From IMG/VR virus record IMGVR_UViG_3300037258_000590, positions 62,001 to 126,000 of that record: a DNA stretch of 64,000 nucleotides. One strand, 5' to 3'. The position numbers and the translations under genes were made by a program. Of this stretch, positions 1 through 64,000 are shown piece after piece (positions within the stretch are counted from its first letter, which is position 1; each line of letters begins with the position of its first letter). A model generated the notes under the pieces. That model ran no database searches. It saw only the letters and a list, made by a program, of their open reading frames with translations, and was not told the DNA's origin.

Positions 1-1
1 T

Positions 2-469
2 CGTCGCGCCGGCGACGAACTGAGCGAAGCCGGTGACGGTGGCGCTTTCTCCGCCAGACCCGGTGACGGACACCGACCCGCCGGTGATCACGTCAAACGT
101 GGCGCCGGTCACGGTGATCGTGACGGTCTGCGCACCGGCCGCCGGGGCGTCGATCCTGAAGACTTCAACGAACCCGGCGGTGCCGGTCAGCCCGGTGAAC
201 CCGCTGGACTGCTTGCCCATCGAGGTCATCGCCGTGCCGCCGTACGTGGCGGCTGTGGCATAGGCGGTGTCGGCAGCGCCTCCGTTGTTGCTGACGGCGA
301 GGCCCGCGTATACCGCTGACGGCGTTCCGGCGGGGGTATGGGTCCACGTCAGCGGACTGGTGGCGCTGGAGGTGCCCGCTGAGGACGGCCCGGCGGCGTC
401 GAACGCGACGCCTGCGCCGCCGGCGATAAGCCGGACCGGGCGCCCGGAGCGCAAATATCCGATGATCAT
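2..469 (-). CDS. Putative virion structural/minor tail protein, runs off left edge
   Basis: Manual translation MIIGYLRSGRPVRLIAGGAGVAFDAAGPSSAG... is open to the edge; Gly/Ala/Thr/Ser-rich; start uncertain. Confidence 0.5.
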   Translation of the reverse strand, partial: MIIGYLRSGRPVRLIAGGAGVAFDAAGPSSAGTSSATSPLTWTHTPAGTPSAVYAGLAVSNNGGAADTAYATAATYGGTAMTSMGKQSSGFTGLTGTAGFVEVFRIDAPAAGAQTVTITVTGATFDVITGGSVSVTGSGGESATVTGFAQFVAGAT

Positions 470-715
470 GCCAGGGTGGCGTTCGCCGCGCCCCCAGGTC
501 TTCAGGTAACGCCGGGTCAGCACCCAGGGAAGGACAGCAGGCGGCGGTGGCGGCCGGAACCGCCGCGGGCACGCCAAAGCCAGCATGAGGGCCAGCGAGA
601 AGCGAAGGAGAACCCAGGCGGCTCGCGCCGGAGCAGCCATTGACTTACCTCCGGTCCCGGGCAGCCTCCTGGCTAATCAAGGTCGGCGCCATCAGCCAGC
701 TAGCCACTGCCCCGG

Positions 716-1153
716 TCACATACCGCCAGCAGAAATCGCCTCAGCCGCCACCTGGAATGTGTTGCCGTTGGCCACGGTGATCGGCTGTCCGTTCCAGGCG
801 CCGAACCAGACCCGCAGCGGGGTGGAGTCCACGATCTCCAGTGACACGATGGTCCACGAGGACCCGGAGCCGTTGGTCCAGGAGATGGCGGTGGTGTGCG
901 GGCACGTGACGTTCGACCCGGCTGAGCTGGCTGCCGACTGGGTGGAGAAGGCGGTGCCGCCTGTGGTGTACCCGGTGCCGGTCAGCTCGGTGCCTGCCGA
1001 GGAGCCGGTACTGGCCGTGGAGAACAGCTTCAGCTTCATCGCCGAGCCGCCGAGAGCGGCGAATGAGGTGCCAGGCACGCCCGAGGCGCCGGTCGGCAGG
1101 GTGGCGTTGAGGATCTTGGTCGACATGGCCGCATCCCAGGCTGTCTGCGCCAT
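716..1153 (-). CDS. Putative phage virion structural protein
   Basis: 145 aa, S/T/G/A-rich; LKLFST..GTEL.GTGY and ITVANGNTFQV resemble actinophage tail-associated proteins (recognition only). Confidence 0.55.
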   Translation of the reverse strand: MAQTAWDAAMSTKILNATLPTGASGVPGTSFAALGGSAMKLKLFSTASTGSSAGTELTGTGYTTGGTAFSTQSAASSAGSNVTCPHTTAISWTNGSGSSWTIVSLEIVDSTPLRVWFGAWNGQPITVANGNTFQVAAEAISAGGM

Positions 1154-1158
1154 CTAGA

Positions 1159-1605
1159 TCACGCCCCCGCCGGCTGGATCACGGTACTGCCGCGCATGAC
1201 GGTGATGATCAGCGGCCTGCAGACGGTGCAGTTCCTGACGCCCTTGGCGCAGTGCGCACCTGGGCAGTCCGGCACCGTCGCGCCGGAGAACAGCGGGTGG
1301 GTGCCGGGTTCGAACAGCGGGTGATGCGCGTCGGCGGTGGCGCCCTGCCAGGTCCGGCAGCTGCCCGGTTCCGGGCACGGCTCGTCATCATGCGCGCCGG
1401 AGCAGGCGTTCGCCGCCGCGGCGTGATCATGGTCCTGGTGGCAGCAGCCGGGGTTCGTGCTGGCCGGATTGCAGGTGATGGCGGCGTCGATGCCAGCATG
1501 CGAGCAGCCGTCTTGGTGCTGGCCCGCGACGGCGAGGTAATCCGGCGGGCATGTGCACTCCAGGAATGCCTGGGTCATGCAGCCGGCACACTGAACGTGA
1601 AGCAC
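1159..1605 (-). CDS. Cys/His-rich hypothetical protein
   Basis: 148 aa with many Cys and His (CAGC, CTC, CCHQDHDH, CTVC). Confidence 0.55.
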   Translation of the reverse strand: MLHVQCAGCMTQAFLECTCPPDYLAVAGQHQDGCSHAGIDAAITCNPASTNPGCCHQDHDHAAAANACSGAHDDEPCPEPGSCRTWQGATADAHHPLFEPGTHPLFSGATVPDCPGAHCAKGVRNCTVCRPLIITVMRGSTVIQPAGA

Positions 1606-1806
1606 GAGAGCGGGCCTTCCGGGGGGTGGATACCTCCCGGCTCACCCGCTCGACATGCGCCAGGGTGCCTCGGCTAGCACCAGGTTACCGCAGGCCGGGC
1701 ACGGACGTCAGGCCACGCCAGCGATAGATCCCGGGCAGTGGGCGGGACCATCTCCGGTTCCGTCCGTGCCCGGTAAGGCAGCTACGTCCTGGCTGCGGCC
1801 AGGCTA

Positions 1807-2499
1807 TCAGCTGGCGCCGGGCCCGAACGGCTTCTGCCAGATCCCGTGCCGCTCGGAACTCCAGGCGTCCAGGATCGGGTACCACCCCATCGGCGGCCGG
1901 CATTCCAGGTTCGCGCACATGATCACCGCGCCCGGGTCAGCGGTGTTCCAGACCAGGGCCTCCAGCTTCGCCTGCAATGCTGTGTCGCGGAACGCGCGGT
2001 TGAACCAGAGCAGTTCGTGACCGCCGTAGCCGGGCATGCTGAGCGCGTCAGCGGTCACGACGTCGAGGCCCAGCGTGCGGCCGACCGCTGCGTACTCGTC
2101 AGATCTCTCGATGCCGTGCACGTCCAGGCCGAACACCTCACGGGCGATCAGCAGCTTGGTGGCGATGCCTGCGCCGATCTCCATGAGACACGGGGGCCTG
2201 TCGTCGGACTGCGGAACGTCAGGCGCGGCTTCAGCCAGCATCGCGATCCAGGTGAACAGCTGAAACGGCATCCACGGGGTGTACAGCTCACGCTCAGCCT
2301 CCTCCTGCGGTACCGCGCCGATCCACTTGCGTTCCATCTCCGCAGCCGTGCCGATCGCGCTGGCGATCTGCCGCCAGTTGGCTGGCATCAGCAATCGCCG
2401 CCCATCAGTCACCACCGCACTCAGGGCTGCCGCACCAGTCCGCGACCTGGCGCTGTCCTGGCCGCCGGGCCAGAGCGCCTGGATCGCGTTCAGGCTCAC
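1807..2499 (-). CDS. Class I SAM-dependent methyltransferase-like protein
   Basis: MEIGAGIA motif I, GIER acidic motif, VVTADAL. Confidence 0.6.
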   Translation of the reverse strand: MSLNAIQALWPGGQDSARSRTGAAALSAVVTDGRRLLMPANWRQIASAIGTAAEMERKWIGAVPQEEAERELYTPWMPFQLFTWIAMLAEAAPDVPQSDDRPPCLMEIGAGIATKLLIAREVFGLDVHGIERSDEYAAVGRTLGLDVVTADALSMPGYGGHELLWFNRAFRDTALQAKLEALVWNTADPGAVIMCANLECRPPMGWYPILDAWSSERHGIWQKPFGPGAS

Positions 2500-2597
2500 C
2501 GGCTACCATCGCGTCCCAGTCGGGCGCCTCGCCTCCGCGGGTCTCGGCAGGAGGCAATGAGGTCTCGTCAGCCATCGGCTGTTCCTCGCTTCCCCAG

Positions 2598-2945
2598 TCA
2601 GTCGGGCCGTTCCAGGACATAATAGGGCCGGCCGGCGTTGGCGTGGCTCCAGCGACGGCTGAGGATTTTGTATACGATCGGATCACCACCCTGATCGCCG
2701 TGCCTGCTGAACCGGATGACCGCGCCGACCAGCCAGCTCCCTGACGGATCATCGTAAAGCCGCCCTCCGGTCACCGTCACGACAGGCTCCGCGTCTCCGC
2801 GGCCGTACACGTCAAGCGCGGACGCGTCCATCCAGACCTCGCGGTCGCCGAGGCCGCCGGGAGACTCATCCAGGATCCACCACAGGCCGTAACCGCTTTC
2901 GCGATGCCGGCCGCGCGTTCCAGGTTCAGCGGCAGTGACGCTCAC
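2598..2945 (-). CDS. Hypothetical protein
   Basis: Open frame, GTG start chosen at 2945. Confidence 0.4.
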   Translation of the reverse strand: MSVTAAEPGTRGRHRESGYGLWWILDESPGGLGDREVWMDASALDVYGRGDAEPVVTVTGGRLYDDPSGSWLVGAVIRFSRHGDQGGDPIVYKILSRRWSHANAGRPYYVLERPD

Positions 2946-2955
2946 CCGGTCAAGT

Positions 2956-3609
2956 TTATGCCGTGAGCAGGAGCCGCCCGCATGGTGCAGCTGGCGTGAC
3001 GCGCTTTCCGGCGGGCTGGGCAAGGACGCCGTGATCGGGCTGCGCCACGCCAGCTGCACCACGCGGGCGGCTCCGGTTTACCCGAGCAGCCGCTCGCCGG
3101 GCACGGCGCCCGTCGTTGTAACACTGTCGGCACTGCCGGTAGCCCCGGGCCTGGATAATCGTGTTGGCCGCATCAAACAGGTGCCCTCGCTGGCAGCTAC
3201 CCAGGGCTGACTTTACGACGGGTATTTCGGTGATGGCCCGCTCCGATAGCCACCCTGCGTCGAGGCGCTGCTTGAGCGTGTCATAAGACACCGCGCACCG
3301 TGAATCATCAGCCCACGCAGCCAGGCAGAGCGTACGCTCGAACGCAGTGATCATCCGGTTGTTCGATCTGCGCCTCTGCTGCTCTTTCGGTGTAAGCCAG
3401 CAGCAGTTGTCTGCGCTGTAGTCCCCCGTTGAGTCTTTGCGCTGAATCCACAGCCCTGGCCGGTACCCAGATTGAGCCGCCCATTCACGAAAAGCAGTTA
3501 GGCCCGGAAACTGGAGCTTAATGCCCCGCGCCCCGTACCACGGGTAAGCGCGATGTTTTGGATCGGTGCACCGGGCCTGCATTCCAGCCCAGATAGCCCG
3601 CAGTCGCAC
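2956..3609 (-). CDS. Phage HNH-type homing endonuclease with C-terminal Zn-binding motif
   Basis: W..M..RC...YPWYGARGI, IQRKD..GDYSADNCCW, C-terminal CQRGH...RQCRQC. Confidence 0.65.
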   Translation of the reverse strand: MRLRAIWAGMQARCTDPKHRAYPWYGARGIKLQFPGLTAFREWAAQSGYRPGLWIQRKDSTGDYSADNCCWLTPKEQQRRRSNNRMITAFERTLCLAAWADDSRCAVSYDTLKQRLDAGWLSERAITEIPVVKSALGSCQRGHLFDAANTIIQARGYRQCRQCYNDGRRARRAAARVNRSRPRGAAGVAQPDHGVLAQPAGKRVTPAAPCGRLLLTA

Positions 3610-3649
3610 CCGGTCAGTCTCATCGATATGGACATTGTACTACCTGGAA

Positions 3650-4735
3650 CTACAAGAGCCATTCAGGATGACTCATAGTCCAGCGCACGGTTCGTTCCAG
3701 GGACTCCGCGAACGGGACAGGCGGCTTCCAGCCGAGTGCGCGTATCTTGCCGGAATCCAGCGCGTAGTGCGGGTCGTGACCGGGCCTGGTGCTGTGGAAG
3801 TCCTCCAGCCGGTATTTCAGCGGCATCCCGGCCGCCTTGGCGATCATCTCCGCCAGGGTGAGGTTATCGATCCGGTCCGCGGACGCGATGTTGTACCGGT
3901 CCGGCCGGTCCGCCGGGGAGACCGCAGGGCGCCCGGCCTGGACGGCACGGTACGCCGTCGTCTGCTGCCCCAGGGTCAGGTGCGCCGGGAACGCGGCAGG
4001 CCTGGTCCGGCTCAGCAGGAACAGTACCGCGTCAGCCATGTTGCGGGCGTGCAGGTAATGCCGCGAGCCGATGTTTCCCGGGCTGCCGTGAATGGTCGTC
4101 TCATTACCCGCCAGCACGTCGCGCAGCACTTTCGGAAGGAACTTCTCCGGGTGCTGGCGCTCTCCTACCAGGTTCATCGTGTTCGATATGACGACTGGAA
4201 CACCGTATGTTCGCCAATATGAAATCGAAATTGCTTCCTGAGCGGCTTTACTAGCCGCGTACGGGTTACTGGGCAGGATGGGGGCCCACTCCCGGTGCGC
4301 ACGGCCTTTCGGCGCCGGGCCGTACACCTCATCAGTTGAGATCAGCACCACAGCTTTGGGTTTCAGCTGCCGTGCCAGCTCCAGGGTGTTCAGCGCGACC
4401 GCGAAGTTGTTCTCGCAGAAGGCTACAGGATCGGTGATTGACGTGTCGACGTGGGACTGGCTGGCCATCCCGATCAGGAAGTCCAGGCCGTCATGCCCGG
4501 CAATGATGTCCTGGGCCTGCGGGCTGAACGGCGCGGTCAGGTCATGGGTGAGCACGCCGACGCGTCCCCGCGCCCGTTCAGGATGCCCGCTGATCACCTG
4601 GGCGATCCGGTCAGTCGTGCCCCGGTGCCGGAATGAGTCGGTGCACACGATGTCCCAGTCGGTGACCGTAAGCGCGTGCTCCAGAAAATGGTGGCCAGCG
4701 AATCCGCCTGCCCCGGTCAATGCCAAGCGAGTCAT
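3650..4735 (-). CDS. rmlB: dTDP-glucose 4,6-dehydratase-like SDR (RmlB family)
   Basis: TGAGGFAG, ASQSHVDTSI, ISTDEVYG, PSNPYAASKA, RPGHDPHYALD. Confidence 0.85.
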   Translation of the reverse strand: MTRLALTGAGGFAGHHFLEHALTVTDWDIVCTDSFRHRGTTDRIAQVISGHPERARGRVGVLTHDLTAPFSPQAQDIIAGHDGLDFLIGMASQSHVDTSITDPVAFCENNFAVALNTLELARQLKPKAVVLISTDEVYGPAPKGRAHREWAPILPSNPYAASKAAQEAISISYWRTYGVPVVISNTMNLVGERQHPEKFLPKVLRDVLAGNETTIHGSPGNIGSRHYLHARNMADAVLFLLSRTRPAAFPAHLTLGQQTTAYRAVQAGRPAVSPADRPDRYNIASADRIDNLTLAEMIAKAAGMPLKYRLEDFHSTRPGHDPHYALDSGKIRALGWKPPVPFAESLERTVRWTMSHPEWLL

Positions 4736-4738
4736 GGT

Positions 4739-4805
4739 GCACGGCCTCCGCGCTAAGAAGCTGACTGACAGCTCCTCGCGCCTGACGTGCTAGCGGAGGC
4801 CGTGC
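4739..4805 (-). promoter_or_regulatory. 13-bp inverted repeat covering the rmlB ribosome-binding site
   Basis: gcacggcctccgc (4739-4751) and gcggaggccgtgc (4793-4805); GGAGG lies 9 nt before the ATG inside the stem. Confidence 0.5.
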
Positions 4806-4894
4806 CCGGATTTCTCAGGTTACCGTCCGGCCGGGGCGCGTGTCTGCAGGTACGGTACCGGATGCTGCTGCACCTGCAGGCCGTCTGATCATGT

Positions 4895-5263
4895 ATGCGG
4901 CTGTATGCTGGCGTGGCGGATATAAACCCGGCTGCCCAGCGCGCGGCCCTCATCAAGCTGTGGCCGGTCATCGGCGGTTACTGCGTCGCTCACGGCCTGC
5001 ACCAGGGCAGCCTCCTTCACGGGAACCAGGGCATCCCCGTCGATACCGGAAAGCTCATCGCCCTGCGGGAAGGTCAGTTCATGACCCGCGCGCAGCTGGC
5101 TGCGAAGACCGGGCTGTCCGCCGACACGATCGCCAAGGTCGAGAACCGGCGCCGGGCGCCCACGCTGGCTGTCCTGGACGCGCTCCTCGCCGCGTTCGGC
5201 CTGCCGCCTGACGGGCTGCTCTGGACGACCGGCACCGTGGCTGAGCACCTTGAACGGAAATAG
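4895..5263 (+). CDS. XRE-family HTH regulator
   Basis: LIALRE..MTRAQLAAKTGLSADTIAKVENRRRAPT; start uncertain. Confidence 0.7.
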   Translation: MRLYAGVADINPAAQRAALIKLWPVIGGYCVAHGLHQGSLLHGNQGIPVDTGKLIALREGQFMTRAQLAAKTGLSADTIAKVENRRRAPTLAVLDALLAAFGLPPDGLLWTTGTVAEHLERK

Positions 5264-5539
5264 AGGTTGCGCGCACGTTGTCTTACGCTGTATCGTTTAA
5301 CCAATGGCCCGAAAGTCCGGGCGCAGTCGGCCCTCGGGCGCTACACTGGAGACGTGATGGATTCCTGTTCATGCAAGCAGGACAGCAACGGGCGAATCAG
5401 CCCGCTAGCCGTGCTGCACGCTGAGCAGGGCACCCGGCCCGCCGCGGCGGAACCTGGATAGGAGTCCATCAGGACCGAGACCAGGACCGCCACCGGAGAG
5501 CCGGCAGGCGGTCTTCTCAGTCTCAGGACAACTTCACAT

Positions 5540-5613
5540 AGGGGCGAGCCACACTGGCTCGGCGGCCGGTCTCCAACACCGGCAAAATGGGGGTTCGATT
5601 CCCTCCGCCCCTG
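5540..5613 (+). tRNA. tRNA-Trp(CCA)
   Basis: Cloverleaf; loop CT CCA AC; GGTTCGATTCC T-arm. Confidence 0.8.
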
Positions 5614-5920
5614 CGACCGTCAGCAAAGGCGAGAGCCCGCGCAGGCGCAGTCATAGCGGCCAGCTCGCTGGCCATTGACAAGACCATAGCGTGAGCATCC
5701 CCGGCGGGCCTTCCCCTTTGCGCCCGCCGGAAGGGCGAGGACAGCCGATCCTCGTCACGCGGGCTGTAACAGCTCGCAACGTGCGGTCCCGGCCCAGGCG
5801 GTTGTTGCTAGCCGCTGAGCCGGGACCTGCACGCCAGATGCTGCCCGGGGGTAGCCTAAGTGAGAGGCGTCCCGGAAATAAACGGGATAGTTCCAGGCGG
5901 AAACCCTGGTCCCCGGGCTT
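5614..5920 (+). ncRNA. Unassigned structured RNA with 3' tRNA-shaped domain
   Basis: Nested helices (ggccagc/gctggcc, ccggcgggc/gcccgccgg, gtcccggc/gccgggac) and a cloverleaf at 5843-5918 with non-canonical loops. Confidence 0.45.
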
Positions 5921-5925
5921 GGTAT

Positions 5926-5997
5926 GGGGCCTTGGCGCAGTGGTAGCGCATCTGCATGGCATGCAGAGGGTCAGGAGTTCAAATCTCCTAGGCTCCA
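5926..5997 (+). tRNA. tRNA-Ala(GGC)
   Basis: Cloverleaf; loop AT GGC AT. Confidence 0.9.
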
Positions 5998-6133
5998 CGA
6001 GGGTAACCCCCTTGAGGACGAGATGCGGTCCTCGCGCCCGGAGGCGGTTTCAGGCTAAACGTCCGGGGCGAAGCTGCTGATCCCCGGCTGGATCACCCTG
6101 AAGGACCGGCCGGTCCTGTACGCAGCGCACCAT

Positions 6134-6205
6134 GGGGTTGTAGCTCAGCGGTAGAGCAGCCGGCCCGCAACCGGCAGGTCCGCGGTTCAAATCCGCGTAA
6201 CTCCA
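6134..6205 (+). tRNA. tRNA-Ala(CGC)
   Basis: Cloverleaf; loop CC CGC AA (C33). Confidence 0.9.
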
Positions 6206-6375
6206 CGACCTGGGAGATCCTGGTCCGGATCCAGGCTCCTGCATTACCGTGCCAGCTGGCGATCGGCAGCTGGCGCCCGGAAAGGCCGCCGGGCAGGGAC
6301 GCGAGGATGTAGCTCAACGGGCAGAGCGCCCAGGATCAGGTTTTCCCGGGAAACCAGGAATTGCCGTAAGAATAG

Positions 6376-6449
6376 CGGGGCATGGCGCAGCTTGGCAGCG
6401 CGCTTCGTTCGGGACGAAGAGGCCACAGGTTCAAATCCTGTTGCCCCGA
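6376..6449 (+). tRNA. tRNA-Pro(CGG)
   Basis: Cloverleaf; loop TT CGG GA. Confidence 0.92.
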
Positions 6450-6583
6450 CTAGGTACGGCGTGCAGGCAAAGACCTGTTCGCGGCATGTGCCCTTATAGT
6501 GCGGACCCGGCTCATTACCGGGACACCGCGGGCACCCCTTGCTGGAGAGGGAGCTGACTGAAATCCAGTGCCATACCTAAAAA

Positions 6584-6656
6584 CGGGCCGTGGCCTAGTG
6601 GCTATGGCGCCTGCCTGGGGGGCAGGAGGACGCCGGTTCGAGTCCGGCCGGCCCGA
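6584..6656 (+). tRNA. tRNA-Pro(GGG)
   Basis: Cloverleaf; loop CT GGG GG. Confidence 0.9.
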
Positions 6657-6744
6657 CTCTGACGTGTGCCGGCTCAAGGGCAGCGGACATGAAGGGCCTC
6701 CTCGCTCTGCCAGCACACTCCGGCGGGACGAAGCGCAGGAGATA

Positions 6745-6816
6745 CGGGGTGTGGTGTAGGGGTAAGCGTGCCTGGTCTGGAACCAGGAGGGTGAGGTTCG
6801 AGTCCTCGCACCCCGA
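6745..6816 (+). tRNA. tRNA-Pro(TGG)
   Basis: Cloverleaf; loop TC TGG AA (C33). Confidence 0.85.
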
Positions 6817-6828
6817 CGAAATGCACGC

Positions 6829-6901
6829 GGGTTCCTAGCTGAGATGGATTAGCACCCGGCTGAAAACCAGGAGCAGGAAGGTTCGATACCTTCGGAACCC
6901 A
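6829..6901 (+). tRNA. tRNA-Phe(GAA)
   Basis: Cloverleaf; loop CT GAA AA. Confidence 0.88.
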
Positions 6902-7087
6902 CAACGGCATGACGCTGGCGGCGGCTATGAAACCGTCGTCGGTGACTGAGCGAGTAGCGCTCCGCCCGGTAAGCTGGCCCTGCCGGCAGGGCTGATCTCA
7001 TGCCGCCCGGGAACGGGCCTGGTCACACCTGCGGTCAGCCTCGCAAAGGCGCTTCAGGTCCCTGGCACCAGGTGGTTCCCGGGGCCT

Positions 7088-7159
7088 GCGGGTGTGGCCT
7101 AGTGGCTCGGGCATCAGCCTTCCAAGCTGACCACGCGAGTTCGATTCTCGCCACCCGCT
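7088..7159 (+). tRNA. tRNA-Gly(TCC)
   Basis: Cloverleaf; loop CT TCC AA. Confidence 0.92.
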
Positions 7160-7175
7160 CTATGACCGTAAACAT

Positions 7176-7247
7176 GCGCCGCTAACTCAGTGGCAGAGAG
7201 TCCGACTCTTAATCGGAAGGTCCGGGGTTCGATTCCCTGGCGGCGCA
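7176..7247 (+). tRNA. tRNA-Lys(CTT)
   Basis: Cloverleaf; loop CT CTT AA. Confidence 0.92.
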
Positions 7248-7250
7248 CGA

Positions 7251-7523
7251 ATGGCGGTGATGACGACGGACCGCACAGAAGAACAGGCCGCTGCCGAAGT
7301 GGCCGCCGCGAACGCAGCCAGCATCCTGATTGGCTGGTCACCATGCCGGGCCACCTGCCCGCACTGCGGCTTGCGGGGAACGGCCGAAGTCCGGCAGTGC
7401 TACCGGGTCCAGCCGCCTGGTTCGTTCTCCCTGGCGGGCGTGCAGGTCAAGTTCCCGGCCCGGCTCGGCTGGGAATTCCGGTGCGGCATCTGCGGCGTAT
7501 CTGGCTCCGCCGCGCCGAAATAA
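7251..7523 (+). CDS. Small Zn-ribbon protein between tRNA genes
   Basis: CPHC...CGIC pairs; ORF fills the gap between two tRNAs. Confidence 0.6.
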   Translation: MAVMTTDRTEEQAAAEVAAANAASILIGWSPCRATCPHCGLRGTAEVRQCYRVQPPGSFSLAGVQVKFPARLGWEFRCGICGVSGSAAPK

Positions 7524-7528
7524 ACCCT

Positions 7529-7601
7529 GGGCTCGTAGTCCAACTGGCAGAGCAGCGCTTTCAAACGGCGTACAGTGCGGGTTCGAATCCCGCCGGGCCC
7601 A
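7529..7601 (+). tRNA. tRNA-Leu(CAA), short variable loop
   Basis: Stem GCGCT/GGCGT, loop TT CAA AC, variable ACAGT. Confidence 0.75.
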
Positions 7602-7606
7602 CTCAA

Positions 7607-7679
7607 TGCGGTATGGCGCAACTGGCAGCGCGTCCGGCTCTGACCCGGAAGGCTCCTGGTTCGAATCCAGGTGCCGCAG
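7607..7679 (+). tRNA. tRNA-Gln(CTG)
   Basis: Cloverleaf; loop CT CTG AC. Confidence 0.92.
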
Positions 7680-7703
7680 CTACGCGTCATCTGACGCAAA
7701 CTC

Positions 7704-7772
7704 GCCGCCGCGCGCTGGCCGCGGCCTCGCTTTCGTAAGGCGGGAGGCCCGGTTCGACACCGGGGGGCGGCT
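7704..7772 (+). tRNA. tRNA-Thr(CGT), degenerate D-arm (possible pseudo-tRNA)
   Basis: GCCGCC/GGCGGC acceptor, loop TT CGT AA, T-arm intact, D-arm reduced. Confidence 0.5.
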
Positions 7773-7856
7773 CGATCGTCGACAGCTGCTGTTGCAGGTT
7801 ACAGGCCTAACCGGCAGTAAAAGCCCAGGTCAGCGAAAACGGTTGCCGCCGTGCAT

Positions 7857-7930
7857 GTCCTCGTAGCCCAACGGCAGGAGGCACCAGGTCGAGAATCTGG
7901 ACAGTGCGGGTTCAAATCCCGCCGGGGACA
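7857..7930 (+). tRNA. tRNA-Leu(GAG), short variable loop
   Basis: Loop TC GAG AA (C33), variable ACAGT. Confidence 0.85.
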
Positions 7931-8112
7931 CGCTCAGGTCAAGATGGCCAGCAGCATGAGCAGGCACACCGCGGCTGACTCGGCGACCCCGGTGCGGGAA
8001 CCGTCCCTGATGGCCAGGGCCAGCGCTGACCCGGCGGCCAGGGACGCGACGATCAGCACGGCGCCTATTACCGGCAGCCAGCGTGGTGATCCTGGTGCAG
8101 GCAGCGAACCCT

Positions 8113-8185
8113 GCCGCCTTAGCTCATCTGGCAGAGCAGCGGCCCTGTAAGCCGCGGGTAGCCCGTTCGAACCGGGCAGGCGGCT
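8113..8185 (+). tRNA. tRNA-Thr(TGT)
   Basis: Loop CC TGT AA (C33). Confidence 0.88.
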
Positions 8186-8383
8186 CTGACGGCCGGTTCC
8201 GGCGCGCGGCGGCACGTACACCGGGACGTCCAGGCCGAACCGGCCGCAAGCCTGGTGCAGGGCCCGGTAGTTTCCGCCGGCCGGCCGCAGGCCCAGCGTC
8301 TGCAGCGCCTCGGCGATAGACCGGCTCTGGCGGACCGCCCGGGTGACGGCCGCGCGGTCGCGCAGGATGCTCTGTACTGGCAT
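8186..8383 (-). pseudogene. Remnant resembling the N-terminal DNA-binding part of actinobacterial HNH endonucleases
   Basis: AVRQSRSIAEALQTLGLRPAGGNYRALHQAC..FGLD; no HNH core; the frame runs on antisense through tRNA-Thr. Confidence 0.4.
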
Positions 8384-8419
8384 ACGGCAACGGTACGGCG
8401 GCTGGGCTGCCAGTTCCAG

Positions 8420-8491
8420 TGGGGTGTGGGGTAACCGGCAGCCCGGAGAGTTTTGGTCTCTCTTGTCCAGGTTCGAATCCTGGCACCTCAG
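8420..8491 (+). tRNA. tRNA-Gln(TTG)
   Basis: Loop TT TTG GT. Confidence 0.9.
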
Positions 8492-8605
8492 CAAGGCTGT
8501 CCCAGACACTCAGCGGCAGCCATCCAGTTGCCAGGTAACTGCCCGGTCAGCCGGGCGCTTGACGGTTAATTGTCAGTTAATCGCACTTAATTGCTAGTCA
8601 CGTGT

Positions 8606-8679
8606 GCCTCCGTAGCTCTAGCGGATAGAGCGCCTGCTCGGTACGCAGGAGGTCCCGAGTTCGAATCTCGGTGGAGGCT
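8606..8679 (+). tRNA. tRNA-Thr(GGT)
   Basis: Loop TC GGT AC (C33). Confidence 0.9.
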
Positions 8680-8808
8680 CTGAGCGATGCGCCTCGCTCG
8701 CAAAACCAGGGCGCGGGGTGCGGCTGGTCCTCTCAAAACCAGTTCTTGCCCGCTCTGCGGAGCGGATGTGCGGTGTAAGCCCCGGCCTTGATCCTGCCGG
8801 GCAGCCAT

Positions 8809-8881
8809 GCGGACGTAGCGCAGCTGGTAGCGCGTTACCTTGCCAAGGTAAAGGCCGCGGGTTCGAGACCCGTCGTCCGCT
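8809..8881 (+). tRNA. tRNA-Gly(GCC)
   Basis: Loop TT GCC AA. Confidence 0.95.
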
Positions 8882-8915
8882 CGGCCCCGGCCTGGTGAAT
8901 GCAGGCAGGGCTCAT

Positions 8916-8989
8916 GTCCAGGTAGCCCAACGGCAGGAGGCACTGCGCTCAGACCGCAGGATGTGCGGGTTCGAATCCCGCCTTGGACA
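8916..8989 (+). tRNA. tRNA-Leu(CAG), short variable loop
   Basis: Loop CT CAG AC, variable GATGT. Confidence 0.85.
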
Positions 8990-9061
8990 CGATGGCGCTG
9001 GAAGGATCACGGCCGCGGGGTCTGCGCGTACCTGGCGGTTCGCCTGCCTTCCCCCATCCTC

Positions 9062-9147
9062 GGAGCATTGGCACAGCGGCAACTGCAGCGCCCTGCTAAG
9101 GCGTACGCCAGGTGACTGGTGCGGAGGTTCGAGTCCTCCATGCTCCG
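9062..9147 (+). tRNA. tRNA-Ser(GCT)
   Basis: Loop CT GCT AA, long variable arm. Confidence 0.92.
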
Positions 9148-9154
9148 CGAACCA

Positions 9155-9239
9155 GGAGGATTCGCCTAGTGGCTTATGGCGCACGCCCGGAAAGCGTGTT
9201 GGGGTAACACCCTCGCAGGTTCAAATCCTGCATCCTCCG
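9155..9239 (+). tRNA. tRNA-Ser(GGA)
   Basis: Loop CC GGA AA (C33), long variable arm. Confidence 0.92.
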
Positions 9240-9247
9240 CTCCCGGC

Positions 9248-9626
9248 CGGAGGCAAGTAACTATCCGGAGTCTCTTGATTCCAGCCCGTAGTTGGAGCTA
9301 TGTTGGCCTTGGGACGTTGGTGAACACTTGGGCTTCAAACGCAGGGAGCTGTCGTGCTGGTGAAAGCCTGCTACGCGGACCTCGGCCCTGCGTGAGAGGA
9401 ACTGGGGTTCGGCGACACGTGAATGGTCAGTCGGTGACTGGCGCTTGTTGTGGGTCTTGAGGTACCCGTAAGCCGCCGGGGAGCCAGACGGGACCGCGGC
9501 CCCTGAAGGGCAGCATGCGACGCGGAACCAGAGGCACCCAGACAGGAGGCATACCCGCCGTCTTCCCGGCAGCGGGTCACTGCCCAGCCAAAGGAACAGC
9601 AATCCCCGGCGCAGGGTCCTCACCCA
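9248..9626 (+). ncRNA. Unassigned ~380-nt structured RNA candidate
   Basis: acgcaggg/ccctgcgt, GG-TGAAAG-CC loop, gtcagtc/gactggc, long-range cgccgggga/tccccggcg; no convincing CDS. Confidence 0.4.
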
Positions 9627-9711
9627 GGAGGATTCGCCTAGTGGCCTATGGCGCCGGCTTTGAATCCCGGTTGGGGTGACACCCTCGCAGGTTCAAATCC
9701 TGCATCCTCCG
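9627..9711 (+). tRNA. tRNA-Ser(TGA)
   Basis: Loop TT TGA AT; near-identical to Ser(GGA) outside the anticodon arm. Confidence 0.88.
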
Positions 9712-9724
9712 CTCGCATCACCCA

Positions 9725-9814
9725 GGAGGGGTAAGCCGAGCTGCGGCCTATCGGCACTTGTCCCGAAAACAAGCTGGGAGCAATCCCGTGTGGGTTCGAG
9801 ACCCACCTCCTCCG
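9725..9814 (+). tRNA. tRNA-Ser(CGA)
   Basis: Loop CC CGA AA (C33), long variable arm. Confidence 0.85.
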
Positions 9815-9951
9815 CGTAATATCCTGATTTCTGCGGGGCGTCCTATAGGCAACGCCGCTCAGACGGTAACAGCGCGGTCGTGCGACCCCCTGAGCAGGCC
9901 AGCCAGCAGGCCGCAGCGAGACTGGCCCCCGCGGTGTACTCGCTTCATCCT

Positions 9952-10025
9952 GGGCCGGCAGCACAGTCGGTTCGTGCAGCTGCCTGATACGCAGACGGGC
10001 GCTGGTTCAATTCCAGCCCGGCCCA
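9952..10025 (+). tRNA. tRNA-Ile(GAT)
   Basis: Loop CT GAT AC. Confidence 0.88.
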
Positions 10026-10031
10026 CTACAC

Positions 10032-10105
10032 GGCGGTATAGCTCAGTCCGGCAGAGCGATCCCCCCATAAGGGAGAGGCCGGTGGATCGAAGCCACCTAC
10101 CGCTA
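10032..10105 (+). tRNA. tRNA-CAT (elongator Met, or Ile2)
   Basis: Loop CC CAT AA (C33); T-loop ATCGAAG. Confidence 0.8.
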
Positions 10106-10115
10106 CGCAGTTCCC

Positions 10116-10190
10116 GGGCCAGTGGCCAATATGGTGACGGCGCCCGTCTTATATACGGGAAATGTGCAGGTTCAACCCCTGCCTGGCCCA
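10116..10190 (+). tRNA. tRNA-Ile(TAT)
   Basis: Stem CCCGT/ACGGG, loop CT TAT AT; GGGCCAG/CTGGCCC acceptor, A73. Confidence 0.82.
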
Positions 10191-10241
10191 CGAAAGGAAT
10201 TTCCGTGAACGCTAAACGACCCCTGCGAATATGACTCGCAG

Positions 10242-10314
10242 GAGCCGGTAGCTCAGCGGTATGAGCGGCGGGCCTTTAACCCGCGCGACCTGGGTTCGAA
10301 TCCCAGCCGGCCCA
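10242..10314 (+). tRNA. tRNA-Lys(TTT)
   Basis: Loop CC TTT AA (C33). Confidence 0.88.
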
Positions 10315-10321
10315 CGATCAC

Positions 10322-10395
10322 GCGCTGGTAGCTCAGCTGGACAGAGCGACCGTCTTCTAAGCGGCAGGCCCAGGGTTCGAATCCCTGCCGGCGCA
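10322..10395 (+). tRNA. tRNA-Arg(TCT)
   Basis: Loop CT TCT AA. Confidence 0.92.
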
Positions 10396-10482
10396 CATGA
10401 ACGGCCGCGCTAAAAGACGGCCCGGTGGAACGGGGCACGTGACCCTGGACTCACAGCGAGCGTCCGTCAAGCGCGAGCACAC

Positions 10483-10555
10483 GCTCCGTTGGAGTAACGG
10501 ACATCTCACCTGGCCCTCAACCAGGAGACTGCCGGTTCGATCCCGGCACGGAGCA
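10483..10555 (+). tRNA. tRNA-Glu(CTC)
   Basis: Loop CC CTC AA (C33). Confidence 0.9.
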
Positions 10556-10566
10556 CGCAGTAACCA

Positions 10567-10639
10567 GGCCCCATGGAGCTACTGGCTAAGCCACCGGTCT
10601 TTCACACCGGAGAAGACGGGTCGGAACCGTCTGGGGTCA
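10567..10639 (+). tRNA. tRNA-Glu(TTC), atypical T-loop
   Basis: Loop CT TTC AC; T-loop GTCGGAA. Confidence 0.75.
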
Positions 10640-10640
10640 C

Positions 10641-10714
10641 TGCGGGGTGCAGCAGTTAGGTAGCTGACTGGGCTCATAATCCAGAAGACGCGGGTTCAAA
10701 TCCCGCCCCCGCTA
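10641..10714 (+). tRNA. Initiator-like tRNA-fMet(CAT)
   Basis: 1-72 mismatch, GCGGGG acceptor, CTGGG CTCATAA TCCAG anticodon arm. Confidence 0.85.
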
Positions 10715-10718
10715 CTAT

Positions 10719-10789
10719 TCTGGTATCCGTTAACGGTAAACGAGCAGACTGTTAATCTGTCCCTCCTGGTTCGAATCCAGGTACCAGAG
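10719..10789 (+). tRNA. tRNA-Asn(GTT)
   Basis: Loop CT GTT AA. Confidence 0.88.
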
Positions 10790-10865
10790 CGAGGTGCCGC
10801 AAGCCGCTGCACGAAACCGCCACGTGGCCTCATACGGCGGGGAATTGCCCTTTCGCAGCACCCTA

Positions 10866-10942
10866 GGTGACGTAGCACAACCGGCCAGTGCCCCACCCTG
10901 TCACGGTGGATTGTGCGGGTTCGAATCCCGTCGTCATCGCCA
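10866..10942 (+). tRNA. tRNA-Asp(GTC) with encoded CCA
   Basis: Loop CT GTC AC. Confidence 0.92.
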
Positions 10943-10950
10943 GCAATCAG

Positions 10951-11270
10951 GCCGGGTGCAGCCTGCCGCGGATCGTCGCGTGCGCACCCTGACAGCGGGT
11001 GCCGGCGGCGGCAGAGCGGTCTTACGGCTGCACCCGGCCCTCACCAGGTAAGAGCCGCTCACGGCCCGGACCTGACACACGAACGCAAGACTCAGGGCGG
11101 CTGGTTACGCGATCGCACCCTGACATCCGGAACTGGCCGGAACGATCAACCTGAGTGACCGGCCCGAGACGGCGGCGCCATTCCCAGGGATTAAGCGGGA
11201 CAGCTTTCCCGGACCGCGTAAAGCACAGACCGCATTCCGGCCCCAGCAGGCATTGCACACGCCGGAAGCT
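10951..11270 (+). ncRNA. Unassigned structured RNA candidate with possible pseudoknot
   Basis: 13-bp stem gccgggtgcagcc/ggctgcacccggc; internal gagcggtcttac is complementary to downstream gtaagagccgctc. Confidence 0.4.
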
Positions 11271-11277
11271 TACATAC

Positions 11278-11349
11278 GGGCGGCTGGCGCAGCGGCAGCG
11301 CGCTACCCCGACACGGTAGAGGCCACTGGTTCAAATCCAGTGCCGCCCA
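11278..11349 (+). tRNA. tRNA-Val(GAC)
   Basis: Loop CC GAC AC (C33). Confidence 0.92.
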
Positions 11350-11361
11350 CGTAGTATCCAT

Positions 11362-11434
11362 GCGCCCGCAGCACGACGGATCGTGCAGACGGCTACGAAC
11401 CGGAAGGGTGGGAGTTCGAATCTCTCCGGGCGCG
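11362..11434 (+). tRNA. tRNA-Arg(ACG)
   Basis: Loop CT ACG AA. Confidence 0.88.
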
Positions 11435-11445
11435 CGTAATACCAA

Positions 11446-11517
11446 GGGCGGTTGGCGCAGCGGCAGCGCGGCTCGTTCACACCGAGTAGGCCGCAGGTTC
11501 GATCCCTGCACCGCCCA
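11446..11517 (+). tRNA. tRNA-Val(CAC)
   Basis: Loop TT CAC AC. Confidence 0.92.
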
Positions 11518-11591
11518 CTAGCTGACGAGAAGCAGGATTGCGGTCGCGACGGCGACCAGGGGTCCGAGTCCCCGTTCTCGTCAGCCCACAT

Positions 11592-11665
11592 GGCGGCCGA
11601 AGCCAAACAGGCTGAGGCACTGGACTGTGAATCCAGGTAAGCGGGTTCAAGTCCCGCCGGTCGCC
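11592..11665 (+). tRNA. tRNA-His(GTG)
   Basis: G-1/C73, loop CT GTG AA. Confidence 0.92.
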
Positions 11666-11669
11666 CCGC

Positions 11670-11750
11670 GGGTCGTTGGCAGAGCGGACGATTGCGCCTG
11701 GCTGTAAACCAGGTTCTCCGGACACGGTGGTTCAAATCCATCACGGCCCA
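11670..11750 (+). tRNA. tRNA-Tyr(GTA)
   Basis: Loop CT GTA AA, variable arm. Confidence 0.92.
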
Positions 11751-11764
11751 CGTAACCCGGTGGC

Positions 11765-12007
11765 ATGATGGCTGTCGTGGATATCACGATCATGTACCGC
11801 AAAGACGCCGACCACCCGCAGCACGGCGGCAGCGGCGGTGAGGAGTGGCGCATCGAAGCCGTAGGCATCGAAGGCTATGACGGCGACCGGTGCGTTCAGG
11901 CTGTGCTGGATGCGGGCGCGCTGATGAAATCCGCCGCGTACGGAAATGCGCGGTTGATCGTGGAAGGGCTGCGCGGCGCCAGCCCGGATGCTGTGGCAGG
12001 TGCATGA
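11765..12007 (+). CDS. Hypothetical protein
   Basis: 80-aa ORF in tRNA-array gap. Confidence 0.45.
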   Translation: MMAVVDITIMYRKDADHPQHGGSGGEEWRIEAVGIEGYDGDRCVQAVLDAGALMKSAAYGNARLIVEGLRGASPDAVAGA

Positions 12008-12086
12008 ATGCGCACCGGCCTGGGACTGCTGGCAAGTCTGCAGCCGGAAGCCCAGGCCCTGCCGTTAGCACAGCACGTATGGCAGG

Positions 12087-12353
12087 ATGACCCGCATGGA
12101 ACTGACGCAGCTGGCCCCGCCGGGCCACGGGCTTATCTCCAAGCTGACCGCTGACGATGGCGATTTCCGGGTTACCTGGGATCCCGGCAACCCGGAGGAG
12201 ACCGAGAACGCCCGGCAGGCTTTCGCTGACCTGCGCCGCAGCGGGTACGCAATCCACCGGGTGGAAGGCGGGCGCCGGGAGGTGATCCGTGAGTTCGATC
12301 CGGCGGCCGGAGCCATGCAGCTCGTGGCGCACCGGCCGAACCGCGGCGGCTTA
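12087..12353 (+). CDS. Small phage protein apparently ending in Gly-Gly; expected stop reads TTA
   Basis: ...RVTWDPGNPEE...EVIREFDPAAGAMQLVAHRPNRGG then TTA TC ATG of the next gene; the frame stays open to 12845. Confidence 0.5.
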
Positions 12354-12355
12354 TC

Positions 12356-12985
12356 ATGCCCGCGGGAGAGTTCCGGTACTGCCGTGATCCGGAAGCTGCG
12401 TGGCTGGCCAGCGGCAACAGCATGCCCGCAAGTACGGACCCGGCAACCAGGTTCTTCACGTGGTCTGCTGCTGGTTCCGGTGTCATCTGCACGACCGGGA
12501 ATACCGCATCCGGTACGGTTATCGTTTACAGCCCGGACGGGAGTGCAGGCCTGTGGTACGGCACGTTCCCTTCCGGCCCTGGCTCAGGACTACCGCAGGC
12601 ACAGATTGAGCAGCTGGTCGCGGAACACCAGCGCGAGGCGGAAAAAGCTGCCGCGCGCCGCCAGGTCGCTGATGCCAGGGCGCACCAGTTGCTGCTGTCC
12701 CTGCTCGATGAAATCCAGGCAGCGGATTACGCGCAGCATGGCTGGTTCGAGCTGCGCGGCTCGGCAGGCGGCTGGTGGCGCATCCGCGGAGCCGGCCAGG
12801 CGGGGAACGTTGATGAACTGGAAGCTTCAGGCGGCGAGCGGATAGCGTCCTGGTGCTGTCATCCGCCAGGCGCCCTGCCGGACGCTGACGCGTACATCGC
12901 CCAGATGCTGCACCTGGCTGCTGACGAGCCTGGGTTCCGGGCCGCCGGCAACAGGACCGGGCGGCGCCAGCCTGCCGCAGCGTGA
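12356..12985 (+). CDS. Hypothetical phage protein
   Basis: RAHQLLLSLL...FELRGSAGGWWRI...CCHPPGALPDAD..AQMLHL..DEPGF. Confidence 0.6.
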   Translation: MPAGEFRYCRDPEAAWLASGNSMPASTDPATRFFTWSAAGSGVICTTGNTASGTVIVYSPDGSAGLWYGTFPSGPGSGLPQAQIEQLVAEHQREAEKAAARRQVADARAHQLLLSLLDEIQAADYAQHGWFELRGSAGGWWRIRGAGQAGNVDELEASGGERIASWCCHPPGALPDADAYIAQMLHLAADEPGFRAAGNRTGRRQPAAA

Positions 12986-12989
12986 TCTA

Positions 12990-13061
12990 GCGCCTATCGT
13001 CCAACGGACAGGGCTCTGGCCCCCGAAGCCAGCGATGCAGGTTCGAATCCTGCTGGGCGCG
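12990..13061 (+). tRNA. tRNA-Arg(CCG)
   Basis: Loop CC CCG AA (C33). Confidence 0.9.
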
Positions 13062-13134
13062 CTGGTACCCCGTGAAGCCTCGTGCTAGCTGCGGGCTCCG
13101 CGTGAACGCCCCGCTGCTGAACGGGGTACCTCCT

Positions 13135-13207
13135 GGCGGCATGGCTGAACGGACAGGCCCGCGTCTGCAAAACGTGCGCTAACCCGGTTCGACTCCGGGT
13201 GCCGCTT
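13135..13207 (+). tRNA. tRNA-Cys(GCA)
   Basis: Loop CT GCA AA, U73. Confidence 0.9.
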
Positions 13208-13211
13208 CTGA

Positions 13212-13284
13212 TGGCTCGTAGTCCAGCGGACGAGGGCACCGGCCTCCTAAGCCGGGGGCGCGGGTTCGATTCCCGCCGGGCCAG
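13212..13284 (+). tRNA. tRNA-Arg(CCT)
   Basis: Loop CT CCT AA. Confidence 0.9.
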
Positions 13285-13322
13285 CAATTCCAGGGCGCTC
13301 ACGCTATGATCGTGGTTCCGTA

Positions 13323-13401
13323 CCTTCCCGGTGCGCTAGCTGGCGGTTACTTCATCATTCTGGATGCGAATCGTGCCGCTGGCGTCTCGATCTCGGGGAG
13401 G
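13323..13401 (+). ncRNA. Y RNA-like 1 (short, no tRNA domain)
   Basis: Terminal helix ccttcccg/cggggagg; shared CGGTGCG...GGTTACTTC...GATCTCGG motifs; upstream of Ro60. Confidence 0.65.
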
Positions 13402-13419
13402 ACTGACCGCGAAACAGTG

Positions 13420-13561
13420 TCTTCCGGTGCGCAGGCAAGCGGGTACTTCGCTGACCATCCAATTTCAGCGGGTAGCTCAGTGGCAGAGCACTCGGCTGAG
13501 CCGAGAGGTCGCGGGTTCGAATCCCGCCCTACGTCCCGCCGCCGATCTTGATCTCGGAAGA
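13420..13561 (+). ncRNA. Y RNA-like 2 (tRNA domain in canonical D-anticodon-T order)
   Basis: tcttccg/cggaaga terminal helix, CGGTGCGCAGG...TTGATCTCGG; internal TAGCTCAGTGGCAGAGC, 5-nt-loop arm and GGGTTCGAATCCC. Confidence 0.75.
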
Positions 13562-13587
13562 ATGCGCGTACAACTGAATACTCCGCA

Positions 13588-13700
13588 CCTCCCGGTGCGA
13601 TTGCTGCGGGTTACTTCGTGGTTCGATTCCGCGCAGTCAGCTTGCCTGGCTGCTGCCCGACTGGCTTGGGCTATCCTGCAGCGCCTTTGACCTCGGGAGG
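13588..13700 (+). ncRNA. Y RNA-like 3 (YrlA-type permuted T-AS-D)
   Basis: cctcccg/cgggagg helix; GGTTCGATTCC T-arm, closed acceptor-like hairpin, D-like arm. Confidence 0.7.
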
Positions 13701-13715
13701 AGCACGCGTCACGGC

Positions 13716-13844
13716 GTGCCCGGTGCGCAGGTGAGGAGTTCTTCTCCTGTTAGAGAAAGATGCGGGTTCGAATCCCGCCGCGGCTCCGGCCGTGTAGCTC
13801 AATGGCAGAGCATCTGACCGCCTCGCCGACCTGATCTCGGGCAC
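13716..13844 (+). ncRNA. Y RNA-like 4 (YrlA-type permuted T-AS-D)
   Basis: gtgcccg/cgggcac helix; GCGGGTTCGAATCCCGC, then cgcggc-tccg-gccgtg, then TAGCTCAATGGCAGAGC. Confidence 0.8.
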
Positions 13845-13897
13845 TATCCGTGACGCCCGCTCCTCCTGCCAGCACAGCAAGCGAGAGGAGCATTTTC

Positions 13898-15577
13898 ATG
13901 TCCAGGTACAACACCCCGGCAGCCAAGGCTGCTGTGCGCAGCCCGGTCACGTCAGAAGCCACCCCGAGCGGCCAGACGTACGAAGGCGCACCCGGGTACG
14001 CGCGTGACGCTCGCGGCGAGCTTTTCCTTTTGTCGGTCGCCTACATGGGCGCGGATGGCGCATTCTACGAAACCAGCACCCAGCGCGATACCCGGTTCGC
14101 GAACCTGGTCCGCCAGGTCGCTGTCGAAGACCCGGCATGGATGGCGGGTTTCGTCCCGTGGCTGCGCAACGGCGCGCACATGCGCACCGCGTCGGTGGTC
14201 GCCGCGGCCGAGGCGCTGCAGGCCATGCTCGCCGCCGGGCTGCCGGGCGGCCGGGCGCTCATCTCCGCAGCGCTCCAGCGGGCTGATGAGCCGGGTGAGC
14301 TGCTGGCCTACTGGCACGGCCGGTACGGGCGCAATGAGCCCAAGCCGCTCAAGCGCGGCATCGCCGACGCGATCGTCCGGTTGTACTCGGAGTTCAGCCT
14401 GCTTCGCTATGACACGGACTCGCACGGCTACCGGTTCGGCGACGTAATCGAACGCGTTCACGTCACCGGGGAGCACCCGGAGGTCAAGGGCACCTGGCGG
14501 GGTGCGCTGTACGGGCACGCCATCGACCGGCGCCACGGCCGGGACAACCCGGTGCCAGGCGAGCTGCGGATGGTCGGCGCGAACGCCATCCTGCGGGTGC
14601 GGGCCGCGAGAGACCCATCCGTCCTGCTTAACACAGGCGCGCTGCGGGCTGCCGGCATGACATGGGAAGACACCTTGTCGCTGGCCGGGAGCCGGGTGGA
14701 CAAGGCGAAGCTGTGGTCCGCGCTGATCCCGTCGATGAGCTTCATGGCGTGCTTGCGCAATCTGCGCAACTTCGATGAGGCCGGCGTCCCGGACGAGGTG
14801 ACGGCAACCGTGGCGGCCCGGCTGAGCGATCCGGAGCAGGTCGCGAAGTCCCGGCAGTTCCCGTTCCGGTTCCTGGCCGCGTACCGGGCGGCGCCGTCGC
14901 TACGCTGGGCCTACCCGCTGGAGCAAGCACTCAACTTGTCGCTGGCGAACGTGCCAGCATTGCCGGGCCGCACGCTGGTCCTGGTCGACCGGTCCCTGTC
15001 CATGTGGAGCGCGAAGATGAGCACCCATTCGGACATGCCGTGGGCTGATGCTGCGGCCATCTTCGGCGCGGCCGTGGCTAGCCGTGCCGCGCACGCCGAC
15101 CTGGCGGAATTTTCCAGCCGCTCCGCGCGGATCGAATTCAGCCGCGCCGAATCCGTGCTGCGGATCATCGGGCGGTTTCACGCCGGCGACAGTCCAGGCA
15201 GCATCATCGGGACCGGGACAGACATCCCGCGTGCCGTTCGCGATAACCTGCGCCCGGATCACGCTCGGGTGGTGATCGTCACCGATGAGCAGAGCGAGCC
15301 AGGCATCCTGCCGTCCAACATCTACGGCGGCTACAGCAGCGACGCGATGCCGCCTACCCGGATCGATGATCTCATTCCGGCCTCTGTGCCGGTGTACCTG
15401 TGGAACATCGGCGGCTACAAGCGCGGTGTTCTCCCTTCAGGAAGCGGTAGCCGGCACACGTTCGGCGGCCTGACCGATTCCGCCTTCGAGATGATCAGCT
15501 TGCTCGAAGCACGACGGGACGCGCACTGGCCGTGGGCACCGGCGCTGCTCGCGGATCACAGCCGCGGCAGCGTCTGA
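13898..15577 (+). CDS. Ro60-like TROVE-domain RNA-binding protein with C-terminal VWA
   Basis: GAGGAG RBS; ARDARGELFLL, DTRFANLVRQVAVEDP, GAHMRTASVV, MACLRNLRNF, SRQFPFRFLAAY, VLVDRSLSM, IVTDEQ. Confidence 0.9.
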   Translation: MSRYNTPAAKAAVRSPVTSEATPSGQTYEGAPGYARDARGELFLLSVAYMGADGAFYETSTQRDTRFANLVRQVAVEDPAWMAGFVPWLRNGAHMRTASVVAAAEALQAMLAAGLPGGRALISAALQRADEPGELLAYWHGRYGRNEPKPLKRGIADAIVRLYSEFSLLRYDTDSHGYRFGDVIERVHVTGEHPEVKGTWRGALYGHAIDRRHGRDNPVPGELRMVGANAILRVRAARDPSVLLNTGALRAAGMTWEDTLSLAGSRVDKAKLWSALIPSMSFMACLRNLRNFDEAGVPDEVTATVAARLSDPEQVAKSRQFPFRFLAAYRAAPSLRWAYPLEQALNLSLANVPALPGRTLVLVDRSLSMWSAKMSTHSDMPWADAAAIFGAAVASRAAHADLAEFSSRSARIEFSRAESVLRIIGRFHAGDSPGSIIGTGTDIPRAVRDNLRPDHARVVIVTDEQSEPGILPSNIYGGYSSDAMPPTRIDDLIPASVPVYLWNIGGYKRGVLPSGSGSRHTFGGLTDSAFEMISLLEARRDAHWPWAPALLADHSRGSV

Positions 15578-15766
15578 GCAGGAGAACAGCACGACGGCCG
15601 GCTCCCGGCTACCACCCCGGGGGCCGGCCATCGCTACGCCGGGCTCGGCAGCCGGGCGTACCATTTCATGCTACCCGCGCCATTTCCAGGTAATGCACGT
15701 GCATCCGTGCTATAGTGGCAGGACAGAGCGGTCAGCATCAGGCTGCCGCCTGAGAGGGGAGATCAC

Positions 15767-15964
15767 ATGCGTCACGCCATCGCGAAGGTTCTCGTTGCCG
15801 CCGCGGCCTTCGCCGGAGCAGGTGCCCTGGCGGTACCCGCCGCATCAGCCGCCCCCGCGGTGAACCACTGCCCGCTGTGGGCCAACCCGGTCCTGCACCC
15901 GACGACCCACCCGGCCCTCGGGATCCCGGGGTATCCGCACTGTTACGCGAACGAGCACCTGTAA
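15767..15964 (+). CDS. Small secreted protein
   Basis: Signal peptide ending ASA-A, two Cys; GAGGGG RBS; TG-C-TATAGT extended -10 at 15708-15716. Confidence 0.6.
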   Translation: MRHAIAKVLVAAAAFAGAGALAVPAASAAPAVNHCPLWANPVLHPTTHPALGIPGYPHCYANEHL

Positions 15965-16031
15965 CCAGTGCGGAACCAGGCGCCCGGCACTTCATCAGGA
16001 GGTGCCGGGCGCTACCGCGTACACTAGCACC

Positions 16032-16631
16032 GTGGACGAGCAGGTAAAAAGACTCACAATTCACTCCGCCCTTGGTTTCCTGGTCGCCGCCGGGCCTGCC
16101 GGGGTGACGACCGTGCAGGTCGCGCAAGCCTTCACGCACCCGGTCAGCTACCATCAGCGGTCTAACCGGGCCAGCCAGATCACGTGCCAGCTGGCCCGGG
16201 AAGGCTGCGCGGAACGGCTGGGCATGGAACGCTCTCCGCTGTACCGGCACAACCTGGTCGGGCGCTGGCGTGCCACCGAAGCCGGGATCGCCCGGTACGG
16301 GTCCGGTTCACAGGCGGATTCGCGCCGGGAGCGGATCCCGTACCAGGTGCGGGACAGGACGGCGGCCTGCAATGCGGTTCCGGAAGCCCGCCGGGAAGCC
16401 CTGGCCGCGGTCCGCGAGGAGCTGGCCGGCCTGGTCCAGTCGGGCCAGCCGCTCATCATCGCGCGCTGCTGGCGGGCCCGCAAGATCCTGCGGCTGCGCG
16501 AAGTCCCGTGCACGCTGACCGAGATCGGGTTGCTGTTCGACCTGACCCTGGTACGGATCCGGCAGATCGAGCTGGGGCACGACGCCCCGTGCCACTGCCC
16601 GCCGTGCCGCGCCGCGAAAGCTAAGGCCTGA
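16032..16631 (+). CDS. Putative DNA-binding protein with sigma70 region-4-like HTH
   Basis: TLTEIGLLFDLTLVRIRQIE. Confidence 0.6.
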   Translation: MDEQVKRLTIHSALGFLVAAGPAGVTTVQVAQAFTHPVSYHQRSNRASQITCQLAREGCAERLGMERSPLYRHNLVGRWRATEAGIARYGSGSQADSRRERIPYQVRDRTAACNAVPEARREALAAVREELAGLVQSGQPLIIARCWRARKILRLREVPCTLTEIGLLFDLTLVRIRQIELGHDAPCHCPPCRAAKAKA

Positions 16632-16633
16632 CG

Positions 16634-17005
16634 TTGGCAGCACCGCCGAGATGGATGCGGCTCACCGATGCGCTGCACGATCCGGAAGTCAGTTTCGGCG
16701 ACAAGATCGCGATCGGCGCAGCGTGTATTGAGGAGGAAGCGCTGATGCGGACCGCGCGGCTGTTTGCGGGGGACGCTAGAGCCCCGGCATGGTATATCGC
16801 GCACGGCGGCCGGTTCCGGTTCAGTGAGGACGGCGAGCACCTGATGATCCAGGTCCCGGTACAGCCCTCCGCGCTCAACGCCGGCTTAGAGCGCTCCCGT
16901 GAAAGAGCAGAGGCCTCTCCAGCCAGGACAGCCAGCGGGCGCCTTAGGAGAGACCTCTGCCGGAAGGCCCGCGAAGACCCTTGCGCGGCAGCCAGGCCAG
17001 GTTAG
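16634..17005 (+). CDS. Hypothetical protein
   Basis: 123-aa ORF directly following the previous gene. Confidence 0.4.
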   Translation: MAAPPRWMRLTDALHDPEVSFGDKIAIGAACIEEEALMRTARLFAGDARAPAWYIAHGGRFRFSEDGEHLMIQVPVQPSALNAGLERSRERAEASPARTASGRLRRDLCRKAREDPCAAARPG

Positions 17006-17196
17006 CAGCCGGCCTGAGAGCTACGGTACCTCGCCGGAGGCGGTCAGGAAACCGCGTGCCGCGTGCACTAGCACTATGACAGGTCAAGTCCAGGATCTGA
17101 CCGCCCGCTCGGCGCTAGAGCGCCTGATCCAGGCTGGCCCGGCAGGGCTGGCGGCAGGCCGCCCGCTGAGGCGGGACCTGCGGTCCCAGACGCAGA

Positions 17197-19394
17197 TCAG
17201 GCTCTAGGCCGGAACAGGGCCTCGTAAGCCGCCGCCCAGTCGCGCCAGTGATCTTCGATCAGGTACCGGCAGGCCATATCCCGGGCCGCCTCGCCCATAG
17301 TAACCCGCAAGTCATTATCGGCGGCGAGGAGGCTCATGTACTTAAGCCATTCATGGTCTTGCTTTACCAGGAACCCGTTGACGCCGTGCTCGATGACCGG
17401 GCGGTAGGCCTCGCAGTCGCTTGCGATCGCCGGGATCCCGCGAGCCCCGTACTCAATCGCTTTGATCGCGCTATTGTGGCTGTATATTCCGGCGGCTGAG
17501 AACGCTTCGCCGTCTACCTGGATGTCTACCGGGCAGACTATCCACGGCTCTACGACGGCGATCTCGTCTTCCCAGCGGATCGGCTGTATCATATTGCAGC
17601 CGCGAGGATCACGAACCCTGTCTGTGGCGTGGAGCAACACGGCGCGCTTCCGCTCGGAAAGGAATCCGACGCGTGCGGCGAACAGCCGGGTCTCATTCAG
17701 CCGCAGCCAGACTTGCCAGTAGACACGATCGGCATACGATGACCGCTGGGGCCCCCGGCAGGCCCGGACAACAGACGGGATGCCGATGCTCCACAGCAGC
17801 CGCTGCACGTCCCGGGCCAGATCTTCGCTCTTACTGGCCAGGCTGACTGCCGATTTAGTTACGTGCCCGTCTGCCTCGAACAGCCCGGCCAGGAACGCTG
17901 TACGCACCGGGTGCGGACTGCGGAAAATCACATCCGGAACCCGCAGCGTACGCTCCCGCCGCTGGCCCAGCTTCGAATGCGGCCTCCCTGCACCGACCGC
18001 GCACAGAAACCGGGACAGATGCGCGCTGGCTACGCTGACCGACCGGCGCCGCAGCACCTCACCGTCCCAGGTCGTGACTGCTTCCGCGGTAGCCCGGAAC
18101 CCGGCGGCTTCCAGATCAGTGATCAGCGCCTTGATCAGGTCGCCGTCCTGGCCGTCACAGGAGAACTTAATCGCGGTCTTACCCGAGAAATTGCCGTCCC
18201 CTGTGAACAGGCCGAGGATACGACCCCAGGTTTCGGTAATGGCGACGGACGGCCCCTCGGCCACATCCAGGAATGCCATCGGATGCACAGCGCCGGAACG
18301 CGTAACCCGGCCGTCAGCCGGCCAGGGTACGCGACGGACAGGCAGCTCCGGGCATTCCTCCTGGACTAGCCGGAGCTTATCGCCACACCGCAAGTCCCGG
18401 GCTTGACGCCACGTCCCTCCGCTATCCATCAGGCGGTGTTCAGGCGTGACTGCGACCTGGAGTCCGCGAGCTGTAGTGATGCGCATTCCGGCCCGTTGCA
18501 GCTGATGTTCCACGGCACGCACTTCGCGCCAGCCGTCCAGCCAGACGTTCATGCCTGCTTCGATCACGCCTGCTTCGATCACGCCTTGATCCGTCGAGAC
18601 TCGCATACTTGAATCTATGCATTTCGACTGATTGAAGGTGGTCGGCGCGAGCGGGCACAGGCCTATGTCGAAATCAATACTTACGTAGAACTCTTGCGGG
18701 TGCTGGTTGACCTGCATCCAGGGCACGTAGGACATCCGGTCTGCCGGAGCCTTGACGGTGGGCCGGTAGTCGGTGGCGTTGCACTGGAAGTCCCAGCCGG
18801 GAAAACGCCGCAGGAACCGGCGCACCGGATCGGCGACGATACCGATATCGACGCCGTGACTGGCCCCGCCCATCCAGCCGACCCGCGGGCGGGCACGCTC
18901 CAGCCTGGGCAGCGTGCACACCCAGCCTGGTATGCAGTTGGGCAGCACGGCAACCGCCGGGTTGTACTCGCGCATGACCTGGGCCAGCGGTTCGGTGCTC
19001 ACGGTCACCAGGTCGGCCGTCTGCGCGGCGTGCTCGATCGCGTCGCGGATGTCGGGGCGCCCGTACAGCGTATAAGCGTTCCAGTTGTCCGGCGTGACGT
19101 GGAATACATCGTCATCCAGCTCGAACACCAGCCGTGAGTGCGGGGTGCGGGCCCGCCGCCAGACAGGCAGGCCGTCATGCTTGTTCCAGCGCTGAGCCAC
19201 GATGACGTCGTAGCCCTGCAGGCTGGCCAGCGTGATGCGAGGCGGCGTGCCCGCCTGGTCTCCGGCATCGGCGAACGTGACCTCGAAGTCCGCATCGGAT
19301 TCGTCCTGGCACGCCAGCTCTTTGAGCGGCAGCTCCATGCGATACCAGGACAGGAGCACCCGGAGCCGCCGTCGTGTCCGGCGAAGATCTTCAC
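17197..19394 (-). CDS. GT-B (GT4-like) glycosyltransferase with intein; frameshift near 5' end
   Basis: FELDDD, VGWMGGASH, DIGLCPL..FNQSK|intein|SAIKAIEYGARGIPAIASD; N-terminus MKIFAGHDGGSGC lies in another frame owing to a TCCTG duplication at 19346-19355. Confidence 0.8.
17473..18621 (-). mobile_element. Intein with LAGLIDADG endonuclease in glycosyltransferase (383 aa)
   Basis: CIDSS start, TPEHRL block B, LGLFTGDG and FLAGLFEADG, ends SHN with Ser+1. Confidence 0.92.
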
Positions 19395-19651
19395 AGGTGC
19401 GGGTTCACCAGCTGCATCGGCTGATCCTTCCGGTAGCGGTAACCAGCAGAACCTTACAAGGCTTTTCGCGTACTATCCTCGCGTACAGGCTGGGATGTGG
19501 GCTTAGAGGCAGCCATCATCTAAGGAGTGAGGACACGCTGCCTCTTGTCCGAGGGCACCTGCGGTAAGAGCAGGAACGCTGGCGGGCGGGAGGGTAAACA
19601 GGGATCTTCTCTGGCGTAACAGCACACCAGGCTTCGCTTGCACCATACGCG

Positions 19652-19870
19652 TCACGCTGATCCCAGCCACCTGGCGTAAGCCCGGCCGTAGTCCCTGCCC
19701 ATGCAAGCCGAGCACAGCTTACGGGCCGGGCCGCCTGGCATGGCGAACATACGCCGGTTCCCGGCCGAGCTGCGGATGACAACCGGGGTGCCGGAGTCCT
19801 GATCCCGCCAGCGGTGGAACCACCGGCACCACAGGGCGCGCTTGAACGCCTGCCGCCACCTCGTGCTCAC
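19652..19870 (-). CDS. Hypothetical protein
   Basis: GTG start overlapping the upstream stop. Confidence 0.35.
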   Translation of the reverse strand: MSTRWRQAFKRALWCRWFHRWRDQDSGTPVVIRSSAGNRRMFAMPGGPARKLCSACMGRDYGRAYARWLGSA

Positions 19871-20082
19871 TGCGAGTGCCCCTGCATAAGCTGCTGCCCG
19901 CGCTCGGTGATCAGCAGGATCATGACCTGCGCACGGTCCAGGTTCGCGATCGCGAACTCCTGGCTGTCGCAGTACCCGCCGTCCGCGTGGCGGATCACGG
20001 CATCGCGCGAGATCAGCTGGACGGGCAGCCGGTGCCGTGCGCACGTGATGGCCCCGGCTGCCGCGTTCACCGTTCCTCGCAT
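19867..20082 (-). CDS. Hypothetical protein
   Basis: 71-aa ORF in minus-strand gene chain. Confidence 0.4.
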   Translation of the reverse strand: MRGTVNAAAGAITCARHRLPVQLISRDAVIRHADGGYCDSQEFAIANLDRAQVMILLITERGQQLMQGHSQ

Positions 20083-20618
20083 GTGCAGCCCGGCCCGTGG
20101 GCCATCACGCCGATGGCCGGCCGGCCACAGCGCGGAACCGCAAGCTCGTAGGCGTACCAGATATGCACGGTGACACCGGTTACCTGCCCGGCGGAAGCGC
20201 GGGTGACGACCTCGCTGCGGGTCACCGTGAACGGCCCCAGCGACGGCGGTTCCGGCCTCGGCAGTGCGGCGGGCACCAGCTCGTCATGCCAGGCGATCAC
20301 CGGGTCCCGGACGACGCTGGTAACGGCGCTCACCGCGGGTGCACGACCGTATGCTTCCGGCGGCCCAAGCCCGTGCTCTGCGCAGCGGTCACCAGCGCCA
20401 GCCCGGTGATGTCCCGTGCGGTCACGCCATCGCCAGCACTTCCCCGTCCGCCGCGCCCAGGACCTCGGCCAGCTCAGCACGGCTGCCGGCCGACCGCATC
20501 GGCGGCGGCCCTGCCCAGCGGGCGTCCCAGGACCAGGACCCGTCCGCCTGCTCCTGCAGCTGGATCAGCGCGGACCTGCGCGGCCGGATGTCTTGCGCGG
20601 TATCCGCAGCAAGGTCGC

Positions 20619-20975
20619 TCATCGCCGGCGCCGCCCGGGAACGACCAGGCCGGACGGCGTGTTCGCGGCCTGCAGCCCGGATCCGGACAGGCTGTCGCGC
20701 AGCTCGGCAAGCGTGTCGGCCCACTCGGCGGCGTCCCCCCGGGTCAGGGTGACGGTGATCGTCGCGGTGGTGGTCCGGATGGTGACGATGCCGACTTCAC
20801 CAGCCGGCACCGGCAGCTTGCCGGTCAGGAGCTGAGACGGGACCGCCGTGGCGAGCAGCCAGTTACCCGTGTCGTACAGCGGCGGCAGGCCGTCCGCTTC
20901 AGCGCAAGCTGACGGGTCCTGGATCGGGCGCCCCTGCGGGACCTGCTCCGGTGCTTGCGCGGGCGTATCGGGCAT
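20619..20975 (-). CDS. Hypothetical protein
   Basis: 118-aa ORF starting 10 nt after the GT2 stop. Confidence 0.5.
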   Translation of the reverse strand: MPDTPAQAPEQVPQGRPIQDPSACAEADGLPPLYDTGNWLLATAVPSQLLTGKLPVPAGEVGIVTIRTTTATITVTLTRGDAAEWADTLAELRDSLSGSGLQAANTPSGLVVPGRRRR

Positions 20976-20984
20976 GACGGCAGC

Positions 20985-21605
20985 TTACCGGTACAGCGAT
21001 GGCCACACGTCGACTGTCTCATCATCGACGCGGACGTGCGGTATCCCGGCGTTGATCATGGCGAGCACGAAGTCCCAGTCCTCGAACTGGCCGGCATGGT
21101 CCCAGCCGGGCAGCCCGTCCAGCACGCCGCGGCGGTGCATGACCATCGGAGTGCCGACGTTCCCGCACGCGAGCGGGCCATGGCCGATGACGGCCTCGCC
21201 GCCGGGCCCGTGACTGACCATCCGGGACACCGCGAAACCAGCCTCGGGGTTAGCGTCGAGCGCTGCGGCGAGCAGGTGGCAGTGCATCGGCCGCAGCGCG
21301 TCATCATCATCGCAGTACGTGATGTAGTCTCCGGCTGCGTATTCCAGGCCGTAATCGCGGGCCAGGTGCCCGTAGTGCTTGTCCGGGTCGTGCTCAGGAA
21401 GTTCCCGGTAGATCAGGTTCCGCCAGCCGTCCAGCCACGGCACCGACAGCTGCGCGGCCAGCTCGCTGTCCCGGCCGTCTGAGATCACCAGGTGCTCGGT
21501 CTGCGGATAGCCCTGAGCCTGCACGGACGGGATGGTCCTCTTGAGCAGCAATTCGTGTCTTTGCCAGGTCGGCGTGATCACGGTCACCAGCGGCAGGCTC
21601 ACCAT
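20985..21605 (-). CDS. GT2-family glycosyltransferase
   Basis: VTVITPTW, VISDG, YITYCDDDD, EDWDF. Confidence 0.85.
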   Translation of the reverse strand: MVSLPLVTVITPTWQRHELLLKRTIPSVQAQGYPQTEHLVISDGRDSELAAQLSVPWLDGWRNLIYRELPEHDPDKHYGHLARDYGLEYAAGDYITYCDDDDALRPMHCHLLAAALDANPEAGFAVSRMVSHGPGGEAVIGHGPLACGNVGTPMVMHRRGVLDGLPGWDHAGQFEDWDFVLAMINAGIPHVRVDDETVDVWPSLYR

Positions 21606-21921
21606 AGCTCCCGGGGCGGCAGGTCCGCCAGCACGCTGTCACGCGGGTCCTCGCAAGCCAGGTGGCAGGCAGCATGGTCATGCACGCCCTGGTAAGCGGG
21701 TCCGGGCCGGGCCACGGCGGGAACCCCCTCATTGCTGACCGCCTGATTCACGCGGTCGTAACCCCGCCAGCCCGCGCAGCCCCGGCGCCAGCCGCCTGTC
21801 CGCCCGGCGGCCAGCGAGGCAGGTGCCCGCTGGACGGCGCAGTGCGGGCAGAAGCCCTCGCAGACAGCGGCAGACCAGCGCCGGTAACGCCCGGCCCAGG
21901 CGCTGTCCGCGGCAGCAGTAC

Positions 21922-22212
21922 TCACGGCTGCCGCCAGGCCATCCAGTCCGGCACCGCGGCGCAGACCTGCTCCGGGCGCACGAGATCGTGATCAAGCCAG
22001 TTGCCGGCCTCGCCCGTGTCCTGGTTCCAGCCCCAGAAGTGCCTGCAGGCGATACAGTGCCCGGCAATGCGGCGCGGCGGCGCGGCCACGGCGTCCATCG
22101 GCGTCCGGTGGACCGGGCAGCGGCTTGCGCTGATCGCGGCGGTGAGGTGCTGGTACATGCCTGCGACCGTCTCCGGCGTAGCGTCCAGGATGACCGCTTC
22201 CGCGGGGGTCAT
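21922..22212 (-). CDS. Hypothetical protein (Cys motifs)
   Basis: CPVH...CIAC. Confidence 0.45.
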   Translation of the reverse strand: MTPAEAVILDATPETVAGMYQHLTAAISASRCPVHRTPMDAVAAPPRRIAGHCIACRHFWGWNQDTGEAGNWLDHDLVRPEQVCAAVPDWMAWRQP

Positions 22213-22548
22213 GCGTGCTCCCGCCGCCAGTGCCGGCGCCAGGCCTTCCAGGCGCGCGGAGTCCCGAGCCGCTTACGCCAGGCGCACCCGGTGACGGTGA
22301 CGCCGCCCGCCCGGCTGCTGCTGCGCTCGCTCCACGAGCACATGATTGTGCTGCCGCCTCTGTCCGGCTGCGGGCGCGCGGTCATCCTGGCCTCCTGTAC
22401 CAGAGGCCGCCTGCGAGAATCGCGATAATCACCCAGCTGAACGCGGTCGCCAGCCAGTCCGGGCCCGCATGCCATACCAGGGCATGAATGAGCCCCGCGC
22501 CAGCTAGCACCAGCAGCAGCAGTTCAGGCGCCGGCCTGAGAATGCGCA

Positions 22549-23283
22549 TCAGTATGGCCACCGGTCCGGGATGTTCAGCTTGCGGTTGAATTCGGCTAGC
22601 TCCCTGGGCATGAAAGCCGTGCCGCCGAGTTTAGCGATGTCGCTGTTGAGGCCGCCAGCGCCCGCCCGCCTGGAGTAGGCGTGCCAGGCAGCCAGGTCGG
22701 TGCCGGTCCGCGCGAAGCTGCGCGCGTAAGTCTCGTCGTGAGCGGCGCCAAGGGTGTAGTGATGATGCGGTATGAGCACGTCGCGCAGGAACTCATGCCC
22801 GCAGGCCGTGCACCAGGCATACCAGGCGACATCCACGTACATATGGCTGATTTCCGGCGGTCCCATGTAGCCCAGCGTTTCCACGACGTCGGTCCGCATG
22901 AAAATGTGGCAGCTCAGCGACCCGGGCTCGCGCGTCGGGTACAGGTCATTGGCGAACGCGAACGGCTGCCGCTCCAGCGCCCTGAGGACCGCGGTATCCC
23001 AGCCGTCTGATGAGCAGGTGTTGTCGTCACCCACCGTGCCGACCGCGCTGAAGCCGCCCAGCGTCATCAGCGCCAGGTGGTTGACCCAGGCGGTGACGTA
23101 GCGGAGCCCGTCCTGGACCACGTAACCAGGACCGGACGGGTAGTCCGCCAGCTGCGGGTCATCAGCGTCCAGGCCGGCCAGCAGGACGGTGCGGGCGGTG
23201 CAGGTACGGCGCATCGACTCCCAGAGCCGGGCCATGTTCTGCGGGCGCCCGCGGCTGGGCACGAACAGGCCGATGTCATCCAC
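22549..23283 (-). CDS. GT-A fold glycosyltransferase-like protein
   Basis: FVPSRGRP, GLDADD, TVGDD, HMYVD. Confidence 0.7.
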   Translation of the reverse strand: MDDIGLFVPSRGRPQNMARLWESMRRTCTARTVLLAGLDADDPQLADYPSGPGYVVQDGLRYVTAWVNHLALMTLGGFSAVGTVGDDNTCSSDGWDTAVLRALERQPFAFANDLYPTREPGSLSCHIFMRTDVVETLGYMGPPEISHMYVDVAWYAWCTACGHEFLRDVLIPHHHYTLGAAHDETYARSFARTGTDLAAWHAYSRRAGAGGLNSDIAKLGGTAFMPRELAEFNRKLNIPDRWPY

Positions 23284-23316
23284 GGAAAAGCCCCGCCGTC
23301 CATGCTTGCGGTGAGG

Positions 23317-23985
23317 TCACGGGCGTTCCCTGATTCCGGTAACAGGAATACCCACGATAAATCCGCGGGAGGGCGTCAGGGCGTTATCGTACCGGACCAG
23401 CTCTGTCGTGTAACCGAGCCTGTCAAGAAGGGCTGTGCACTGATCCCGGATGCCCATCTGCGCAGCGAAATCGTACACGTCAGTATGGTCTTCGATCAGC
23501 AGCTGAGGCCGGTACCGCCGTAGCGTTTCCGCACCGCCTTGCAGGACACCGAATTCAGCCCCCTCTACGTCTATCTTGATCCGGTCAAGCCGGGAGAAAC
23601 CCTCAGTAAGCTGGTCAAGCGTTGAATACCGCGCGTCCTTGCCTGCGTGATGTTCCGGATAGGGCGCAGCGTCTAGCTTAGCCCTGAACTCTGGCGTGTA
23701 GCCGCCCGGAGCAGACAAGGCACAGCTGGCAACGGTCAGCCGGGCCAGGTCGAGCCCGTTCAGCTCGCACAAGCTGACCAGGCGGGACGTATAAGCCGCA
23801 GACGGATCGACAGCATAGACAACAGCTCCCGCGATCAGGGCCGGGATCGTGTAACTGCCGATATGACAGCCGACGTCAACCACGACCTCACCGGGCTGAA
23901 CCTGCCAGTACGCAGCCCTGATCCCCGCTTCGTCTTCGAAATACCCGGTGACATCCGGATTGCCGGGGAGACGCAGGCTGTGCAT
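23317..23985 (-). CDS. FkbM-family methyltransferase
   Basis: VVDVGCHIGSYT, AVDP, IKIDVEGAE. Confidence 0.85.
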   Translation of the reverse strand: MHSLRLPGNPDVTGYFEDEAGIRAAYWQVQPGEVVVDVGCHIGSYTIPALIAGAVVYAVDPSAAYTSRLVSLCELNGLDLARLTVASCALSAPGGYTPEFRAKLDAAPYPEHHAGKDARYSTLDQLTEGFSRLDRIKIDVEGAEFGVLQGGAETLRRYRPQLLIEDHTDVYDFAAQMGIRDQCTALLDRLGYTTELVRYDNALTPSRGFIVGIPVTGIRERP

Positions 23986-24266
23986 CACAGCACCCCGGCG
24001 AGAATCAGGGCACCCAAGATGACAAGCGCAGCAGCCAGCCCGGTCACGGCGACGATGAGCCCGTTGACTACGCATCCGATCTGGCGGCCGATGTCATCCA
24101 CCAGGCAGCACCACCGTCCACGCCTGCGTCCAGCCGGCACGTTCAGCGCGTGCCGGGCAGCCTTCGCCATCCCAGCCTGCGCAAACCCACACGGTGCCGG
24201 TGTAGCCGTTGCCGATGTCGCCGGAGCGAGCTTTCATGGCCCCGTGCACGGGGCACTGCGGCGGGG

Positions 24267-24905
24267 TCATGCGCGCTCTCCGGGCACGCAGGCCAGGTAC
24301 GTGCGCGGCGGCGGCCCGTACGGGACTTCGGTCACCTCGTAGCCGAGGCCGGCCAGCAGGTCCAGGCACTTGCCCTTGCTGCCGGAGGCGGCGGTGTACG
24401 GGTAGACCTCGGTATGGTCCTCGATCAGCAGCCTTGGCCGGAACCGGGTCAGCGCGGCGCGCCCGCTGCGCAGCACGCCCAGTTCAGCGCCTTCCACGTC
24501 GATCTTGATCCAGTCCAGCCAGGTCAGGCCCGTGGTTACAGCGTCGAGCGTGATCCAGGGCACGTCCCGCGGCGGGATCAGGTAGCTGTACGGTGAGGCC
24601 TCCAGCGCCGCGCGCATATCCGCAGGATACCCGGCTGTATCGAAGACAGCGGCGTTGCGGACGGTGTACCAGGTCAGCTGGTTGAGCCGTGCGACCCGTT
24701 CCAGCTTGGCCGTCGCGCCGGCATCGGGATCCACGGCGAGCACCCGGGCGCCCGCCATCAGGGCCGGGATCGTGTAGCTGCCGACCGCGGCGCCGAGATC
24801 GATCACGGTGTCGCCTGCCTGCGGATGCCAGTACGCGTCCCGGACGTCCTGCTCGTCGGCGTACGCGGCGGCCAGCCCCGGCTCGTCCGGCAGCAGGATG
24901 CCCAT
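24267..24905 (-). CDS. FkbM-family methyltransferase (paralog)
   Basis: VIDLGAAVGSYT, IKIDVEGAE. Confidence 0.85.
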   Translation of the reverse strand: MGILLPDEPGLAAAYADEQDVRDAYWHPQAGDTVIDLGAAVGSYTIPALMAGARVLAVDPDAGATAKLERVARLNQLTWYTVRNAAVFDTAGYPADMRAALEASPYSYLIPPRDVPWITLDAVTTGLTWLDWIKIDVEGAELGVLRSGRAALTRFRPRLLIEDHTEVYPYTAASGSKGKCLDLLAGLGYEVTEVPYGPPPRTYLACVPGERA

Positions 24906-25549
24906 CAGCAGCTCCCTTCGGTGTCCAGCACGGTCAGCCAAGGATAAGCGGGCAGCGGCTGGATAGCGGCGAGGAGCAGCGGACGGCGGCGCGTCCGGTG
25001 GGAGTCGGTGCTGGAGAACTGGTACCTGTACATGACTTCGGGGATCCAGGCTTCCTCGCGGACGAGCCCGGTAGCGCGGATAGCGGCGGCCCACCGGTAA
25101 TCCTCGCTGTCGCCGCCGTCGAAGCGCGCCATGACGGCGATGTCACGGCGGACCGGGTTCAGGTGAGAGATGTCCCGGACCAGCCGTTCTGGCCAGTCGT
25201 GCCAGCCGTCGTACCGGATGGAATGCTCGGCGCGCTGGGCGGGCAGGCCGTCCACGGTGCAGTCGACCATGAAGCCCACGTAGTCCGGGCGGGCGCCCAG
25301 CTCGGACAGCACCCGGAACGTGAACTGCGGGGAAACCCAGTCGTCATCGTCGGCGAAGCTGACGTACCCGGCAGAGCTGGCTTCGGTCAGCGCCTGCCGT
25401 TTCACCGCGACGGGCGCGGTCAGGTTGTCACGGTACAGCAGGGCCCCGAACCCGGGGCGGGCCTGGGCATCCAGGCTGGCCAGCAGCCCGCACAGCTGTT
25501 CGTGCCGGTGCGGGATGGTGGCGATGAGCAGCTGCCACAGCAAGCTCAT
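24905..25549 (-). CDS. GT2-like glycosyltransferase
   Basis: LIATIPHR, YVSFADDDD, SEDY. Confidence 0.8.
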   Translation of the reverse strand: MSLLWQLLIATIPHRHEQLCGLLASLDAQARPGFGALLYRDNLTAPVAVKRQALTEASSAGYVSFADDDDWVSPQFTFRVLSELGARPDYVGFMVDCTVDGLPAQRAEHSIRYDGWHDWPERLVRDISHLNPVRRDIAVMARFDGGDSEDYRWAAAIRATGLVREEAWIPEVMYRYQFSSTDSHRTRRRPLLLAAIQPLPAYPWLTVLDTEGSC

Positions 25550-26196
25550 GTGCCGAACCTGCGCAGCCACGGGTAGGCGGGGAGTCCCGGCAGCGTCCCG
25601 GATACCGGCTGGCGGGCGGTCTGGAACGTATCCGCGGTGCTCTCCCGGTAGTAGTACATCGCGTCCGGGATCCAGGCTTCGGTGCGGCACCGGCCGGTCG
25701 CGCGGATCCCGGCCGCCCATGCGACCTCGGCCCCGTAGCCGCCGTCGAACGGGACGAGCAGCGCGATCTCCCGGCGTACGGGGTTCTTCTCGCTGATGTC
25801 GCGTTCCAGGCACTGGTCGCTGGCACCCCAGCCGGGGTACCGCAGCGAGTGCTCTACCCGGCGCTGCAGCGCTCCGTCGCGAGTCCACCGGACCGGGTAG
25901 CCCACGTAGTCCGGGCGGTCCCGCAGCGCGGCGGTGACCCGGGCCACGAAATCCGGGGCCACCATGTCATCGTCGTCCACGCAGGACACGTACTCCGCGC
26001 CGGAGTTCTCGATCAGCACCTGGGTCTTGTACCCGTAACTGTGCTCCAGGTTGTCCCGGTACAGCAGCACGCCGACCTCGCCGCGAGCCGCCGGCAGCTG
26101 CCGGCCCAGCTCGGCCAGCAGCTCGCACAGCAGCCCGTGCCGGTGCGGGATCGAGGTGATCAGGATGTCGTAGGAAGGATACGGGCCGCCGGTCAT
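25546..26196 (-). CDS. GT2-like glycosyltransferase (paralog)
   Basis: LITSIPHR, YVSCVDDDD; 4-nt overlap with the next gene. Confidence 0.8.
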   Translation of the reverse strand: MTGGPYPSYDILITSIPHRHGLLCELLAELGRQLPAARGEVGVLLYRDNLEHSYGYKTQVLIENSGAEYVSCVDDDDMVAPDFVARVTAALRDRPDYVGYPVRWTRDGALQRRVEHSLRYPGWGASDQCLERDISEKNPVRREIALLVPFDGGYGAEVAWAAGIRATGRCRTEAWIPDAMYYYRESTADTFQTARQPVSGTLPGLPAYPWLRRFGT

Positions 26197-26525
26197 GCCA
26201 CCGCGGCCCTCGCCTGTTCCAGTTCTTCGATGTTGCTGCCGTTGACGGGAAGTGCCCAGATCCGGTCGTCTGCGTACCGGGGATGTTCCGGCGGCAATGT
26301 CTTCAGCCGGAAATGGCCCAGCCGCCGGATGTCCTCCCATTTCTCGATCCACCGGCCGCCTCGCGACCGGGCCAGCACCCGGACACGCCCAGGCAGGTTC
26401 CCGCCGAGCTGAGGGATGACATACGCCCTGGCCCCCGCGGCCACTGCACTGACCGAGACAACGTAATTGCAGGCGATCACCTGACGGTCCGCGCTCCGGC
26501 CGGCTGGTTCCTGGTTCGCGATCAT
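26193..26525 (-). CDS. Hypothetical protein
   Basis: 4-nt overlaps on both sides. Confidence 0.5.
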   Translation of the reverse strand: MIANQEPAGRSADRQVIACNYVVSVSAVAAGARAYVIPQLGGNLPGRVRVLARSRGGRWIEKWEDIRRLGHFRLKTLPPEHPRYADDRIWALPVNGSNIEELEQARAAVA

Positions 26526-27070
26526 GTCAGGATCGGCACGTCCAGCCTGATCGTGTCCCGCTCGTACTCCGTGGCGGCCCGCGGCCCGCGGGTGAGCACC
26601 AGGACAATGCAGTCGGTGACGGCCTTCCAGGCGTGCGGGATGCCAGCCGGCTCGCGGATGAAATCGCAGGCCTGGGCGTCCCGGGTGTGCACGCCGTCAT
26701 CTTCAAGCCAGGCGACCTGCAGCTGCCCGGATACGACGTAGGTCCACTGCGTGGTCAGCTTGTGGACGTGATTGCCGCGCACGGCGCCGGCCCGGGTGAT
26801 GATCTCGGTGACCGCATCAGCGTGCCCGAGCAGGTCCTGGATGCGCCCTCGCTCGTCGGTGAACTGGCCAAGCTCCAGCTGCGCGGTACCGCCAGGTGCG
26901 GTAGCAGCCTCGGCGAGGATGGCCCGCCTGAGCGATTCCAGCTGGGCGGTCGCCAGCTGGCCGTCACCGAGGATGTCGCCGTAGGTGCCTGCGATGACGT
27001 CCCAGACAGCCATGCCAGCCGCCCGTCCGGCCTTTTCCAGGGCGTCGTCGTCGGGATAGCGGTCAGCCAT
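26522..27070 (-). CDS. Cupin, WxcM/FdtA-like NDP-sugar isomerase
   Basis: DERG, RGNHVH...QWTYVVSG, PAGIPHAW. Confidence 0.7.
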   Translation of the reverse strand: MADRYPDDDALEKAGRAAGMAVWDVIAGTYGDILGDGQLATAQLESLRRAILAEAATAPGGTAQLELGQFTDERGRIQDLLGHADAVTEIITRAGAVRGNHVHKLTTQWTYVVSGQLQVAWLEDDGVHTRDAQACDFIREPAGIPHAWKAVTDCIVLVLTRGPRAATEYERDTIRLDVPILT

Positions 27071-27356
27071 CGTGCGGGTCCTCTCGTCCGGCGCGCCAGT
27101 GCCAGGTGCCGCCCGGATAGTCCCGGCCGCCGCACAGGTCCTGGCGCAGTTCTCCTGGGTTCAGTGACCGGCCCTCGTGTCCCGGGCCGGCGGCAAAGGC
27201 GTCCCGTCGTAAGGCCAGTACCAGGCGATGGTGCACAGGCCGTTGATGATGCCTGCCGGCAGGCCGGGCGGCATCCAGGCCTGCGGACCCGGGGTCAGGG
27301 TTACCCGCCCGCCGCGCGGCTGCGCGATCGGGTCCAGGGCGATCCGGAGCGGGATA

Positions 27357-28487
27357 TCAGCCATGCCACAGCCTGGCATGCGGGAGCGGGACGATGAACT
27401 GGCCTTCGTACCCGGCGGCGCGCAGCTTGGGCGCGATGTCGCCGGCGATGTGCCAGGCGAGCAGCAGCGCGTACGGCGGCTGGGCCTGCATCAGCTCGGC
27501 CTCGTCCACGATGGGTACGGCGGTGCCGGGCAGCATGGTGCCGATCTTGTCTGAGCCGGCCACCTCGGCGATCTTGCTCAGGCAGGAGGCGATACCCGCC
27601 CAGTGCACGAGCGGGGTGGCCCGGGTGGACGCGCTGATCCCCCAGACCGGGCCGGCCCCGGCGGCCTTCTCCATCAGCTGGAGCAGGTACCTGCGGGCGG
27701 TGTCGGCACGGGGCTGCAGGTGCCCGCTGTCCAGCCAGGCGGCCCAGGTGCGGAACGAGCCGCCGTGAACCGGGACGTGCTCGACCCGTTCCGGGACCAG
27801 GCCGTGCATGGCCAGCGCGGCGAGCAGCGTGCCGGGGGTGTAGAACCGCAGGTGCTCGTGGTACACGGTGTCGACCTGCAGGCCGTTCACGACCGAGGCC
27901 CAGTCGTGATTCTCGGTGATGAACGTGCCGCCCTCATCGAGCAGGCTGGTGACCCCGGCGAGGAAATCATGCTGGTCGCCGGCGTGAGCGAGTACATTGC
28001 ACGCGACGATCACCCGGGCCTTGCCGAGCCAGCGGGCGATGTCCCGGGCCAGGGCGGCGGACCAGAAGGACTGCTGGACCGGGATGGCCTTGCGGCGCGC
28101 CCTGGCCGCCTGGCCGGTCGGTTCCACGGCCAGCAGCCGGGCCCCGGGCGCGTGGTGCCGGACCGCTTCCAGCAGCGTCCCGTCATTAGCGCCGATGTCG
28201 ACCACCAGGTCTCCCGGCTTCAGCCCGGCGGCGATGTCCGCGGCCAGCGCGCCGAAATGGCGGCGCATCGCGGCGGAGTTCCCGGTGGTGTACGGGTGAT
28301 TTTCCGGGAACACCTGCTCCCGGTCCGGGGCGTAGGTCAGCTGGGCCAGGCCGCACCGGGCGCATTCGGCGACGGCCAGCGGGTAGCGGTGCCCGTCGTC
28401 CCGCTCGGCCAGCGGCTGCTCTCCCATGTCCAGCACCACGTCCAGCCGCGGGTCTCCGCAGGTTCCGCAGCTCGTGACCTCACCCAC
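27357..28487 (-). CDS. NDP-hexose C-methyltransferase-like protein
   Basis: N-terminal CGTC...CARC Zn site, VVDIGANDG, YHEHLRFY, HGGS, C-terminal LLLAW..FIVPLP. Confidence 0.8.
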   Translation of the reverse strand: MGEVTSCGTCGDPRLDVVLDMGEQPLAERDDGHRYPLAVAECARCGLAQLTYAPDREQVFPENHPYTTGNSAAMRRHFGALAADIAAGLKPGDLVVDIGANDGTLLEAVRHHAPGARLLAVEPTGQAARARRKAIPVQQSFWSAALARDIARWLGKARVIVACNVLAHAGDQHDFLAGVTSLLDEGGTFITENHDWASVVNGLQVDTVYHEHLRFYTPGTLLAALAMHGLVPERVEHVPVHGGSFRTWAAWLDSGHLQPRADTARRYLLQLMEKAAGAGPVWGISASTRATPLVHWAGIASCLSKIAEVAGSDKIGTMLPGTAVPIVDEAELMQAQPPYALLLAWHIAGDIAPKLRAAGYEGQFIVPLPHARLWHG

Positions 28488-28716
28488 GGGCGGCCTCCGC
28501 GGGCGGCTTGACCCAGGGGAACCGGGCGGTGACGTCGCTGCCGGGTTCTTCGGTGATGGCGTCCCAGCCGCCCGGCGCGAACACGGCCACCGGGTCAGCA
28601 GAGCCGGCCGGGTACAGGTGCAGGTAACCGCCCGCCTGCAGGAACCTGTTCGCGAGCACGACGGCCGTGCCGCCAGCCTGGTTCCGGGTGAGCCAGGCCC
28701 GCAGGCGGTCAGCCAT
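28480..28716 (-). CDS. Hypothetical protein
   Basis: Overlaps both neighbours. Confidence 0.4.
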   Translation of the reverse strand: MADRLRAWLTRNQAGGTAVVLANRFLQAGGYLHLYPAGSADPVAVFAPGGWDAITEEPGSDVTARFPWVKPPAEAARG

Positions 28717-29665
28717 GGGCCTGGTACCAGGAGACCGTCTGGCTGAGCCCGTACTCGAACGGGGTGACGGTGAGCGCGGCGCCCGCCAGGTCGTAGATCT
28801 TGGCCAGGTCAGGCAGGCGCCGGGGCGGTGAGCCCTTGGGCAGGCTGCCGGGCAGCAGCTTGATCTCGCGGCCGTAGCACTCCGCGACCGCGTGCGCGAC
28901 CCCGGCGATAGTCATCTCGTTCGCGGTACCGACGTTGTAGATGCCGGTGATCGCGCGGTCCAGCAGCAGGGCCAGCTGGCTGGTGCAGTCGCCGACCCAG
29001 CAGAACGAGCGGGTCTCCTGCCCCGTGCCCTGAACCGGGAACGTGATGACGCCGCTGGCGGCCTCGGCGGTCAGGTCGTTCATCCGGATGCAGAATTCCG
29101 GGATGACGTGCTCGCGGCCCATGTCGGGACCGTAGATGTTGTGCGGCCGGGCGATCACCGCCCGGTCCAGGACCCCGGCGCGTTCCCAGGCCAGGGCGGC
29201 CAGCTCGCAGGCGATCTTGCCGCCGCCGTAGCTGTACCGCATGTTGAGCGGGTCCGGGACGGTCAGCGGGACGGTCTCCGGGGTCGGCACCGTGGCGGCG
29301 ACCTGGTAGGCCTCGCTGGAGGACACCAGGAGAAGGTCGCCGCACCCGGTCGCCTGGCAGGCGTCCAGCACGGAGAGCATCCCGCGCAGGGCCACGTCGA
29401 GCACGGCCCGCGGCTCGGCGTAGAACGTCTGGGTGCCCTGGAGGTAGGCCAGGTGGGCCACGGCGTCGCAGCCGTGCATGGCGTCACGCACGGCATCAGC
29501 GTCGCGGATGTCGCCGGGAATGACCTCGATCCCGGAGCCGTCCAGGCGGGAGCGCTTGCCCCGGCTCATGTCATCGAAGACCCGCACCTCATGACCCGCG
29601 GCGGCCAGCTTGCGGGACAGGGCGCTGCCGATGAAGCCGGCGCCGCCGGTCACCATTATCTTCAT
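28709..29665 (-). CDS. NAD-dependent sugar epimerase/dehydratase
   Basis: TGGAGFIG, VSSSEAY, YGGGK, RPHNIYGP. Confidence 0.88.
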   Translation of the reverse strand: MKIMVTGGAGFIGSALSRKLAAAGHEVRVFDDMSRGKRSRLDGSGIEVIPGDIRDADAVRDAMHGCDAVAHLAYLQGTQTFYAEPRAVLDVALRGMLSVLDACQATGCGDLLLVSSSEAYQVAATVPTPETVPLTVPDPLNMRYSYGGGKIACELAALAWERAGVLDRAVIARPHNIYGPDMGREHVIPEFCIRMNDLTAEAASGVITFPVQGTGQETRSFCWVGDCTSQLALLLDRAITGIYNVGTANEMTIAGVAHAVAECYGREIKLLPGSLPKGSPPRRLPDLAKIYDLAGAALTVTPFEYGLSQTVSWYQAHG

Positions 29666-30013
29666 GCCGGGCTCCCTCGCGACAGCGGGAACCTGGCTCC
29701 GTCACGGACGGCCGCAGGCAGTGGCTCACGGGTGCCATCGTAGCGTGTCAGGTCCGCGGGCGTCCGTGCTCTGATCAGGTGAGGCCGGGCGCGGCCGTAA
29801 GGCCTTCAGGCTCAGCCGGCGGTCAGCTGCGCCAGCCTGCGCTGCGGTACTCGGTACCCTGGTTCCAGTCCGCGTCCGGGGCGTTCGCACCGCGCGCCCG
29901 TTTCTCCCACGCGTCGCGGGTCTCCTGGTCCAGCTCCGCCCAGTCAGCCGCGCGGCCTGATTCTGAGCAGTATGCCTCGAACCGGATCTGGCCGGGCGTT
30001 TTTCCCGGCATGC

Positions 30014-30196
30014 TCATCCGGTGATCAGCTGCGCGAGCATGTACAGGGCGAGCCCGGCCGAGATCGCCGTACCCCAGACTGCTCGCGGGGTGACGAACCA
30101 GGCAACGATCGCGGCGGCGAAAAACACCAGGAACGCGATGAGGACGAGAAACCCGTGCACGCCAGAGACGCTGAACGCCGCAGCGGAAGCGTGCAT
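30014..30196 (-). CDS. Small membrane protein
   Basis: Two hydrophobic stretches. Confidence 0.5.
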   Translation of the reverse strand: MHASAAAFSVSGVHGFLVLIAFLVFFAAAIVAWFVTPRAVWGTAISAGLALYMLAQLITG

Positions 30197-30676
30197 CAGG
30201 TCTGGCGCCAGGGACCGGGCCCGCTCTCGAACGAACCGGTGGCGTTCCCCTCACCGCTGAGGTCGCACGGGCCGGACTGCGGGTTGACCGACACCCACTT
30301 GCCGAGCGGGCCGTCGTCGGCGGCGTCGTAGGGCTGGCCCGGGACGTCGGGCGGTGAGGTGACGGGGCTGGGCGCGGATGCCATCAGGGTCCTCCTGGTC
30401 AGTTTTCCCGGACGGTATCCGGGGTGGTGGTCGTGCCCCAGGCGGGGCGCGGCGGGTTGCAGCTGCCGGCCCTGGCTGCTGGCTTGCCGTCTGTGCCGGT
30501 GCGGATGCTGGCCCCCAGCTGCACCGAGGGCTCGCCCTGGTCCTCGGCGGGCGGCAGCGGGGTGACCGGCGGGGACCCGGGAGCGGACATGGCCGCGGAG
30601 CGGTCGCTCATCATGTTACCCGCTTCCTGGCTAGTGGGCCAAATCGAATCTTTAGCCAAATGACTAAGATCTTGCA

Positions 30677-30879
30677 TCACGCCTCCTCGCTCATACGTTC
30701 GGTAACAATACGGGTAACCAGTTCCAGGTTGTCCGCGATAAGCCGCAGCAATTCCGGGTTGTCCTTCGCATGACCGCCGATGATGCTGCAGTCCGGACAA
30801 AGCGAGCCCACGACGGCATACCGGGCAAGATCTCCCTGACGGCATACCGGGCAAGATCTCCCTGACGGGCAGTGCCCAT
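30677..30879 (-). pseudogene. Endonuclease VII-like remnant frameshifted by a 26-bp tandem duplication
   Basis: Removing one copy of 30812-30837/30838-30863 gives MGTARQGDLARYAVVGSLCPDCSIIGGHAKDNPELLRLIADNL... Confidence 0.4.
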
Positions 30880-30930
30880 GCTCCGGGCCTGCGCCAGCAG
30901 GTGCCGGAGCCTCGTCTCATCATACGGACC

Positions 30931-31248
30931 TCACGTCATGGCCGCGGAAATGAACGAGACGCGGCTGATGCCGGTCCCGGCGGCGGTACGGGCGTACAGC
31001 ACGGCCGGGTCCATGTCGCCGGGCGGCGCGGGAACGACAGGTGACTCTTTCGCGACCGGGGCGGTGAATTCCTCGGACTCGCCCGGATCGACGGGGTAGC
31101 CCTGGCCGTCGCCTGCTGCTTGCACGTCCGGGCCGCCGACATAGATGACCGAGCCGCCGCGGTTCTTGACCCGCACCCCGTTGGGGGGCACGGCGCACAG
31201 CGGAACGGTATCCTCGCCGACCTCGCGGGTTCCGGACGTAAAGCCCAC
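30931..31248 (-). CDS. Hypothetical protein
   Basis: 105-aa ORF. Confidence 0.5.
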   Translation of the reverse strand: MGFTSGTREVGEDTVPLCAVPPNGVRVKNRGGSVIYVGGPDVQAAGDGQGYPVDPGESEEFTAPVAKESPVVPAPPGDMDPAVLYARTAAGTGISRVSFISAAMT

Positions 31249-31251
31249 GGC

Positions 31252-31815
31252 TCAGCCCGCTACCGCCCGGCCGCCGCGCAGCACCCGGCCGCCGCCCGGC
31301 TGGAACCGGCCTGACCCGGCCGCAGGCTCGTTGCCCTTGATCCCGGGCAGCTGCGGGCCGCCGGAAGCGTAACCGTCATCGTTGGCTGCGGTCCAGTCCG
31401 CGGACCCGGACACCGAGTCGCGCACGGTGTCCTGGGCGTAGCTGCCGGAGCCGAACGAGCCGGGGCGGGTGAAAGTGACCGCATCGGGCCCGGTGCCGCC
31501 GCTGGGAGTGGTGCCCTGGGTGCCGGGCGCTCCGGTGCCGTTGATGTCGGCGGGCGCCAGGCCGGTGAGGCCGTCGACCGTCTGGCCGGCTTCCACGGTG
31601 TCGTCATCGCCAGCTCCGCCGCCGCCTGCGGTGCCGGGTGCCCCGGTGCCCTGCGGGAGCTGGCCGCCGAAGATCATGCCGCCCCAGCCGCCGGGCGGGT
31701 ACTGGCCGGCCTCGTTGGTCGGGTCGGCGGGCCCCTGGTCGTTCCCGGAGATCTTCGGGCCGCCGGAGATGCGCTTGGTGCTGTCGTAGCCGGGGACCTG
31801 AGTGCTGCTGGTCAC
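31252..31815 (-). CDS. Gly/Pro/Thr-rich hypothetical protein
   Basis: 187-aa ORF, GGAG RBS. Confidence 0.55.
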   Translation of the reverse strand: MTSSTQVPGYDSTKRISGGPKISGNDQGPADPTNEAGQYPPGGWGGMIFGGQLPQGTGAPGTAGGGGAGDDDTVEAGQTVDGLTGLAPADINGTGAPGTQGTTPSGGTGPDAVTFTRPGSFGSGSYAQDTVRDSVSGSADWTAANDDGYASGGPQLPGIKGNEPAAGSGRFQPGGGRVLRGGRAVAG

Positions 31816-32009
31816 AGGGGGCTCCTCATCATCTGGAGCCCGGCTCCCCGGAGGCCGCGGGCGACTGGTCAGTCAGCTACCAGGATAGCCCCTTCCGGCG
31901 GTTTTCCTCAGTTGCGGGCGGCGCGCCCTCAGCGGACGCCGTAGCCAGGAGGGCCGGATGCCGGCGGCTCCCTGGCCAGCTGGCACACCTCCTCGCTCAT
32001 CTTCTGGCG

Positions 32010-33497
32010 GTCGCATCCCGCACCCAGCTCAGGGCCTGCTGCCAATTGCGGCCTAAGCCCGGACCGGAAGCGGGAATGAATGAGGCCGTCGCACCCCCGC
32101 ACCCAGCTCAGGGCCTGCTGCCAGGCGCGTACCTGTGGCCGTGGTCGCACCTCATGCCCAGCTCAGGCCCTGCTGCCAGACCCGTTCGGGCTCGGCTACT
32201 TCGTCGGGGGTCGCACCTCATACCCAGCTCAGGCTCCGTTGCCAGGCTGTGCAGCTCACTGTCGCACCTCATACCCAGCTCAGGCTCCGTTGCCAGTGAC
32301 GGCGTGCCCGCGCGGCGGTCATCTGGGCAACCCCGTCGCACCTCATACCCAGCTCAGGCTCCGTTGCCAGCCTCCCACTGGAAGGCGCGCCTACGGCTAC
32401 AATGCAGTCGCACCTAATGCCCAGCTCAGGCTCCGTTGCCAGGCCAGGCGGATACTTCTGCGCAAGGTTCCAGCATGTCTGGGGGTCGCACCTCATACCC
32501 AGCTCAGGCTCCGTTGCCAGTCGCAACCAGTCGGCAGCGGTATACCTGCCGTTCTGCAGTCGCACCGCATGCTCAGCTCAGGCTCCGTTGCCAGCAGAAG
32601 ACGACCCGAATCTTAAGGTTGCGCTCCTGGTCGCACCTCATGCCCAGCTCAGGCTCCGTTGCCAGCTCCGGACGCCCAGGCCTTAATCCCAGGCGTCCGG
32701 AGCGTCGCACCTCATGCCCAGCTCAGGCTCCGTTGCCAGCCCGGGTCATGTCCCACCTCATGCCCAGCTCAGGCTCCGTTGCCAGCCTCAGCACCCTTGA
32801 GCGCATCGCGGCGGATCCGCCGTCGCACCTCATGCCCAGCTCAGGCTCCGTTGCCAGCCGCCCCGGCCAGTCCCACGTCGCCTTGGCGTCGCATCTCATG
32901 CCCAGCTCAGGCTCGGTTGCCAGACGTATTTCTTCCCGCCTAGGGCGACTGCTCGCAGCAGTCGCACCTCATGCCCAGCTCAGGCTCCGTTGCCAGGATC
33001 TCGACCATCTCGCCGGCGAGCACGCGACTCGTGTCGCACCTCATGCCCAGCTCAGGCTCCGTTGCCAGCCCCCGGCCGGACTTTGGCGAGGCTAAGCAGT
33101 CGCACCTCATGCCCAGCTCAGGCTCCGTTGCCAGGACCAGGGCATTTTCGCATGCCCGGGGGAGACACTAGTCGCACCTCATGCCCAGCTCAGGCCCCGT
33201 TGCCAGTGTGGCGCCTGTAGGTTGCCTGACATGGAGATGCGCGTCGCACCTCATGCCCAGCTCAGGCTCCGTTGCCAGCGAAGGCCAGCGCGTGACCGTG
33301 CTGACCACGGAGGTAGTCGCACCTCATGCCCAGCTCAGGCTCCGTTGCCAGCCGGACCCGTGGCCCCCCGCCATCCCGCCGGCGCCGGTCGCACCTCATG
33401 CCCAGCTCAGGCTCCGTTGCCAGCGGCGATATCGCGGACCTGGCTGATTTCAGGCTGACCAGTCGCACCTCATGCCCAGCTCAGGCTCCGTTGCCAG
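32010..33497 (-). CRISPR. CRISPR array, 22 repeats (36 nt) and 21 spacers
   Basis: Consensus (minus) CTGGCAACGGAGCCTGAGCTGGGCATGAGGTGCGAC; unique spacers mostly 30-42 nt, three of 10, 15 and 19 nt; degenerate repeats at the left (trailer) end. Confidence 0.98.
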
Positions 33498-35133
33498 GGC
33501 TCCGCTTTCGCGTCTGCCGCGACCTGCGGCGTTCCGGCGGCTTGCGAGCACCTACCCGGCCATAGGCTCCCGGGATAAGGTTCTCAGTCAGCCCGGCGTA
33601 ACCCCTCTCCTGACCTGGGTGCGAGCGCTCCCCGGAGGGAGACTCCGCGCCTGGGTGCTCGCCTGGCGATGTCACTATTGAGTTGGGTAGCGAGTTGACG
33701 GGCTGCTGGCTGACGCCGAGGCATGTCTCCCGTCCTGCCACGGCCTGCGCTGCCGCGGTATACCGATCCAGTATATTCCGGGCCGCGACCACATCGGCAT
33801 GGCCTTCGAGCCCGCAGCGCACGCACCGGAACGTGTCCCGGTCCGGGCGGTTTGCCGCGTCGACATGCCCGCAGCGCGGGCATGTCTGCGAGGTGTACGC
33901 GGCCGGGACGGCAGCCACCTGCGTCTTGTACGCGGTGAACTGCATCACCTGATACCAGTTCCTGGCCAGGATCGCGCGGTTGAGCCCGGCTTTAGCCCGG
34001 ACCTGCGAGCCTGGCTGTTCCGCCGTGCCCCTGGCTGAGCTGGTCATCGCGGACACGTCAAGATCTTCCATGACCACCATCGCGTACCGGTCGGCAAGAG
34101 CGCGAGAAGCCAGGTGCGCTCCCGCAGTGCGCTGGCGGACCTGGCGCTGGCTGAGCTTGAGGTACGCCAGCTTGTCCCGGGCGTACCGGGCCGAATGCTT
34201 CCAGCAGCCGCAATCGTGGGCGGGATGACCCGGCGGTGGGCAGTAATGCCGGATCAGCTTGCTCCGGCCGCGCACGGTAACCCACACGTCGTGCCGGCAC
34301 GGGTTCAGGCGGCGCTTGCGGCTCAGGGTACGCTGCAGCCGGTCCTTGCGCTGCTGCTGTCCCGCAGACAAGACGGGCGTGTGATAAGCAGCCCCGTCTG
34401 CGGTGGCGATAGTGACGGCTACGCCGCGGTCGACCCCGGTAATGCCGCCAGCCGCGGGTTGCCGTACCTGGGCGGTGTCGTACTGCAGCAGCACCCAGTA
34501 ACGGCCCAGCGCATCAGCGCGCAGCACCGCGAACCTGACCAGGGTGTCGGCGGGCAGTTCCCGGTGATACCGGATACGGATCACGCCGATGACACCCGGC
34601 ACGCGGAATTCGGCGGTTGCCGGGCGGCTCCCGGTCGCTTTCCCGGTCACGATCACGGTCTTGCCCAGCGGACGCGGGCCGTTCTCGCCCTTCACCTGCC
34701 AGTACAGCGAACCGCCCCGGTGCACCGAACGAAAACGCGGCGGGCTGGACGGGCACCGCTGGCCGGGTGCGTGCGGATTCCGGTTCCACCCGGCCAGCGC
34801 TTTGAGATGCCTGGTCCAGGACCCGGACAGCTGCCGCAAAGCGCCGTACAGGAAAACCGCCGGCACGTCCGCGATCAGCCGCAAGCCGCCCTGGTACGGG
34901 AACTCCACGCCAGCCTGACGGGCAGCCGTTACCGCGTAGGAAAGCCGCTGCTTGTACGTCTCTACCGGAACATGATGCCGGTACCGGTCGAGCTGTGACG
35001 CGGCAGCCTCGTTGTAGAACCAGGTGACGCCGGCGTGGCAGAACCTGAACGCGGTTTCCTGCTCCGCGGTAAGCATGGCGGCGTAGGCCTGAGCGCGGAT
35101 ATGCCGGCCAGCATCTTTGCCAGGCGGGGTCAC
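33481..35133 (-). CDS. Compact type V CRISPR effector, TnpB-derived (Cas12n/C2c9-like)
   Basis: RuvC-I GVDRGV, RuvC-II VMEDL, CPRC/CVRC Zn finger, RuvC-III ADVVAARNI; stop codon inside first repeat; no tnpA or cas1/2; subtype is inference. Confidence 0.8.
   Translation of the reverse strand: MTPPGKDAGRHIRAQAYAAMLTAEQETAFRFCHAGVTWFYNEAAASQLDRYRHHVPVETYKQRLSYAVTAARQAGVEFPYQGGLRLIADVPAVFLYGALRQLSGSWTRHLKALAGWNRNPHAPGQRCPSSPPRFRSVHRGGSLYWQVKGENGPRPLGKTVIVTGKATGSRPATAEFRVPGVIGVIRIRYHRELPADTLVRFAVLRADALGRYWVLLQYDTAQVRQPAAGGITGVDRGVAVTIATADGAAYHTPVLSAGQQQRKDRLQRTLSRKRRLNPCRHDVWVTVRGRSKLIRHYCPPPGHPAHDCGCWKHSARYARDKLAYLKLSQRQVRQRTAGAHLASRALADRYAMVVMEDLDVSAMTSSARGTAEQPGSQVRAKAGLNRAILARNWYQVMQFTAYKTQVAAVPAAYTSQTCPRCGHVDAANRPDRDTFRCVRCGLEGHADVVAARNILDRYTAAAQAVAGRETCLGVSQQPVNSLPNSIVTSPGEHPGAESPSGERSHPGQERGYAGLTENLIPGAYGRVGARKPPERRRSRQTRKRSPGNGA
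33609..33625 (-). ncRNA. Candidate anti-repeat (tracrRNA/omegaRNA-like) inside effector 3' CDS
   Basis: Minus-strand CUCGCACCCAGGUCAGG can pair with repeat blocks UGCGA, CUGGG and CCUGA. Confidence 0.5.
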
Positions 35134-35354
35134 CGGCCCGCACCTGCTGCCAGGCAGCGCTCTACCTCCGCCAGGCTGGCACCTGTCTGCTCATCGCCGG
35201 CCAGCAGCCTGCCCTCCGCGTTGCGCAGGTACCAGCGCCCGTAGCCGAGCGCGCGAGGGTCACGCCGCCGGAGCTTAGCCAGGCGCAGCCCCTGCCGGGC
35301 GGCAGCGCGCCGGGAACGGTTCTCCCGGGTCATCAGCGTGTAGTCGCGAGTCAC
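35130..35354 (-). CDS. Small basic protein translationally coupled to the Cas12-like gene
   Basis: GTGA overlap at 35130-35133; Arg-rich. Confidence 0.5.
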   Translation of the reverse strand: MTRDYTLMTRENRSRRAAARQGLRLAKLRRRDPRALGYGRWYLRNAEGRLLAGDEQTGASLAEVERCLAAGAGR

Positions 35355-35383
35355 GCCAGCTGTAACGACAGCTGTAGCGGGAG

Positions 35384-35698
35384 TTATTCCCTTGCGTCTC
35401 CTGCGCGCATCCCGGCGGGCGGGTTCGCGTGCGGCGCCAGCTTCGCCATTTCCGTGGTCATCTGCTGCCGGATCTCCTGCTCCGCGAGATGCGGCGTACC
35501 ACCGTAGATCATGGCGCGGATAATGCGGAGCCGCCGGGCAGCGTCCACGGCTTCCGCTTCAAGCACGTCTTCCAGGTGCTCGCACCACTGGCGCAGCAGC
35601 GTGACCTGGATCTGCAGGACGGCATCAGCCGGAGCTGACAGGCCGAGCCGGCGCAGGTACTGCTCAAGGATGTCCCTGGTCGCGCTCACCGCCGGCAC
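35384..35698 (-). CDS. Hypothetical protein
   Basis: 104 aa, contains PHANPPAGMR near the C-terminus. Confidence 0.5.
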   Translation of the reverse strand: MPAVSATRDILEQYLRRLGLSAPADAVLQIQVTLLRQWCEHLEDVLEAEAVDAARRLRIIRAMIYGGTPHLAEQEIRQQMTTEMAKLAPHANPPAGMRAGDARE

Positions 35699-35751
35699 CG
35701 CCCTCCTGCTGTCAGGCTAGCGCATCCCGGCGGGCAGGTTCGCGTGCGGCG
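35405..35751. repeat. 32-bp direct repeat pair (1 mismatch)
   Basis: gcgcatcccggcgggc(g/a)ggttcgcgtgcggcg at 35405-35436 and 35720-35751. Confidence 0.85.
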
Positions 35752-35950
35752 AGCACCTGATGCACTGCAGGTTCGAGCTGTCGGCAGAGTCGGTGATGAC
35801 CAGGGTGCCGGGCATCGCCATGTGCCCGCAGGGCAGCCGCTTGAGCAGGACCCCGCCGTCACGGCAGGCCATGCAGACGTGCCGCGTGTCGGCCAGCACG
35901 ATCCGGTCCGCTGACGGCGGGATAGGCCGCCCGCAGGAGCCGCACGGCAT
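35717..35950 (-). CDS. Cys-rich Zn-binding hypothetical protein
   Basis: CGSC, CMAC, LPCGH, CIRC. Confidence 0.55.
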   Translation of the reverse strand: MPCGSCGRPIPPSADRIVLADTRHVCMACRDGGVLLKRLPCGHMAMPGTLVITDSADSSNLQCIRCSPHANLPAGMR

Positions 35951-36000
35951 ACGGCTGGCGCGGCCCCGGGCGACGGCGATACGGGAGCGGCGGCTGTTGC

Positions 36001-36600
36001 TCAGAGCCGGCCGCCGTACCGGCTCATCAGGTCCGCCTTGGTCATCGCGGCGGCCTTGTCCTGATCGGCGCCCTGGCTGACCGCCCAGTCGATCCAGGCG
36101 GCCTTGGGAGCGGCGGGACCCGGCGCGACAGGCGCTGGCGTCACGGCATCCGGCTCGCCGGGTTCCTGCACCTGGTCGTCGTCCCCGGCGCCTGCCTCGG
36201 CCCCGTCGTCCCCGGCGCCTGCCTCGGCCCCGTCGTCCCCGGCGTCGAGGTAGCCGGGCGGCTCCGGCACATCGCCCGGCACCGCATCCGCGGCCAGGGC
36301 TTCGGCGGCCAGCCGCTCGCCCTCAACCTGGCTGGCCGGGCGGCCGTCGAGCTTGGACGGGTGGCCCGGCCGCGGGCCTTCGAAGTCGTCCCGCAGCATG
36401 TCCCAGAGCGCTTCCGCGTCCTTGCCGTACGGCGCGGCCAGCTCGGCCCGGATCAGGTCCGCGCCTTCAGCGTCAGGCACGTCCAGTGTCGCGTCCACGG
36501 GCGGCCACCGCTCGCCGTTGCGATGCCCGGAGATCCCGATCCGCATCCGTACCAGCATGGCTGTTCCCTCCGGGATAGCACCTTGCTCCTGTAATGGCAT
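36001..36600 (-). CDS. Phage protein downstream of capsid gene
   Basis: Acidic linker with 27-bp tandem repeat; C-terminal KAAWIDWAVSQG..MTKADL; start uncertain. Confidence 0.6.
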   Translation of the reverse strand: MPLQEQGAIPEGTAMLVRMRIGISGHRNGERWPPVDATLDVPDAEGADLIRAELAAPYGKDAEALWDMLRDDFEGPRPGHPSKLDGRPASQVEGERLAAEALAADAVPGDVPEPPGYLDAGDDGAEAGAGDDGAEAGAGDDDQVQEPGEPDAVTPAPVAPGPAAPKAAWIDWAVSQGADQDKAAAMTKADLMSRYGGRL

Positions 36601-36662
36601 CCCAGCCGGTGCTCGCGTTACAGGCCGCCAGCACCGGCCAGGATGTGCCCGCGAGGTGCCGG

Positions 36663-37928
36663 TCAGGTACCGGCCCCGACGAACACCTTGATCGCCCCGG
36701 TACGGTCCACCAGCGTGCCGTCGCCGCGCAGGATCGCACGGAACGTCACGAGATCGCTGCCGAAAGCGAAGTCGTCGGAGCGCTCAAACCGCACCCCGCC
36801 GACCAGGCGGACGAAGTACTGGGAGAAGTCTCCGAAAGCGACCGACTTGGCCGACGTGGCCTGAGCCGGCATGAACGGGTCCGCCACCAGGGGCTTGCCG
36901 AGCAGCAGGTCAGGGGACCCGAGGACAGCGCTGGGCTCCCAGATCGGGCGCCCCACGGTGTCGGTGATCTTCCGGAAGCCCCCGATGGTCTTGTCCGCGG
37001 CCAGCCAGTAGCAGGATCGCGACTGGCGGTAGGGGGCAATCACGGAATATTCCAGGTCGACCAGGTTGGCGTAGGACGGTGCCCCGGAGACGCCGGTCAC
37101 GGCCCCGGTCACGCCGGTCGTGGCGACGGTGACGATGCCCGCGGGCTGGCCGCTGCCGGATCCGTTCACCAGGTCGGATCCGAACGAGTTTCCGAGAGCC
37201 CGCCCGGCTTGCATAGCAAGATACCCGAGAAGGTCTACCGCCGTGTCGTCAATCAGCTCCCGTGCTACTTGGAGCATAATTCCGTATTTGTACGCTGACA
37301 AGGGTTGCATCGAGAATGCAGGGTCAGCGGTGGGCAGGTTTCCGGCCTGCGCCGCGGAGGCCGCAGTCGAATGTGCTGTCGTCTTGGGCACCTGCAGCGT
37401 CTCGCCGCCACCGGTGTTGAGGACGGTCGGACCGCACTGCATCACACCCGAGACCTCGATCAAGTGTGCGATAAGCATGTCGTAGAAGTCGGTCGGTACG
37501 ATACTGCTTGCGTTTGTGCCGCTTGACTGGCCGCCCGTGGTCAGGATCCGGTAGTTGATCGGGCCGAGGCTGTTGTCGCGGCGGATCTCCAGGTTCCGGG
37601 GCGCGCCTTCCTCCCCGCGGGCCCACTTGCGGATCTCCTCCAGCATCGCGCCGCCGCCAGCGGTCCGGGCTGCCTGGCCGCCTTCGGGCTTGCGGCCGGA
37701 CAGCGCGTCGAACGCGTCATCGGCCTCCTTGGCGCGCTTCTCGGTATCGAGCACGGCGCGGATGCGGGTGTCCAGCTTGGACATCTCCTCCTGCATCGCG
37801 TCCCACTTGCCCTGTTCCTCATCGGTCAGGGCGCGGTTCTCGGTAGCAGCCGCCTCAGCGATGCCCTTAGCCTCATTCCAGACGTTCTGCCTCCGGTCAC
37901 GAAGCCTTTTTGCGACCTCACTAGCCAC
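36663..37928 (-). CDS. Major capsid protein, HK97 fold
   Basis: N-terminal coiled-coil scaffold, YKYG...VARELIDD, LVNGSGSGQPAGI, LLGKPLV, VAFGDFSQY, VTFRAILRGDG. Confidence 0.93.
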   Translation of the reverse strand: MASEVAKRLRDRRQNVWNEAKGIAEAAATENRALTDEEQGKWDAMQEEMSKLDTRIRAVLDTEKRAKEADDAFDALSGRKPEGGQAARTAGGGAMLEEIRKWARGEEGAPRNLEIRRDNSLGPINYRILTTGGQSSGTNASSIVPTDFYDMLIAHLIEVSGVMQCGPTVLNTGGGETLQVPKTTAHSTAASAAQAGNLPTADPAFSMQPLSAYKYGIMLQVARELIDDTAVDLLGYLAMQAGRALGNSFGSDLVNGSGSGQPAGIVTVATTGVTGAVTGVSGAPSYANLVDLEYSVIAPYRQSRSCYWLAADKTIGGFRKITDTVGRPIWEPSAVLGSPDLLLGKPLVADPFMPAQATSAKSVAFGDFSQYFVRLVGGVRFERSDDFAFGSDLVTFRAILRGDGTLVDRTGAIKVFVGAGT

Positions 37929-38056
37929 TTCTGTTTCCTCCTAAACGGGGATTCGGTTGGAGCACCCAGATCGGGGGCTCGGATACAACCGGCTCCGTCC
38001 GCGCCCAGGAGGGCAGCTACGGCCTCAGCAGATTCTGTTTTACTGTCCTGGGCGGG

Positions 38057-39076
38057 CTAGACGTCCTCGTCCGCCCAGGGGTCTTCCATGTTGGCCTGCA
38101 GCGCGATCAGCGCCTGGGCCCCGGTCATGGCCGGCTTGGGGGCGGGCCGCACGCGCTGGGTTTCCTTCGGCGCTCCGGCGGTCAGGTCCCGGGTGCGCTT
38201 GAAGAACTCCATGGCCCGCCCGTCACCGACCCGGGCGCGGACTTCCTCCACGTCGGCCTGGACCCACTGGGCCAGCGACTCGATCGCGCCGTTCATGGCG
38301 CGGGCGTTGGAGGTGGCGTCCGGGTACGCGGGGTCCAGCACGGGCGCGACATCGACCAGCTGCACGGACAGCAGCGTGCGCATGGGGTAGTTGAACTCGC
38401 TGATGCCCCACTCATCACCGCCGGGGTAGATCCGGAAGGCGAACGAGCTGTGCCGGACGTCACCGCGGGCCACGTACTCCAGCACGTCAGCGCGGGCGTT
38501 CGGCGGTTCCACCTCGTACGCCAGGCCGGTGTCGTCGGTGGCCAGCCGCAGGGTGCGGGCATACGTGGTGCCGAGCAGGTGATCGTCCTTGTGGTTGTAC
38601 CGGCACACCACGTCAGGCCAGCCCAGGGATTTGGTCTCGTTGAACGCGCCGGTATCGACCTGCTCCACGAAGCCGCCGAGCTTGCGGCTCAGCTTGCCGA
38701 ACGCGGCGGCGTACCCGTAGATGTACTTGGGGCCGTGGCCGCCGTGGGACTCGCGGACCTCGGGCGGGAACCGGGTGAACCGGCGCTCGGGAAAGCCTTC
38801 CGGCTCCAGCCAGCCGAGAGCGGCGCGCTGGTCCGCGGAGACGGTGATGCCGAACTTGCGGGCCGCGGCCAGGATCTTGGGCATGGCCTGCTTGCCGAAC
38901 GGCGACTTCGGTGCCCGGGACAGGGCGTTGCGGGCGTGCGCCTCGTCGTGCACGGGGAAATGGCGCTTGCTCCGCGGCACGGTCTTGCCCTGCGGGTCTT
39001 TCGTTCCGCCGGCTTCGATGTGGGCGAAAGCGCTATCGGGCAAATCATTAATGGCAGCCTGACTCATATCAGTCAT
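38057..39076 (-). CDS. HK97-family prohead protease with N-terminal extension
   Basis: IYGYAAAF, EQVDTGAF, YNHKDDHLLG, LRLATDDTGL, SSFAF, LVDVAPVLDPAYPD. Confidence 0.9.
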   Translation of the reverse strand: MTDMSQAAINDLPDSAFAHIEAGGTKDPQGKTVPRSKRHFPVHDEAHARNALSRAPKSPFGKQAMPKILAAARKFGITVSADQRAALGWLEPEGFPERRFTRFPPEVRESHGGHGPKYIYGYAAAFGKLSRKLGGFVEQVDTGAFNETKSLGWPDVVCRYNHKDDHLLGTTYARTLRLATDDTGLAYEVEPPNARADVLEYVARGDVRHSSFAFRIYPGGDEWGISEFNYPMRTLLSVQLVDVAPVLDPAYPDATSNARAMNGAIESLAQWVQADVEEVRARVGDGRAMEFFKRTRDLTAGAPKETQRVRPAPKPAMTGAQALIALQANMEDPWADEDV

Positions 39077-39110
39077 TCGAAAAACCCTCCATGACCTGGC
39101 CAGTTACCAC

Positions 39111-39563
39111 TTGGCCAACTTCCCTATATGCACTAAGGCTGTGCCTGAAATCCGGGGTATTACTGGAAAACCGTGCCGGCTCCGCGCCGGGGACATCCTG
39201 TCGCGAGGTCCCGGCCGCGACGCCGAAGTGATCTACTGCAGCGTGCGATGCCGTCGTAACCACGAGCGGGAACGAAACACCGCTGCCGGGATTGCGCCGG
39301 TCACCAAACCGTGCGAAGAATGCAGCGGGCCGTTCACGTACTGCGCCTCGGTGCGGCCTAACGGGGCTTACTGCTCGCTGGACGGCAAAAACAGGGCGCA
39401 CAGCCGCCGGATGACCGGCCGCATCCAGGACGAGCCCAGCCGGGACAGCACTTTCCGCAAATCCATGCGACGCGTTTTCTGCAGTCGGCGTGCCCTGTGC
39501 AGCTGGGAGCTGGTCCAGCAGGCCCGGCTGACGATTATCAGACATCAGCCATCCCTCCCGTAA
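39111..39563 (+). CDS. Zn-finger-like protein antisense within the head operon
   Basis: YCSVRC, CEEC, YCS, FCSRRALC motifs. Confidence 0.45.
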   Translation: MANFPICTKAVPEIRGITGKPCRLRAGDILSRGPGRDAEVIYCSVRCRRNHERERNTAAGIAPVTKPCEECSGPFTYCASVRPNGAYCSLDGKNRAHSRRMTGRIQDEPSRDSTFRKSMRRVFCSRRALCSWELVQQARLTIIRHQPSLP

Positions 39564-42136
39564 CCATTGACGTGGTTCTGGCCGCTCCCGTTTACCCCGG
39601 ACAGCACAAGCTCCCGGGGGGACGGGATCCACGCTCCGACGTACTCCGGCTTGCCCCGCGGACGGCTTCCGTGCAGGCGCCGCCGGGCCGCGAGGAAATC
39701 GAGGATCAGCTGGGCGTCCTCGCGTTCCTCCGTGGTCCCGGCGGCGCGCTGCTGGCTGATAATCGAGCCCAGCATGGATTCCGGGCCGGGCATCGGCTGC
39801 CCGGTGTCCGTGGCGAGGCCCTGCTTCTCCAGGGACTCCAGCCGGTCCACGGCCAGGTCCATCTCCAGCGTGATGCTCTGCAGCATCGAGTTCGGGATGC
39901 CCTTGATGGACCGGGACATGGCGACCATGACCTCCAGCGGGATGTTCTCCCCGCCGGCCTTGCCGGGCAGCGGCTCCAGGTCTTCCAGGTCACGGATCTC
40001 GTCCGTCGTGCGCAGGCCCATGTCCCGCTGGGTCTTGTAGATGTTCGTCCTGGTCTGCAGGTCGGTCTTGAGCAGCGCGTCGCTGTCGAACCGGACATAC
40101 CGGTTGGCCGGCAGGATCTTGAAGAACGCGTGCTCCAGCCGGACCAGCCACGGCCGCAGCGCCTCGATCACCTGCAGCGTCGACTGCTCAACCGTGTTCC
40201 CCGTGAAGTAGCAGGTCCCGTCACGCCGGGCAAACCAGGTCTTATTCGGCGTCTGCACGCACCACACCAGGTCTGCAGTGCCCTCACTGACTTGCCGGGC
40301 GCGGCCCTTCGGCTTCACGAACGGCTCGACCCGGATGCTGGCGTGATACATGCCGTTCCGGTCCGGCCCCCGGACTACCGCAGCACGGCCAGTCAGCGCG
40401 CACGCGACCTGGAATGCCTCCAGCCGGGCACGGTCCTTCTGCGCTATCACGGCCCCGGCCGGGCCGGGCGTCCGGCGCGTTCCGGCCGCATCAGCAGATA
40501 CCTGGTAAAACAGCTCCAGCTGCGCGCGGGTGAGCTGGCTAAGGAACTCCGCCGTAACTACCCTGCCTGGCGCATGCTCGGTCAGGAGCCGTCCCGCCTG
40601 CGCGTTCAGCCGGAAGTGGCTGACCTGGCGGTTACTCGTATCTTCGGTCCAGCCTGGGCCGTCCGCCGGGCCAGCGCGGACCAGAGCGGCTGTGCGGGGA
40701 TCTACGCCGCACTCCCGGCCGGCAAGCTTCACGTCCGGGCCGAACAGCCCGGTGAGCGCAGCGCGGATCCTGGCCGTATTCCGCGGGTTAGCAGAGCCCG
40801 GCTGGGTGATCGTGACCTGGCCGGAATCGCCGATCCGGCCTTCGGTCCAGAACCAGGCCATCAGCTCAGCCAGGGAGTCCGACCACTTCGGCTGGTCCGG
40901 TGCCTGATACGGTGTCGCGGCGGCGATCCGGGCGTCCCAGGGCATTGTCTCTGTCGTCCGCCAGGCCCAGCCGTTCCCGTGCGCGCGATTCGCGGACATG
41001 ACAGGCCAGCGGTGGTTTCCGGTGGTAGCCGATGAATGGCGCAGGGACCTGAACTGCGTCACCGGGTACGGGCCGTCGCGGTAAATATGCACGGACTGAA
41101 CTGGCTGCCATTCAGCTATCCCGGCCTCCACGTTCAATGTCAGGGCAGTGTCCCCGGCTTTTACCTGGTCATAACGCAGCCAGCCGCGAGTAGTCAGGAT
41201 CTGCGTGTCTTCCGTAACACAGCTGTACGTGAGCGAGTCGCCCTTGGTGCCGCCGAGCCGGTCCGGAGGCAGCCCGAGAATAGCGGCGATCATCGTGGCG
41301 TTCATCTGCAGCGCCTGGATAAATTGCGCCTCGCTCGGCGGTACAACGACTGGCTTATAGTCCCAGTCGCGGCCGTATACCAGCGGTTCGCGCCGCCTGA
41401 TCGTGGCGCTGAGCAGAGACCGGATCTCCTCGGCCTGGTCGGCGTCGATCTCGATCTCGTTATTCTGGAAGGTGCCCGGGGGGAAACCGCCGCTGCGGAA
41501 CCAGTCCGTGCCGTACCGCTGGGCTTCCATGCCGTTCAAGATGGTCAGCGCGAACGCGCGCAGCGGGCTGATGCCCTCGATACGGCCGGCGATGGAGAAC
41601 GCCTTGATGTGGAACAGCTCGCTGCGGTCCATCAGGCGCCCGTAGACATAGATCCTGGCCCGGAGCGGGTTCCAGGGCTGCTGCTCGTCATCGGCGACCG
41701 TGACGTCTTCAGGGGGGATCCATTCAACCCCGGTGGGGAAGCCGAAGCCGTCGCGGCCGGTGATGAAACCCCAGGCGTTGCCTTGCAGGACCAGCGAGGT
41801 CATGGCAGTGAACAGCCAGTCGAACAGGGTCCCGGTAACCGAGGGCGCGTCGAAGATAGTCGGCCCGCGGTAACGCGCAGCCCGGCCTCCGGATCCGGCA
41901 CGGGTGTAGATCTTGAGCGGCAGCGAGCCGACCGAATCGGCCAGCAGCTTGGCCCCGGAGTACAGCGCGGGCAGGCCCAGCGCCTCATCCTGGCCGTAGT
42001 ACGCCCGGGACGGGTGGACCGGGCCGCCAGCTGAGAAGCGGACGAAGGGGTTGCCTAAATCCCAGGGCTTCCAAGGCACCCCGCCAATAACCCGGTTTTC
42101 CGTCCGGGAAGACTGGATGCGCTCAATAAGTCCCAT
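39545..42136 (-). CDS. Phage portal protein (HK97-like) with intein
   Basis: LADSVGSLPL, LVLQGNAW, ELFHIK, GISPL, AILGLPPDRLG, LRPWLVRLE, DALLKTD. Confidence 0.92.
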   Translation of the reverse strand: MGLIERIQSSRTENRVIGGVPWKPWDLGNPFVRFSAGGPVHPSRAYYGQDEALGLPALYSGAKLLADSVGSLPLKIYTRAGSGGRAARYRGPTIFDAPSVTGTLFDWLFTAMTSLVLQGNAWGFITGRDGFGFPTGVEWIPPEDVTVADDEQQPWNPLRARIYVYGRLMDRSELFHIKAFSIAGRIEGISPLRAFALTILNGMEAQRYGTDWFRSGGFPPGTFQNNEIEIDADQAEEIRSLLSATIRRREPLVYGRDWDYKPVVVPPSEAQFIQALQMNATMIAAILGLPPDRLGGTKGDSLTYSCVTEDTQILTTRGWLRYDQVKAGDTALTLNVEAGIAEWQPVQSVHIYRDGPYPVTQFRSLRHSSATTGNHRWPVMSANRAHGNGWAWRTTETMPWDARIAAATPYQAPDQPKWSDSLAELMAWFWTEGRIGDSGQVTITQPGSANPRNTARIRAALTGLFGPDVKLAGRECGVDPRTAALVRAGPADGPGWTEDTSNRQVSHFRLNAQAGRLLTEHAPGRVVTAEFLSQLTRAQLELFYQVSADAAGTRRTPGPAGAVIAQKDRARLEAFQVACALTGRAAVVRGPDRNGMYHASIRVEPFVKPKGRARQVSEGTADLVWCVQTPNKTWFARRDGTCYFTGNTVEQSTLQVIEALRPWLVRLEHAFFKILPANRYVRFDSDALLKTDLQTRTNIYKTQRDMGLRTTDEIRDLEDLEPLPGKAGGENIPLEVMVAMSRSIKGIPNSMLQSITLEMDLAVDRLESLEKQGLATDTGQPMPGPESMLGSIISQQRAAGTTEEREDAQLILDFLAARRRLHGSRPRGKPEYVGAWIPSPRELVLSGVNGSGQNHVNGYGRDG
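40196..41221 (-). mobile_element. Intein in portal (342 aa), degenerate endonuclease
   Basis: CVTEDTQILT start, TGNHRW block B, WCVQTPNKTWFARRDG block F, ends TGN with Thr+1. Confidence 0.9.
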
Positions 42137-42524
42137 AGTCCCGCACCACCTCCCCCCGGTTGCCGTAATCGGTAAAGCGGGGAGGGCACCGGATTTGCCC
42201 CGGCGGTATTCCGGGCGCAGCCGCGCAAGCTGAATACAAGCGGAACGGCACGCCGCCGGTCACGCGCTGCTCGGCGCGGCTGGCACGGATTTGCTCGATC
42301 AGCCCGCGGGGCACGAGGCCGGGACTCCCTCAGGTCGGTCCGGGTGGGGAACCCGGCTCCGATCCGGCCGCGGGTAGTGGCTATGCACAGGTTACGCCCT
42401 GTCCCGGGACCTGCGCACCCGCGCACGCACTGAATACCGGAAAACCGGCTCCAGACTCTGCTTCCAGCGCTCTGCACCGGGATGGCCGGGCGCCTCTCTC
42501 CGGTGTTTGCAAAGGATTTTTCAC

Positions 42525-42533
42525 TGTTATAAA
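42525..42533 (+). promoter_or_regulatory. Extended -10 promoter candidate for the XRE gene
   Basis: TG-T-TATAAA with TTGCAA upstream. Confidence 0.35.
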
Positions 42534-42571
42534 CTGCGTAACAGGTGCAGGAGCGAAGACAGGAGACCATC

Positions 42572-43435
42572 ATGAGCAGAACCAAAGCTGAGACGTACGT
42601 GCTGGACTGGCGGGTGAGCGCCCGGCTGAAGCAGCTGCGCCTCGCCGCCGGCATGACGGGTACCGATGTAGCGGCCAAGGCCGGGATATCGTCATCCAAG
42701 GTCGCCCGGATAGAACTGGGCAGGAATGCCTTTCCGCTCTCCGACCTGCGCGTACTGCTCAAGCTCTACGGGCTGGAGGAGCACGGCGACGAGACGCAGC
42801 ACATCGTGGACCTGGCGGCCAGTTCCGCGGAACCGCACCTCGGCGTCAAAGGTTCCCCGCGGACTTCGGCGTCCGGAGTCCTGCGCGAGACCTGCACCGA
42901 GATCAGGCTCTGGGCGCCGGAGGTGCTGCCGCCGCCGCTGCGCACGGAAGCCTACGAACGCGCGCTTGCCACGGCAGTGCAGGACCTGACCGGCCAGCTG
43001 CCATCTGAGGTGGCGAGAGCCGCGAAGACAGCGGCAGCCTGGTCGGACCGGGTGAGCGCCCGCAGAGGCGCGCTCCCGGTGCGCGCGGTCATCGACGCGA
43101 CGACCCTGCGGCGTACGGTGGGATCTGCGGCGATCATGCGCGATCAGGTCAGTTACCTGGTCATGCTGACCCAGGAGCCCGGAATTACGCTGCTGGTGCT
43201 GCCCCTTGGCGCGCTAGCCCCCCGCGGGACCAGCGCCTTCACGTGGATGCGGTTCAGCGACGTGCAGGGCACGCGGACGCCGGATGCCGTGATCTTTGAT
43301 GACATCACGGCCCCGGAATTCAGGATCACGAACGAGGAGCAGGTGACGTACAGGTGTGCCCGCACGTTCGGGATGCTGGAGAACGCGGCCGAGAACCCGG
43401 CTGCCGCCTTGGCCGCGGCGGGGAAAGCCTGGTGA
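42572..43435 (+). CDS. XRE HTH + DUF5753-like actinobacterial regulator
   Basis: RLKQLRLAAGMT..DVA..AGIS.SKVARIELG; LRTEAY, AVIDATTLRRTVG..MRDQ. Confidence 0.8.
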   Translation: MSRTKAETYVLDWRVSARLKQLRLAAGMTGTDVAAKAGISSSKVARIELGRNAFPLSDLRVLLKLYGLEEHGDETQHIVDLAASSAEPHLGVKGSPRTSASGVLRETCTEIRLWAPEVLPPPLRTEAYERALATAVQDLTGQLPSEVARAAKTAAAWSDRVSARRGALPVRAVIDATTLRRTVGSAAIMRDQVSYLVMLTQEPGITLLVLPLGALAPRGTSAFTWMRFSDVQGTRTPDAVIFDDITAPEFRITNEEQVTYRCARTFGMLENAAENPAAALAAAGKAW

Positions 43436-43460
43436 CCGGGTATTCCGGTGCTACGCGCAG

Positions 43461-43739
43461 CTACAGCTTGGACGACCCTGCTTGCGCGGGCGGCTCCGGG
43501 GCGGCGGTCCGGGCGGTTATCTGAGCGTCCGTCAGGCCGATACCGAGCCAGTACCCGTACCGGACAGAGATCCCGGTGAACACCAGGGCACGCCAGCTGC
43601 CGCCGGCCAGGAAACCCGCGGCCACGAACAGCCAGGCGATAGCGGTGACCAGCGCGCGGCCTGGGCGTACCGAAGATGTGCGGGCGCGCTCGCGCAGTTC
43701 GTCTACCGGCAGTGACCGGAGAGCAGCGGCAGTAACCAT
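43461..43739 (-). CDS. Hypothetical membrane protein
   Basis: Hydrophobic segment. Confidence 0.4.
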   Translation of the reverse strand: MVTAAALRSLPVDELRERARTSSVRPGRALVTAIAWLFVAAGFLAGGSWRALVFTGISVRYGYWLGIGLTDAQITARTAAPEPPAQAGSSKL

Positions 43740-43832
43740 GCCAGGTCCTTCCTGAAGCCGGAAGCCTGGCTCCGGTCCGGCCGCAGGCAGCAGATACCCC
43801 CGAGGATAGCGGCCACTGGCAGCAAGCCGCTG

Positions 43833-44180
43833 CTATCCGGCCTGGACCCAGCGGCCTTCCCGCACCCAGCCGTGATCTCCGCAATGGCACCGGATCGACG
43901 GGTCCAGGGTGAGCGGCTCCCAGCTGAGAACCTGCCAGGTAACCCGCGGGCAGAAGACGCGCCTGACTTCCGGCGTGTCCGGATGCAGGGCGCCTTCGCA
44001 GTACCCGCGTTCCCGGCAGTGCGGGTGATCATCGCCGGGCAGCAGCGGATGACGGATAAGCGCGAGCGCCTTCTCGATATCCGGCACGCCGGCATACTGC
44101 GGGTTCAGCTGCCGGTCCGGTTCCCAGCTGGCCCAGTGCAGCACGTGACCGTGCCCGAGATCGAGATCGCGGTCGGTCAC
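43833..44180 (-). CDS. Hypothetical phage protein
   Basis: PLTLDPSIRCHCGDHGWVREGRW. Confidence 0.6.
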   Translation of the reverse strand: MTDRDLDLGHGHVLHWASWEPDRQLNPQYAGVPDIEKALALIRHPLLPGDDHPHCRERGYCEGALHPDTPEVRRVFCPRVTWQVLSWEPLTLDPSIRCHCGDHGWVREGRWVQAG

Positions 44181-44437
44181 CCCGGCTCCGGCGGCGCCGG
44201 CCGGAACGTCACGGCGATCTCGGCGCCAAGCTGGCCGGTGAACCAGGATGCCGCGGACTCGTTCTTGATCGTCATCTTGATCTGGCCGGACGGCGTGGCG
44301 CGAGCCCAGTTCTTGTTGTGCTCGCCGCGGCTGACCGCGACCAGGGTGACTTCGGTGGCGTCCGGGTCATAGGCACGCCGTTCGTAACCGGATACGAAGA
44401 ACCGGGCTTCGACTGCTGCAGGCATGGCTGCGCTCAT
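44177..44437 (-). CDS. Hypothetical phage protein
   Basis: ENKNWARATPSG-like motif (HNKNWARATPSGQIKMTI). Confidence 0.6.
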   Translation of the reverse strand: MSAAMPAAVEARFFVSGYERRAYDPDATEVTLVAVSRGEHNKNWARATPSGQIKMTIKNESAASWFTGQLGAEIAVTFRPAPPEPG

Positions 44438-44502
44438 TTCACGCGTAATGACGGGTGCGAGTGCCTGCGAGGGGCCGTGCGGCCAGCCCGAGCAGCCTCA
44501 TG

Positions 44503-44763
44503 TTACCGCTGCGCATGGCGGATGTCGTCCAGGGCCTGCAGGACCAGGCAGTCTTTGGCCTCGCGCAGCTTGCGCAGCCCGGCGGACAGCTCCGGGCCGT
44601 CGCGCAGCAGGGCGGCCAGCTCGATCGCGGCCCGCCAGGTGACCGCGGAGACATCCAGGGCGATACCGTCGAGCCGCGGATTCGGTTCCAGCCACTGCAT
44701 CAGGTGCCGGGTGGCTTCGTGGCGGTGGCTGAGGTCAGGGGCTGGCGGCACGGTAACGGCCAT
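44503..44763 (-). CDS. Hypothetical phage protein
   Basis: GPELSAGLRKLREAKDC. Confidence 0.55.
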   Translation of the reverse strand: MAVTVPPAPDLSHRHEATRHLMQWLEPNPRLDGIALDVSAVTWRAAIELAALLRDGPELSAGLRKLREAKDCLVLQALDDIRHAQR

Positions 44764-45011
44764 GGGGGGATCCTCCTGCTGGCGGGATGATGGCGGGCGG
44801 CGGATGGCCCGGACGTGGCGGTGATGGCCGCCGCGCACGCGGAAGTGGTGCGGCATGCTGATGACGGTGATGCGCTCGTAAGCGCCCGGTCCGTGACGGC
44901 AGCCGCGTACGGCGGGCCGGCACAAGGTGCATTCCCAGTACCAGTGCCAGCCGCCGCACAGCCTGCAGGCGGTACAGGGGCACGGGTCGCGCCGGATCCG
45001 GAAGGCTGCTG

Positions 45012-47819
45012 TCACCGGACAGACCTTCCCGGATCGTAGTGGCGGCGGCGCTTGTTCAGTGCCCACAAGGCGAGCGTGGCTGCGGTGACCGGCGTGATGT
45101 CGGATTCGCTGTCGCGCCGGGACCAGGCTTTGCCGCCGTCGCCGACGACGCGGGTCTCGGCCCTGGCCACCGCGTGCCACATGCCAGGGGCGTTTTCCTG
45201 GCCGAAGTGGATCAGGCGCTTCCCGGGAACGGTGCTGCGGACGCTGGCGACAATGAAAGCGAACGCGGCTGCTTCGTCCGCGCTGGATGCGGTCAGGACC
45301 TCGATGCCGGCTTTGACCGCATCATCGATCAGGCCGGCGGCAGGCCCGTTCTTCGGCATCGCGATGACAATCGGCCGCCAGGCCTTGCGCAGCTCGGTCA
45401 GCCGTGGGATGACCCAGGAGACGCCCTCGCGGTGGCAGCCTTGCGGGATCTCCGCAACCGGCCGCTCGGGCTCGGCCAGGGCGAGACGCACGGCCAGCGC
45501 CTCCGGCGTGCCAGCGCGGGCGGCCATCATGGCGGCGATCTCGGTCTCGATCCCGGCGCGGGAGGGCCCGGGTACGGCAGGCCGGTACCAGGCAGCGGCG
45601 ATCGACGCGCTGAGCATGTCGGGGTCGACATCCACAGCGAACGCGATAGGCCGTGTCGTGCCGCCGGGATCGGCGATGGTGCAGGCTTCCCACTGCTCGC
45701 GGGAGATCACCGACCAGGCTTCGTCTTCGGTGGGCCAGTCGCCGACGCCGAGCCGTTCCCGGTCGAAGGCCTGGGCGCTCATCGCCTCCATTTCCTTGGC
45801 GACATGCTGGACGGAAATCCGGGTGCCGAGCGCGGGATTGGCCTTGGCCCAGGACCGCGGGTCATCCCGGTCGTCATGCAGGGCGCAGGTGACGTAGTGG
45901 TTGGTGACCCGGCCGCGCAGCTCATCTCGCGGGCAGCTGTCCAGGTGCGGGCTGACCGACCATTCAGCGCCCATCAGGCTGGCGTCATTGCGGAGCACCC
46001 GGCGCCGTACCGAGCCGAGCTGGACGGAATCCTTATAGCCGGCGGAGGCGGTGTAGATCATCTGCGGATTAGGGACGGCGCTCATGGTCGGCATCGACGC
46101 GCCGACCTGATCGTCGCTGAGGATCATAGCTTCGTCGTAGATCACCGCGTCGGCGGTGAATGACCGGCCGGAACCACGAGAGCGGGCCAGGAACCGGAGC
46201 CGCGGGGTGATCGAGCGGCGGATCATCGCGCCCGTCGAGCCGAAGATCAAGGTGGGGACCGAGCGCAGTTCGATGGCCTCGTCGCCATGGGACGTGGTGA
46301 TCGACTTGACCCGCTTGCGCAGCTCGTCGTAGGCGGTGATGGTGTCGCGGACCCGGCGGAAGTGCTCAGCGGCGGCCTTGAATTCGTGCGCGGTATGGAT
46401 CAGCATTTTCTCGCCGAACACGAACAGGCCGCCGAGTTCCCGGACTTCGAGGCAGTTGTGCGTCGGAGTGAACGTGTGCCCGAGCAGGAACACGCCGTCT
46501 TTCGCGACGACGGTAATGCACCGGACCGGCACCGAGGGCACCGGCCGGACATCAGTGATGCTCATCAGCTCATGCCGCCGGGATACGGGGAACCGCCAGC
46601 GCTCGGCCTTGCGAGGGAGAGCGAACGGGTTAAACGAGGGCGTCCACAAGAACCTGGCCTGATCCCGGTGCGGCTGGCCATTCAGTGACACAGGGCGATC
46701 CCGGCGCGCTACCCGGATACCGAGACTCCGGGCCAGCCGGTGGAATCCCTCCGCGATCCGGGGATTCGACGCCGTGAACTCCGCCTGGGGCGATTTGTTC
46801 GTGATGGCGATAGAGCCATCTGAGTCCATCAGCCCGCGCAGCAGCGCCAGCCGCTGAACCGGGGAGGCCGTCAGGTAGATCTCCGGGATGTGCTTATCGC
46901 CCCAGACGCCTAGGCGCCGGCAGCGTGACTCGAATCCGTCGCGCATGCGGCCGAGGGTGATGCGAACATCCCATACGCCGCGCAAGGCCTGCTCCCGGGC
47001 ACTGGCCTTTGCTCCAGCTGCGCTCACGAGTGCCTGAACCCATTCCAGGTCTGCCTTGCCGCACGTAATGACAGGACCTTTCGCGTACCCGTCGCCCAGC
47101 CAGTATCCGAGCAGGTACGGGTCAACTGGCAAGGCAGCCTCGGGTGTATCGGGCACCGCGTCGCACCGCACCCGGTAACGGTAGGCCTTCCGGCCCGTAT
47201 CCCGCGGGGGGAAGGCGAAGTCGCCGGCGATTCTTCCCGTAGTGAGATCCTGCCACCGGCCCCTGGTGTCCCTGACGTGCCAGAGGTGATCTTCATCAGC
47301 GGTATACACCGACCCGTCAGTAAACGTCACGGCGTAACACGGCCGGTCCCGGAAAACGCCGGTTACCGCCGTGACCCGCGTCGGCTGGCCGTCCGATCCG
47401 TACACGAAATCTCCGGGGAGCAGAGCACCTATTGCCTGCCAGCCCCGGTTTACTGTCAGTACCGGTGTAATGACAGAAATCGCCTGATTTTTCCCGTTCT
47501 GGCGGCTGACGATGAGCATGCACTCGAATGCGGCCCATTTGCCGTCCGGCTGGGTACCGCAGGCCTCGGTCAGCCACCATTGCTGCCACGGGTCCAGGTC
47601 GTAGCCGAAACCGGCACCCCAGTCCAGCAGGTCGCTGCTCTGGTAATCCCCGCACCCGCAGGCGTAATCGCGGTTGTCACAGGAAACGCAGGCCGGGTTC
47701 TTCTCCCGGTGCCTCGGCGGCGCGGTCCAGAATCTCGGCTCCTGGCTGCCGGTGAGCCCGCGCAGGACCTGGCCGCCAGGCAGGATAAAGTCCGGCACGA
47801 CCCGCAGCGTGACAGGCAT
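45012..47819 (-). CDS. terL: Terminase large subunit with intein
   Basis: DPWQ, Walker A SRQNGK, HTAH, GRSFTAD.VIYDEAM, ANPALG, FDRERLG, FAVDVDPD, SDITPV.A. Confidence 0.93.
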   Translation of the reverse strand: MPVTLRVVPDFILPGGQVLRGLTGSQEPRFWTAPPRHREKNPACVSCDNRDYACGCGDYQSSDLLDWGAGFGYDLDPWQQWWLTEACGTQPDGKWAAFECMLIVSRQNGKNQAISVITPVLTVNRGWQAIGALLPGDFVYGSDGQPTRVTAVTGVFRDRPCYAVTFTDGSVYTADEDHLWHVRDTRGRWQDLTTGRIAGDFAFPPRDTGRKAYRYRVRCDAVPDTPEAALPVDPYLLGYWLGDGYAKGPVITCGKADLEWVQALVSAAGAKASAREQALRGVWDVRITLGRMRDGFESRCRRLGVWGDKHIPEIYLTASPVQRLALLRGLMDSDGSIAITNKSPQAEFTASNPRIAEGFHRLARSLGIRVARRDRPVSLNGQPHRDQARFLWTPSFNPFALPRKAERWRFPVSRRHELMSITDVRPVPSVPVRCITVVAKDGVFLLGHTFTPTHNCLEVRELGGLFVFGEKMLIHTAHEFKAAAEHFRRVRDTITAYDELRKRVKSITTSHGDEAIELRSVPTLIFGSTGAMIRRSITPRLRFLARSRGSGRSFTADAVIYDEAMILSDDQVGASMPTMSAVPNPQMIYTASAGYKDSVQLGSVRRRVLRNDASLMGAEWSVSPHLDSCPRDELRGRVTNHYVTCALHDDRDDPRSWAKANPALGTRISVQHVAKEMEAMSAQAFDRERLGVGDWPTEDEAWSVISREQWEACTIADPGGTTRPIAFAVDVDPDMLSASIAAAWYRPAVPGPSRAGIETEIAAMMAARAGTPEALAVRLALAEPERPVAEIPQGCHREGVSWVIPRLTELRKAWRPIVIAMPKNGPAAGLIDDAVKAGIEVLTASSADEAAAFAFIVASVRSTVPGKRLIHFGQENAPGMWHAVARAETRVVGDGGKAWSRRDSESDITPVTAATLALWALNKRRRHYDPGRSVR
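46455..47483 (-). mobile_element. Class 3 intein with LAGLIDADG endonuclease in TerL (343 aa)
   Basis: Starts with Ala (AISV); block B DEDHLW, block F VRCITV, block G PTHN, Cys+1; LLGYWLGDG and LLRGLMDSDG. Confidence 0.88.
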
Positions 47820-48418
47820 GACCGGAGCCGGGGCCCTTCCCAGTCGGAGGAGAGGTCAGGTTCCCGGCTCCGGAATTCACGGCCGCGGGCGTTGCTGTCT
47901 GTAAGAGTACCGGCCAACTACGCATTATCCCGCGCGGGACGGCCGGGTCAGGGCGGGATCATGCGCTCAGCCAGCCCACCTGCACCTGACCGTGCTGTGA
48001 CGAGGATTCAGCTCGCGTATCTGGTCAGATTCCGCCCGGCCTAGGTGCTCTGGCAGCACCGTCACGTAATCCGCCAGCGCGACCTCGCCCCGCCACACGG
48101 CTTATGCCGGCGGCACGCCCGCCATGATCTGCGCGACCTGCGCCGGCTTCCCGGCGTACAGGCATGTGCCTGTGGCGTCCCGCAGGATCTGCCGCGAGTG
48201 CGCACCGCAACTTGCAGGAGTCTCCGCAGCCCGGCGGGCGCCTCAGCCCCGGCCGGGCTGCGGTACCGGGCGGCGCGGCCGGCATCCGCTGCCGGACAAC
48301 CCAGCGGCCCGCAGGTAGCAGTCCCGTCCATGCGCCCGTCTGCTGTAAAACGGAGTAATGGCTGCCCTTACCGGCACATCGACCCGGCTGCCGTTACCTA
48401 TTATCCCGGGAAAAACCT

Positions 48419-48760
48419 TTACGCCTTGTCCGCGGGCGCATCAGCCCGGCCGTCACTGTCTAGCCTGCCAGGCCGAGGCCACTCCCGGGTGCAGGCCCGG
48501 CACAGGTGCCGCAGGTGATTATCGTCCGGCGCGGATCCGCAAGCGTGCTCGCCGTCTTCAGCTGTACAGGTCTTTCCCATGGCCCGGCGCTGGGCAAGCA
48601 CGAACTCGATGTCGCGCAAATCGTGCTCGGTCAGGCCGGCGATATGCCGGTTCCGGGCCAGGACCAGTTCCAGCTTGCCGCCGCAGCCGTGCTCAAGGAT
48701 CTCAACGTGCACGGGGTTACCCGATCCCAGCCCATGCCCCGGCCTGGATGCCGATGGCAA
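48419..48760 (-). CDS. Hypothetical protein
   Basis: C...H.C...H.CRAC motif; start uncertain. Confidence 0.4.
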   Translation of the reverse strand: MPSASRPGHGLGSGNPVHVEILEHGCGGKLELVLARNRHIAGLTEHDLRDIEFVLAQRRAMGKTCTAEDGEHACGSAPDDNHLRHLCRACTREWPRPGRLDSDGRADAPADKA

Positions 48761-48898
48761 GCACCCCGGCCTGGATGCCGAACGTCACGGCCATCATGCC
48801 GCCGGTGACAAACGCGGCAATGCCAGCACGGAGCATGATCAGGGCAATGACGGAGAACGCGAAAACGACGTGAGGACTGCGCGCGACGGCGAGCGTGA

Positions 48899-50185
48899 TC
48901 ATGCCAGGGCCTCCGAAGCGGCCAGCTTGCGGTCCGGGCCGGGGCCGCAGGAACGGAGCACCAGCGGGGCCTGAGCGACCCGGGCCAGGTCATGTGCCAG
49001 GACATCGGGGCTGCTAGCAGGCTCATCCTCGTAAACCGGCTTGCTGCCGGACAGAACCCGGGTGAACCCTTCCTGCCAGGGCAGGTTCCGTGGCGGCCCA
49101 GGATGCAGCCGCGTAATGCGAGTGCCGTACAGGCCGGTGTAGGCGGTGCACAACCGGAGCCGGCTCACGTCGGCGTCCAGGTGGGTGACGGCGAGCCCGT
49201 CGATGCCGCCGCTGGCCTGGACGGCGTAGTCCAGGGCCAGCGCGTCAGGGTGGCCGAGCCGGAACGCGCCCTGCCACTGACCGGCCGTGTTGCGCGGCTC
49301 TGCGAAGTCCAGTGCCGGGTCCTCGGTGACGAACGGGCCAGCACCGTGCCGGGTCATGTAGGAGCGGGTGACCCCGAGCACGTAACCTTGCTCGTCCTGC
49401 TCGGCAAGCAGCGTCTGAGCGTTCGCCGAGGTAGTGGTGGACCAGGTGGTATACGGATGCCAGCCGCGCCATTCGTCCAGCAGGACGCCCTGAGCGCCCT
49501 CGAAGATGACAGGGCCCTGCTGCAGCAGCTGGCTCAGGTGCGGGCTGCCGTCCACCAGGCGGATACGCGCGGCGAACGCCGCGTACGCTTCGGTGAGATC
49601 CGCGGCGCTGGGTACGCCCCCCAGAGGGCCGGCATCCTCGGCGAGCAGCAGCCGGGCCCAGGTCAGCTTGCGGCGCAGCTCCCAGGCCGGGCCGGCGCAG
49701 TCCCCGGCGCGGACCGCGGCGTCAGGGTGCTCCAGCGCGCACCGGGCGGTCTCCCCGATGCCCACGCCGCACGACCCGTGCCGGCCGGCACCGCGGGCGT
49801 TTTCCCGGGCCTGGTTAGCAGCGGCGTGGTACGGCGTGGTGATCAGGGCTTCGCGGTCCACGGCGATCAGGTCCAGCGGCGCGGGCACGCCGATAGCGGC
49901 CAGGTGCGCGGCTTCAGCGGCCAGCGCGAGCGGGTCGAGCATCATGTAGCGGCTCAGGAACGTCGGCACGCCATGCAGGGTGCCGGACCCGAACTGCGCG
50001 AAAACGTGCTCGCGCATGACGTGAATCACGTTGTGGCCAGCTTGCGCGCCGCCGTTGTGCCGGACCACGGCGGCGACGGGCCGCTCCCCCCGCAGCGCGG
50101 TGCCGCGAGGGGAGCACAGCCAGTCGGTGACCGAGCCCTTCCCCTCGTCACCGAACCCGAGTCCGGTAACTATGACATGAGTCAC
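48899..50185 (-). CDS. Adenylosuccinate synthetase-like protein
   Basis: GLGFGDEGKG, RHNGGAQAGHNV, HGSCGVGIG, EGAQGVLLD, PYTTWSTT, TRHGAGP. Confidence 0.82.
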   Translation of the reverse strand: MTHVIVTGLGFGDEGKGSVTDWLCSPRGTALRGERPVAAVVRHNGGAQAGHNVIHVMREHVFAQFGSGTLHGVPTFLSRYMMLDPLALAAEAAHLAAIGVPAPLDLIAVDREALITTPYHAAANQARENARGAGRHGSCGVGIGETARCALEHPDAAVRAGDCAGPAWELRRKLTWARLLLAEDAGPLGGVPSAADLTEAYAAFAARIRLVDGSPHLSQLLQQGPVIFEGAQGVLLDEWRGWHPYTTWSTTTSANAQTLLAEQDEQGYVLGVTRSYMTRHGAGPFVTEDPALDFAEPRNTAGQWQGAFRLGHPDALALDYAVQASGGIDGLAVTHLDADVSRLRLCTAYTGLYGTRITRLHPGPPRNLPWQEGFTRVLSGSKPVYEDEPASSPDVLAHDLARVAQAPLVLRSCGPGPDRKLAASEALA

Positions 50186-51150
50186 AGCCGGTCGCTGCCT
50201 GAGCCGCTGCCGTACAGGTCAGCTGGCGCGGCGGCACTGACGACCTGGCCGCCGCGGGCCGAGCCGAGCGTGGCCAGCGCCTTGCCGACGACACCGCCGG
50301 CGGTGGACCCGACATCGTGCAGGTCGGACAGGCCGCCGTCCAGGTCAGTGGCGTCTTCAGCCAGGCCGATGGTCAGCGCGATGGTTTCGGCTACGGCGTC
50401 AAGGTCGTCCAGCGCGATGACGTTCTGGCCGAACAGCTTGCGCCAGAACTCCAGCACCTGCGCGTCACCAGCGTGAGCGGTCCCGGCAGGGATGATGAAG
50501 TAGACGTCCCAGCGTTGCAGGACCTCTGCGACGATGGTCTCCAGCGGGATGTCCTCGCTCAGCTCGTCGCCGATGATCCTGGCTACCTCGCGTGCTTTGA
50601 CCTGCGGGTAGGCCATCTCGTCCCCGATGAGGAAGCAGTATCCCCGCCGGCGGCGCTTGTCCCAGGCGTCAGTCTGGACGTGCCGGGCGAGCCAGTACAG
50701 GAACAGCTCGTACGATTCGGTTTTCTGGCCGCCGCCGTTGCCTTCGAGATAGATCTTGCCGAGAACTTCCTCCATCGCGTTACCAGACTCGAACTCTCCT
50801 ACCTGCAAGGGGGCACGATCAGTGGTAGCGTCCCCGATCGCCCCGAACATGACCTGCGGGTGCGCGACGTAACCCTTGAGCAGCAGCAGGCCGAGCAGCG
50901 CCGGCAGTTTAGCCTGAAGCCCGCGCGGCACCTTGTCCATGGACCCGGTGACGTCGAACGGCACGGCAACCGGCGTCGACTCGGGGTGCTCCGCGGAGTC
51001 CCGGGATTCCCTGTCCGCACCTCTCGGGTCGAGATCAGCATGCACCTTCGTGGCCCCGCTGTCGCTGTACGCGAAGTCGCTGACGCTATGCATGCTCCGG
51101 TAGGCCTTAGCGGCGTCATACGTGCTGGCTGACCAGCTTCCTCGTCCCAT
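50182..51150 (-). CDS. VWA-like domain protein
   Basis: FDVTGSM MIDAS-like motif, AIGD, GGGQKTESYE, FLIGDE. Confidence 0.72.
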   Translation of the reverse strand: MGRGSWSASTYDAAKAYRSMHSVSDFAYSDSGATKVHADLDPRGADRESRDSAEHPESTPVAVPFDVTGSMDKVPRGLQAKLPALLGLLLLKGYVAHPQVMFGAIGDATTDRAPLQVGEFESGNAMEEVLGKIYLEGNGGGQKTESYELFLYWLARHVQTDAWDKRRRRGYCFLIGDEMAYPQVKAREVARIIGDELSEDIPLETIVAEVLQRWDVYFIIPAGTAHAGDAQVLEFWRKLFGQNVIALDDLDAVAETIALTIGLAEDATDLDGGLSDLHDVGSTAGGVVGKALATLGSARGGQVVSAAAPADLYGSGSGSDRL

Positions 51151-52109
51151 TACGGCGTCCTTCCTGCAGTTGTCCCCGTAGCCGGGATGGCGAACGGGCG
51201 GAACGTGCGCGGCCCCCAGAGCCGCTCGATCAGGTCATCAAGGTCGGCAAGCGCGGCCCAGGCGTCCAGGTCCGGGATGAGCTGACAGCCCCGGGCGAAC
51301 GCGGCCAGCTGACGTGGCAAGACGGCCGGCCAGATAAGCCAGGTCATCAGTTTCGCGGCCATGGCCACGTCGGTGCCGGTCCTGGCGGTCTTGCTGTCCA
51401 GGACTGCGGCCGGGTACCAGGAACGCCAGGCGCGGGGCACGGCGGTGAGCTGATGCTGCGGCCCGGCGCCGGAATAACACCAGTCGGCCAGGACAAGGCC
51501 GTGCTCGGCAGGGTGGATCAGGACATGCGGCGGCAGCACGGCGCCGTGGACGAGGCCGGCCCGGCTGGCGCCGCCGAGCGCGAACAGCAGCCGCCGCCAC
51601 ATCCAGGCGGCATCCCGCGGGTCCAGGCCGCCAGGATAGGCAGTATGCACGGTTCCGAGCATGACGAAGCCGTTCAGCTCGGCGATCGTGTTCACCTGGC
51701 GGGTCATGCCGGTGCCCGGGTCCTTCTGCCGCACGGCGGTGACCAGGGCAGGATAGAACGCGCGGACCTTGACGGGCGCGTCGCTGGCGAGCGTGCGCAG
51801 AGCACGGGCTTCGGCGCGCATGAGATCGCTGTCGGCCGGGTCGCGGGGCATCTTGGCGAGCTGGCCCGGCCCGGCCCGGTACAGGTTGGCGATATCACCG
51901 CGGTACGCGAGATCGCTGTCTCCCCGGGCGGCGCCGGCTTTCAGCTCGCCGAGCCGCTTGAACGCAGCCTCAGCGGCCGGATTGCCGGGATTGGTGTCCG
52001 GGTGCACGGCGGCGGCCAGCGACCGGAAGCCTGGTTTGCCGTCACCGAACAGGTCGGCGGCCACTCGCGCGGCCATGATCAGCTTGATCGCGTCACCGGC
52101 GGCCATCAT
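51150..52109 (-). CDS. J-domain (HPD) plus divergent protein-kinase-like protein
   Basis: AAVHPDTNPG..AEAAFKRL; VHGAVLPPHVLI and LADWCYS in kinase-motif positions. Confidence 0.65.
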   Translation of the reverse strand: MMAAGDAIKLIMAARVAADLFGDGKPGFRSLAAAVHPDTNPGNPAAEAAFKRLGELKAGAARGDSDLAYRGDIANLYRAGPGQLAKMPRDPADSDLMRAEARALRTLASDAPVKVRAFYPALVTAVRQKDPGTGMTRQVNTIAELNGFVMLGTVHTAYPGGLDPRDAAWMWRRLLFALGGASRAGLVHGAVLPPHVLIHPAEHGLVLADWCYSGAGPQHQLTAVPRAWRSWYPAAVLDSKTARTGTDVAMAAKLMTWLIWPAVLPRQLAAFARGCQLIPDLDAWAALADLDDLIERLWGPRTFRPFAIPATGTTAGRTP

Positions 52110-52834
52110 CAGTCCTCGCTTCCCAGGCGGGCCTGTGCAGCAGCCTGCATTACCCCCGCGGCGATCATCGCGCCGCCGCCCCGGCGCAGCACGATGCCCG
52201 TATCGCCCATGCCGGCCGGCGTTGCCCCGTATTCTGCGGACCTGGCCGGGAGGACCAGCATCTGGTCCAGGGCCGCAGCCAGCTCCTCTTCAGACAATCG
52301 CAGCATCCCGGCACCCGCACCCGGAAGATTTCCTTCCGCAGCCATCTGCAGGATGGCCGCGAACGCCTCGCAGTTACCCGTCGCGTCGTTGACCGGATGG
52401 TGATCGTGCCTGGTCCGGCGGAAAGACTTCCACTTCTGGGTGTTGCCCCAGGCCCCGTTCAGGCCCGCCCAGAAATCCGAGATCCGCCGGGCCGAATGGC
52501 CGAACGGATTAGCCACGCCCGCGGCGTCGCACATGCCGGCGATCCACATGAAGTCATACGCCGGGTTATCCGAGACCATCACCGGGCGGTCGCCCTCGCA
52601 CACCGCGGCTACCCACCTGATCAGATCGGCGGCTACCTCGAAGTTCCCGTTGAGCCGCTTGCCGACCACGGGGACAGCCGGGTTCTCCGGGTCCGGAGAG
52701 GACTCGAACAGCTGGCCGTAGAAGCTGACCCGGCTGGCGTAGTGCACCGCGCCGAATTCGGTCAGCGTGCCGTTCACCGGGGAAGTCCCGCGGGCTTCGC
52801 AGTCCACGAAGACCAGGTTGCTCATCCGGGACAT
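52109..52834 (-). CDS. DEDD 3'-5' exoribonuclease-like protein
   Basis: FVDCE, SDNPAYD, HHPVNDA. Confidence 0.75.
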   Translation of the reverse strand: MSRMSNLVFVDCEARGTSPVNGTLTEFGAVHYASRVSFYGQLFESSPDPENPAVPVVGKRLNGNFEVAADLIRWVAAVCEGDRPVMVSDNPAYDFMWIAGMCDAAGVANPFGHSARRISDFWAGLNGAWGNTQKWKSFRRTRHDHHPVNDATGNCEAFAAILQMAAEGNLPGAGAGMLRLSEEELAAALDQMLVLPARSAEYGATPAGMGDTGIVLRRGGGAMIAAGVMQAAAQARLGSED

Positions 52835-52857
52835 GCGCACTCCTCCTGAGCTGGCGG

Positions 52858-53412
52858 TCATGGCGTTTCCAGGGCCAGCATCTCGCGGGTCATCATCAGG
52901 GCGACGCCGAGCCAGTTGTGCCCGGCCCAGGTCTTGCCGGCCTGGGGCCACCAGGGCAGCTCGCGAGACCATTTCGGATGCCCTTCGGCGACGGCCCCCC
53001 AGTCAGTGTCGCCATGCCAGTTGCCTTCTACGAGGACCCGCTTGGCGGTGGCGAGCAAGGCGGCGCACAGGTCCGGGTGCTGGGTGTACTTGCAGAGCTG
53101 AACCTGGAGCATGACCGCGCCGCGGAGCTGATCCCAGCCGGGCCGGAGCCGGATCGCGCGGCCCATGCGCCTGGCCTGCTGCCAGGTTCCCAGGCGGGCG
53201 ATCCGCTCACGTTCCTCCCAGTCCAGGCTCTTGGCCCCGTGGAAGGCGTGCTCAGCGCTCGGGTACACGGTGTTCTCGAACCAGATCACGCACGGGTGCG
53301 GGTTGGCCAGGAACGCGTGCTCGCCGCGGAAGCTGATGACGGGTTCCGCGGCGAGGCCGCCGGCAGCACGGACGGCAGCCGCAGCGACATCAAACCGCAT
53401 GACCTCGTTCAC
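52858..53412 (-). CDS. NADAR (YbiA-like) family protein
   Basis: FLAN..PC, YPSAEHAFHGAK, LRPGWD, LLAT..LVEGN..DTDWG, GHNWLG.ALM..R. Confidence 0.88.
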   Translation of the reverse strand: MNEVMRFDVAAAAVRAAGGLAAEPVISFRGEHAFLANPHPCVIWFENTVYPSAEHAFHGAKSLDWEERERIARLGTWQQARRMGRAIRLRPGWDQLRGAVMLQVQLCKYTQHPDLCAALLATAKRVLVEGNWHGDTDWGAVAEGHPKWSRELPWWPQAGKTWAGHNWLGVALMMTREMLALETP

Positions 53413-53604
53413 GGGAATCCTGCCCCGGCGATCAGGACGAGCCCGATGAAAACGCAGACCGCAATAAACCCGGTGATCTCAGGTTCGGCAGCGCATGCGC
53501 ACAGGCCGCGCCGGATCTTGTCCCGGACGCACAGCAAGCAGGCGCGTTCCGTCACGGGCGCCTTTTCCTGGCTGTTGCCGCTCATGCTGTCGTGGCGTCC
53601 TTCC

Positions 53605-54405
53605 TCAGACTTTCGGGTAGCCGGGCGTCCAGGTACCGTTCTCATCCTGCTTGAAGTCCCCGAACACGGCCGGCAGCTCAGCTTGCATGATCCGCGCCAC
53701 GATGCCGAATACGAGCCGGATCTCTTCCTCCGCGCCGGGGCTGGTGCGCTCGGCGATGACGTGCCGGAGCGCCCGCAGGTTCGCGGTCCACAGCAGTCCG
53801 GTGGCGACACCTTCAGGTGCCAGGCGGCGCATAAACGACGTGCGGGCTTTTTTCTCGGCCATGGTCACGCCATCGCGGTCCAGGCCGAAATGCGCGGCCA
53901 TCCACTGCTGCAGTTCTTCCAGCCGGGCCAGCTCGCCGGTTACCCGGGCGGCCAGTTCCTCATCAGCGGCGGCCCAGTCCGGCAGCCAGAACGGGAGGTC
54001 GTCCAGCCGGACGAACCGCAAGGATTCCTGGCTTACCGCGGTGCCGGGACGGTGCCTGACCAGTTCGTGGGTAAACACGCGCGAAACCCCGTGGAAGACG
54101 AAGCTGTAGCTGACATGCTCCAGCACCGACCCGTGCCGCTGCCTGAGGATGTTATCCAGGTACTCGGCCTGCCCTGCCCGGACCCGGGTGATGTTCGGGT
54201 TGAGGCCCGGTTTCCAGGACCGGTAGCACATTCTCCCAGCGAACTCCACCAGGTCACAGCCGTCTCCGGACAGCGCAAGTTCCTGACTGGAGCACAGCCG
54301 GCTGATCCAGTCCTGCCCGCCGACGTCTTCCAGGTAGGCGGCCATCCCAGCGTAGTCGGGTACGGTGCGGGCGACGACGTGCACGCTAGGCGCTACGTTT
54401 CTCAT
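53605..54405 (-). CDS. thyX: Flavin-dependent thymidylate synthase
   Basis: AGRMCYRS, RHGSVLEH, THELVRHR, SQESLRF, ANLRALRH, AEEEIR. Confidence 0.9.
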   Translation of the reverse strand: MRNVAPSVHVVARTVPDYAGMAAYLEDVGGQDWISRLCSSQELALSGDGCDLVEFAGRMCYRSWKPGLNPNITRVRAGQAEYLDNILRQRHGSVLEHVSYSFVFHGVSRVFTHELVRHRPGTAVSQESLRFVRLDDLPFWLPDWAAADEELAARVTGELARLEELQQWMAAHFGLDRDGVTMAEKKARTSFMRRLAPEGVATGLLWTANLRALRHVIAERTSPGAEEEIRLVFGIVARIMQAELPAVFGDFKQDENGTWTPGYPKV

Positions 54406-54507
54406 GGATAACCCCTCCGGGCGTTTTTCCGGGCTGGCGGGAAACGGCAGTTCTGCGGGCCGCCGGAGATGCTGCTCACGCAAAGCCAGCAGTCTCCGGC
54501 GGGCCGC

Positions 54508-54670
54508 CAGGATCCGCGCAATGCGGATAACGCGGATCACAGTGCAGGCCCGCGGCCGGAAGCCTGGCTTGCTGTCACCGAACAGGCCGGCGGCCACTCG
54601 CGCGGCGGTTCCGCGCTGAGGCCGCCGCCAGTACGGACGGCAGCCTCAGTGACATCAAACCGCAGGATCT
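54508..54670 (-). repeat. Mosaic of diverged copies of the NADAR and J-kinase gene starts plus a 55316-55349 segment
   Basis: Similar to 53340-53412, 52020-52072 and 55320-55349. Confidence 0.7.
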
Positions 54671-54673
54671 CGT

Positions 54674-55243
54674 TCACCCAGGTCCCTGCCCCCGGCCTTC
54701 TGGCTGAGCCTCCTGGGGCGGGAACTGAACGATGAATGCCCGCCTGGCATTCCAGGCGGCTTTTTTGATCTTGTTCAGCGGCAATACAGCCGCCAGCCAC
54801 CGGCCGTACAACTCAAGAGAGTAGGCGTTCTCGTGCCGGATCTGGTACACGGCGACCCATGTCCGGTCAGACAGGCTCGGGCAGCCGCGAAGACTGATGT
54901 CGGTATTGCGGTTTGACTCGCTCCAGCACAGGTCCAGATTAGCAGCTGAGGCAATCTGGCCCAGGCTGCCGGTCTTGAAGTGGAACACGGTGATGATCCA
55001 CTGCTGGAAGTAGCCGTGCTGGCCGCACGGCACCCACCAGACGCTGTTGCCCTCGCCGGGTTTACTCGAATGCCCGTTCGCTTTAGCGCCGGCGCACCAT
55101 TTCCCGTGGTCAAACGAGATCCTGCCTGCATACGTGGTTCCGGACACGCCGGGTGCTGCGCTCGCGGCGCTCGTACCCGCAACGGCCAGGCTAGTGACCA
55201 GGGCAGCACTGAGTGCCGCCGCGGCGAGAGATTTCTTGAACAT
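54674..55243 (-). CDS. Secreted ricin-B-like protein
   Basis: Signal peptide; C...C..QQW and C...C pattern. Confidence 0.55.
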   Translation of the reverse strand: MFKKSLAAAALSAALVTSLAVAGTSAASAAPGVSGTTYAGRISFDHGKWCAGAKANGHSSKPGEGNSVWWVPCGQHGYFQQWIITVFHFKTGSLGQIASAANLDLCWSESNRNTDISLRGCPSLSDRTWVAVYQIRHENAYSLELYGRWLAAVLPLNKIKKAAWNARRAFIVQFPPQEAQPEGRGQGPG

Positions 55244-55344
55244 GATTCTCCTGTCTTGTACAGCGGATGCGCGGGCACCTCCGGGCTAGCAGGCGACTCC
55301 TGCCCGGCGGGCCGCCGTGATCCGCGCGATGCGGATAACGCGGA

Positions 55345-55938
55345 TCACGGCACGGGTACGTGTCTCGTCCACCCCTTGGCGAAAACGAGGCCGCGGTTGG
55401 CGGAGCGGCCATTGATCTTGGTGCCGCGCTTGAGCCACTGGGCTGGCCCGGCACCGTTGAAGCAGGAGAGCCAGCGGCCAGCGGTGTTCTTGATGCCGTT
55501 CGCGGCACCTTCTCTAACACCGCCGGTGACGACGAGACCCTGGCGGGGATCGAGGTGCTTGCGATGTGAGCAGTCATACGTCACTGCGCGGCCCGCGTCG
55601 TCACCGGCCTGCCCGGCCACGCAGATGTCCGGGTCGGCGCTGAGCCACAGCAGCAGGACACCGCCGATCTGGATGCCGGTCCAGAGCTGGAGCCCGTCGC
55701 CGTTCTTGCAGCCGCCGATGAACACCGCGGCGCCAGGATGCGGCGACGTGGCTTCCAGGCACAGCAGCTTGTGGCCGGCCGGATGGATCTGGGTCAGGTC
55801 GGAGTGGTAGGGGGCTACGGCCGCCGGGACAGCTGAGGTGGCTGCCGTCGCGCTCGCGGCGGCGGCGGTTCCGGCAGCCGTCCCGCCAGCGAGCAGGGCA
55901 GCGCTGAGTGCCATGGTGACAGCGGTCTTCCTGAACAT
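55345..55938 (-). CDS. Secreted ricin-B-like protein
   Basis: Signal peptide; LCLEA...GGC...QLW, ICV...YDC. Confidence 0.6.
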   Translation of the reverse strand: MFRKTAVTMALSAALLAGGTAAGTAAAASATAATSAVPAAVAPYHSDLTQIHPAGHKLLCLEATSPHPGAAVFIGGCKNGDGLQLWTGIQIGGVLLLWLSADPDICVAGQAGDDAGRAVTYDCSHRKHLDPRQGLVVTGGVREGAANGIKNTAGRWLSCFNGAGPAQWLKRGTKINGRSANRGLVFAKGWTRHVPVP

Positions 55939-55976
55939 GATTTCTCCTGATCGTCGGTCTTGCCTGCTGCTACGTG

Positions 55977-56567
55977 CTACCGCTGAGATAGCACGTGACG
56001 TTCTAGTTCAGTGAGGTTCCATACGGCCAGGACGACCCACAGGTCACCGCGGAGGTGCCGCAGGAGAGCCGGGTCAACAGGCGCCACCCGGGTCCATTCC
56101 TCCACTTCCCACAAGATGTGCCGGCGGTGCAGCCTGCTGCGGCGGGGCCGGTGCTCGGGCGGGATGATCGGCACGATGGTGCTGCCGCGGTGCCAGGCTT
56201 GCCTGATCCGCGGGGGCGCGTCGCCGGCGGGCACGCGCACCCGGACGGAGTGGGCTCCGACGAGAGCACCGCGGTTGACGTTCTCATCATCGCGATCGGC
56301 AAAGATCAGGTCGCCGTGCTGCCAGCTGGCGAAGCAGATCTCGGTGTCGGCGCGGGCGATGGCGATCTTCGGCAGGCCATTGCCGAAGAATTCACCGGCG
56401 ATAACGGTGCGGGGCAGGCTGATGAAAGGAAGCCCGCGAAGCGCGGCGCGGTAACCACAAGCGATGGCCTCGTCTTCGGCGGTACGTTCCTCGCCAACCA
56501 GGCCGGCGTAACTGGCTAGCTTGGCCTTGGCCTCGTCGGGCGGTATGACAAACGATGCCAGCTCCAT
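55977..56567 (-). CDS. Hypothetical protein
   Basis: 196 aa, GGAGG RBS. Confidence 0.55.
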   Translation of the reverse strand: MELASFVIPPDEAKAKLASYAGLVGEERTAEDEAIACGYRAALRGLPFISLPRTVIAGEFFGNGLPKIAIARADTEICFASWQHGDLIFADRDDENVNRGALVGAHSVRVRVPAGDAPPRIRQAWHRGSTIVPIIPPEHRPRRSRLHRRHILWEVEEWTRVAPVDPALLRHLRGDLWVVLAVWNLTELERHVLSQR

Positions 56568-56594
56568 AACGTGACCTCCTGGTCGTCTGCGCGG

Positions 56595-56969
56595 TCAGCC
56601 TCCGGCCAGCCGCCGTTCGCGGCGTTCGCGAACCTCATCGGTACTGTCACCGCGGACCTCGCCGGGCGCGAAGTCGTGCAGCTGGGTGAGGCACATCCGG
56701 ATCTCGCGGGCGTGCCCGGCGGCGTCGCGGCCCACGACGAGATGTGCATCCAGTTCGCTGGCCAGCCGGAGGGCCGCGGCGGCGATACCGCCCTTGCGCA
56801 TGTCATCGGGATACCGGGCCAGGTCGCGGCGCACGGCCAGCTCCACCGGTCCCTTGCGCTGCCGGGCCTGCCTCGGGCGCGGCGGGGGCGGCTGGACGGG
56901 AGCCGGGTCGAGCCGGTCCAGCTCGGTCTGCGGTCCGGGCTGAGCGGGCTGTGCCTTGCGCGGCGGCAT
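56595..56969 (-). CDS. Putative terminase small subunit
   Basis: ALRLASELD..AGHAREIR..L.QL...DSTDEVRERRERR pattern as in actinophage TerS (recognition only). Confidence 0.5.
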   Translation of the reverse strand: MPPRKAQPAQPGPQTELDRLDPAPVQPPPPRPRQARQRKGPVELAVRRDLARYPDDMRKGGIAAAALRLASELDAHLVVGRDAAGHAREIRMCLTQLHDFAPGEVRGDSTDEVRERRERRLAGG

Positions 56970-57227
56970 CTTTCACCTCAATCGCGTAAATGCGCCGCAC
57001 CTGCCTGCCGTCAGTAGCTACGGCCCAGTCGTGCACCGCGATCGTGAACGGGATTCCGGGCAGCGGTGGCTCGCAATACCAGTCCTGCCAGTATGGCCCG
57101 CTGCGCTCGCGCCAGTGCAGTCCCGGGTCGCTCACGCGGGCTTCCAGGGTGGCGGCGAAATCAGCCAGGACCTGCATATCGGACGGGCTCACCGGGCGGC
57201 CGTCGAAATTGCAGCGCGCGCAGGCCA

Positions 57228-57530
57228 TCAGTAATCCCCTTTTTCCCGGTAGCCCGGTCCGGGCGCATCCTCGTCCTCACCGCAGCACTGCGCAAGCCAG
57301 CCGCTTGCCCCGTCCGCGCGGATCTGCTCGCCTTCGGGGAACTCATCGCCGCAGCCCGCGCAAAGGCCGTCGTATCCGGCGGCGAACCACGGGCCGTACG
57401 CTGACGGCGGCGCGGGTGCGGGCTGGGCGAAGAACCCGCGCAACGTCCCCGCAGGCGGCGGGCTCATTCCCGGCCGGGGCGCGCAGGCAGCGCAGGCGCT
57501 CAGCTCCAGGTCATGCTTGCACAGGGCCAT
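57228..57530 (-). CDS. Cys-rich hypothetical protein
   Basis: CKH..CAAC; CAGC...CC. Confidence 0.5.
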   Translation of the reverse strand: MALCKHDLELSACAACAPRPGMSPPPAGTLRGFFAQPAPAPPSAYGPWFAAGYDGLCAGCGDEFPEGEQIRADGASGWLAQCCGEDEDAPGPGYREKGDY

Positions 57531-57812
57531 GCTTTGATAGTATAAGACGACGGCAAAGGACGCTACTGCCGAGCTGGAGGTTCAGTGACGGATCCAGGCG
57601 CGGGTCGGCTGACCTGCGATCCTGACCTGCCCAGGGACCTATCTCCGGTCCCGCACGACTACGAATGCCAGGGCGAGGAGTACGGCTCCCTGCGCGACGG
57701 CGGCTCGTACGAGCGGCTGTGCTGCAGGAACTGTCTCCGGATCGCCTGCCGCTCACTGCCGGACTGACGTTTCCCGCAAGAAACCCGTACACCAAGGAAG
57801 GCACCTGACCTG

Positions 57813-58400
57813 ATGCCCAGAACTTTGCCCCAGCCGCACGAAGGTATTACCGGCATCAGCCGAGATGACTGGCTGCTGTCCCTGGATGAGCGGGCGGTCG
57901 CGCACCGGGAGGCCCTGATCATCATGGCCAGGCACCTGTCTACGGCTACCCTGGTCGGCCAGCCCGCACCGGTAGTCAGGCGGATGAGCAGGCGGATGGC
58001 AGATCCGAGGGCCGGCGACCTGGCGGTGACTACTGAAGTGCTGTACGGCCGCCAGGTCGCCGGTGACCGGATCAAGGGCTTCGGCATCCTGCTTGCGCAC
58101 CGCCAGGAGTGGGGAGAGCCTGACACGAGCTGGGCAGCTACGTGCCTGCGCGAAGGCTGGAACCCGGTGACGGAAGAACGCTACGCAGAAACCGCGTGTT
58201 ACCTCCAGTACGGCTGCAGGGCCAGCGATGTATGCCGGTGGGTTAACTCGCTGCCGGTCGCCCTGCCTGCCTGGATCAGCTCGTTCAACCTGGACGCCGC
58301 TGCTGAACGCAGCGAAACAGGCGTCACGTTCACCCGGGACAGCCTCATTACCGGACTGGCCGACTCAGGCTTCACCCTTCGCGGGCCAGAGCGGCTATGA
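57813..58400 (+). CDS. Hypothetical protein
   Basis: 195-aa ORF. Confidence 0.5.
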   Translation: MPRTLPQPHEGITGISRDDWLLSLDERAVAHREALIIMARHLSTATLVGQPAPVVRRMSRRMADPRAGDLAVTTEVLYGRQVAGDRIKGFGILLAHRQEWGEPDTSWAATCLREGWNPVTEERYAETACYLQYGCRASDVCRWVNSLPVALPAWISSFNLDAAAERSETGVTFTRDSLITGLADSGFTLRGPERL

Positions 58401-58666
58401 CTAGTCCGCGCGGCACGGTAACCGGACTGCCCGCCGCCGTCTGCTATCACCCTGATCCAGAGATCAACAGGGAGGTCATCGCCGACGCGACCGACGCCGA
58501 GCGCGCGGACCTCGCCGCGGGCTACTCGCCCCGCCGCTGGCGCTGCATCTGCGGTACCGAGCATTCGCGCGGCCACGTCGCCGGGACTATCGGCGTTCAC
58601 CGCTGCCTGGCGTGCGGCTACACCGGTACCGGGGGCGTGATGTCCGAGGACGAGGGGCGGCCGTGA
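58397..58666 (+). CDS. Small Zn-ribbon protein
   Basis: CICG..H..HRCLAC; 4-nt overlap. Confidence 0.5.
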   Translation: MTSPRGTVTGLPAAVCYHPDPEINREVIADATDAERADLAAGYSPRRWRCICGTEHSRGHVAGTIGVHRCLACGYTGTGGVMSEDEGRP

Positions 58667-59280
58667 TGAGCAATGACCCCGGGCCCCTTCCCGGCCACCT
58701 GAAGTCGATGATCACCGGTCTTGTATCCGGCATCGAGCCCACCGATGACCTCGGGCGGGAGCACCGCCGGAACGCCCTGTCGTGGCTGGCCCGGACCGAT
58801 GACATCTTCCGGCGGGTGAAGCCGGTCACCCCGTCACCCCATCTGGTGTCGTACTTCCTGCTTGTCGACCGGCCGGCCGGGAGCGTGCTCCTCTGCGACC
58901 ACCGGCTGTCCGGCCTGTGGCTGCCGGCCGGGGGGCATGTCGAGCCCGGCGAGCACCCGTTCGACACCGTTCGCCGCGAGGCCGCCGAAGAACTCGGCGT
59001 CACTGCGCAACCCGACCCGGCATCCGGGGCCAGCCCGTTCCTTCTCACGATGACCGAGACCGTAGGTCCGCCCGCGACGCGGCACGTGGACGTCAGCCTC
59101 TGGTTCGCCTTCGCCGGTCACATCAGGCAGCCTCTGCATCCATGTCCACGTGAATTCGCTCAGGTCCGGTGGTGGGCGGGCGCGGAACTGGCGAACGCTG
59201 ACCTCGGCCGGTTTGAACCGCACTTGGTGCGTGCCCTGGGCGCGCTAAGCCTCACCTCGCCCGCTGGACGTACACGTTGA
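58666..59280 (+). CDS. NUDIX hydrolase
   Basis: WLPAGGHVEPGE...RREAAEELG Nudix box. Confidence 0.88.
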   Translation: MSNDPGPLPGHLKSMITGLVSGIEPTDDLGREHRRNALSWLARTDDIFRRVKPVTPSPHLVSYFLLVDRPAGSVLLCDHRLSGLWLPAGGHVEPGEHPFDTVRREAAEELGVTAQPDPASGASPFLLTMTETVGPPATRHVDVSLWFAFAGHIRQPLHPCPREFAQVRWWAGAELANADLGRFEPHLVRALGALSLTSPAGRTR

Positions 59281-59347
59281 GCCGGGACTCCCTGGTGCCC
59301 CAGCTGAATGCGAACGGCATGCGGGCACCGGAGAGCTGGACACCGCG

Positions 59348-60112
59348 ATGGAAGTAGTGTTCGACGGCTGCTGCGGTGAGGGCGGCGGTACCCGCGGCTG
59401 GGCTGAATCTGGCGCCTGCGTGATCGGCTGCGATATCAACCCGGCCTGCCGGGATGGGTACCTGCGGAGCGGCGCCGCGGAGTTCGTCTGCGCCGACATC
59501 CTGGATGTCCTGGCCGACAAGTCGTTCATGAGCCGGTTTACCTTCGTAGCCTGCGGATTTCCTTGTCAGCGGTATTCCCAGATGACCCGCTGCCGGCCGG
59601 GGCTGCGCGATACGTACCCAGAGCTGATCACTCCGGGTAGGCCATTGCTGAACGCGCTGTCACTGCCGTACGTGATAGAGAATGTCGGTGCCGCGCGGCC
59701 GTGGCTCCAGGAGCCTGTCACGCTGTGCATGTGGATGCTCGGCCGCGAGACCTACCGGCACCGGCTGATCGAGGCCGGCGGCGGGTTCCAGCTGCGCCCG
59801 CCGCCGCCTCCGCCCCCTGGCTCGCCTGCGTGGCTCGCGCCGGCCGGCTGCGTGACCGCGCTGAGAGGTGCCCGCGTCAACCGCGAGTGCGGCTGGCCGC
59901 ACCCCGTGCCGACCGCCAGGGCCGGGCACTGGCAGCCGGGCAAGTTCGTCTCCGTCGCCGGGCATGAACGCAAAGAACCCGTCCAGCGCGTGATGGAGAT
60001 CGGGTGGATGAGCGACCGGGACGCCGTGGCCGAGGCGATCCCGCCCTACCTGAGTGCATGGATAGCAGGCCAGCTGCGCAACTGGCGCCAGGATCAGGAG
60101 GCAGCAGCATGA
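59348..60112 (+). CDS. DNA (cytosine-5)-methyltransferase, phage type
   Basis: DGCCGEGG, GCDI, GFPCQ, IENV, RHRLIE, EAIPP. Confidence 0.8.
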   Translation: MEVVFDGCCGEGGGTRGWAESGACVIGCDINPACRDGYLRSGAAEFVCADILDVLADKSFMSRFTFVACGFPCQRYSQMTRCRPGLRDTYPELITPGRPLLNALSLPYVIENVGAARPWLQEPVTLCMWMLGRETYRHRLIEAGGGFQLRPPPPPPPGSPAWLAPAGCVTALRGARVNRECGWPHPVPTARAGHWQPGKFVSVAGHERKEPVQRVMEIGWMSDRDAVAEAIPPYLSAWIAGQLRNWRQDQEAAA

Positions 60113-60488
60113 CGACCGCGGCTTCAGGTGCCGGCGCTGCGGAAACGGTGCCGGACCCTGATCCCGCCAATCACGGAGCCCGGATCTGATGGCCGCCCTC
60201 GTGCACATCCGGACCGGGGTCCGTCTTGCAGCCTGTGACACGGAGGACTCCCGGTCCCCGGGCCTGTAACCCGCGAGACCCCCGCCAGGAACGGCTGGCG
60301 GGGGTCTCTCGATACCGGACGGGCGCATCCGGTCCGGGCGGGGATCACAGGATCAGCATGCCCGCGTTAAGCCGTGCCTATCCGCGGCGCACTGGCTTAG
60401 GTAAACCTTAACCAGGCATCCGGCGTCTGGAGTAACGTAATCGCTCGTCCCGGCACGGAGCCGGGCTGGGATCACGAGAGGATGCTTT

Positions 60489-61730
60489 ATGTCACGGAAA
60501 ATCAGGCTCGCAGCAGCTGCTGCCGGGCTGGCGCTCGCTGCGGGTACCGCGGTCCTGGCGGCTAGCCCAGCCAGTGCCAGTACTCCGGGCTGTGCATTCA
60601 GCAACGGGTGCGCCACGCTCCAGGGTGTCGACATGGCCAGCCACGCGGTGGCCATGGATGCGAAGTACCAGAAGGCGACGGAGATCGTGATCGGCTACCC
60701 GGACAAGCCGGGTGACGGGGCGACGAACTTCGACGCGGTACTGCACTTCACCACCGGGCCCAGGAGCACGTCCTACCAGGACACCGGACTGCAGCTCAGC
60801 CCGACCTTCACCAGCATCCCGTGCCTCACCGGAACCCCGGGCCCCCAGACTCCTGGCATCACTCCTGGCGCGCTGATCGTGACGGGCCACACGCTCACGG
60901 TGCAGGCGACATCAGGCAGCGTCACCGCCTCACCATCGTCCGGGGCGCTCATCACGGTCAACGGCGGCACCACGGGCGGGACGCTCACGGTCAACCAGGT
61001 GTACGCGAATGACGGCAGCTCGTGCGTGGCTGCCTACGCCTACAACGTCACCGCCGGAGCCACCCCGGTCCTCACCCACACGAGCACCGACTTCGCGGAG
61101 CTGAAGTTCCCGACCAGCCCCGGAAGCTCGCAGTTCACCTTCCTGGACTCCGACACGGCCGGCGCGTTCAGCTTCACCGGCCTGCCGGCGGGCATCTCAG
61201 TGAGCGGCGGGACGCTGACGGCCAGCACGTCGACCGCTGTTCCCGGCACCTACACCAACGTCGGGGTCACGTTCACGGCGACGGACGGTGCGGTCTTCAC
61301 TGCCACGTTCACGCTCACGGTGTCCGCGGTCAAGACGGTCAACCCCGGCGCGCACGTGCCGTACTACACGTTCGTCTTCGCCAAGGCCGGCGTGTGGAGC
61401 AACATGTGCGTCACCGACATCAACGGCTCCGGCGCGCTCAAGCTGCAGACCTGCACCCTGGGCAAGAACCAGTACCAGGACTTCTACGCCCTGGACGGTT
61501 CAGGGCACCCGAGCCAGGCCCTGACCGGCGGCGGCCAGTTCTCCATCCAGAACCGGCTGGCCGCGGTAGCGAACCCGGCGGGGTCCTGCCTCACCGACCC
61601 GTCCAGCCTGAACCCGGGCACCCCGCAGTCTGACCCCGCTGACGAAGCAGGCGCCCCTATCTTCGGGCGTCAGCTCCGCACTGACGGCTCATGCACGTCA
61701 ACCGCGGACAAGTGGTCCTGGGCCAGCTGA
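60489..61730 (+). CDS. Secreted Ig-like/ricin-like surface protein
   Basis: Signal peptide; FTGLPAGISVS.GTLTAS Ig-like repeat; CVTD..LKLQTC..QDF. Confidence 0.6.
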   Translation: MSRKIRLAAAAAGLALAAGTAVLAASPASASTPGCAFSNGCATLQGVDMASHAVAMDAKYQKATEIVIGYPDKPGDGATNFDAVLHFTTGPRSTSYQDTGLQLSPTFTSIPCLTGTPGPQTPGITPGALIVTGHTLTVQATSGSVTASPSSGALITVNGGTTGGTLTVNQVYANDGSSCVAAYAYNVTAGATPVLTHTSTDFAELKFPTSPGSSQFTFLDSDTAGAFSFTGLPAGISVSGGTLTASTSTAVPGTYTNVGVTFTATDGAVFTATFTLTVSAVKTVNPGAHVPYYTFVFAKAGVWSNMCVTDINGSGALKLQTCTLGKNQYQDFYALDGSGHPSQALTGGGQFSIQNRLAAVANPAGSCLTDPSSLNPGTPQSDPADEAGAPIFGRQLRTDGSCTSTADKWSWAS

Positions 61731-61906
61731 CCGCTGCCGTAAGACTTCCCGCAAGCGGTCCGCCTGAGGGTGGGATTGCGCCGGAAACGGCCAGGCTGCC
61801 GGTCCTGTCACTGAGCATTACCGGCCCCGAGGACCGCCCAACCCAGCGGAGCCCCCTGTCTCGCGTGGTCACGAGGCAGGGGGCTCCGTCATTGCGGCTC
61901 AGGCGG

Positions 61907-62437
61907 TCAGGCCCACGGCTCCTGATCTACAGCCATGCTGGTGGACTGCAGGCCATCCGGGGTCCAGTAGTTAGACTTCTGCCGCTTGCGCCAGAGGAAC
62001 AGCACGGTAATCAGCCGCGGGCTGACCTCGGTGATTGAATGGGCCTGCGTGTGCCGGAGCCGGTGCACGCCGAACCGCTGGTGCCGGACGTGCCGCTTGA
62101 CGGTCAGGTCAGCCGGGTCGTCATAGACGTCTTCCGCGTACCAGCCGAATTTCCAGCTCCAGAATGTCCGGGAATGGTCGTGCGGGTACTTCCGCTGGTC
62201 GTCAGCCCTCCCGATCCGGGTGACATCGACTGAAGCCAGCGGAGTCCGGAAGACGATAAAGCGGGTCAGGAACCGCTCACCGTTGATATCAGAGGTATAC
62301 GGCCAGTACAGCCGCAGACTGCCTTCGGCATCGATGCCTGCACCAAGGAGGGCCCAGCCGGGCATGCCACCGTGCTTGCGTACGGTCTTCGCAGTGACGC
62401 TGGTATTCGCGGCCCTGCTGGATTCGGTTATCTTCAC
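61907..62437 (-). CDS. Hypothetical protein
   Basis: 176-aa ORF, AAGGA RBS. Confidence 0.45.
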   Translation of the reverse strand: MKITESSRAANTSVTAKTVRKHGGMPGWALLGAGIDAEGSLRLYWPYTSDINGERFLTRFIVFRTPLASVDVTRIGRADDQRKYPHDHSRTFWSWKFGWYAEDVYDDPADLTVKRHVRHQRFGVHRLRHTQAHSITEVSPRLITVLFLWRKRQKSNYWTPDGLQSTSMAVDQEPWA

Positions 62438-62479
62438 GGAGTCCTTTCCTGATCGTCTCGTGTGATACTCAGCGATTGC

Positions 62480-62749
62480 CTACTCACGCCAGGCGGCGGT
62501 CTCATCCTGGTAGGCCAGGAACGCTTCGGCGGCGGCTTCCTTCGCAGCACCAGCGTTCACGGCCATGTCGGTGATGTGCGTGCCCGCCTGCTCCAAGCCC
62601 TGGCCGCCAGCCCACTCAGCCAGCTCGTCCAGCTTGCGGGCCAGGGTCTCGCAGAACCCCGGCAGGCCTTCGATAGTGGCATGCAGCTCCGCGGGGTCCT
62701 CCGGGATGAACCCGGCGGCGACAGTCTCGGTCAGGTCATCGATCTTCAC
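62480..62749 (-). CDS. Small helical acidic protein
   Basis: Shares the GFIP motif with the upstream gene. Confidence 0.5.
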   Translation of the reverse strand: MKIDDLTETVAAGFIPEDPAELHATIEGLPGFCETLARKLDELAEWAGGQGLEQAGTHITDMAVNAGAAKEAAAEAFLAYQDETAAWRE

Positions 62750-63354
62750 CGCAAGTGACTCCTTGCATCCAGCCAGAATGCGTTGGCGCTGTGATACGTT
62801 CCGCGGGCCTCATCAGCGGCCTGGCCCATTGCGGTCATCATCCCGGCTAGGGCGCCGAGCTGGTCACCGGTAACCGGCCTGTCCAGCTCCTGTTCAGCCC
62901 ACACAGCCATGCGGCGTAGTTCTTCAGCTAGCAGCCCGGCCAGCTGGGAGATGGAGCCGAGCGTATCGGCCAGGGCGAAGCCAGCCGGGAAAGTGCCGTC
63001 CGGGATGAAGCCTTCAGCGACGTCCTCGGCCAGCGTTTCCGCGGGCGCGTACGAGCAGTCTTCACCTTCGAGCCAGTGCGTATTATCCGCCCGGAACCTG
63101 GCGCTGCAGGTTTCAGCAGCCGTGGCGGCTTGCTGCGGATACGGGATAAGGGCCTGAATCAGGTCACCGGGCCTGCCGCCGACGCCCCGCAACGCGGCAG
63201 CCCATTCGGCCAGCTCCGGCAGTCCGGCTGCCATGGCGCGGAACACATCCGGCAGCACGGCCAGCGCGCCGGCCAGTTCACGCGCGGTACCTGGCTGCAG
63301 GCCCGCTGACGCGCTGTCGATCATTGCTTCGATGTTGTCGCTAGGGGCTAGCAC
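62746..63354 (-). CDS. Helical protein with internal repeat
   Basis: Two ~100-aa halves with LAEWA/MAVWA; 4-nt overlap. Confidence 0.5.
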   Translation of the reverse strand: MLAPSDNIEAMIDSASAGLQPGTARELAGALAVLPDVFRAMAAGLPELAEWAAALRGVGGRPGDLIQALIPYPQQAATAAETCSARFRADNTHWLEGEDCSYAPAETLAEDVAEGFIPDGTFPAGFALADTLGSISQLAGLLAEELRRMAVWAEQELDRPVTGDQLGALAGMMTAMGQAADEARGTYHSANAFWLDARSHLR

Positions 63355-63554
63355 CGGGCGCCTCCGGTTTCAGGTGCGATCTCCGCGATGTCCCAGTCGT
63401 CTCCCCGGATGTAGCGTACGGAGTACCCGCTGGAATAGCGGTGGACCTCGGCGAAGTGCAGGCAGACGACTACCTCGTCATTAGCCATGATCTCCGGGCA
63501 CCAGCCACACTGCACGAGTCCTCCGAGGATGTGCGGCTGTGACAGCACCATCGG

Positions 63555-63998
63555 TCAGGCTCCCAGCGCCCAGGCGGCGCGCAGCAGGCGGAGCGGGTTC
63601 CACTGGCTGCGCCGCTCAGCAGCCAGGATTACCTCAGCTTGCTTCTCATTCGCCCAGCCGTCCCACGGGACGTAGACGGCGCGACCTGACCGGCGGTACC
63701 GCCAGTAGTTGCTCTTGGTCAGGTTACATGGCTTGCATAGCGCCCGGCAGTTGAACAAGGTAGTAAGCCCGCCGAGTGACCACGGCATCGTGTGATCAAC
63801 TTCCAGGTGGTCGGCGTGTACCATCAGCCGGGCCCGGCAGCTGACGCACCGGTTCCGGTCGGCAGCGAGGACGACACGGCGCAAGCCGGCGCTGATCCGC
63901 GCGGATCGCTGTTCTTCTCGCGGGCGCCGCTTACGGTACCGCTTGCGCCAGTCTCGGGGGACGCACCCGGCTCGCAGCAGTGCAGGCAGGAAGTACAA
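63555..63998 (-). CDS. HNH endonuclease (5' end possibly outside window)
   Basis: RCVSC, EVDHTMPWSLGG, NCRALCKPCNLTKS. Confidence 0.85.
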   Translation of the reverse strand: MYFLPALLRAGCVPRDWRKRYRKRRPREEQRSARISAGLRRVVLAADRNRCVSCRARLMVHADHLEVDHTMPWSLGGLTTLFNCRALCKPCNLTKSNYWRYRRSGRAVYVPWDGWANEKQAEVILAAERRSQWNPLRLLRAAWALGA

Positions 63999-64000
63999 GC

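What the first reader, a model, noticed from the sequence alone, without database searches (positions are those of the whole stretch)
13323..15577. Four tandem, architecturally distinct Y RNAs upstream of a phage Ro60/TROVE gene
Seen: four units share a terminal helix CGGTGCG.../...GA(T/C)CTCGG and a G(T)TACTTC-like loop. Unit 1 has no tRNA domain. Unit 2 holds D, 5-nt-loop and T arms in normal order. Units 3 and 4 have the permuted T-arm, closed acceptor, D-arm layout. Known: bacterial Ro60 (Rsr) binds Y RNAs, YrlA RNAs are permuted tRNA mimics, and the RNP acts in RNA decay and stress responses, often near RtcB. Inference: a diversified set of Ro60 adaptors or decoys tied to the phage tRNA pool; unit 2 may be a captured-tRNA intermediate in YrlA evolution.
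Basis: partly seen in the sequence, partly recalled or inferred. Interest (0 to 1): 0.85.

Follow-up and report, generated by a model that had tools for sequence, protein, structure and literature searches.

The report
Four-gene Y RNA array beside phage Ro60
A large actinobacterial phage carries four different small Y RNA genes in a row in front of its Ro60 gene; this kind of RNA-protein pair is already known, but one of the four belongs to a tRNA-like design seen so far only in phages.

Summary
A covariance model built from short units of other phages finds exactly four hits in the 64-kb window: U1 13323-13401, U2 13419-13562, U3 13587-13701 and U4 13715-13845. All lie on the strand of a TROVE/Ro60 gene (13898-15577). 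The same scaffold recurs 130 times beside Ro60 in 50 phage loci. It also occurs beside Ro60 in actinomycete chromosomes, and it shows strong covariation. These are therefore Y RNAs of the actinobacterial YrlA/YrlB kind, which is a known kind.

What differs between units is the insert. U1 is a plain hairpin. U4 is a permuted tRNA mimic (YrlA-like). U3 is a reduced permuted mimic with a 7-bp closed acceptor. U2 is a normal-order D/anticodon/T tRNA-like domain. I found U2's class in six phage contigs and in none of 80 bacterial loci.

A -10-like box precedes only the first unit. A terminator-like hairpin containing the Ro60 ribosome-binding site follows the last. This suggests one precursor transcript.

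The "captured-tRNA intermediate" idea is not supported, and the decoy idea is untested. Expression and Ro60 binding are inferred, not shown.

The parts
13305..13310 (+). -10-like box TATGAT. Putative promoter of the Y RNA array, with a predicted start a few bases before U1.
   Evidence: A TAnnnT box lies 9-24 nt upstream of 38 of 63 first units of arrays and of 0 of 67 internal units. The E. coli-type promoter scan found nothing. This is an inference.
13323..13401 (+). U1: hairpin-type Y RNA (YrlB-like). It has the scaffold only, plus a small apical hairpin.
   Evidence: R1 69.2 bits. Aligned with 24 short units from other phages. Scaffold covariation.
13419..13562 (+). U2: Y scaffold holding an extra hairpin (13450-13469) and a normal-order tRNA-like domain. 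The domain has a D arm (13475-13489), an anticodon-like arm with a 3-5 nt loop (13491-13505), an AGGUC variable loop and a T arm (13511-13527). The acceptor is only 2 bp.
   Evidence: R1 41 bits. Rfam tRNA 46.5 bits at model positions 6-65. Not called by ARAGORN. Consensus fold with three homologous units shows 17 compensatory pairs.
13587..13701 (+). U3: Y scaffold with a T arm directly after ACUU (13617-13633), a 7-bp closed acceptor-like stem (13634-13652) and a degenerate D arm GCCC/GGGC (13655-13671). It has no variable loop and no anticodon-like hairpin.
   Evidence: R1 32.7 bits. MFE z = -2.7. The same layout occurs in L011 2704-2826 and L031 2574-2693, with compensatory changes in the 7-bp stem.
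13715..13845 (+). U4: YrlA-like permuted tRNA mimic. In order: short anticodon-like hairpin with a 6-nt loop (13744-13753), AGA (13754-13756) pairing with UCU (13813-15), variable loop AAGAU, T arm (13762-13778), closed 6-bp acceptor (13779-13794), D arm (13797-13811).
   Evidence: R1 34.2 bits. Rfam YrlA 44.2 bits at model positions 23-88, below the cut-off of 69. 32-sequence alignment A6: 94% of cells paired and 139 double-change cells. Levitt pair G15:C48 or A15:U48 in 32 of 32 sequences.
13859..13897 (+). Terminator-like hairpin GCUCCUC...GAGGAGC followed by AUUUUC. Its 3' arm is the Shine-Dalgarno sequence of Ro60.
   Evidence: Fold -20.8 kcal/mol, z = -2.1. Relatives have a hairpin at the same place with different, complementary arm sequences. 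More distant phages have a separate terminator and SD. Function is inferred.
13898..15577 (+). Ro60/TROVE protein gene (559 aa).
   Evidence: Pfam TROVE 3e-18. PHROG 850 at 2e-39. Thermus phage phiLo Ro60 structures 9KOP/9L5Y at E=1e-21, with the DxSxS MIDAS motif aligned. Best GenBank phage match is 47% identical and annotated Ro-like RNA-binding protein.
5540..13285 (+). Cluster of 39 tRNA genes on the same strand, ending 38 nt before U1.
   Evidence: ARAGORN and Rfam.

Best explanation
This is an operon-like array of four Y RNA genes serving the phage's own Ro60.

Shown by sequence comparison:
- Each unit has the same scaffold. It has a 7-8 bp terminal helix and a conserved bulged helix (5' GGUGCG / 3' GAUCUC), which is the counterpart of the metazoan GGUCCGA Ro60 site. 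Next come an inner stem that differs between units but stays complementary, and a GUUAC(UUC) hinge.
- Each unit carries a different insert at the hinge: a plain hairpin (U1), a normal-order tRNA-like domain (U2), a reduced permuted tRNA-like domain (U3), and a full permuted YrlA-type tRNA mimic (U4).

Inferred:
- The array is transcribed from a promoter just before U1 as one precursor and cut into four RNAs. This would match M. smegmatis YrlA/YrlB, which come from a single precursor.
- A terminator-like hairpin after U4 sequesters the Ro60 ribosome-binding site. Ro60 would then be made only from read-through transcripts, in lower amount than the RNAs.
- Each RNA binds Ro60 through the shared site and presents a different module. 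This would give several RNPs that gate the Ro60 cavity or tether it to different partners. Candidate partners are host PNPase, as shown for Deinococcus, Salmonella and Thermus phage phiLo, or proteins that recognise the tRNA elbow. The likely purpose is remodelling of RNA decay or tRNA surveillance during infection.
For: - R1 finds exactly four hits in the window. It finds 130 hits in 50 phage Ro60 loci, all on the Ro60 strand, and 78 hits in 42 bacterial Ro60 loci.
- Scaffold covariation on A2: 88% paired against 35-53% in slid controls, and 502 double-change cells. U10-A200 swaps to A-U in 11 sequences and G9.U201 becomes A-U in 18.
- The putative Ro site is 96.6% identical within an array and 83.8% between arrays. 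The neighbouring stem columns are about 49% and 44%. This fits binding to one cognate protein.
- One phage unit carries the literal metazoan GGUCCG.
- tRNA-like fold of the U4 class: T, D and anticodon-stem pairs covary, and the Levitt pair covaries in 32 of 32 sequences.
- A -10-like box occurs only before first units. The terminator/SD hairpin is conserved in structure.
- Literature. Chen 2014 reports YrlA near Ro60 in 254 bacteria and 22 phages, and M. smegmatis YrlA plus YrlB from one precursor, both Ro-bound (PMC4201824). Phage phiLo Ro60 binds two upstream Y-like RNAs and host PNPase (PMC12135203).
Against: - There are no expression or binding data for this phage. Everything after 'the sequences exist and covary' is by analogy.
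- No unit reaches the Rfam gathering score for YrlA or YrlB.
- The published bacterial motif GNCGAAN0-1G is absent.
- The U-tract after the hairpin is only four U's, so termination is uncertain.
- The partners of the four modules are unknown.
- No RNA-repair gene lies next to Ro60 here.
Confidence: 0.8

Rival explanations
1. The four units are mainly a structured 5' leader of the Ro60 mRNA. Ro60 binds its own leader and, together with the SD-sequestering hairpin, autoregulates its translation. The units would not act as free RNAs.
For: The units are on the same strand and immediately upstream of Ro60, with no recognisable promoter between U4 and Ro60. The Ro60 SD lies inside a conserved hairpin. 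Only the first unit has a -10-like box.
Against: In several phages the arrays lie 1-3 kb downstream of Ro60 (Atuin, L029, L049) or are separated from it by another gene (Kela RNA ligase). More distant relatives have a clear terminator and then a separate SD. Characterised bacterial and phage Y RNAs are discrete RNAs (PMC4201824, PMC12135203).
Confidence: 0.08
2. The tRNA-like modules work independently of Ro60 as decoys or sensors for host tRNA-targeting factors such as anticodon nucleases, tRNA-modifying enzymes or toxins. The link to Ro60 would be secondary.
For: The array directly follows 39 tRNA genes. In the U4 class the small hairpin usually has a 7-nt loop with the anticodon-loop signature: C32 in 28 of 35, U33 in 31, purine 37 in 33 and A38 in 31. 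Bacterial relatives also show it (52 of 65).
Against: The Ro-site motif is the most strictly kept part of every unit and is array-specific. U1-type units with no tRNA part are the commonest class. In this window U4's loop has 6 nt and U2's has 3-5 nt, so the anticodon mimicry is poorest here. The loops of the U2 class are not conserved.
Confidence: 0.08
3. The units are decayed tRNA genes or duplicated debris at the end of a tRNA cluster and have no function.
For: The T and D arms resemble those of neighbouring tRNAs. GenBank annotators and ARAGORN call some such units tRNAs.
Against: There is compensatory covariation in every helix across more than 100 units. The non-tRNA scaffold is conserved. 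The units are syntenic with Ro60 in phages and bacteria. R1 finds no comparable hit elsewhere in the window.
Confidence: 0.02

Closest known systems
Actinobacterial YrlA/YrlB Y RNAs (M. smegmatis; Chen et al. 2014, PMC4201824; Rfam RF02553 and RF02565)
   Same: - Encoded just upstream of Ro60 on the same strand, with several in tandem from one precursor.
- One long hairpin type and one type with T arm, closed acceptor and D arm.
- A YUAY hinge, which here is GUUAC.
- The ACUUC motif is visible in the published M. smegmatis probe sequences.
- The same R1 scaffold is found in 42 actinomycete chromosomal Ro60 loci.
   Different: - There are four units rather than two or three.
- No unit reaches the Rfam gathering score.
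- The Ro-site motif is GGUGCG rather than GNCGAA.
- U2's normal-order class was not seen in 80 bacterial loci.
Thermus phage phiLo Ro60 with Yrl1 and Yrl2 (PMC12135203; PDB 9KOP, 9L5Y)
   Same: It is a phage Ro60 gene with tandem Y-like RNAs upstream, and the window's protein is its homologue (E=1e-21). That system was shown to bind its RNAs and host PNPase.
   Different: phiLo has two RNAs defined by a CGAA bulge, and the paper does not describe tRNA-like domains in them. Here there are four RNAs, three of them with tRNA-like modules.
Salmonella Typhimurium YrlA (crystal structure 6CU1; bioRxiv 10.1101/312249)
   Same: It is a permuted tRNA mimic with the T arm 5' of the D arm and a closed acceptor. 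It keeps tRNA tertiary pairs, including the Levitt pair, which is also kept in the U4 class.
   Different: Salmonella YrlA lacks an anticodon loop. The actinobacterial and phage U4 class keeps a 2-bp stem and a usually 7-nt anticodon-like loop stacked on the 3-bp anticodon-stem pairing.
Deinococcus radiodurans Yrn1
   Same: According to Chen 2014, its D-like element precedes the T arm and an anticodon-like arm with a 6-nt loop lies between them. This is the same orientation as U2.
   Different: Yrn1 has no full D arm and no variable loop. U2 has a canonical D arm, an AGGUC variable loop and a T arm. Homology was not tested because no Yrn1 sequence was on hand.

Membership tests
Bacterial/phage Y RNA (Ro60-associated ncRNA) | Encoded within about 4 kb of a Ro60/TROVE gene on the same strand (criterion of Chen 2014) | tested here: met
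   The units lie at 13323-13845 and Ro60 at 13898-15577, both on the + strand.
Bacterial/phage Y RNA (Ro60-associated ncRNA) | The 5' and 3' ends pair into a stem that carries a conserved Ro60-binding helix | tested here: met
   The terminal helix and the bulged helix G8-C204, G9.U201, U10-A200, G11 bulge, C12-G199 are supported by covariation. The motif is array-specific.
Bacterial/phage Y RNA (Ro60-associated ncRNA) | Literal published motif GNCGAAN0-1G (bacteria) or GGUCCGA (metazoa) in the 5' strand | tested here: not met
   All four units have GGUGCG, one mismatch from GGUCCG. A related phage unit has GGUCCG.
Bacterial/phage Y RNA (Ro60-associated ncRNA) | Physical association with Ro60 and dependence on it for stability | not testable with these tools
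   Needs RIP, EMSA or Northern blots.
YrlA (Rfam RF02553) | Score at or above the Rfam gathering cut-off (69 bits) | tested here: not met
   U4 scores 44.2 bits as a local match to positions 23-88. U1-U3 give no YrlA hit.
YrlA (Rfam RF02553) | T arm, then closed acceptor-like stem, then D arm, enclosed by an anticodon-stem pairing | tested here: met
   U4 meets this fully and U3 in reduced form. The anticodon-stem pairing covaries, whereas the alternative pairing with UUC does not. U1 and U2 do not have this layout.
YrlA (Rfam RF02553) | tRNA tertiary-interaction nucleotides (U8:A14, R15:Y48, G18G19, T-loop) | tested here: met
   U4 class: U8:A14 in 32 of 32, G15:C48 in 22 or A15:U48 in 10, GG in 25 of 32. 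Read from the sequence, U4 has A15:U48 and U2 has G15:C48.
YrlB (Rfam RF02565) | Score at or above the Rfam gathering cut-off (97 bits) | tested here: not met
   U1 scores 15 bits, E=7. It is YrlB-like only in being a hairpin Y RNA without a tRNA domain.
tRNA (RF00005), considered for U2 | 7-bp acceptor stem with free ends and a 7-nt anticodon loop | tested here: not met
   The model match covers positions 6-65 only. Two acceptor pairs remain and the anticodon loop is 3-5 nt. ARAGORN does not call it.
Ro60/TROVE protein | TROVE domain plus a vWA-type module with a DxSxS MIDAS motif | tested here: met
   Pfam TROVE 66.6 bits against a cut-off of 23. Alignment to phiLo Ro60 includes LVDRSLSM against LVDVSGSM.

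The most novel reading that the evidence does not exclude
Actinophages may keep a modular, rapidly diversifying library of Ro60-docked tRNA mimics. It would include a phage-specific class in which a normal-order tRNA body is grafted into the Y scaffold. In this reading the library acts as decoys or sensors for host tRNA-targeting defences, or recruits tRNA-handling enzymes, to protect the phage's own large tRNA set.
Probability: 0.15. Interest if true: 0.8.

Novelty: new variant of a known kind. Interest (0 to 1): 0.55.

Why it matters
Ro60 and Y RNAs are known in phages, but what the tRNA-like module does is still open. This locus and its relatives show three things:
- One Ro60 can be served by up to six Y RNAs that share a docking site but carry different modules.
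- One module class, the normal-order tRNA body, appeared only in phages in this sample.
- The common YrlA-type class keeps an anticodon-loop-like hairpin, which fits the proposed origin from dimeric tRNA transcripts.

There is also a practical point. These units are currently annotated in GenBank phages as tRNAs or small proteins, or are left unannotated. Cultivable relatives such as Streptomyces phages pSt2308, GiJojo and BRock and Gordonia phage Neville offer a direct way to test what each module recruits.

Tried and rejected
- Megablast of the region against GenBank phages found nothing, so relatives had to be found through the protein.
- The Rfam gathering search named only tRNAs. The permissive search was needed.
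- MAFFT plus RNAalifold on the short units recovered only the terminal helix. A column-pair scan on that alignment was uninformative because of G+C bias. The inner stem became testable only after realignment to the model.
- My D-arm regular expression fires constantly in G+C-rich coding DNA, so I used it only inside units.
- The loose scaffold regular expression has a high background of about 1.7 hits per locus on the wrong strand. I dropped it for counting units and used R1 hits instead, which undercount long units.
A tighter pattern worked, though four of its ten hits were coding-sequence chance matches.
- The E. coli-type promoter scan found no promoter.
- MAFFT alignment of mixed U3-like units was poor. 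Only L011 and L031 are clear U3 homologues.
- Two Y RNA reviews could not be read because they are not held.
- I considered pairing of the invariant UUC with the strand before the variable loop (a 5-bp local hairpin). I rejected it in favour of the tRNA-like 27-29:41-43 pairing because only the latter covaries.
Full report
**What the window is.** It is part of a 210-kb IMG/VR viral contig (IMGVR_UViG_3300037258_000590). It encodes a major head protein, a maturation protease, a portal and a large terminase. It also has 39 tRNA genes on the + strand between 5540 and 13285. No GenBank phage is close at the DNA level.

**The Ro60 gene.** The ORF at 13898-15577 is a Ro60/TROVE protein.
- Pfam TROVE scores 66.6 bits against a cut-off of 23, and PHROG 850 gives 2e-39.
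- It matches the solved Ro60 of Thermus phage phiLo at E=1e-21, with the DxSxS MIDAS motif aligned.
- Its best GenBank phage relatives are 38-47% identical and annotated "Ro-like RNA binding protein". They come from Streptomyces, Arthrobacter and Gordonia phages.
- Chromosomal Ro60 genes of Streptosporangium, Planotetraspora, Nonomuraea, Micromonosporaceae and Streptomyces are 50-59% identical.

**The observation.**
- I built a covariance model (R1) from 25 short hairpin-type units: U1 plus 24 from other phages.
- R1 finds exactly four hits in the 64 kb: 13323-13401, 13419-13562, 13587-13701 and 13715-13845. The E-values run from 5e-13 to 6e-5, and the next hit has E=0.46.
- The strict motif GRTGCG-N-TACTTC is found only at these four places.
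- The permissive Rfam search supports the described contents. U2 matches the tRNA model over positions 6-65 (46.5 bits) with a shortened anticodon loop. U4 matches YrlA positions 23-88 (44.2 bits, below the cut-off of 69). U1 gives only a meaningless YrlB match (15 bits).

**The family.**
- Upstream of Ro60 in Streptomyces phage pSt2308 there are five units with the same motifs.
- TACTTC occurs at 2.8 per kb in the 1 kb before Ro60 and at 0.19 per kb elsewhere.
- R1 finds 130 units in 50 phage Ro60 loci, all on the Ro60 strand, with one to six per locus. Eleven loci, counting the window, have four or more. In a few phages the array lies downstream of Ro60.
- R1 also finds 78 units in 42 actinomycete chromosomal Ro60 loci. 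The usual pattern is a 75-nt hairpin unit followed by a 140-nt YrlA-like unit just before Ro60, with at most three units.
- The window's RNAs therefore belong to the actinobacterial Y RNA family. That family is already described for M. smegmatis, where YrlA and YrlB are both Ro-bound and come from one precursor, and for 22 phages (PMC4201824).
- The oligonucleotide probes published for M. smegmatis YrlA and YrlB contain ACUUC. The GUUAC hinge corresponds to the conserved YUAY of that paper.

**The scaffold.** On the model-based alignment of the 130 units, a 19-pair structure is 88% paired. Slid controls give 35-53%. There are 502 cells with changes on both sides, and no shuffle out of 500 reaches the observed scores.
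- Ten of the 19 pairs were in the model, so the alignment leans towards them. The other nine were not.
- Those nine include the bulged helix G9.U201 (A-U in 18 sequences), U10-A200 (swapped to A-U in 11), an unpaired G11 and C12-G199, and the inner-stem pairs 16-18/187-189 and 25/183.
- This bulged helix (5' GGUGCG / 3' GAUCUC) sits where the metazoan GGUCCGA/UUGACU Ro60 site sits. One phage unit has the literal GGUCCG.
- Its 12 positions are 96.6% identical between units of one array and 83.8% identical between arrays. The adjacent stem columns are about 49% and 44%. Units of one array have thus diverged almost everywhere except in an array-specific docking motif. This is what binding to one cognate protein predicts.
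- Cognate 5' and 3' inner strands form more stable duplexes than non-cognate ones (-12.4 against -9.1 kcal/mol). For U1-U3, none of 20 non-cognate partners was as stable.

**The four modules.**
- **U1** is the plain hairpin class. This is the commonest class (74 of 130 units) and is usually first in an array.
- **U4** belongs to the YrlA-like class.
  - In a 32-sequence alignment of phage and bacterial members, the T, D, inner and terminal helices are 94% paired with 139 double-change cells.
  - The Levitt pair is G15:C48 in 22 sequences and A15:U48 in 10, with no exception, and U8:A14 is invariant.
  - Two pairings compete for the three bases before the variable loop. The tRNA-like pairing with the strand after the D arm covaries (4, 11 and 11 double changes). 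Pairing with the invariant UUC does not, and it leaves 9-10 mismatched cells at two of its three pairs.
  - Stacked on that 3-bp pairing is a covarying 2-bp stem with a loop that is 7 nt in 35 of 54 parsed phage units. Its signature is C32 (28 of 35), U33 (31), purine 37 (33) and A38 (31). Bacterial members show the signature in 52 of 65.
  - This class therefore keeps a nearly complete cloverleaf, with the Y stem entering the 5' strand of the anticodon stem. Salmonella YrlA lacks an anticodon loop (bioRxiv 10.1101/312249).
  - The colinear anticodon arm, variable loop and T arm fit the proposal cited there that YrlA arose from a dimeric tRNA transcript.
  - In the window's own U4 the loop has 6 nt.
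- **U3** is a reduced class. Its T arm starts inside ACUUC, it has no variable loop, its closed stem is exactly 7 bp, and its D arm is GCCC/GGGC. The same layout occurs in L011 and L031, with compensatory changes in the 7-bp stem. A 7-bp stem is what made M. smegmatis YrlA an RNase P substrate (PMC4201824). Cleavage of U3 is a testable possibility, not a result.
- **U2** is the unusual one. After the hinge come an extra hairpin, then a D arm, an anticodon-like arm, an AGGUC variable loop and a T arm in normal tRNA order, with only two acceptor pairs.
  - The same design occurs in five other IMG/VR contigs (L144, L049, L029, L252, L256). All include the extra hairpin, with a similar loop (about ACCAACAAUU).
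  - It occurs in none of 80 bacterial Ro60 loci scanned with the same pattern.
  - A consensus fold of four members has 17 pairs with compensatory changes.
  - In two members the embedded domain is complete enough to be called a tRNA: Phe-GAA at 61.7 bits and Thr-GGU by ARAGORN. Their acceptor stems nevertheless have only three or four good pairs.
  - The anticodon loops differ (7, 7, 6, 6, 7 and, in the window, 3-5 nt), so the loop seems unconstrained in this class.
  - U2's anticodon stem is identical to that of L049. U2 is no more similar to any of the phage's own tRNAs (best score 31) than to L049 or L144 (36 and 34).
  - This argues against a recent capture and against a transitional intermediate. 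It looks like a maintained class that is phage-specific so far.
  - The D-before-T orientation recalls Deinococcus Yrn1 as described by Chen 2014. I could not test homology.

**Transcription signals (inferred).**
- A TAnnnT box lies 9-24 nt before 38 of 63 first units and before none of 67 internal units. In the window it is TATGAT at 13305-13310.
- After U4 a hairpin (13859-13891, -20.8 kcal/mol) is followed by AUUUUC and then the Ro60 AUG. Its 3' arm GAGGAGC is the Shine-Dalgarno sequence.
- Close relatives have a hairpin of different sequence but the same design. More distant phages have a clear terminator followed by a separate SD.
- The simplest reading is one precursor for the four RNAs, with Ro60 translated only from read-through transcripts and from an occluded ribosome-binding site.

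**Function.** Nothing here shows expression, processing or binding.
- By analogy with Deinococcus, Salmonella and phage phiLo, the RNAs should dock on Ro60 and tether or gate it (PMC4201824, PMC12135203).
- The four modules suggest four different RNPs.
- The idea that they protect or police the phage's tRNA pool is attractive, given the position next to 39 tRNAs and the anticodon-like loops. It remains untested.
- In this window no RtcB or RNA ligase is adjacent to Ro60. Kela has an RNA ligase gene between its array and Ro60.

**Novelty.** Y RNAs next to phage Ro60 genes, sometimes several, are published: 355 YrlA candidates in 276 genomes and two RNAs in phiLo. I found no paper that describes the arrays of actinophages, the normal-order class or the anticodon-loop signature. 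The library is incomplete, however, and two reviews could not be read. I rate the finding a new variant of a known kind, of moderate interest.

Noticed in passing
L003 2269-2343 (GiJojo gene 29); L005 2204-2275 (VanLee); L006 1963-2373 (Neville gp88-90): GenBank annotations appear to mislabel Y RNA units. GiJojo's tRNA-Arg(cct) and VanLee's only tRNA, Arg(tct), overlap YrlA-type units. Three small hypothetical CDSs of Neville lie over its array. ARAGORN makes similar tRNA calls in several IMG/VR arrays.
   Followed up: partly
window 17197-19359 (-): A 720-aa ORF combines glycosyltransferase group 1 matches with LAGLIDADG and Hom_end homing-endonuclease matches in the middle. It is probably an intein-containing glycosyltransferase.
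   Followed up: no
window 48899-50185 (-): The protein matches PHROG 1211, 'adenylosuccinate synthetase' of the PurZ type (2e-71). This hints that the phage may replace adenine with 2-aminoadenine in its DNA.
   Followed up: no
window 33481-35133 (-): A transposase-like ORF (PHROG 506, 3e-47) sits close to the head-gene module. It may be an insertion sequence inside the phage genome.
   Followed up: no
window 45012-47819 (-): The large terminase ORF is unusually long (935 aa) and matches the terminase profile in two separate stretches. It may carry an insertion such as an intein.
   Followed up: no
window 13570-13579; spacers in L010, L011, L013, L031, L032: The spacer between units often contains ACAACUGAAU or a close variant. 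In the window it occurs exactly once, between U2 and U3. It could be a processing signal for cutting the precursor.
   Followed up: partly
window 9725-9815, 10032-10106, 10116-10191: ARAGORN makes some odd tRNA calls: a 91-nt tRNA-Ala(ggc) not found by Rfam, a tRNA-Tyr with anticodon AUA, and a tRNA-Ile with anticodon UAU.
   Followed up: no
L008 4579-4742 (phage BRock): There is a near-threshold match to the manA RNA motif (49.7 bits against a cut-off of 55.2) between tRNA genes downstream of Ro60.
   Followed up: no
L056 941-1083 (-); L054 around 5730: Low-G+C viral contigs also carry GUUACUUC-type units. One is a short T-acceptor-D unit followed by a hairpin unit. The scaffold therefore extends beyond high-G+C actinophages.
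   Followed up: no
L252 and L256, U2-class units: [quoted passage not shown] The two structures are mutually exclusive.
   Followed up: no

What the first reader, a model, noticed from the sequence alone, without database searches (positions are those of the whole stretch)
17197..29665. Phage-encoded methylated/branched-sugar glycan pathway within the morphogenesis region
Seen: one GT-B, four GT-A/GT2, two FkbM methyltransferases, a C-methyltransferase, a cupin isomerase and an epimerase, plus RmlB-like and MTase genes at 1.8-4.7 kb. All are co-oriented with and downstream of the capsid genes. Known: RmlB, cupin and C-methyltransferase make branched deoxysugars, and some actinophages glycosylate virions. 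Inference: the phage synthesises its own unusual NDP-sugars to decorate virions, or modifies the host envelope or DNA.
Basis: partly seen in the sequence, partly recalled or inferred. Interest (0 to 1): 0.7.

Follow-up and report, generated by a model that had tools for sequence, protein, structure and literature searches.

The report
Phage branched-sugar glycosylation cluster with intein
A 210-kb soil phage, probably of actinobacteria, carries among its head and tail genes a full kit for making a methyl-branched sugar and building a methylated glycan, most likely to coat its own particle, and one of its glycosyltransferase genes is split by a self-splicing intein.

Summary
Window 17197-29665, all on the minus strand, holds:
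- one extended SDR ("epimerase");
- one TcaB9-type sugar C-methyltransferase;
- one cupin with the fold of keto-sugar epimerases and isomerases;
- four GT-A glycosyltransferases;
- two FkbM methyltransferases;
- one GT-B glycosyltransferase.

An RmlB-like 4,6-dehydratase (3650-4735) and a class I methyltransferase-like gene (1807-2499) lie further down the same strand. The cluster sits downstream of terminase, portal, protease and capsid genes. It is upstream of an adaptor gene and a probable tape-measure gene.

- The GT-B gene is interrupted by a 383-aa LAGLIDADG intein at its donor-binding motif. Close relatives carry the uninterrupted gene.
- The SDR, C-methyltransferase and cupin trio plus glycosyltransferases is a module. 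It recurs on many large metagenomic contigs that carry phage genes. It lay near head or tail genes in five of the seven contexts examined and beside replication genes in one.
- Two of the GT-A genes are homologous to the N-domain of gp108 of mycobacteriophage Che8, whose virions are reported to be glycosylated.

Sugar synthesis is well supported. The target is inferred. Virion proteins are the most likely target. DNA is disfavoured because the genome has no ThyA-type hydroxylase or hydroxymethylase. I rate it a new variant of a known kind.

The parts
28709..29665 (-). Extended SDR (318 aa) with an NAD-type GxxGxxG, a Ser/Tyr/Lys triad (SSSEAY, YGGGK) and Asp after beta-2. It is either the 4-ketoreductase or a C4-oxidising epimerase or dehydratase.
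   Evidence: Pfam Epimerase, E 7e-39. Its best solved relatives are TunA, a UDP-GlcNAc 4-epimerase and UXS1, at E about 1e-25. It is conserved next to the C-methyltransferase in all 10 viral loci.
28480..28716 (-). Small ORF (78 aa) of unknown function, overlapping both neighbours.
   Evidence: Codon-position GC. Independent gene call.
27357..28487 (-). NDP-sugar C-methyltransferase of the TcaB9/KijD1/MtmC type (376 aa). It has an N-terminal four-Cys zinc domain, a SAM domain and a C-terminal domain.
   Evidence: Pfam Methyltransf_13/12/14. TcaB9, E 3e-44. The equivalents of TcaB9 His181, Tyr222, Glu224 and His225 are kept. Tyr76 is replaced by His.
27161..27364 (-). Small ORF (67 aa) of unknown function.
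   Evidence: Independent gene call.
26522..27070 (-). Cupin (182 aa). It has a poorly modelled, partly helical N-terminal extension of about 70 aa, followed by a barrel with the motifs F-x-DERG-x-IQDLL, VRGNHVH and PHAW. Probable keto-sugar epimerase or 3,4-ketoisomerase.
   Evidence: Cupin_2. The motifs are conserved in nine phage homologs. The model's best fold matches are the CapF cupin, FdtA, StrM, QdtA and FdtD. A natural fusion with the C-methyltransferase exists, P0112.
26193..26525 (-). Small ORF (110 aa) of unknown function.
25546..26196 (-). GT-A glycosyltransferase (216 aa) with a DDDD motif.
   Evidence: phrog_14775, E 1.5e-26. phiAsp2 Pas33, E 2e-33, and Che8 gp108 N-domain, E 3e-17.
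24905..25549 (-). GT-A glycosyltransferase (214 aa) with a DDDD motif. It is 51% identical to its upstream neighbour.
   Evidence: phrog_14775, E 1e-31. Che8 gp108, E 2e-13. Start and stop.
24267..24905 (-). FkbM-family methyltransferase 2 (212 aa).
   Evidence: PF05050. TIGR01444, E 7e-20.
23317..23985 (-). FkbM-family methyltransferase 1 (222 aa). It is 45% identical to FkbM2 and its third-position GC is lower than its neighbours'.
   Evidence: PF05050, E 2e-13. TIGR01444. GC3 of 0.65, computed on the longer 23317-24075 call. Paralogy.
22549..23283 (-). GT-A-fold glycosyltransferase (244 aa).
   Evidence: phrog_14945, E 2e-27. Model with pLDDT 85.5. Its fold matches are WrtF, TarP, SpsA and other GT-A enzymes. 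Homologs occur in Streptomyces and Arthrobacter phages.
22382..22549 (-). Small ORF (55 aa) with two hydrophobic helices. It is the only predicted membrane protein in the cluster.
20985..21605 (-). GT2-family glycosyltransferase (205 aa) with a DDDD motif.
   Evidence: PF00535, E 2e-14. It is 60-78% identical to orthologs in L002-L004.
18622..19359 (-). GT-B glycosyltransferase, N-extein (residues 1-246).
   Evidence: Alignment with the uninterrupted orthologs in L003 and L004.
17473..18621 (-). Class 1 intein (383 aa, Cys247 to Asn629) with a LAGLIDADG homing endonuclease. It is inserted in the conserved donor-binding motif of the GT-B.
   Evidence: LAGLIDADG_3, E 4e-16, plus Hom_end. It is precisely absent from the orthologs. 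It carries Cys1, a TPEH block B, two LAGLIDADG motifs and a terminal HN followed by Ser.
17197..17472 (-). GT-B glycosyltransferase, C-extein (residues 630-720) and stop codon.
   Evidence: Glycos_transf_1, residues 631-694. Alignment.
3650..4735 (-). RmlB-like NDP-hexose 4,6-dehydratase (361 aa) with the STDEVYG and YAASK motifs.
   Evidence: TIGR01181, E 3e-54, below the curated cut-off. Sequence. A 70% identical ortholog sits at a similar distance in relative G001.
1807..2499 (-). Probable class I SAM-dependent methyltransferase (230 aa). Its link to the pathway is uncertain.
   Evidence: No Pfam, PHROG or NCBIfam match. It has a motif I-like LMEIGAGIA. Atlas feature score of 0.97 to viral methyltransferase clusters.

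Best explanation
The cluster is a phage-encoded pathway that makes a C-methyl-branched deoxy-sugar nucleotide. It then assembles an O-methylated oligosaccharide, most likely on the phage's own virion proteins during late infection.

**Proposed steps**
1. The host supplies the NDP-hexose. dTDP-glucose is inferred, and the phage has no nucleotidyltransferase of its own.
2. The RmlB-like dehydratase (3650-4735), or the host's RmlB, makes the 4-keto-6-deoxy sugar. This step is inferred from motifs.
3. The TcaB9-type enzyme transfers a methyl group from SAM to the carbon next to the keto group. This rests on family membership and four of five conserved catalytic residues.
4. The cupin epimerises or isomerises the keto-sugar. 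This rests on fold and motifs. A natural fusion of C-methyltransferase and cupin ties the two steps together.
5. The SDR reduces the keto group. This step is inferred, and the SDR could instead be the C4-oxidising enzyme.
6. Four soluble GT-A enzymes and one GT-B enzyme add sugars, and the two FkbM enzymes O-methylate them. This rests on family membership.

The GT-B can work only after its 383-aa intein has spliced itself out of the precursor.

**Confidence by part**
- Sugar synthesis plus glycan assembly: about 0.9.
- Virion proteins as the acceptor: about 0.45.
For: - **Families and motifs.** Searches give the family matches. DxD-type motifs are present in all four GT-A enzymes.
- **Folds.** The cupin model matches keto-sugar epimerases and isomerases best. 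The 244-aa enzyme has a GT-A fold.
- **Module conservation.** The SDR, C-methyltransferase and cupin sit next to glycosyltransferases in 10 of 10 viral loci and in six further metagenomic contexts. In two of those six no cupin was flagged by Pfam. The fusion protein P0112 joins C-methyltransferase and cupin.
- **Position.** The cluster lies between the head genes and the adaptor and probable tape-measure genes. The module lies near capsid, Mu-F head or tail-tube genes in four other contigs, from three groups by gene context.
- **Link to known virion glycosylation.** Che8 gp108 is annotated as a glycosyltransferase, and Che8's capsid carries glycans according to PMC11256854 and PMC12619734. Its N-domain is homologous to the tandem GT-A pair here, at E 3e-17 and 2e-13. 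The other homologs found in phage records are all in actinophages.
- **Against the other routes.** None of the enzymes has a transmembrane segment. The 210-kb genome has no ThyA-like gene and no further glycosyltransferases outside the cluster.
Against: - There are no data on any glycan, virion protein or transcript.
- In one lineage the module sits beside replication genes. In Arthrobacter phage Racecar the homologous glycosyltransferases sit among nucleic-acid genes. Position is therefore not a reliable guide to the acceptor.
- The closest solved relatives of the SDR oxidise C4 rather than only reduce it.
- Some relatives carry a UDP-glucose dehydrogenase fragment instead of RmlB. The nucleotide and the starting sugar are therefore uncertain.
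- The cupin also resembles metal-binding cupins such as oxalate decarboxylase.
- One 55-aa two-helix membrane ORF lies inside the cluster.
- The Che8 paper itself (PMC10527164) could not be read.
Confidence: 0.5

Rival explanations
1. The glycan is put on the host envelope, not on the virion. Possible acceptors are wall teichoic-acid-like polymers, arabinogalactan, lipoglycans or lipid-linked precursors. The purpose would be to mask receptors, block superinfection, or keep progeny from sticking to debris. Prophage TarP and the Gtr systems act in this way.
For: - The fold matches of the 244-aa GT-A include the wall-teichoic-acid enzymes TarP, TarS and RmlT.
- The nearest NCBIfam names for the GT2 enzyme are undecaprenol-linked glycan transferases, at E about 1e-8 and far below the cut-offs.
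- A small two-helix membrane ORF sits in the cluster.
- JGI names the GT-B homologs 'involved in cell wall biosynthesis'. This is an automatic name.
Against: - The cluster contains no transmembrane glycosyltransferase and no recognisable flippase, polymerase or transporter. The initiating-transferase and flippase families were not searched genome-wide.
- The genome has terminal repeats, which points to a free rather than an integrated genome. No search for an integrase was made.
- The cluster sits in the late structural strand.
- The fold matches are generic for GT-A enzymes.
Confidence: 0.2
2. The sugars hypermodify the phage DNA, as with glucosyl-hydroxymethylcytosine or arabinosyl-hydroxycytosine, to escape restriction.
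For: - Phage glycosyltransferases are classically DNA-modifying.
- The phage invests in DNA chemistry, with a PurZ-like gene and ThyX.
- In one relative the module lies beside replication genes.
Against: - The complete genome has no thymidylate-synthase-type hydroxymethylase or hydroxylase (PF00303). This enzyme starts the hmC- and hoC-based glycosylated-pyrimidine routes described in preprint 10.1101/2025.06.16.659550.
- Five transferases and two or three methyltransferases are far more than known DNA glycosylation systems need (own knowledge).
- The GT-A pair is homologous to a glycosyltransferase of Che8, a phage whose virions are glycosylated.
Confidence: 0.07
3. The enzymes glycosylate something else. 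Candidates are a non-structural phage or host protein, or a small molecule such as a host antibiotic or signalling compound. In this reading their place among the structural genes is an accident of mosaic insertion next to the tRNA island.
For: - The cluster is flanked by mobile or accessory material: TnpB, a 39-tRNA array, Ro60 and three inteins.
- The FkbM pair is missing from the closest relatives, and FkbM1 has atypical codon-position GC.
Against: - The same order, from capsid through the trio and glycosyltransferases to the GT-B, is kept in relatives whose capsid proteins are 87-93% identical. It is also kept in two further contigs of this lineage.
- This suggests a stable, selected arrangement.
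Confidence: 0.08

Closest known systems
Virion glycosylation of actinobacteriophages (mycobacteriophage Che8 and relatives; Freeman et al. 2023, as cited in PMC11256854, PMC12619734 and PMC13313380)
   Same: - Phage-encoded soluble glycosyltransferases in actinophages.
- The GT-A pair here is homologous to the Che8 gp108 N-domain and to phiAsp2 Pas33, which is part of a GT, methyltransferase, GT cassette placed after the tail genes.
   Different: - Che8 has three glycosyltransferase genes at the genome end and no sugar-nucleotide synthesis genes in the region inspected.
- Here there are five transferases, two FkbM methyltransferases and a dedicated branched-sugar pathway, all inside the structural strand.
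- gp109 and gp110 have no homolog here.
- No glycan has been shown for this phage.
Bacterial branched-chain deoxysugar pathways (TcaB9 in D-tetronitrose, KijD1 in kijanimicin, MtmC/TylC3 in mycarose)
   Same: - A C-methyltransferase with the same three-domain build, with four of five catalytic residues conserved.
- It is accompanied by a 4,6-dehydratase, a cupin and an SDR. By my own knowledge this mirrors the TylC3, TylK, TylC2 steps of mycarose synthesis.
   Different: - The similarity to TcaB9 is distant (E 3e-44; identity was not computed).
- No 2,3-dehydratase or aminotransferase turned up among the cluster's genes, so the product would be neither a 2-deoxy nor an amino sugar.
- The cupin matches neither the RmlC nor the FdtA Pfam family.
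- The setting is a phage genome, not an antibiotic gene cluster.
CapF of Staphylococcus aureus (SDR plus cupin, C3-epimerase and C4-reductase of a UDP-4-hexulose)
   Same: - It is the best fold match of the phage cupin.
- By my own knowledge it divides the labour the same way: the cupin epimerises next to the keto group and the SDR reduces it.
   Different: - In CapF the two domains are fused. Here they are separate genes with a C-methyltransferase between them.
- Sequence similarity is not detectable.
Giant-virus glycosylation machinery (chlorovirus PBCV-1 A064R and A061L; mimivirus sugar clusters; PMC9614988)
   Same: The virus encodes its own glycosyltransferases and sugar O-methyltransferases, and in some cases sugar-nucleotide pathways, to decorate capsid or fibril proteins.
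   Different: - Those are viruses of eukaryotes, and their enzymes are not shown to be homologous to these.
- I know of no report of a C-branched sugar in those viruses (own knowledge, not searched).
Phage inteins with LAGLIDADG endonucleases (terminase and other mycobacteriophage inteins; PMC3706429)
   Same: - A canonical class 1 intein in a highly conserved active-site motif.
- It is sporadically present among close relatives.
- The same phage has probable inteins in its terminase and portal genes.
   Different: - The host protein is a glycosyltransferase. A related intein sits in an FkbM methyltransferase.
- No paper in the searched library describes an intein in either enzyme class.

Membership tests
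TcaB9/TylC3-type NDP-sugar C-methyltransferases | N-terminal four-cysteine zinc domain (PF08421) | tested here: met
   Methyltransf_13, E 1e-9, residues 7-60. CxxC...CxxC is visible in the sequence.
TcaB9/TylC3-type NDP-sugar C-methyltransferases | Central SAM-binding domain and C-terminal PF08484 domain | tested here: met
   Methyltransf_12/23 and Methyltransf_14, E 1e-19. TcaB9, KijD1 and MtmC are the only solved relatives.
TcaB9/TylC3-type NDP-sugar C-methyltransferases | Active-site residues probed in TcaB9: Tyr76, His181, Tyr222, Glu224, His225. This list is from my own knowledge. The numbering is SEQRES minus 2. | tested here: inconclusive
   His181, Tyr222, Glu224 and His225 align with identical residues. 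Tyr76 aligns with His.
TcaB9/TylC3-type NDP-sugar C-methyltransferases | SAM-dependent methylation of a carbon next to the keto group of an NDP-keto-sugar | not testable with these tools
   Needs an enzyme assay.
dTDP-glucose 4,6-dehydratase (RmlB) | Score above the curated family cut-off | tested here: not met
   TIGR01181 scores 184 bits against a cut-off of 365. The protein is a divergent relative, not an equivalog.
dTDP-glucose 4,6-dehydratase (RmlB) | Catalytic Thr-Asp-Glu and Tyr-x3-Lys motifs (own knowledge) | tested here: met
   STDEVYG and YAASK are present.
Sugar 3,4-ketoisomerases and epimerases of the cupin fold (FdtA/QdtA, CapF cupin, StrM) | Cupin barrel superposable on these enzymes | tested here: met
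   They are the top Foldseek matches, at E 1e-8 to 1e-7, with TM 0.59 by target for FdtA. Barrel pLDDT is 85-95.
Sugar 3,4-ketoisomerases and epimerases of the cupin fold (FdtA/QdtA, CapF cupin, StrM) | Sequence membership in the FdtA or RmlC Pfam family | tested here: not met
   Only Cupin_2 and Cupin_1 match. The best sequence relative in the PDB is the oxalate decarboxylase cupin. WxcM-like scores only E 0.6. A His-x-His pair (RGNHVH) like the one in FdtA is present (the comparison is from my own knowledge).
Class 1 intein with LAGLIDADG homing endonuclease | Precise insertion relative to uninterrupted orthologs | tested here: met
   Residues 247-629 are absent from the L002, L003 and L004 orthologs, and the flanks are 60-76% identical.
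Class 1 intein with LAGLIDADG homing endonuclease | Cys1, block B TxxH, terminal His-Asn, and a nucleophile at +1 | tested here: met
   Cys247, TPEH, and ...YSHN followed by Ser630.
Class 1 intein with LAGLIDADG homing endonuclease | Two LAGLIDADG motifs | tested here: met
   LGLFTGDG and LAGLFEADG. PF14528, E 4e-16.
Class 1 intein with LAGLIDADG homing endonuclease | Protein splicing and homing activity | not testable with these tools
   Needs an expression assay.
Che8-type actinophage virion glycosylation system | Glycosyltransferases homologous to Che8 gp108-110 | tested here: inconclusive
   The gp108 N-domain matches two GT-A genes, at E 3e-17 and 2e-13. gp109 and gp110 have no match.
Che8-type actinophage virion glycosylation system | Glycans covalently attached to capsid and tail-tube subunits | not testable with these tools
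   Needs mass spectrometry of virions.
DNA glycosylation systems (glucosyl-hmC, arabinosyl-hoC, glycosylated hmU) | Phage thymidylate-synthase homolog that makes the hydroxylated or hydroxymethylated pyrimidine | tested here: not met
   No PF00303 match in the complete genome. Only a ThyX is present.
FkbM methyltransferases | PF05050/TIGR01444 domain above the cut-off | tested here: met
   51 and 43 bits against 22.7. About 72 bits against 37.7.

The most novel reading that the evidence does not exclude
A widespread group of large soil phages of actinobacteria coats its virions with a glycan containing a C-methyl-branched, O-methylated deoxyhexose, made entirely by phage enzymes. To my knowledge this would be the first branched-chain sugar reported in a virus. 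The glycosylation genes are also a target of their own family of homing inteins, found in GT-B and FkbM genes. This would mean these genes are conserved and exchanged between co-infecting phages, much as terminase or polymerase genes are.
Probability: 0.35. Interest if true: 0.7.

Novelty: new variant of a known kind. Interest (0 to 1): 0.6.

Why it matters
- **Known background.** Virion glycosylation in phages was recognised only recently. It is reported to shield the particles from antibodies (cited in PMC11256854 and PMC10955285).
- **Wider chemistry.** This cluster suggests the chemistry goes well beyond simple hexoses. The phage appears to carry a whole deoxysugar branching pathway, otherwise known mainly from antibiotic gene clusters (own knowledge).
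- **Abundance.** The C-methyltransferase had 1314 homologs at E <= 1e-20 among those scored, many on contigs of 50-255 kb. The closest relatives found are in soil metagenomes. The module may therefore be a common, unstudied trait of soil phages.
- **New enzymes.** It offers compact, soluble enzymes for making branched sugars.
- **New intein host.** It adds a new class of host protein for inteins. The site of insertion marks the GT-B donor-binding motif as the conserved core of the system.

Tried and rejected
- **Near and distant DNA searches against isolated phages.** These gave no match, or only a 155-bp hit to Actinoplanes phage phiAsp2. The phage has no cultured close relative.
- **FkbM2 against phage records.** No match.
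- **Whole-genome searches.** A nucleotidyltransferase (PF00483), ThyA (PF00303), MazG and tail-tube family PF18906 were all absent.
- **Promoter and terminator scan of 17-36.9 kb.** It found no more sites than in shuffled sequence. Operon limits remain unknown.
- **Search for an intein-free allele of the same strain.** I laid the contigs of four soil runs on the gene. Only the intein-bearing form appeared, and both junctions were covered in a second sample.
- **Complex prediction of C-methyltransferase with cupin.** The tool returned 'no answer', which is no evidence either way.
- **Exact look-ups of the L005 and L007 enzymes.** They were not on record.
- **The primary Che8 paper.** It is not held in the library. 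What I say about it rests on papers that cite it and on my own knowledge.
- **Rejected idea.** I considered that the trio's SDR is a UDP-glucuronate decarboxylase. The arginine needed in UXS (its role is own knowledge) aligns with histidine here. The idea is not fully excluded, because some relatives carry a UDP-glucose dehydrogenase fragment.

Full report
**Source.** The window is bases 62001-126000 of a 210,383-bp IMG/VR virus record. The record has direct terminal repeats and is rated 100% complete. GC content is about 68%. The same sequence occurs in four soil metagenomes. It has no near relative among 50,697 phage records. Its capsid protein is about 30% identical to those of small Streptomyces phages. 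Its glycosyltransferases find homologs in phage records only in phages of Actinoplanes, Mycobacterium, Gordonia, Streptomyces and Arthrobacter. One protein carrying the same intein is recorded from a Streptomyces assembly. The host is therefore probably a soil actinobacterium. This is an inference.

**Gene calling.** At this GC content the longest-ORF list is misleading, so I used codon-position GC. I checked the result against independent gene calls for the same phage on another assembly. The two agree.

**Checking the observation.**
- SDR 28709-29665 (Epimerase, E 7e-39).
- C-methyltransferase 27357-28487 (three diagnostic Pfam domains).
- Cupin 26522-27070.
- GT-A 25546-26196 and GT-A 24905-25549. 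Both match phrog_14775, both give weak PF00535 matches, and they are 51% identical to each other.
- FkbM 24267-24905 and 23317-23985.
- GT-A 22549-23283 (phrog_14945). A model with pLDDT 85.5 matches GT-A enzymes.
- GT2 20985-21605.
- GT-B 17197-19359.

All four GT-A proteins carry an acidic DxD-type motif. About ten small ORFs of unknown function lie between these genes. Only one of them, a 55-aa ORF, is hydrophobic.

The RmlB-like gene at 3650-4735 has the dehydratase signature STDEVYG and YAASK, but scores below the curated cut-off. The gene at 1807-2499 looks like a methyltransferase only by a motif and by language-model features.

These are the only glycosyltransferase and FkbM genes in the genome.

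**Position.** On the same strand, upstream, lie the large terminase (45012-47819), portal (39545-42136), protease (38057-39076), major capsid protein (36663-37928) and a connector (36001-36600). Next come a TnpB-type transposase (33481-35133) and small ORFs.

Downstream, beyond the window's start, lie a head-tail adaptor, a 2031-aa protein with a transglycosylase domain (probably the tape measure), tail-fibre-like proteins and an endolysin.

The main cluster is separated from the RmlB-like gene by a plus-strand island of 39 tRNA genes (5540-13285) and a Ro60/TROVE gene.

The GT-B ORF encodes 720 aa, but the orthologs in three related viral loci have about 340 aa. Residues 2-247 and 629-716 of the window's protein map to directly adjoining DNA in those loci.

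The alignment places the insertion after ...NQSK246. It begins with Cys247 and ends ...YSHN629, followed by Ser630. It contains a TPEH block B and two LAGLIDADG motifs.

The insertion point lies in the most conserved stretch of the GT-B. I read this stretch as the donor-binding motif of GT4-type enzymes (own knowledge).

About 35 other GT-B proteins of 680-930 aa in metagenomes carry a related intein at 36-73% identity. A further one is in a Streptomyces assembly. One related intein interrupts an FkbM methyltransferase. More distant relatives sit in ribonucleotide reductases.

At least 671 intein-free GT-B homologs exist at E <= 1e-30, so the intein is sporadic. I found no paper describing an intein in a glycosyltransferase.

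**The sugar chemistry.** The only solved relatives of the C-methyltransferase are TcaB9, KijD1 and MtmC, which are the sugar 3-C-methyltransferases. Four of the five active-site residues studied in TcaB9 are identical.

The cupin has no informative sequence relative. Its conserved motifs are F-x-DERG-x-IQDLL, VRGNHVH and PHAW. Its model matches best the cupin of CapF, FdtA, StrM, QdtA and FdtD, all of which act on NDP-keto-sugars.

In one metagenomic protein the C-methyltransferase and this cupin are fused. This links the two steps.

The SDR has an NAD-type fold and a Ser/Tyr/Lys triad with a neighbouring Glu. Its nearest solved relatives are enzymes that oxidise C4 transiently. Its role as the final ketoreductase is therefore an inference.

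The phage has no nucleotidyltransferase, so the host must supply the sugar nucleotide. The RmlB-like gene is shared with the closest large relative but is missing from two more distant near-complete phages that carry the trio. Other relatives carry a UDP-glucose dehydrogenase fragment instead. The identity of the starting nucleotide sugar is therefore open.

**The module elsewhere.** A scan of viral contigs with the C-methyltransferase gave 10 loci. In all of them SDR, C-methyltransferase and cupin are adjacent and are followed by glycosyltransferases.

Two of these loci share capsid proteins of 87-93% identity and the same gene order from capsid to GT-B. The FkbM pair is missing from those close relatives and occurs in only one other locus.

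The protein search found 1314 homologs at E <= 1e-20 among those scored, many on contigs of 50-255 kb. The contexts read were:
- two further contigs of this lineage, with protease or portal, capsid, the module and GT-B in order;
- one contig with a Mu-F head gene upstream;
- one contig with a tail-tube gene downstream;
- one contig beside replication genes;
- one set of short contigs with no informative neighbours.

**The acceptor.** This is the weak point. Four observations favour virion proteins:
- the placement described above;
- the homology of the GT-A pair to the N-domain of Che8 gp108 (E 3e-17), from a phage whose capsid carries glycans according to PMC11256854 and PMC12619734;
- the similar GT, methyltransferase, GT cassette after the tail genes of phiAsp2;
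- the practice in the field of reading such genes as signs of virion glycosylation (PMC13313380).

Against DNA, the complete genome has no ThyA-type enzyme. That enzyme is the starting point of the hmC- and hoC-based routes described in preprint 10.1101/2025.06.16.659550.

Against the envelope, no enzyme has a transmembrane segment, and the cluster has no recognisable flippase or transporter. Peripheral enzymes acting on lipid-linked acceptors cannot be excluded, and the fold matches include teichoic-acid transferases.

**Verdict.** The acceptor remains an inference, with the virion most likely.

The system is a new variant of virus-encoded glycosylation. It has a branched-sugar pathway, FkbM methylation and an intein-split transferase. 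Its C-methyltransferase and FkbM genes have at best distant homologs in isolated phages. No paper in the searched library mentions a 3-C-methyltransferase together with phage.

Noticed in passing
window 45012-47819 (-): The large terminase (935 aa) carries a LAGLIDADG_3/Hom_end domain at residues 311-379. The sequence ...PTHN followed by Cys456 looks like an intein C-terminal junction just downstream of the P-loop. This is a probable intein. Its N-terminal boundary was not determined and may be non-canonical.
   Followed up: partly
window 40196-41221 (-), within portal gene 39545-42136: The portal protein (863 aa) has a 342-aa insertion, Cys306 to Asn647 followed by Thr, that is absent from the ortholog in L003. 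It begins CVTEDTQILT and ends ...YFTGN. This is a probable intein with no recognisable endonuclease domain and no penultimate His. It brings the count to three probable inteins in one window.
   Followed up: partly
window 48899-50185 (-): An adenylosuccinate-synthetase homolog matches the phage PurZ family (phrog_1211, E 2e-71). The phage DNA may contain 2-aminoadenine in place of adenine. No MazG was found in the genome. One HD-domain protein lies at genome 187488-188912.
   Followed up: partly
window 5540-13285 (+): An array of 39 tRNA genes covers nearly all amino acids. It is followed by a Ro60/TROVE-like RNA-binding protein at 13850-15577. A relative also has RtcB next to Ro60.
   Followed up: no
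window 33481-35133 (-): A TnpB-type gene (OrfB_IS605 / Cas12f-like TNB domain; 550 aa) lies between the connector genes and the sugar cluster. It is not seen at this place in relatives L003 and L004.
   Followed up: no
protein P0137 (metagenomic contig): An intein 46% identical to the GT-B intein interrupts an FkbM methyltransferase just before its K-x-DVEGAE motif. One intein family therefore occupies two different enzymes of phage glycosylation clusters.
   Followed up: partly
window 24097-24270 (-) and 21922-22212 (-): Two small ORFs inside the cluster (58 and 96 aa) have Cys/His patterns that suggest zinc ribbons (CPVH...C...C and CPVH...C-x2-C). Their function is unknown.
   Followed up: no
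window 53605-54597 (-): A ThyX (flavin-dependent thymidylate synthase) gene with an N-terminal extension of about 110 aa.
   Followed up: no
relatives' contigs: In two relatives, a family 5 glycoside hydrolase gene (Pfam Cellulase) lies on the opposite strand about 1-2 kb downstream of the GT-B gene. One relative also has an animal-haem-peroxidase-like gene between the capsid gene and the sugar cluster.
   Followed up: no

What the first reader, a model, noticed from the sequence alone, without database searches (positions are those of the whole stretch)
32010..35354. Phage-borne TnpB-to-Cas12 intermediate: effector stop codon lies inside the first CRISPR repeat, no adaptation genes
Seen: a 550-aa protein with all three RuvC acidic residues (GVDRG, MEDL, ADVVAARN) and a CPRC/CVRC finger reads directly into repeat 1 (CTGGCAACGGAGCC-TGA). 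It is followed by 22 repeats with unique spacers, degenerate at the distal end. No cas1/cas2/cas4, tnpA or IS ends are visible. Known: type V effectors arose repeatedly from TnpB, and compact V-U forms such as Cas12n/C2c9 occur in actinobacteria. Inference: a catalytically intact miniature nuclease whose guide array replaced the TnpB right-end guide, used against competing elements and sitting inside the head-gene region.
Basis: partly seen in the sequence, partly recalled or inferred. Interest (0 to 1): 0.9.

Follow-up and report, generated by a model that had tools for sequence, protein, structure and literature searches.

The report
Phage miniature TnpB-like CRISPR system
A 210-kb phage of high-GC actinobacteria carries a small, intact TnpB-like RNA-guided nuclease gene that ends inside the first repeat of a 22-repeat CRISPR array and whose tail also encodes the guide-RNA scaffold. 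The system is real and probably working, of the already described 'TnpB-to-Cas12 intermediate' kind, not a new category.

Summary
A 550-aa ORF (33481-35133, minus strand) has an intact RuvC D-E-D triad and a CxxC/CxxC finger. Its TGA stop lies inside repeat 1 of a co-oriented array of 22 repeats (36 nt) and 21 different spacers, degenerate at the far end. The window is phage: terminase, portal, protease, capsid and connector lie just upstream. None of 59 further ORFs is Cas1, Cas2, Cas4 or TnpA.

New here:
- The protein belongs to a small, distinct clade, about 16 clusters among 1.84 billion representatives. It is found mostly on phage- or plasmid-like contigs and in 2 of 185,579 species genomes.
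- In nearly all members a motif ending in GCGAC sits 8-25 nt past the stop.
- Repeat number ranges from 1 to 22.
- The disordered ORF tail overlaps a conserved structured RNA. The repeat's 3' end pairs with two half-sites flanking a hairpin, with compensatory changes.

This matches the TnpB/Cas12n pseudoknot scaffold.

Membership in Cas12n itself is not shown, because ordinary TnpBs score higher on the Cas12n-type (Cas12u4) model. No protospacer was found, so targets, PAM and biological role remain inferred. Verdict: a new member of a known kind, of moderate interest.

The parts
33481..35133 (-). Effector gene: 550-aa TnpB-fold RNA-guided nuclease (GTG start, TGA stop)
   Evidence: ORF and translation. 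Pfam Cas12f1-like_TNB 5.9e-17. NCBIfam guided_TnpB 139 bits against cut-off 100. AF2 model pLDDT 78. Foldseek top hits are TnpB and Cas12f.
34429..34431 (-). RuvC-I aspartate codon (D235, in GVDRG)
   Evidence: Invariant in 33 of 33 family members.
34066..34068 (-). RuvC-II glutamate codon (E356, in MEDL)
   Evidence: Invariant in 33 of 33.
33793..33795 (-). RuvC-III aspartate codon (D447, in GHADVVAARN)
   Evidence: Invariant in 33 of 33.
33814..33882 (-). Zinc-finger (TNB) segment, C418-x2-C421 ... C437-x2-C440
   Evidence: Pfam PF07282 covers residues 393-454. C418, C437 and C440 are invariant and C421 is at least 90% conserved.
33484..33744 (-). Codons 464-550: mostly disordered C-terminal tail, dual-coding with the guide-RNA scaffold
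   Evidence: pLDDT is below 50 for residues 464-513 and 529-550. GC3 falls to 0.70-0.72 and GC2 rises to as much as 0.66 (0.58 and 0.66 in the two tail blocks). The nucleotide sequence is conserved across loci.
33462..33758 (-). Predicted omega/tracr-like RNA scaffold (about 297 nt) running from hairpin P0 to the end of repeat 1
   Evidence: RNAalifold on 14 loci. Own pair counts: 97.8% of cells paired and 9 of 20 pairs with changes on both sides, against 33-49% and at most 2 for slid controls. No Rfam family matches.
33738..33758 (-). Hairpin P0. Its loop holds anti-repeat half-site A (GCGC, 33747-33750).
   Evidence: All 51 cells paired, one compensatory pair. Half-site A varies GCGC/GCGU together with repeat-end GUGC/AUGC.
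33697..33734 (-). Hairpin P1 (three nested stems)
   Evidence: Six of 12 pairs show changes on both sides with no broken pairs.
33691..33694 (-). Anti-repeat half-site B (CUCG)
   Evidence: Pairs with UGAG of the repeat. Variants CUCU/CCCU/CGCU go with AGAG/AGGG/AGCG in other loci.
33462..33497 (-). Repeat 1. It holds the effector's last five codons and the TGA stop. Bases 33465-33472 (UGAGGUGC) pair with the two half-sites.
   Evidence: Sequence. The same overlap, with the repeat ending 18-19 nt past the stop, is seen in L003, L004, L050 and L051.
32010..33497 (-). CRISPR array: 22 repeats of 36 nt (R21 is 37 nt) and 21 different spacers
   Evidence: 20 matches against 0 expected.
32010..32179 (-). 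Degenerate distal repeats: R20 (32144-32179, 3 mismatches), R21 (32088-32124, with indel) and R22 (32010-32045, 10 mismatches)
35130..35354 (-). 74-aa ORF of unknown function. Its stop overlaps the effector's GTG start by 4 nt (context; suggests co-transcription with the head operon).
   Evidence: No Pfam, NCBIfam or PHROG match. The window copy lacks the promoter-like motif seen upstream of other family members.

Best explanation
This is an adaptation-less, TnpB-derived type V-like CRISPR system carried by a roughly 210-kb actinobacterial phage. The 550-aa protein is a catalytically intact RuvC nuclease with a TnpB-like core of about 460 aa and a disordered tail.

The last ~300 nt of its mRNA double as the guide-RNA scaffold. 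They contain two hairpins (P0, P1) flanked by two 4-nt anti-repeat half-sites. The eight bases UGAGGUGC, which lie three bases before each spacer, pair with these half-sites. This is the same pseudoknot logic as in TnpB omega-RNA and the Cas12n sgRNA.

Repeat 1 is physically continuous with the scaffold. The first unit is therefore a natural single guide, like a TnpB right-end RNA. Repeats 2-22 would give crRNAs that pair with the same scaffold in trans, which then acts as a tracrRNA cut from the mRNA. The array probably arose by duplication of the last 36 nt of the scaffold.

Shown by computation: gene integrity, fold, conservation of the catalytic residues, array anatomy, RNA covariation, absence of cas1/2/4 and tnpA in the window, the phage setting, and the 1-to-22 repeat series among relatives.

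Inferred: RNA processing, use of the scaffold in trans, DNA cleavage, and the role. The most likely role is interference with competing phages or plasmids in the same host, as proposed for other phage-encoded compact type V systems. How spacers are acquired is unknown.
For: Gene and motifs.

Fold: TM 0.73-0.77 (target-normalised) to TnpB structures 8h1j and 8iaz. The tail is disordered.

Array.

ORF-repeat overlap: conserved in relatives, where a motif ending in GCGAC ends 8-25 nt past the stop in most of the loci checked.

RNA: alifold structure with 9 compensatory pairs. Own statistics: 97.8% paired against 33-49% when slid, 0 of 1000 shuffles reach the paired fraction, and 5 of 1000 reach the number of compensatory pairs. 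The two repeat-end variants (GAGGTGCGAC and GGGATGCGAC) covary with their half-sites.

Published parallel: in the RdCas12n sgRNA, nucleotides -4 to -2 pair with a segment next to stem 1, and the tracrRNA overlaps the ORF's disordered tail (PMC12216341).

Family: monophyletic against sampled TnpBs, SH-aLRT 97, and small. It sits on contigs with ParA/ParB, TraG, WhiB or a large serine recombinase.

No adaptation genes or TnpA: and the Pfam columns.

Phage context.
Against: - No protospacer was found for any spacer. Searched: annotated phages and plasmids, the window and all fetched loci, and IMG/VR for four spacers.
- No PAM can therefore be derived and no target class is known.
- No expression data exist, and no promoter or terminator was detected by simple scans.
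- One relative's array is identical in 8 samples, so there is no sign of ongoing spacer uptake.
- Three spacers are truncated (10, 15 and 19 nt), so parts of the array are decaying.
- A tracr-type duplex with the 5' half of the repeat was not found.
- The trans mode for repeats 2-22 rests only on the 8-nt pairing.
Confidence: 0.72

Rival explanations
1. It is simply a divergent member of the described Cas12n (type V-N, formerly V-U4/c2c9) family. It would then share Cas12n's properties: monomer, tracrRNA plus crRNA, and a 5'-AAN PAM.
For: - RdCas12n (9j09) is the best solved-structure sequence hit: 3e-14 for the protein and 1.2e-25 for the family profile.
- Cas12u4 is the best PADLOC model, 8.4e-40.
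- Size: 550 aa against the published Cas12n mean of 544, or 485 without the tail (bioRxiv 10.64898/2026.03.27.714800).
- It has a disordered tail overlapping the RNA scaffold and comes from actinobacteria, as published for Cas12n (PMC12216341).
- The pseudoknot logic is the same.
Against: - The hits are not specific. Ordinary ~400-aa actinobacterial TnpBs score 218-225 bits on the Cas12u4 model, against 135 for this protein.
- One such TnpB scores 118 bits to RdCas12n, against 56 for this protein.
- Only the C-terminal RuvC half aligns to RdCas12n.
- The resolved REC/WED lobe of 9j09 ranks 38th by Foldseek, TM 0.48, behind TnpB, Cas12f, LaTranC and Cas12m.
- No reference Cas12n sequences could be put in a tree here.
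Confidence: 0.25
2. It is still a selfish OMEGA/TnpB element. The repeats would be serial duplications of the transposon right end, and the guides would serve homing or retention of the element rather than defence.
For: - TnpB fold and family model.
- The scaffold overlaps the ORF end, as in omega-RNA.
- Close relatives have a single guide (L052, L062/L065).
- The module occurs in unrelated gene neighbourhoods.
- Omega-RNA-like arrays have been noted in the literature (PMC10691335).
Against: - No Y1 or small serine TnpA in the window or beside five relatives.
- Upstream regions share only a promoter-like motif and no left-end structure.
- One copy per contig. The element with most sightings always sits in the same context.
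- No spacer matches the window itself.
- 21 different spacers of regular length, about 36 nt, fit a CRISPR array better than nested transposon ends.
Confidence: 0.1
3. The system is used for regulation or host take-over rather than for cutting competitors. For example, guides would direct binding or cleavage at host or own-genome sites during infection.
For: - The gene sits in, and appears co-transcribed with, the late head operon. It has a 4-nt start/stop overlap and lacks the promoter-like motif of its relatives.
- Spacer GC content (67%) equals that of the phage.
- No mobile-element targets were found.
- Precedents exist: Cas12m, Cas12c and TldR repressors (PMC13565253).
Against: - The catalytic triad is invariant across the family, unlike repressor derivatives.
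- No spacer matches the 64-kb window.
- The host genome is unknown, so host targets could not be tested.
Confidence: 0.08
4. It is a decaying relic with no current function.
For: - Three truncated spacers and three degenerate distal repeats.
- No targets found.
- No spacer turnover in a relative.
Against: - An intact 550-aa ORF with all catalytic and zinc residues.
- 19 of 22 repeats have at most 2 mismatches.
- The scaffold pairings are intact in the window copy.
- Codon GC3 (0.80) is like that of neighbouring phage genes.
Confidence: 0.05

Closest known systems
Cas12n (type V-N; formerly V-U4 / c2c9), e.g. RdCas12n (PDB 9J09) and AcCas12n
   Same: - Miniature monomer-sized effector, 550 aa against a mean of 544.
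- Actinobacterial origin.
- Disordered C-terminal tail whose coding DNA also encodes the tracr/scaffold RNA.
- Array downstream and no adaptation genes.
- The nucleotides just before the guide pair with a segment next to stem 1 (pseudoknot).
- Best sequence hit among solved structures (PMC12216341).
   Different: - Sequence similarity is confined to the RuvC half and is lower than that of ordinary TnpBs to RdCas12n.
- REC/WED similarity is weak, TM 0.48.
- The stop codon lies inside repeat 1, making a contiguous natural single guide.
- The copy here is on a phage.
- The PAM is unknown.
IS200/IS605 and IS607 TnpB with omega (right-end) RNA
   Same: - Fold: TM 0.73-0.77 to 8h1j and 8iaz.
- D-E-D triad and zinc finger.
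- Scaffold RNA overlapping the 3' end of the ORF, with the guide starting just past the stop.
- Some relatives have a single guide.
   Different: - No TnpA, no recognisable ends and no multi-copy distribution.
- About 60 extra residues in the core plus a ~90-aa tail.
- The single guide is replaced or extended by up to 22 repeat-spacer units.
TranC (transposon-CRISPR intermediates; Jin et al., Cell 2025, as cited in PMC13565253) and the V-U6 to V-U45 groups of Altae-Tran et al. 2023 (PMC10691335)
   Same: TnpB-like effectors that became linked to downstream CRISPR arrays independently and without cas1/2/4. The concept is the splitting of omega-RNA into tracrRNA and crRNA. Some are phage-encoded, e.g. 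CauTranC9 (bioRxiv 10.64898/2026.03.27.714800).
   Different: - Whether this clade equals one of those numbered groups could not be tested, because no reference sequences are held.
- LaTranC is only a weak match: 36 bits, TM 0.51-0.57.
- The tested TranC clades were reported to lack a Cas12n-like unstructured tail carrying the tracrRNA, which this family has.
Compact type V systems of huge phages (Cas12j/CasPhi, Cas12l/CasLambda)
   Same: Encoded by large phages, lacking adaptation genes, and presumed to act against competing mobile elements.
   Different: Those effectors are 700-800 aa, use crRNA alone, and are only remote matches here: 39-40 bits for CasPhi and TM at most 0.33.

Membership tests
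Type V CRISPR effector in the broad sense (Cas12 / CRISPR-associated TnpB derivative) | Single RuvC-like nuclease domain with a D-E-D triad, plus a zinc-finger/TNB insertion | tested here: met
   D235, E356 and D447 are invariant in 33 of 33. CxxC...CxxC is conserved. TnpB/Cas12f fold.
Type V CRISPR effector in the broad sense (Cas12 / CRISPR-associated TnpB derivative) | Evolutionarily conserved adjacency to a co-oriented downstream CRISPR array | tested here: met
   22 repeats in the window. Arrays of 4-7 repeats with the same 3' end occur at the same position in L003, L004, L051, L007, L059 and L063. Three other relatives have only one unit.
Type V CRISPR effector in the broad sense (Cas12 / CRISPR-associated TnpB derivative) | crRNA-guided, PAM-dependent nucleic-acid targeting | not testable with these tools
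   No protospacers found. Biochemistry is needed.
Cas12n (type V-N / V-U4 / c2c9) | Groups with reference Cas12n proteins to the exclusion of TnpBs | tested here: inconclusive
   RdCas12n is the best PDB hit and Cas12u4 the best PADLOC model. However, ordinary TnpBs score higher on both: 218-225 against 135 bits, and 118 against 56 bits. No reference Cas12n sequences were available for the tree.
Cas12n (type V-N / V-U4 / c2c9) | Disordered C-terminal tail whose coding region contains the tracrRNA | tested here: met
   pLDDT below 50 for 464-513 and 529-550. Conserved, covarying RNA structure at 33462-33758. Feature as described in PMC12216341.
Cas12n (type V-N / V-U4 / c2c9) | A-rich 5'-AAN PAM | not testable with these tools
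   No protospacer found. A look-alike 'RHDV' motif (residues 280-283) lies after RuvC-I, not in the WED domain, so it is not the published PAM-reading motif.
Cas12n (type V-N / V-U4 / c2c9) | Expanded REC/WED lobe like RdCas12n | tested here: inconclusive
   Foldseek match to the resolved REC lobe of 9j09: TM 0.48 (target-normalised), rank 38, no better than TnpB or Cas12f.
IS200/IS605 or IS607 TnpB (OMEGA transposon nuclease) | TnpB sequence family and fold | tested here: met
   NCBIfam NF040570, 139 bits against cut-off 100. TM 0.73-0.77 to 8h1j and 8iaz.
IS200/IS605 or IS607 TnpB (OMEGA transposon nuclease) | Partner TnpA (Y1 or small serine recombinase) and/or transposon ends; mobile, multi-copy | tested here: not met
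   No TnpA in 59 window ORFs or beside relatives. No conserved left end. One context for the most-sighted element. The specific IS200_TnpB and IS607_TnpB models score 62 and 52 bits against cut-offs of 425 and 350.
IS200/IS605 or IS607 TnpB (OMEGA transposon nuclease) | Scaffold RNA overlapping the ORF 3' end, followed by a single guide | tested here: not met
   The scaffold overlap is present, but the window has 21 guides in an array. Only some relatives keep a single guide.
TranC / V-U* groups | Membership of a numbered published clade | not testable with these tools
   The primary paper and supplements are not held. LaTranC is only a remote match.
Canonical adaptive CRISPR-Cas locus | Adaptation module (cas1, cas2, with or without cas4) at the locus | tested here: not met
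   None among 59 ORFs in 64 kb. None within 6-8 kb either side of relatives L002-L006.

The most novel reading that the evidence does not exclude
This small clade may preserve, among proteins 60-70% identical to the window's, successive steps from a single cis omega-RNA guide to a 22-unit CRISPR array. The first unit is still fused to the scaffold and to the ORF's stop codon. If the arrays grow without Cas1-Cas2 (by repeat-mediated recombination, by the nuclease itself, or by borrowing host machinery), the family would offer a natural system for studying how CRISPR arrays are born from transposon RNAs and how spacers can be gained without an adaptation module.
Probability: 0.15. Interest if true: 0.85.

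Novelty: new member of a known kind. Interest (0 to 1): 0.5.

Why it matters
- It adds a well-delimited, mostly metagenomic clade of very small RNA-guided nucleases from high-GC actinobacterial phages and plasmids. The core is about 460 aa plus a dispensable-looking tail.
- A guide-RNA scaffold can already be predicted from covariation, which makes bench testing straightforward.
- The graded series of 1, 4-7 and 22 repeats, and the fusion of ORF end, scaffold and first repeat, illustrate the published model that type V arrays arise by duplication of the omega-RNA end.
- It extends the list of large phages that carry adaptation-less CRISPR systems.
- It does not change current concepts.

Tried and rejected
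1. PADLOC Cas12u4 and PDB RdCas12n top hits as proof of Cas12n membership. Rejected after controls: ordinary TnpBs score higher.

2. A 'repeat 0' inside the ORF tail. Its local similarity to the repeat is at chance level, since 48% of shuffles reach the score.

3. Searching for the anti-repeat with RNAduplex on single sequences. This gave GC-driven, inconsistent pairings. Only the comparative analysis was informative.

4. The 'RHDV' motif as the AcCas12n HHDV PAM reader. It is in the wrong domain, after RuvC-I.

5. Spacer targets. No hits at all, or only chance-level matches (E-values 0.1-0.4, or 15 nt or fewer), in:
   - annotated phages and plasmids
   - the window and 128 loci
   - other arrays' guides against the window and loci
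   - IMG/VR with 22-mers of spacers 1, 3, 4 and 13

6. The repeat pattern in IMG/VR matches only this contig.

7. Rfam gave no match. Simple promoter and terminator scans found none.

8. Spacer turnover among 8 samples of one relative: none.

9. Excess secondary structure in spacers is marginal (p about 0.03) and driven by one hairpin spacer.

10. Full-text search for family peptide motifs and the repeat end returned only unrelated primer matches. Supplements of the key papers are not held.

11. Megablast of the locus against phages gave no match. The capsid protein is at most 32% identical to any cultured phage.

Full report
**1. Observation**

The region contains a 550-aa ORF on the minus strand, 33481..35133, with a GTG start.
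- The translation shows GVDRG (D235), MEDL (E356), HADVVAARN (D447), CPRC (418-421) and CVRC (437-440).
- The last codons (CCT GGC AAC GGA GCC TGA) are the first 17 bases of a 36-nt repeat at 33497..33462, so the stop codon lies inside repeat 1.
- The repeat occurs 20 times with at most 3 mismatches, against 0 expected in shuffles.
- Two more degenerate copies follow: R21 at 32124..32088 and R22 at 32045..32010. The total is 22 repeats and 21 spacers, all different.
- Most spacers are 30-42 nt. Three are truncated (10, 15 and 19 nt).
- R1-R19 carry at most 2 mismatches. R20-R22 are degenerate, so the effector-proximal end is the conserved one.

**2. Setting**

- The window matches a 210,383-bp IMG/VR viral contig.
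- It has about 68% G+C and 39 tRNA genes.
- On the same strand, just upstream of the effector, lie a terminase large subunit with an intein-like insertion, portal, prohead protease, HK97-type capsid and head-tail connector. Sugar-modifying enzymes lie downstream.
- The capsid is at most 32% identical to that of any cultured phage, and the locus has no megablast match.
- The effector's GTG overlaps the stop of a 74-aa ORF by 4 nt. The window copy also lacks the promoter-like motif found upstream of its relatives. It is therefore probably transcribed with the head operon (inference).
- Fifty-nine other predicted ORFs in the window were scanned against Pfam and PADLOC. None matched Cas1, Cas2, Cas4, Y1 transposase or a small serine recombinase.

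**3. The protein**

- Pfam finds the Cas12f1-like TNB domain. NCBIfam's guided_TnpB model scores 139 bits against a cut-off of 100.
- An AlphaFold2 model built on the family alignment has mean pLDDT 78. Residues 11-471 are confident, while 464-513 and 529-550 fall below 50.
- Foldseek places the model next to ISDra2 and ISFba1 TnpB (target-normalised TM 0.73-0.77). Next come AsCas12f, LaTranC and Cas12m.

**4. The family**

- A word-indexed search found about 50 relatives of 43-72% identity and 500-590 aa. Below these, scores drop sharply to ordinary ~400-aa TnpBs that align over half the length.
- An exhaustive profile search of 1.84 billion cluster representatives gave only about 16 clusters with matches to the family at E below 1e-60 (several of them fragments). 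Scores then fall to about 207 bits for hits restricted to the RuvC half.
- A quick maximum-likelihood tree separates the family from sampled TnpBs (SH-aLRT 97) and puts the window protein in a 17-member subclade.
- D235, E356 and D447 are invariant in 33 of 33 sequences.
- Only two loci were found in 185,579 species genomes: a Streptosporangiaceae MAG and a partial copy in an uncultured actinomycete MAG. Besides the window's own contig, two family loci were found in IMG/VR.
- Neighbours on longer contigs include ParA/ParB, a TraG-type coupling protein, WhiB and a large serine recombinase. The carriers are therefore mobile elements.

**5. Arrays across the family**

- In most of the loci checked, a motif ending in GCGAC ends 8-25 nt after the stop codon. 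The motif is GAGGTGCGAC in the window's subclade and GGGATGCGAC in another.
- In L003, L004, L050 and L051 it ends 18-19 nt after the stop, with the stop inside the first repeat exactly as in the window.
- The number of units varies widely: one (L052, L062/L065), several short irregular units (L002, L005, L053), 4-7 regular 36-nt repeats (L003, L004, L051, L007, L059, L063), and 22 in the window, the largest seen.
- The ORF-repeat fusion is therefore a family trait, and array size is labile among proteins 60-70% identical to the window's.

**6. The RNA**

- Nucleotide alignment of the ORF tail plus first repeat from 14 distinct loci is strongly conserved.
- RNAalifold predicts a hairpin P1 (window 33734-33697) with three nested stems.
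- It also predicts pairing of UGAGGUGC near the repeat's 3' end (33472-33465) with two half-sites: GCGC (33750-33747) and CUCG (33694-33691).
- My own counts on these 20 pairs:
  - 97.8% of cells form standard pairs, and 9 pairs show changes on both sides.
  - With the partner slid by 1-3 columns the figures are 33-49% and at most 2.
  - None of 1000 column shuffles reaches the paired fraction.
- The half-sites follow the repeat-end variants. GCGC/GCGU pairs with GUGC/AUGC. CUCG, CUCU, CCCU and CGCU pair with UGAG, AGAG, AGGG and AGCG.
- Half-site A lies in the loop of a further hairpin, P0 (33758-33738). All cells are paired and one pair is compensatory. The arrangement is a pseudoknot.
- A variable middle hairpin also covaries and is deleted in some members.
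- In the tail, GC3 falls and GC2 rises, and the protein is predicted to be disordered there. This fits RNA rather than protein constraint.
- No Rfam family matches.
- Published RdCas12n work describes the same logic. The tracrRNA overlaps the ORF's disordered tail, and nucleotides -4 to -2 before the guide pair next to stem 1. This core is shared with TnpB and Cas12f (PMC12216341).

**7. Mechanism proposed**

- The tail of the mRNA is the scaffold.
- Because repeat 1 is contiguous with it, unit 1 is a natural single guide like a TnpB right-end RNA.
- Units 2-22 would supply crRNAs that use the same half-sites in trans.
- The nuclease, with its intact triad, would cut matching DNA next to an unknown PAM.
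- The array most simply arose by duplication of the last 36 nt of the scaffold, as proposed in general by Altae-Tran et al. (PMC10691335) and in the TranC work (cited in PMC13565253).
- These steps are inferred. RNA processing, trans use and cleavage were not and cannot be tested here.

**8. Role**

- No protospacer was found in annotated phages or plasmids, in the window or 128 fetched loci, or in IMG/VR for four spacers. The repeat occurs in IMG/VR only on this contig.
- Spacer G+C (67%) equals that of the phage.
- The array of one relative is identical in 8 samples.
- Interference with competing elements is the most plausible role by analogy with other phage-borne compact type V systems, but it is unsupported by direct evidence.

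**9. Classification**

RdCas12n is also the best solved-structure hit and Cas12u4 the best PADLOC model.
- Controls show these hits are not specific. Ordinary actinobacterial TnpBs score 218-225 bits on Cas12u4 against 135 for this protein. One such TnpB scores 118 bits to RdCas12n against 56.
- Only the RuvC half aligns to RdCas12n, and its REC lobe is a weak structural match.
- Membership in Cas12n is therefore inconclusive.
- Identity with a published TranC or V-U* group cannot be checked, because the reference data are not held.
- The family is not an ordinary IS605/IS607 TnpB, since TnpA, transposon ends and multi-copy behaviour are absent.

**10. Verdict**

- The system belongs to an already described kind: adaptation-less, TnpB-derived type V systems, some of them phage-borne.
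- I rate it a new member of that kind.
- The points of added interest are the conserved ORF-scaffold-repeat fusion, the covariation-supported scaffold, and the 1-to-22 repeat series.

Noticed in passing
window 5540-13285 (+) and 13850-15577 (+): A cluster of 39 tRNA genes is followed directly by a 575-aa ORF with a TROVE (Ro60-like) domain. Ro60-type proteins usually work with small Y RNAs, which were not looked for.
   Followed up: no
window 45012-47819 (-) and 17197-19359 (-): Two genes carry LAGLIDADG/homing-endonuclease insertions that look like inteins: the terminase large subunit (935 aa) and a glycosyltransferase (720 aa).
   Followed up: no
window 42545-43435 (+); L002:6270-7872; L004:9540-10953 and 13089-13620: An HTH_31 + DUF5753 protein is encoded in the window. 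The DUF6879 + HTH_31/DUF5753 gene pair lies next to effector homologues in two other elements. This may be a recurrent neighbour or an independent mobile-element module.
   Followed up: no
window 24267-29665 (-) and 3650-4735 (-): Several sugar-modification genes lie just downstream of the array and elsewhere: NAD-dependent epimerase, C-methyltransferase, FkbM methyltransferase and a GDP-mannose dehydratase-like gene. This suggests glycan or DNA-sugar modification by the phage.
   Followed up: no
window 32666-32703 (-), spacer 12: This spacer is a perfect 15-bp hairpin (-29.9 kcal/mol). Spacers overall are slightly more structured than random 36-mers of the window (p about 0.03), an effect driven by this one.
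   Followed up: partly
window 36177-36244: A perfect 27-nt tandem repeat (2.5 copies, 100% match) lies inside the head-tail connector ORF 36001-36600.
   Followed up: no
L003, L004, L005, L053, L055, L063: 25-40 nt upstream of the effector start: A shared -35/-10-like motif (ATGTCA or TTGTCA, then 17-18 nt, then TACGGT or GATCAT) precedes most family members but not the window copy.
   Followed up: partly
window 31252-31815 (-): A Gly/Pro/Thr-rich 187-aa ORF with short internal repeats follows the array. It has no family match.
   Followed up: no
window 48899-50185 (-) and 53605-54597 (-): Auxiliary nucleotide-metabolism genes: adenylosuccinate synthetase and ThyX.
   Followed up: no
L045 (IMGVR_UViG_3300036820_000002, 130 kb): A 46%-identical homologue on another large viral contig shows no GCGAC-type repeat within about 2.2 kb downstream of the gene; the only motif match lies 2,194 nt past the stop. 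Its guide region was not worked out.
   Followed up: no
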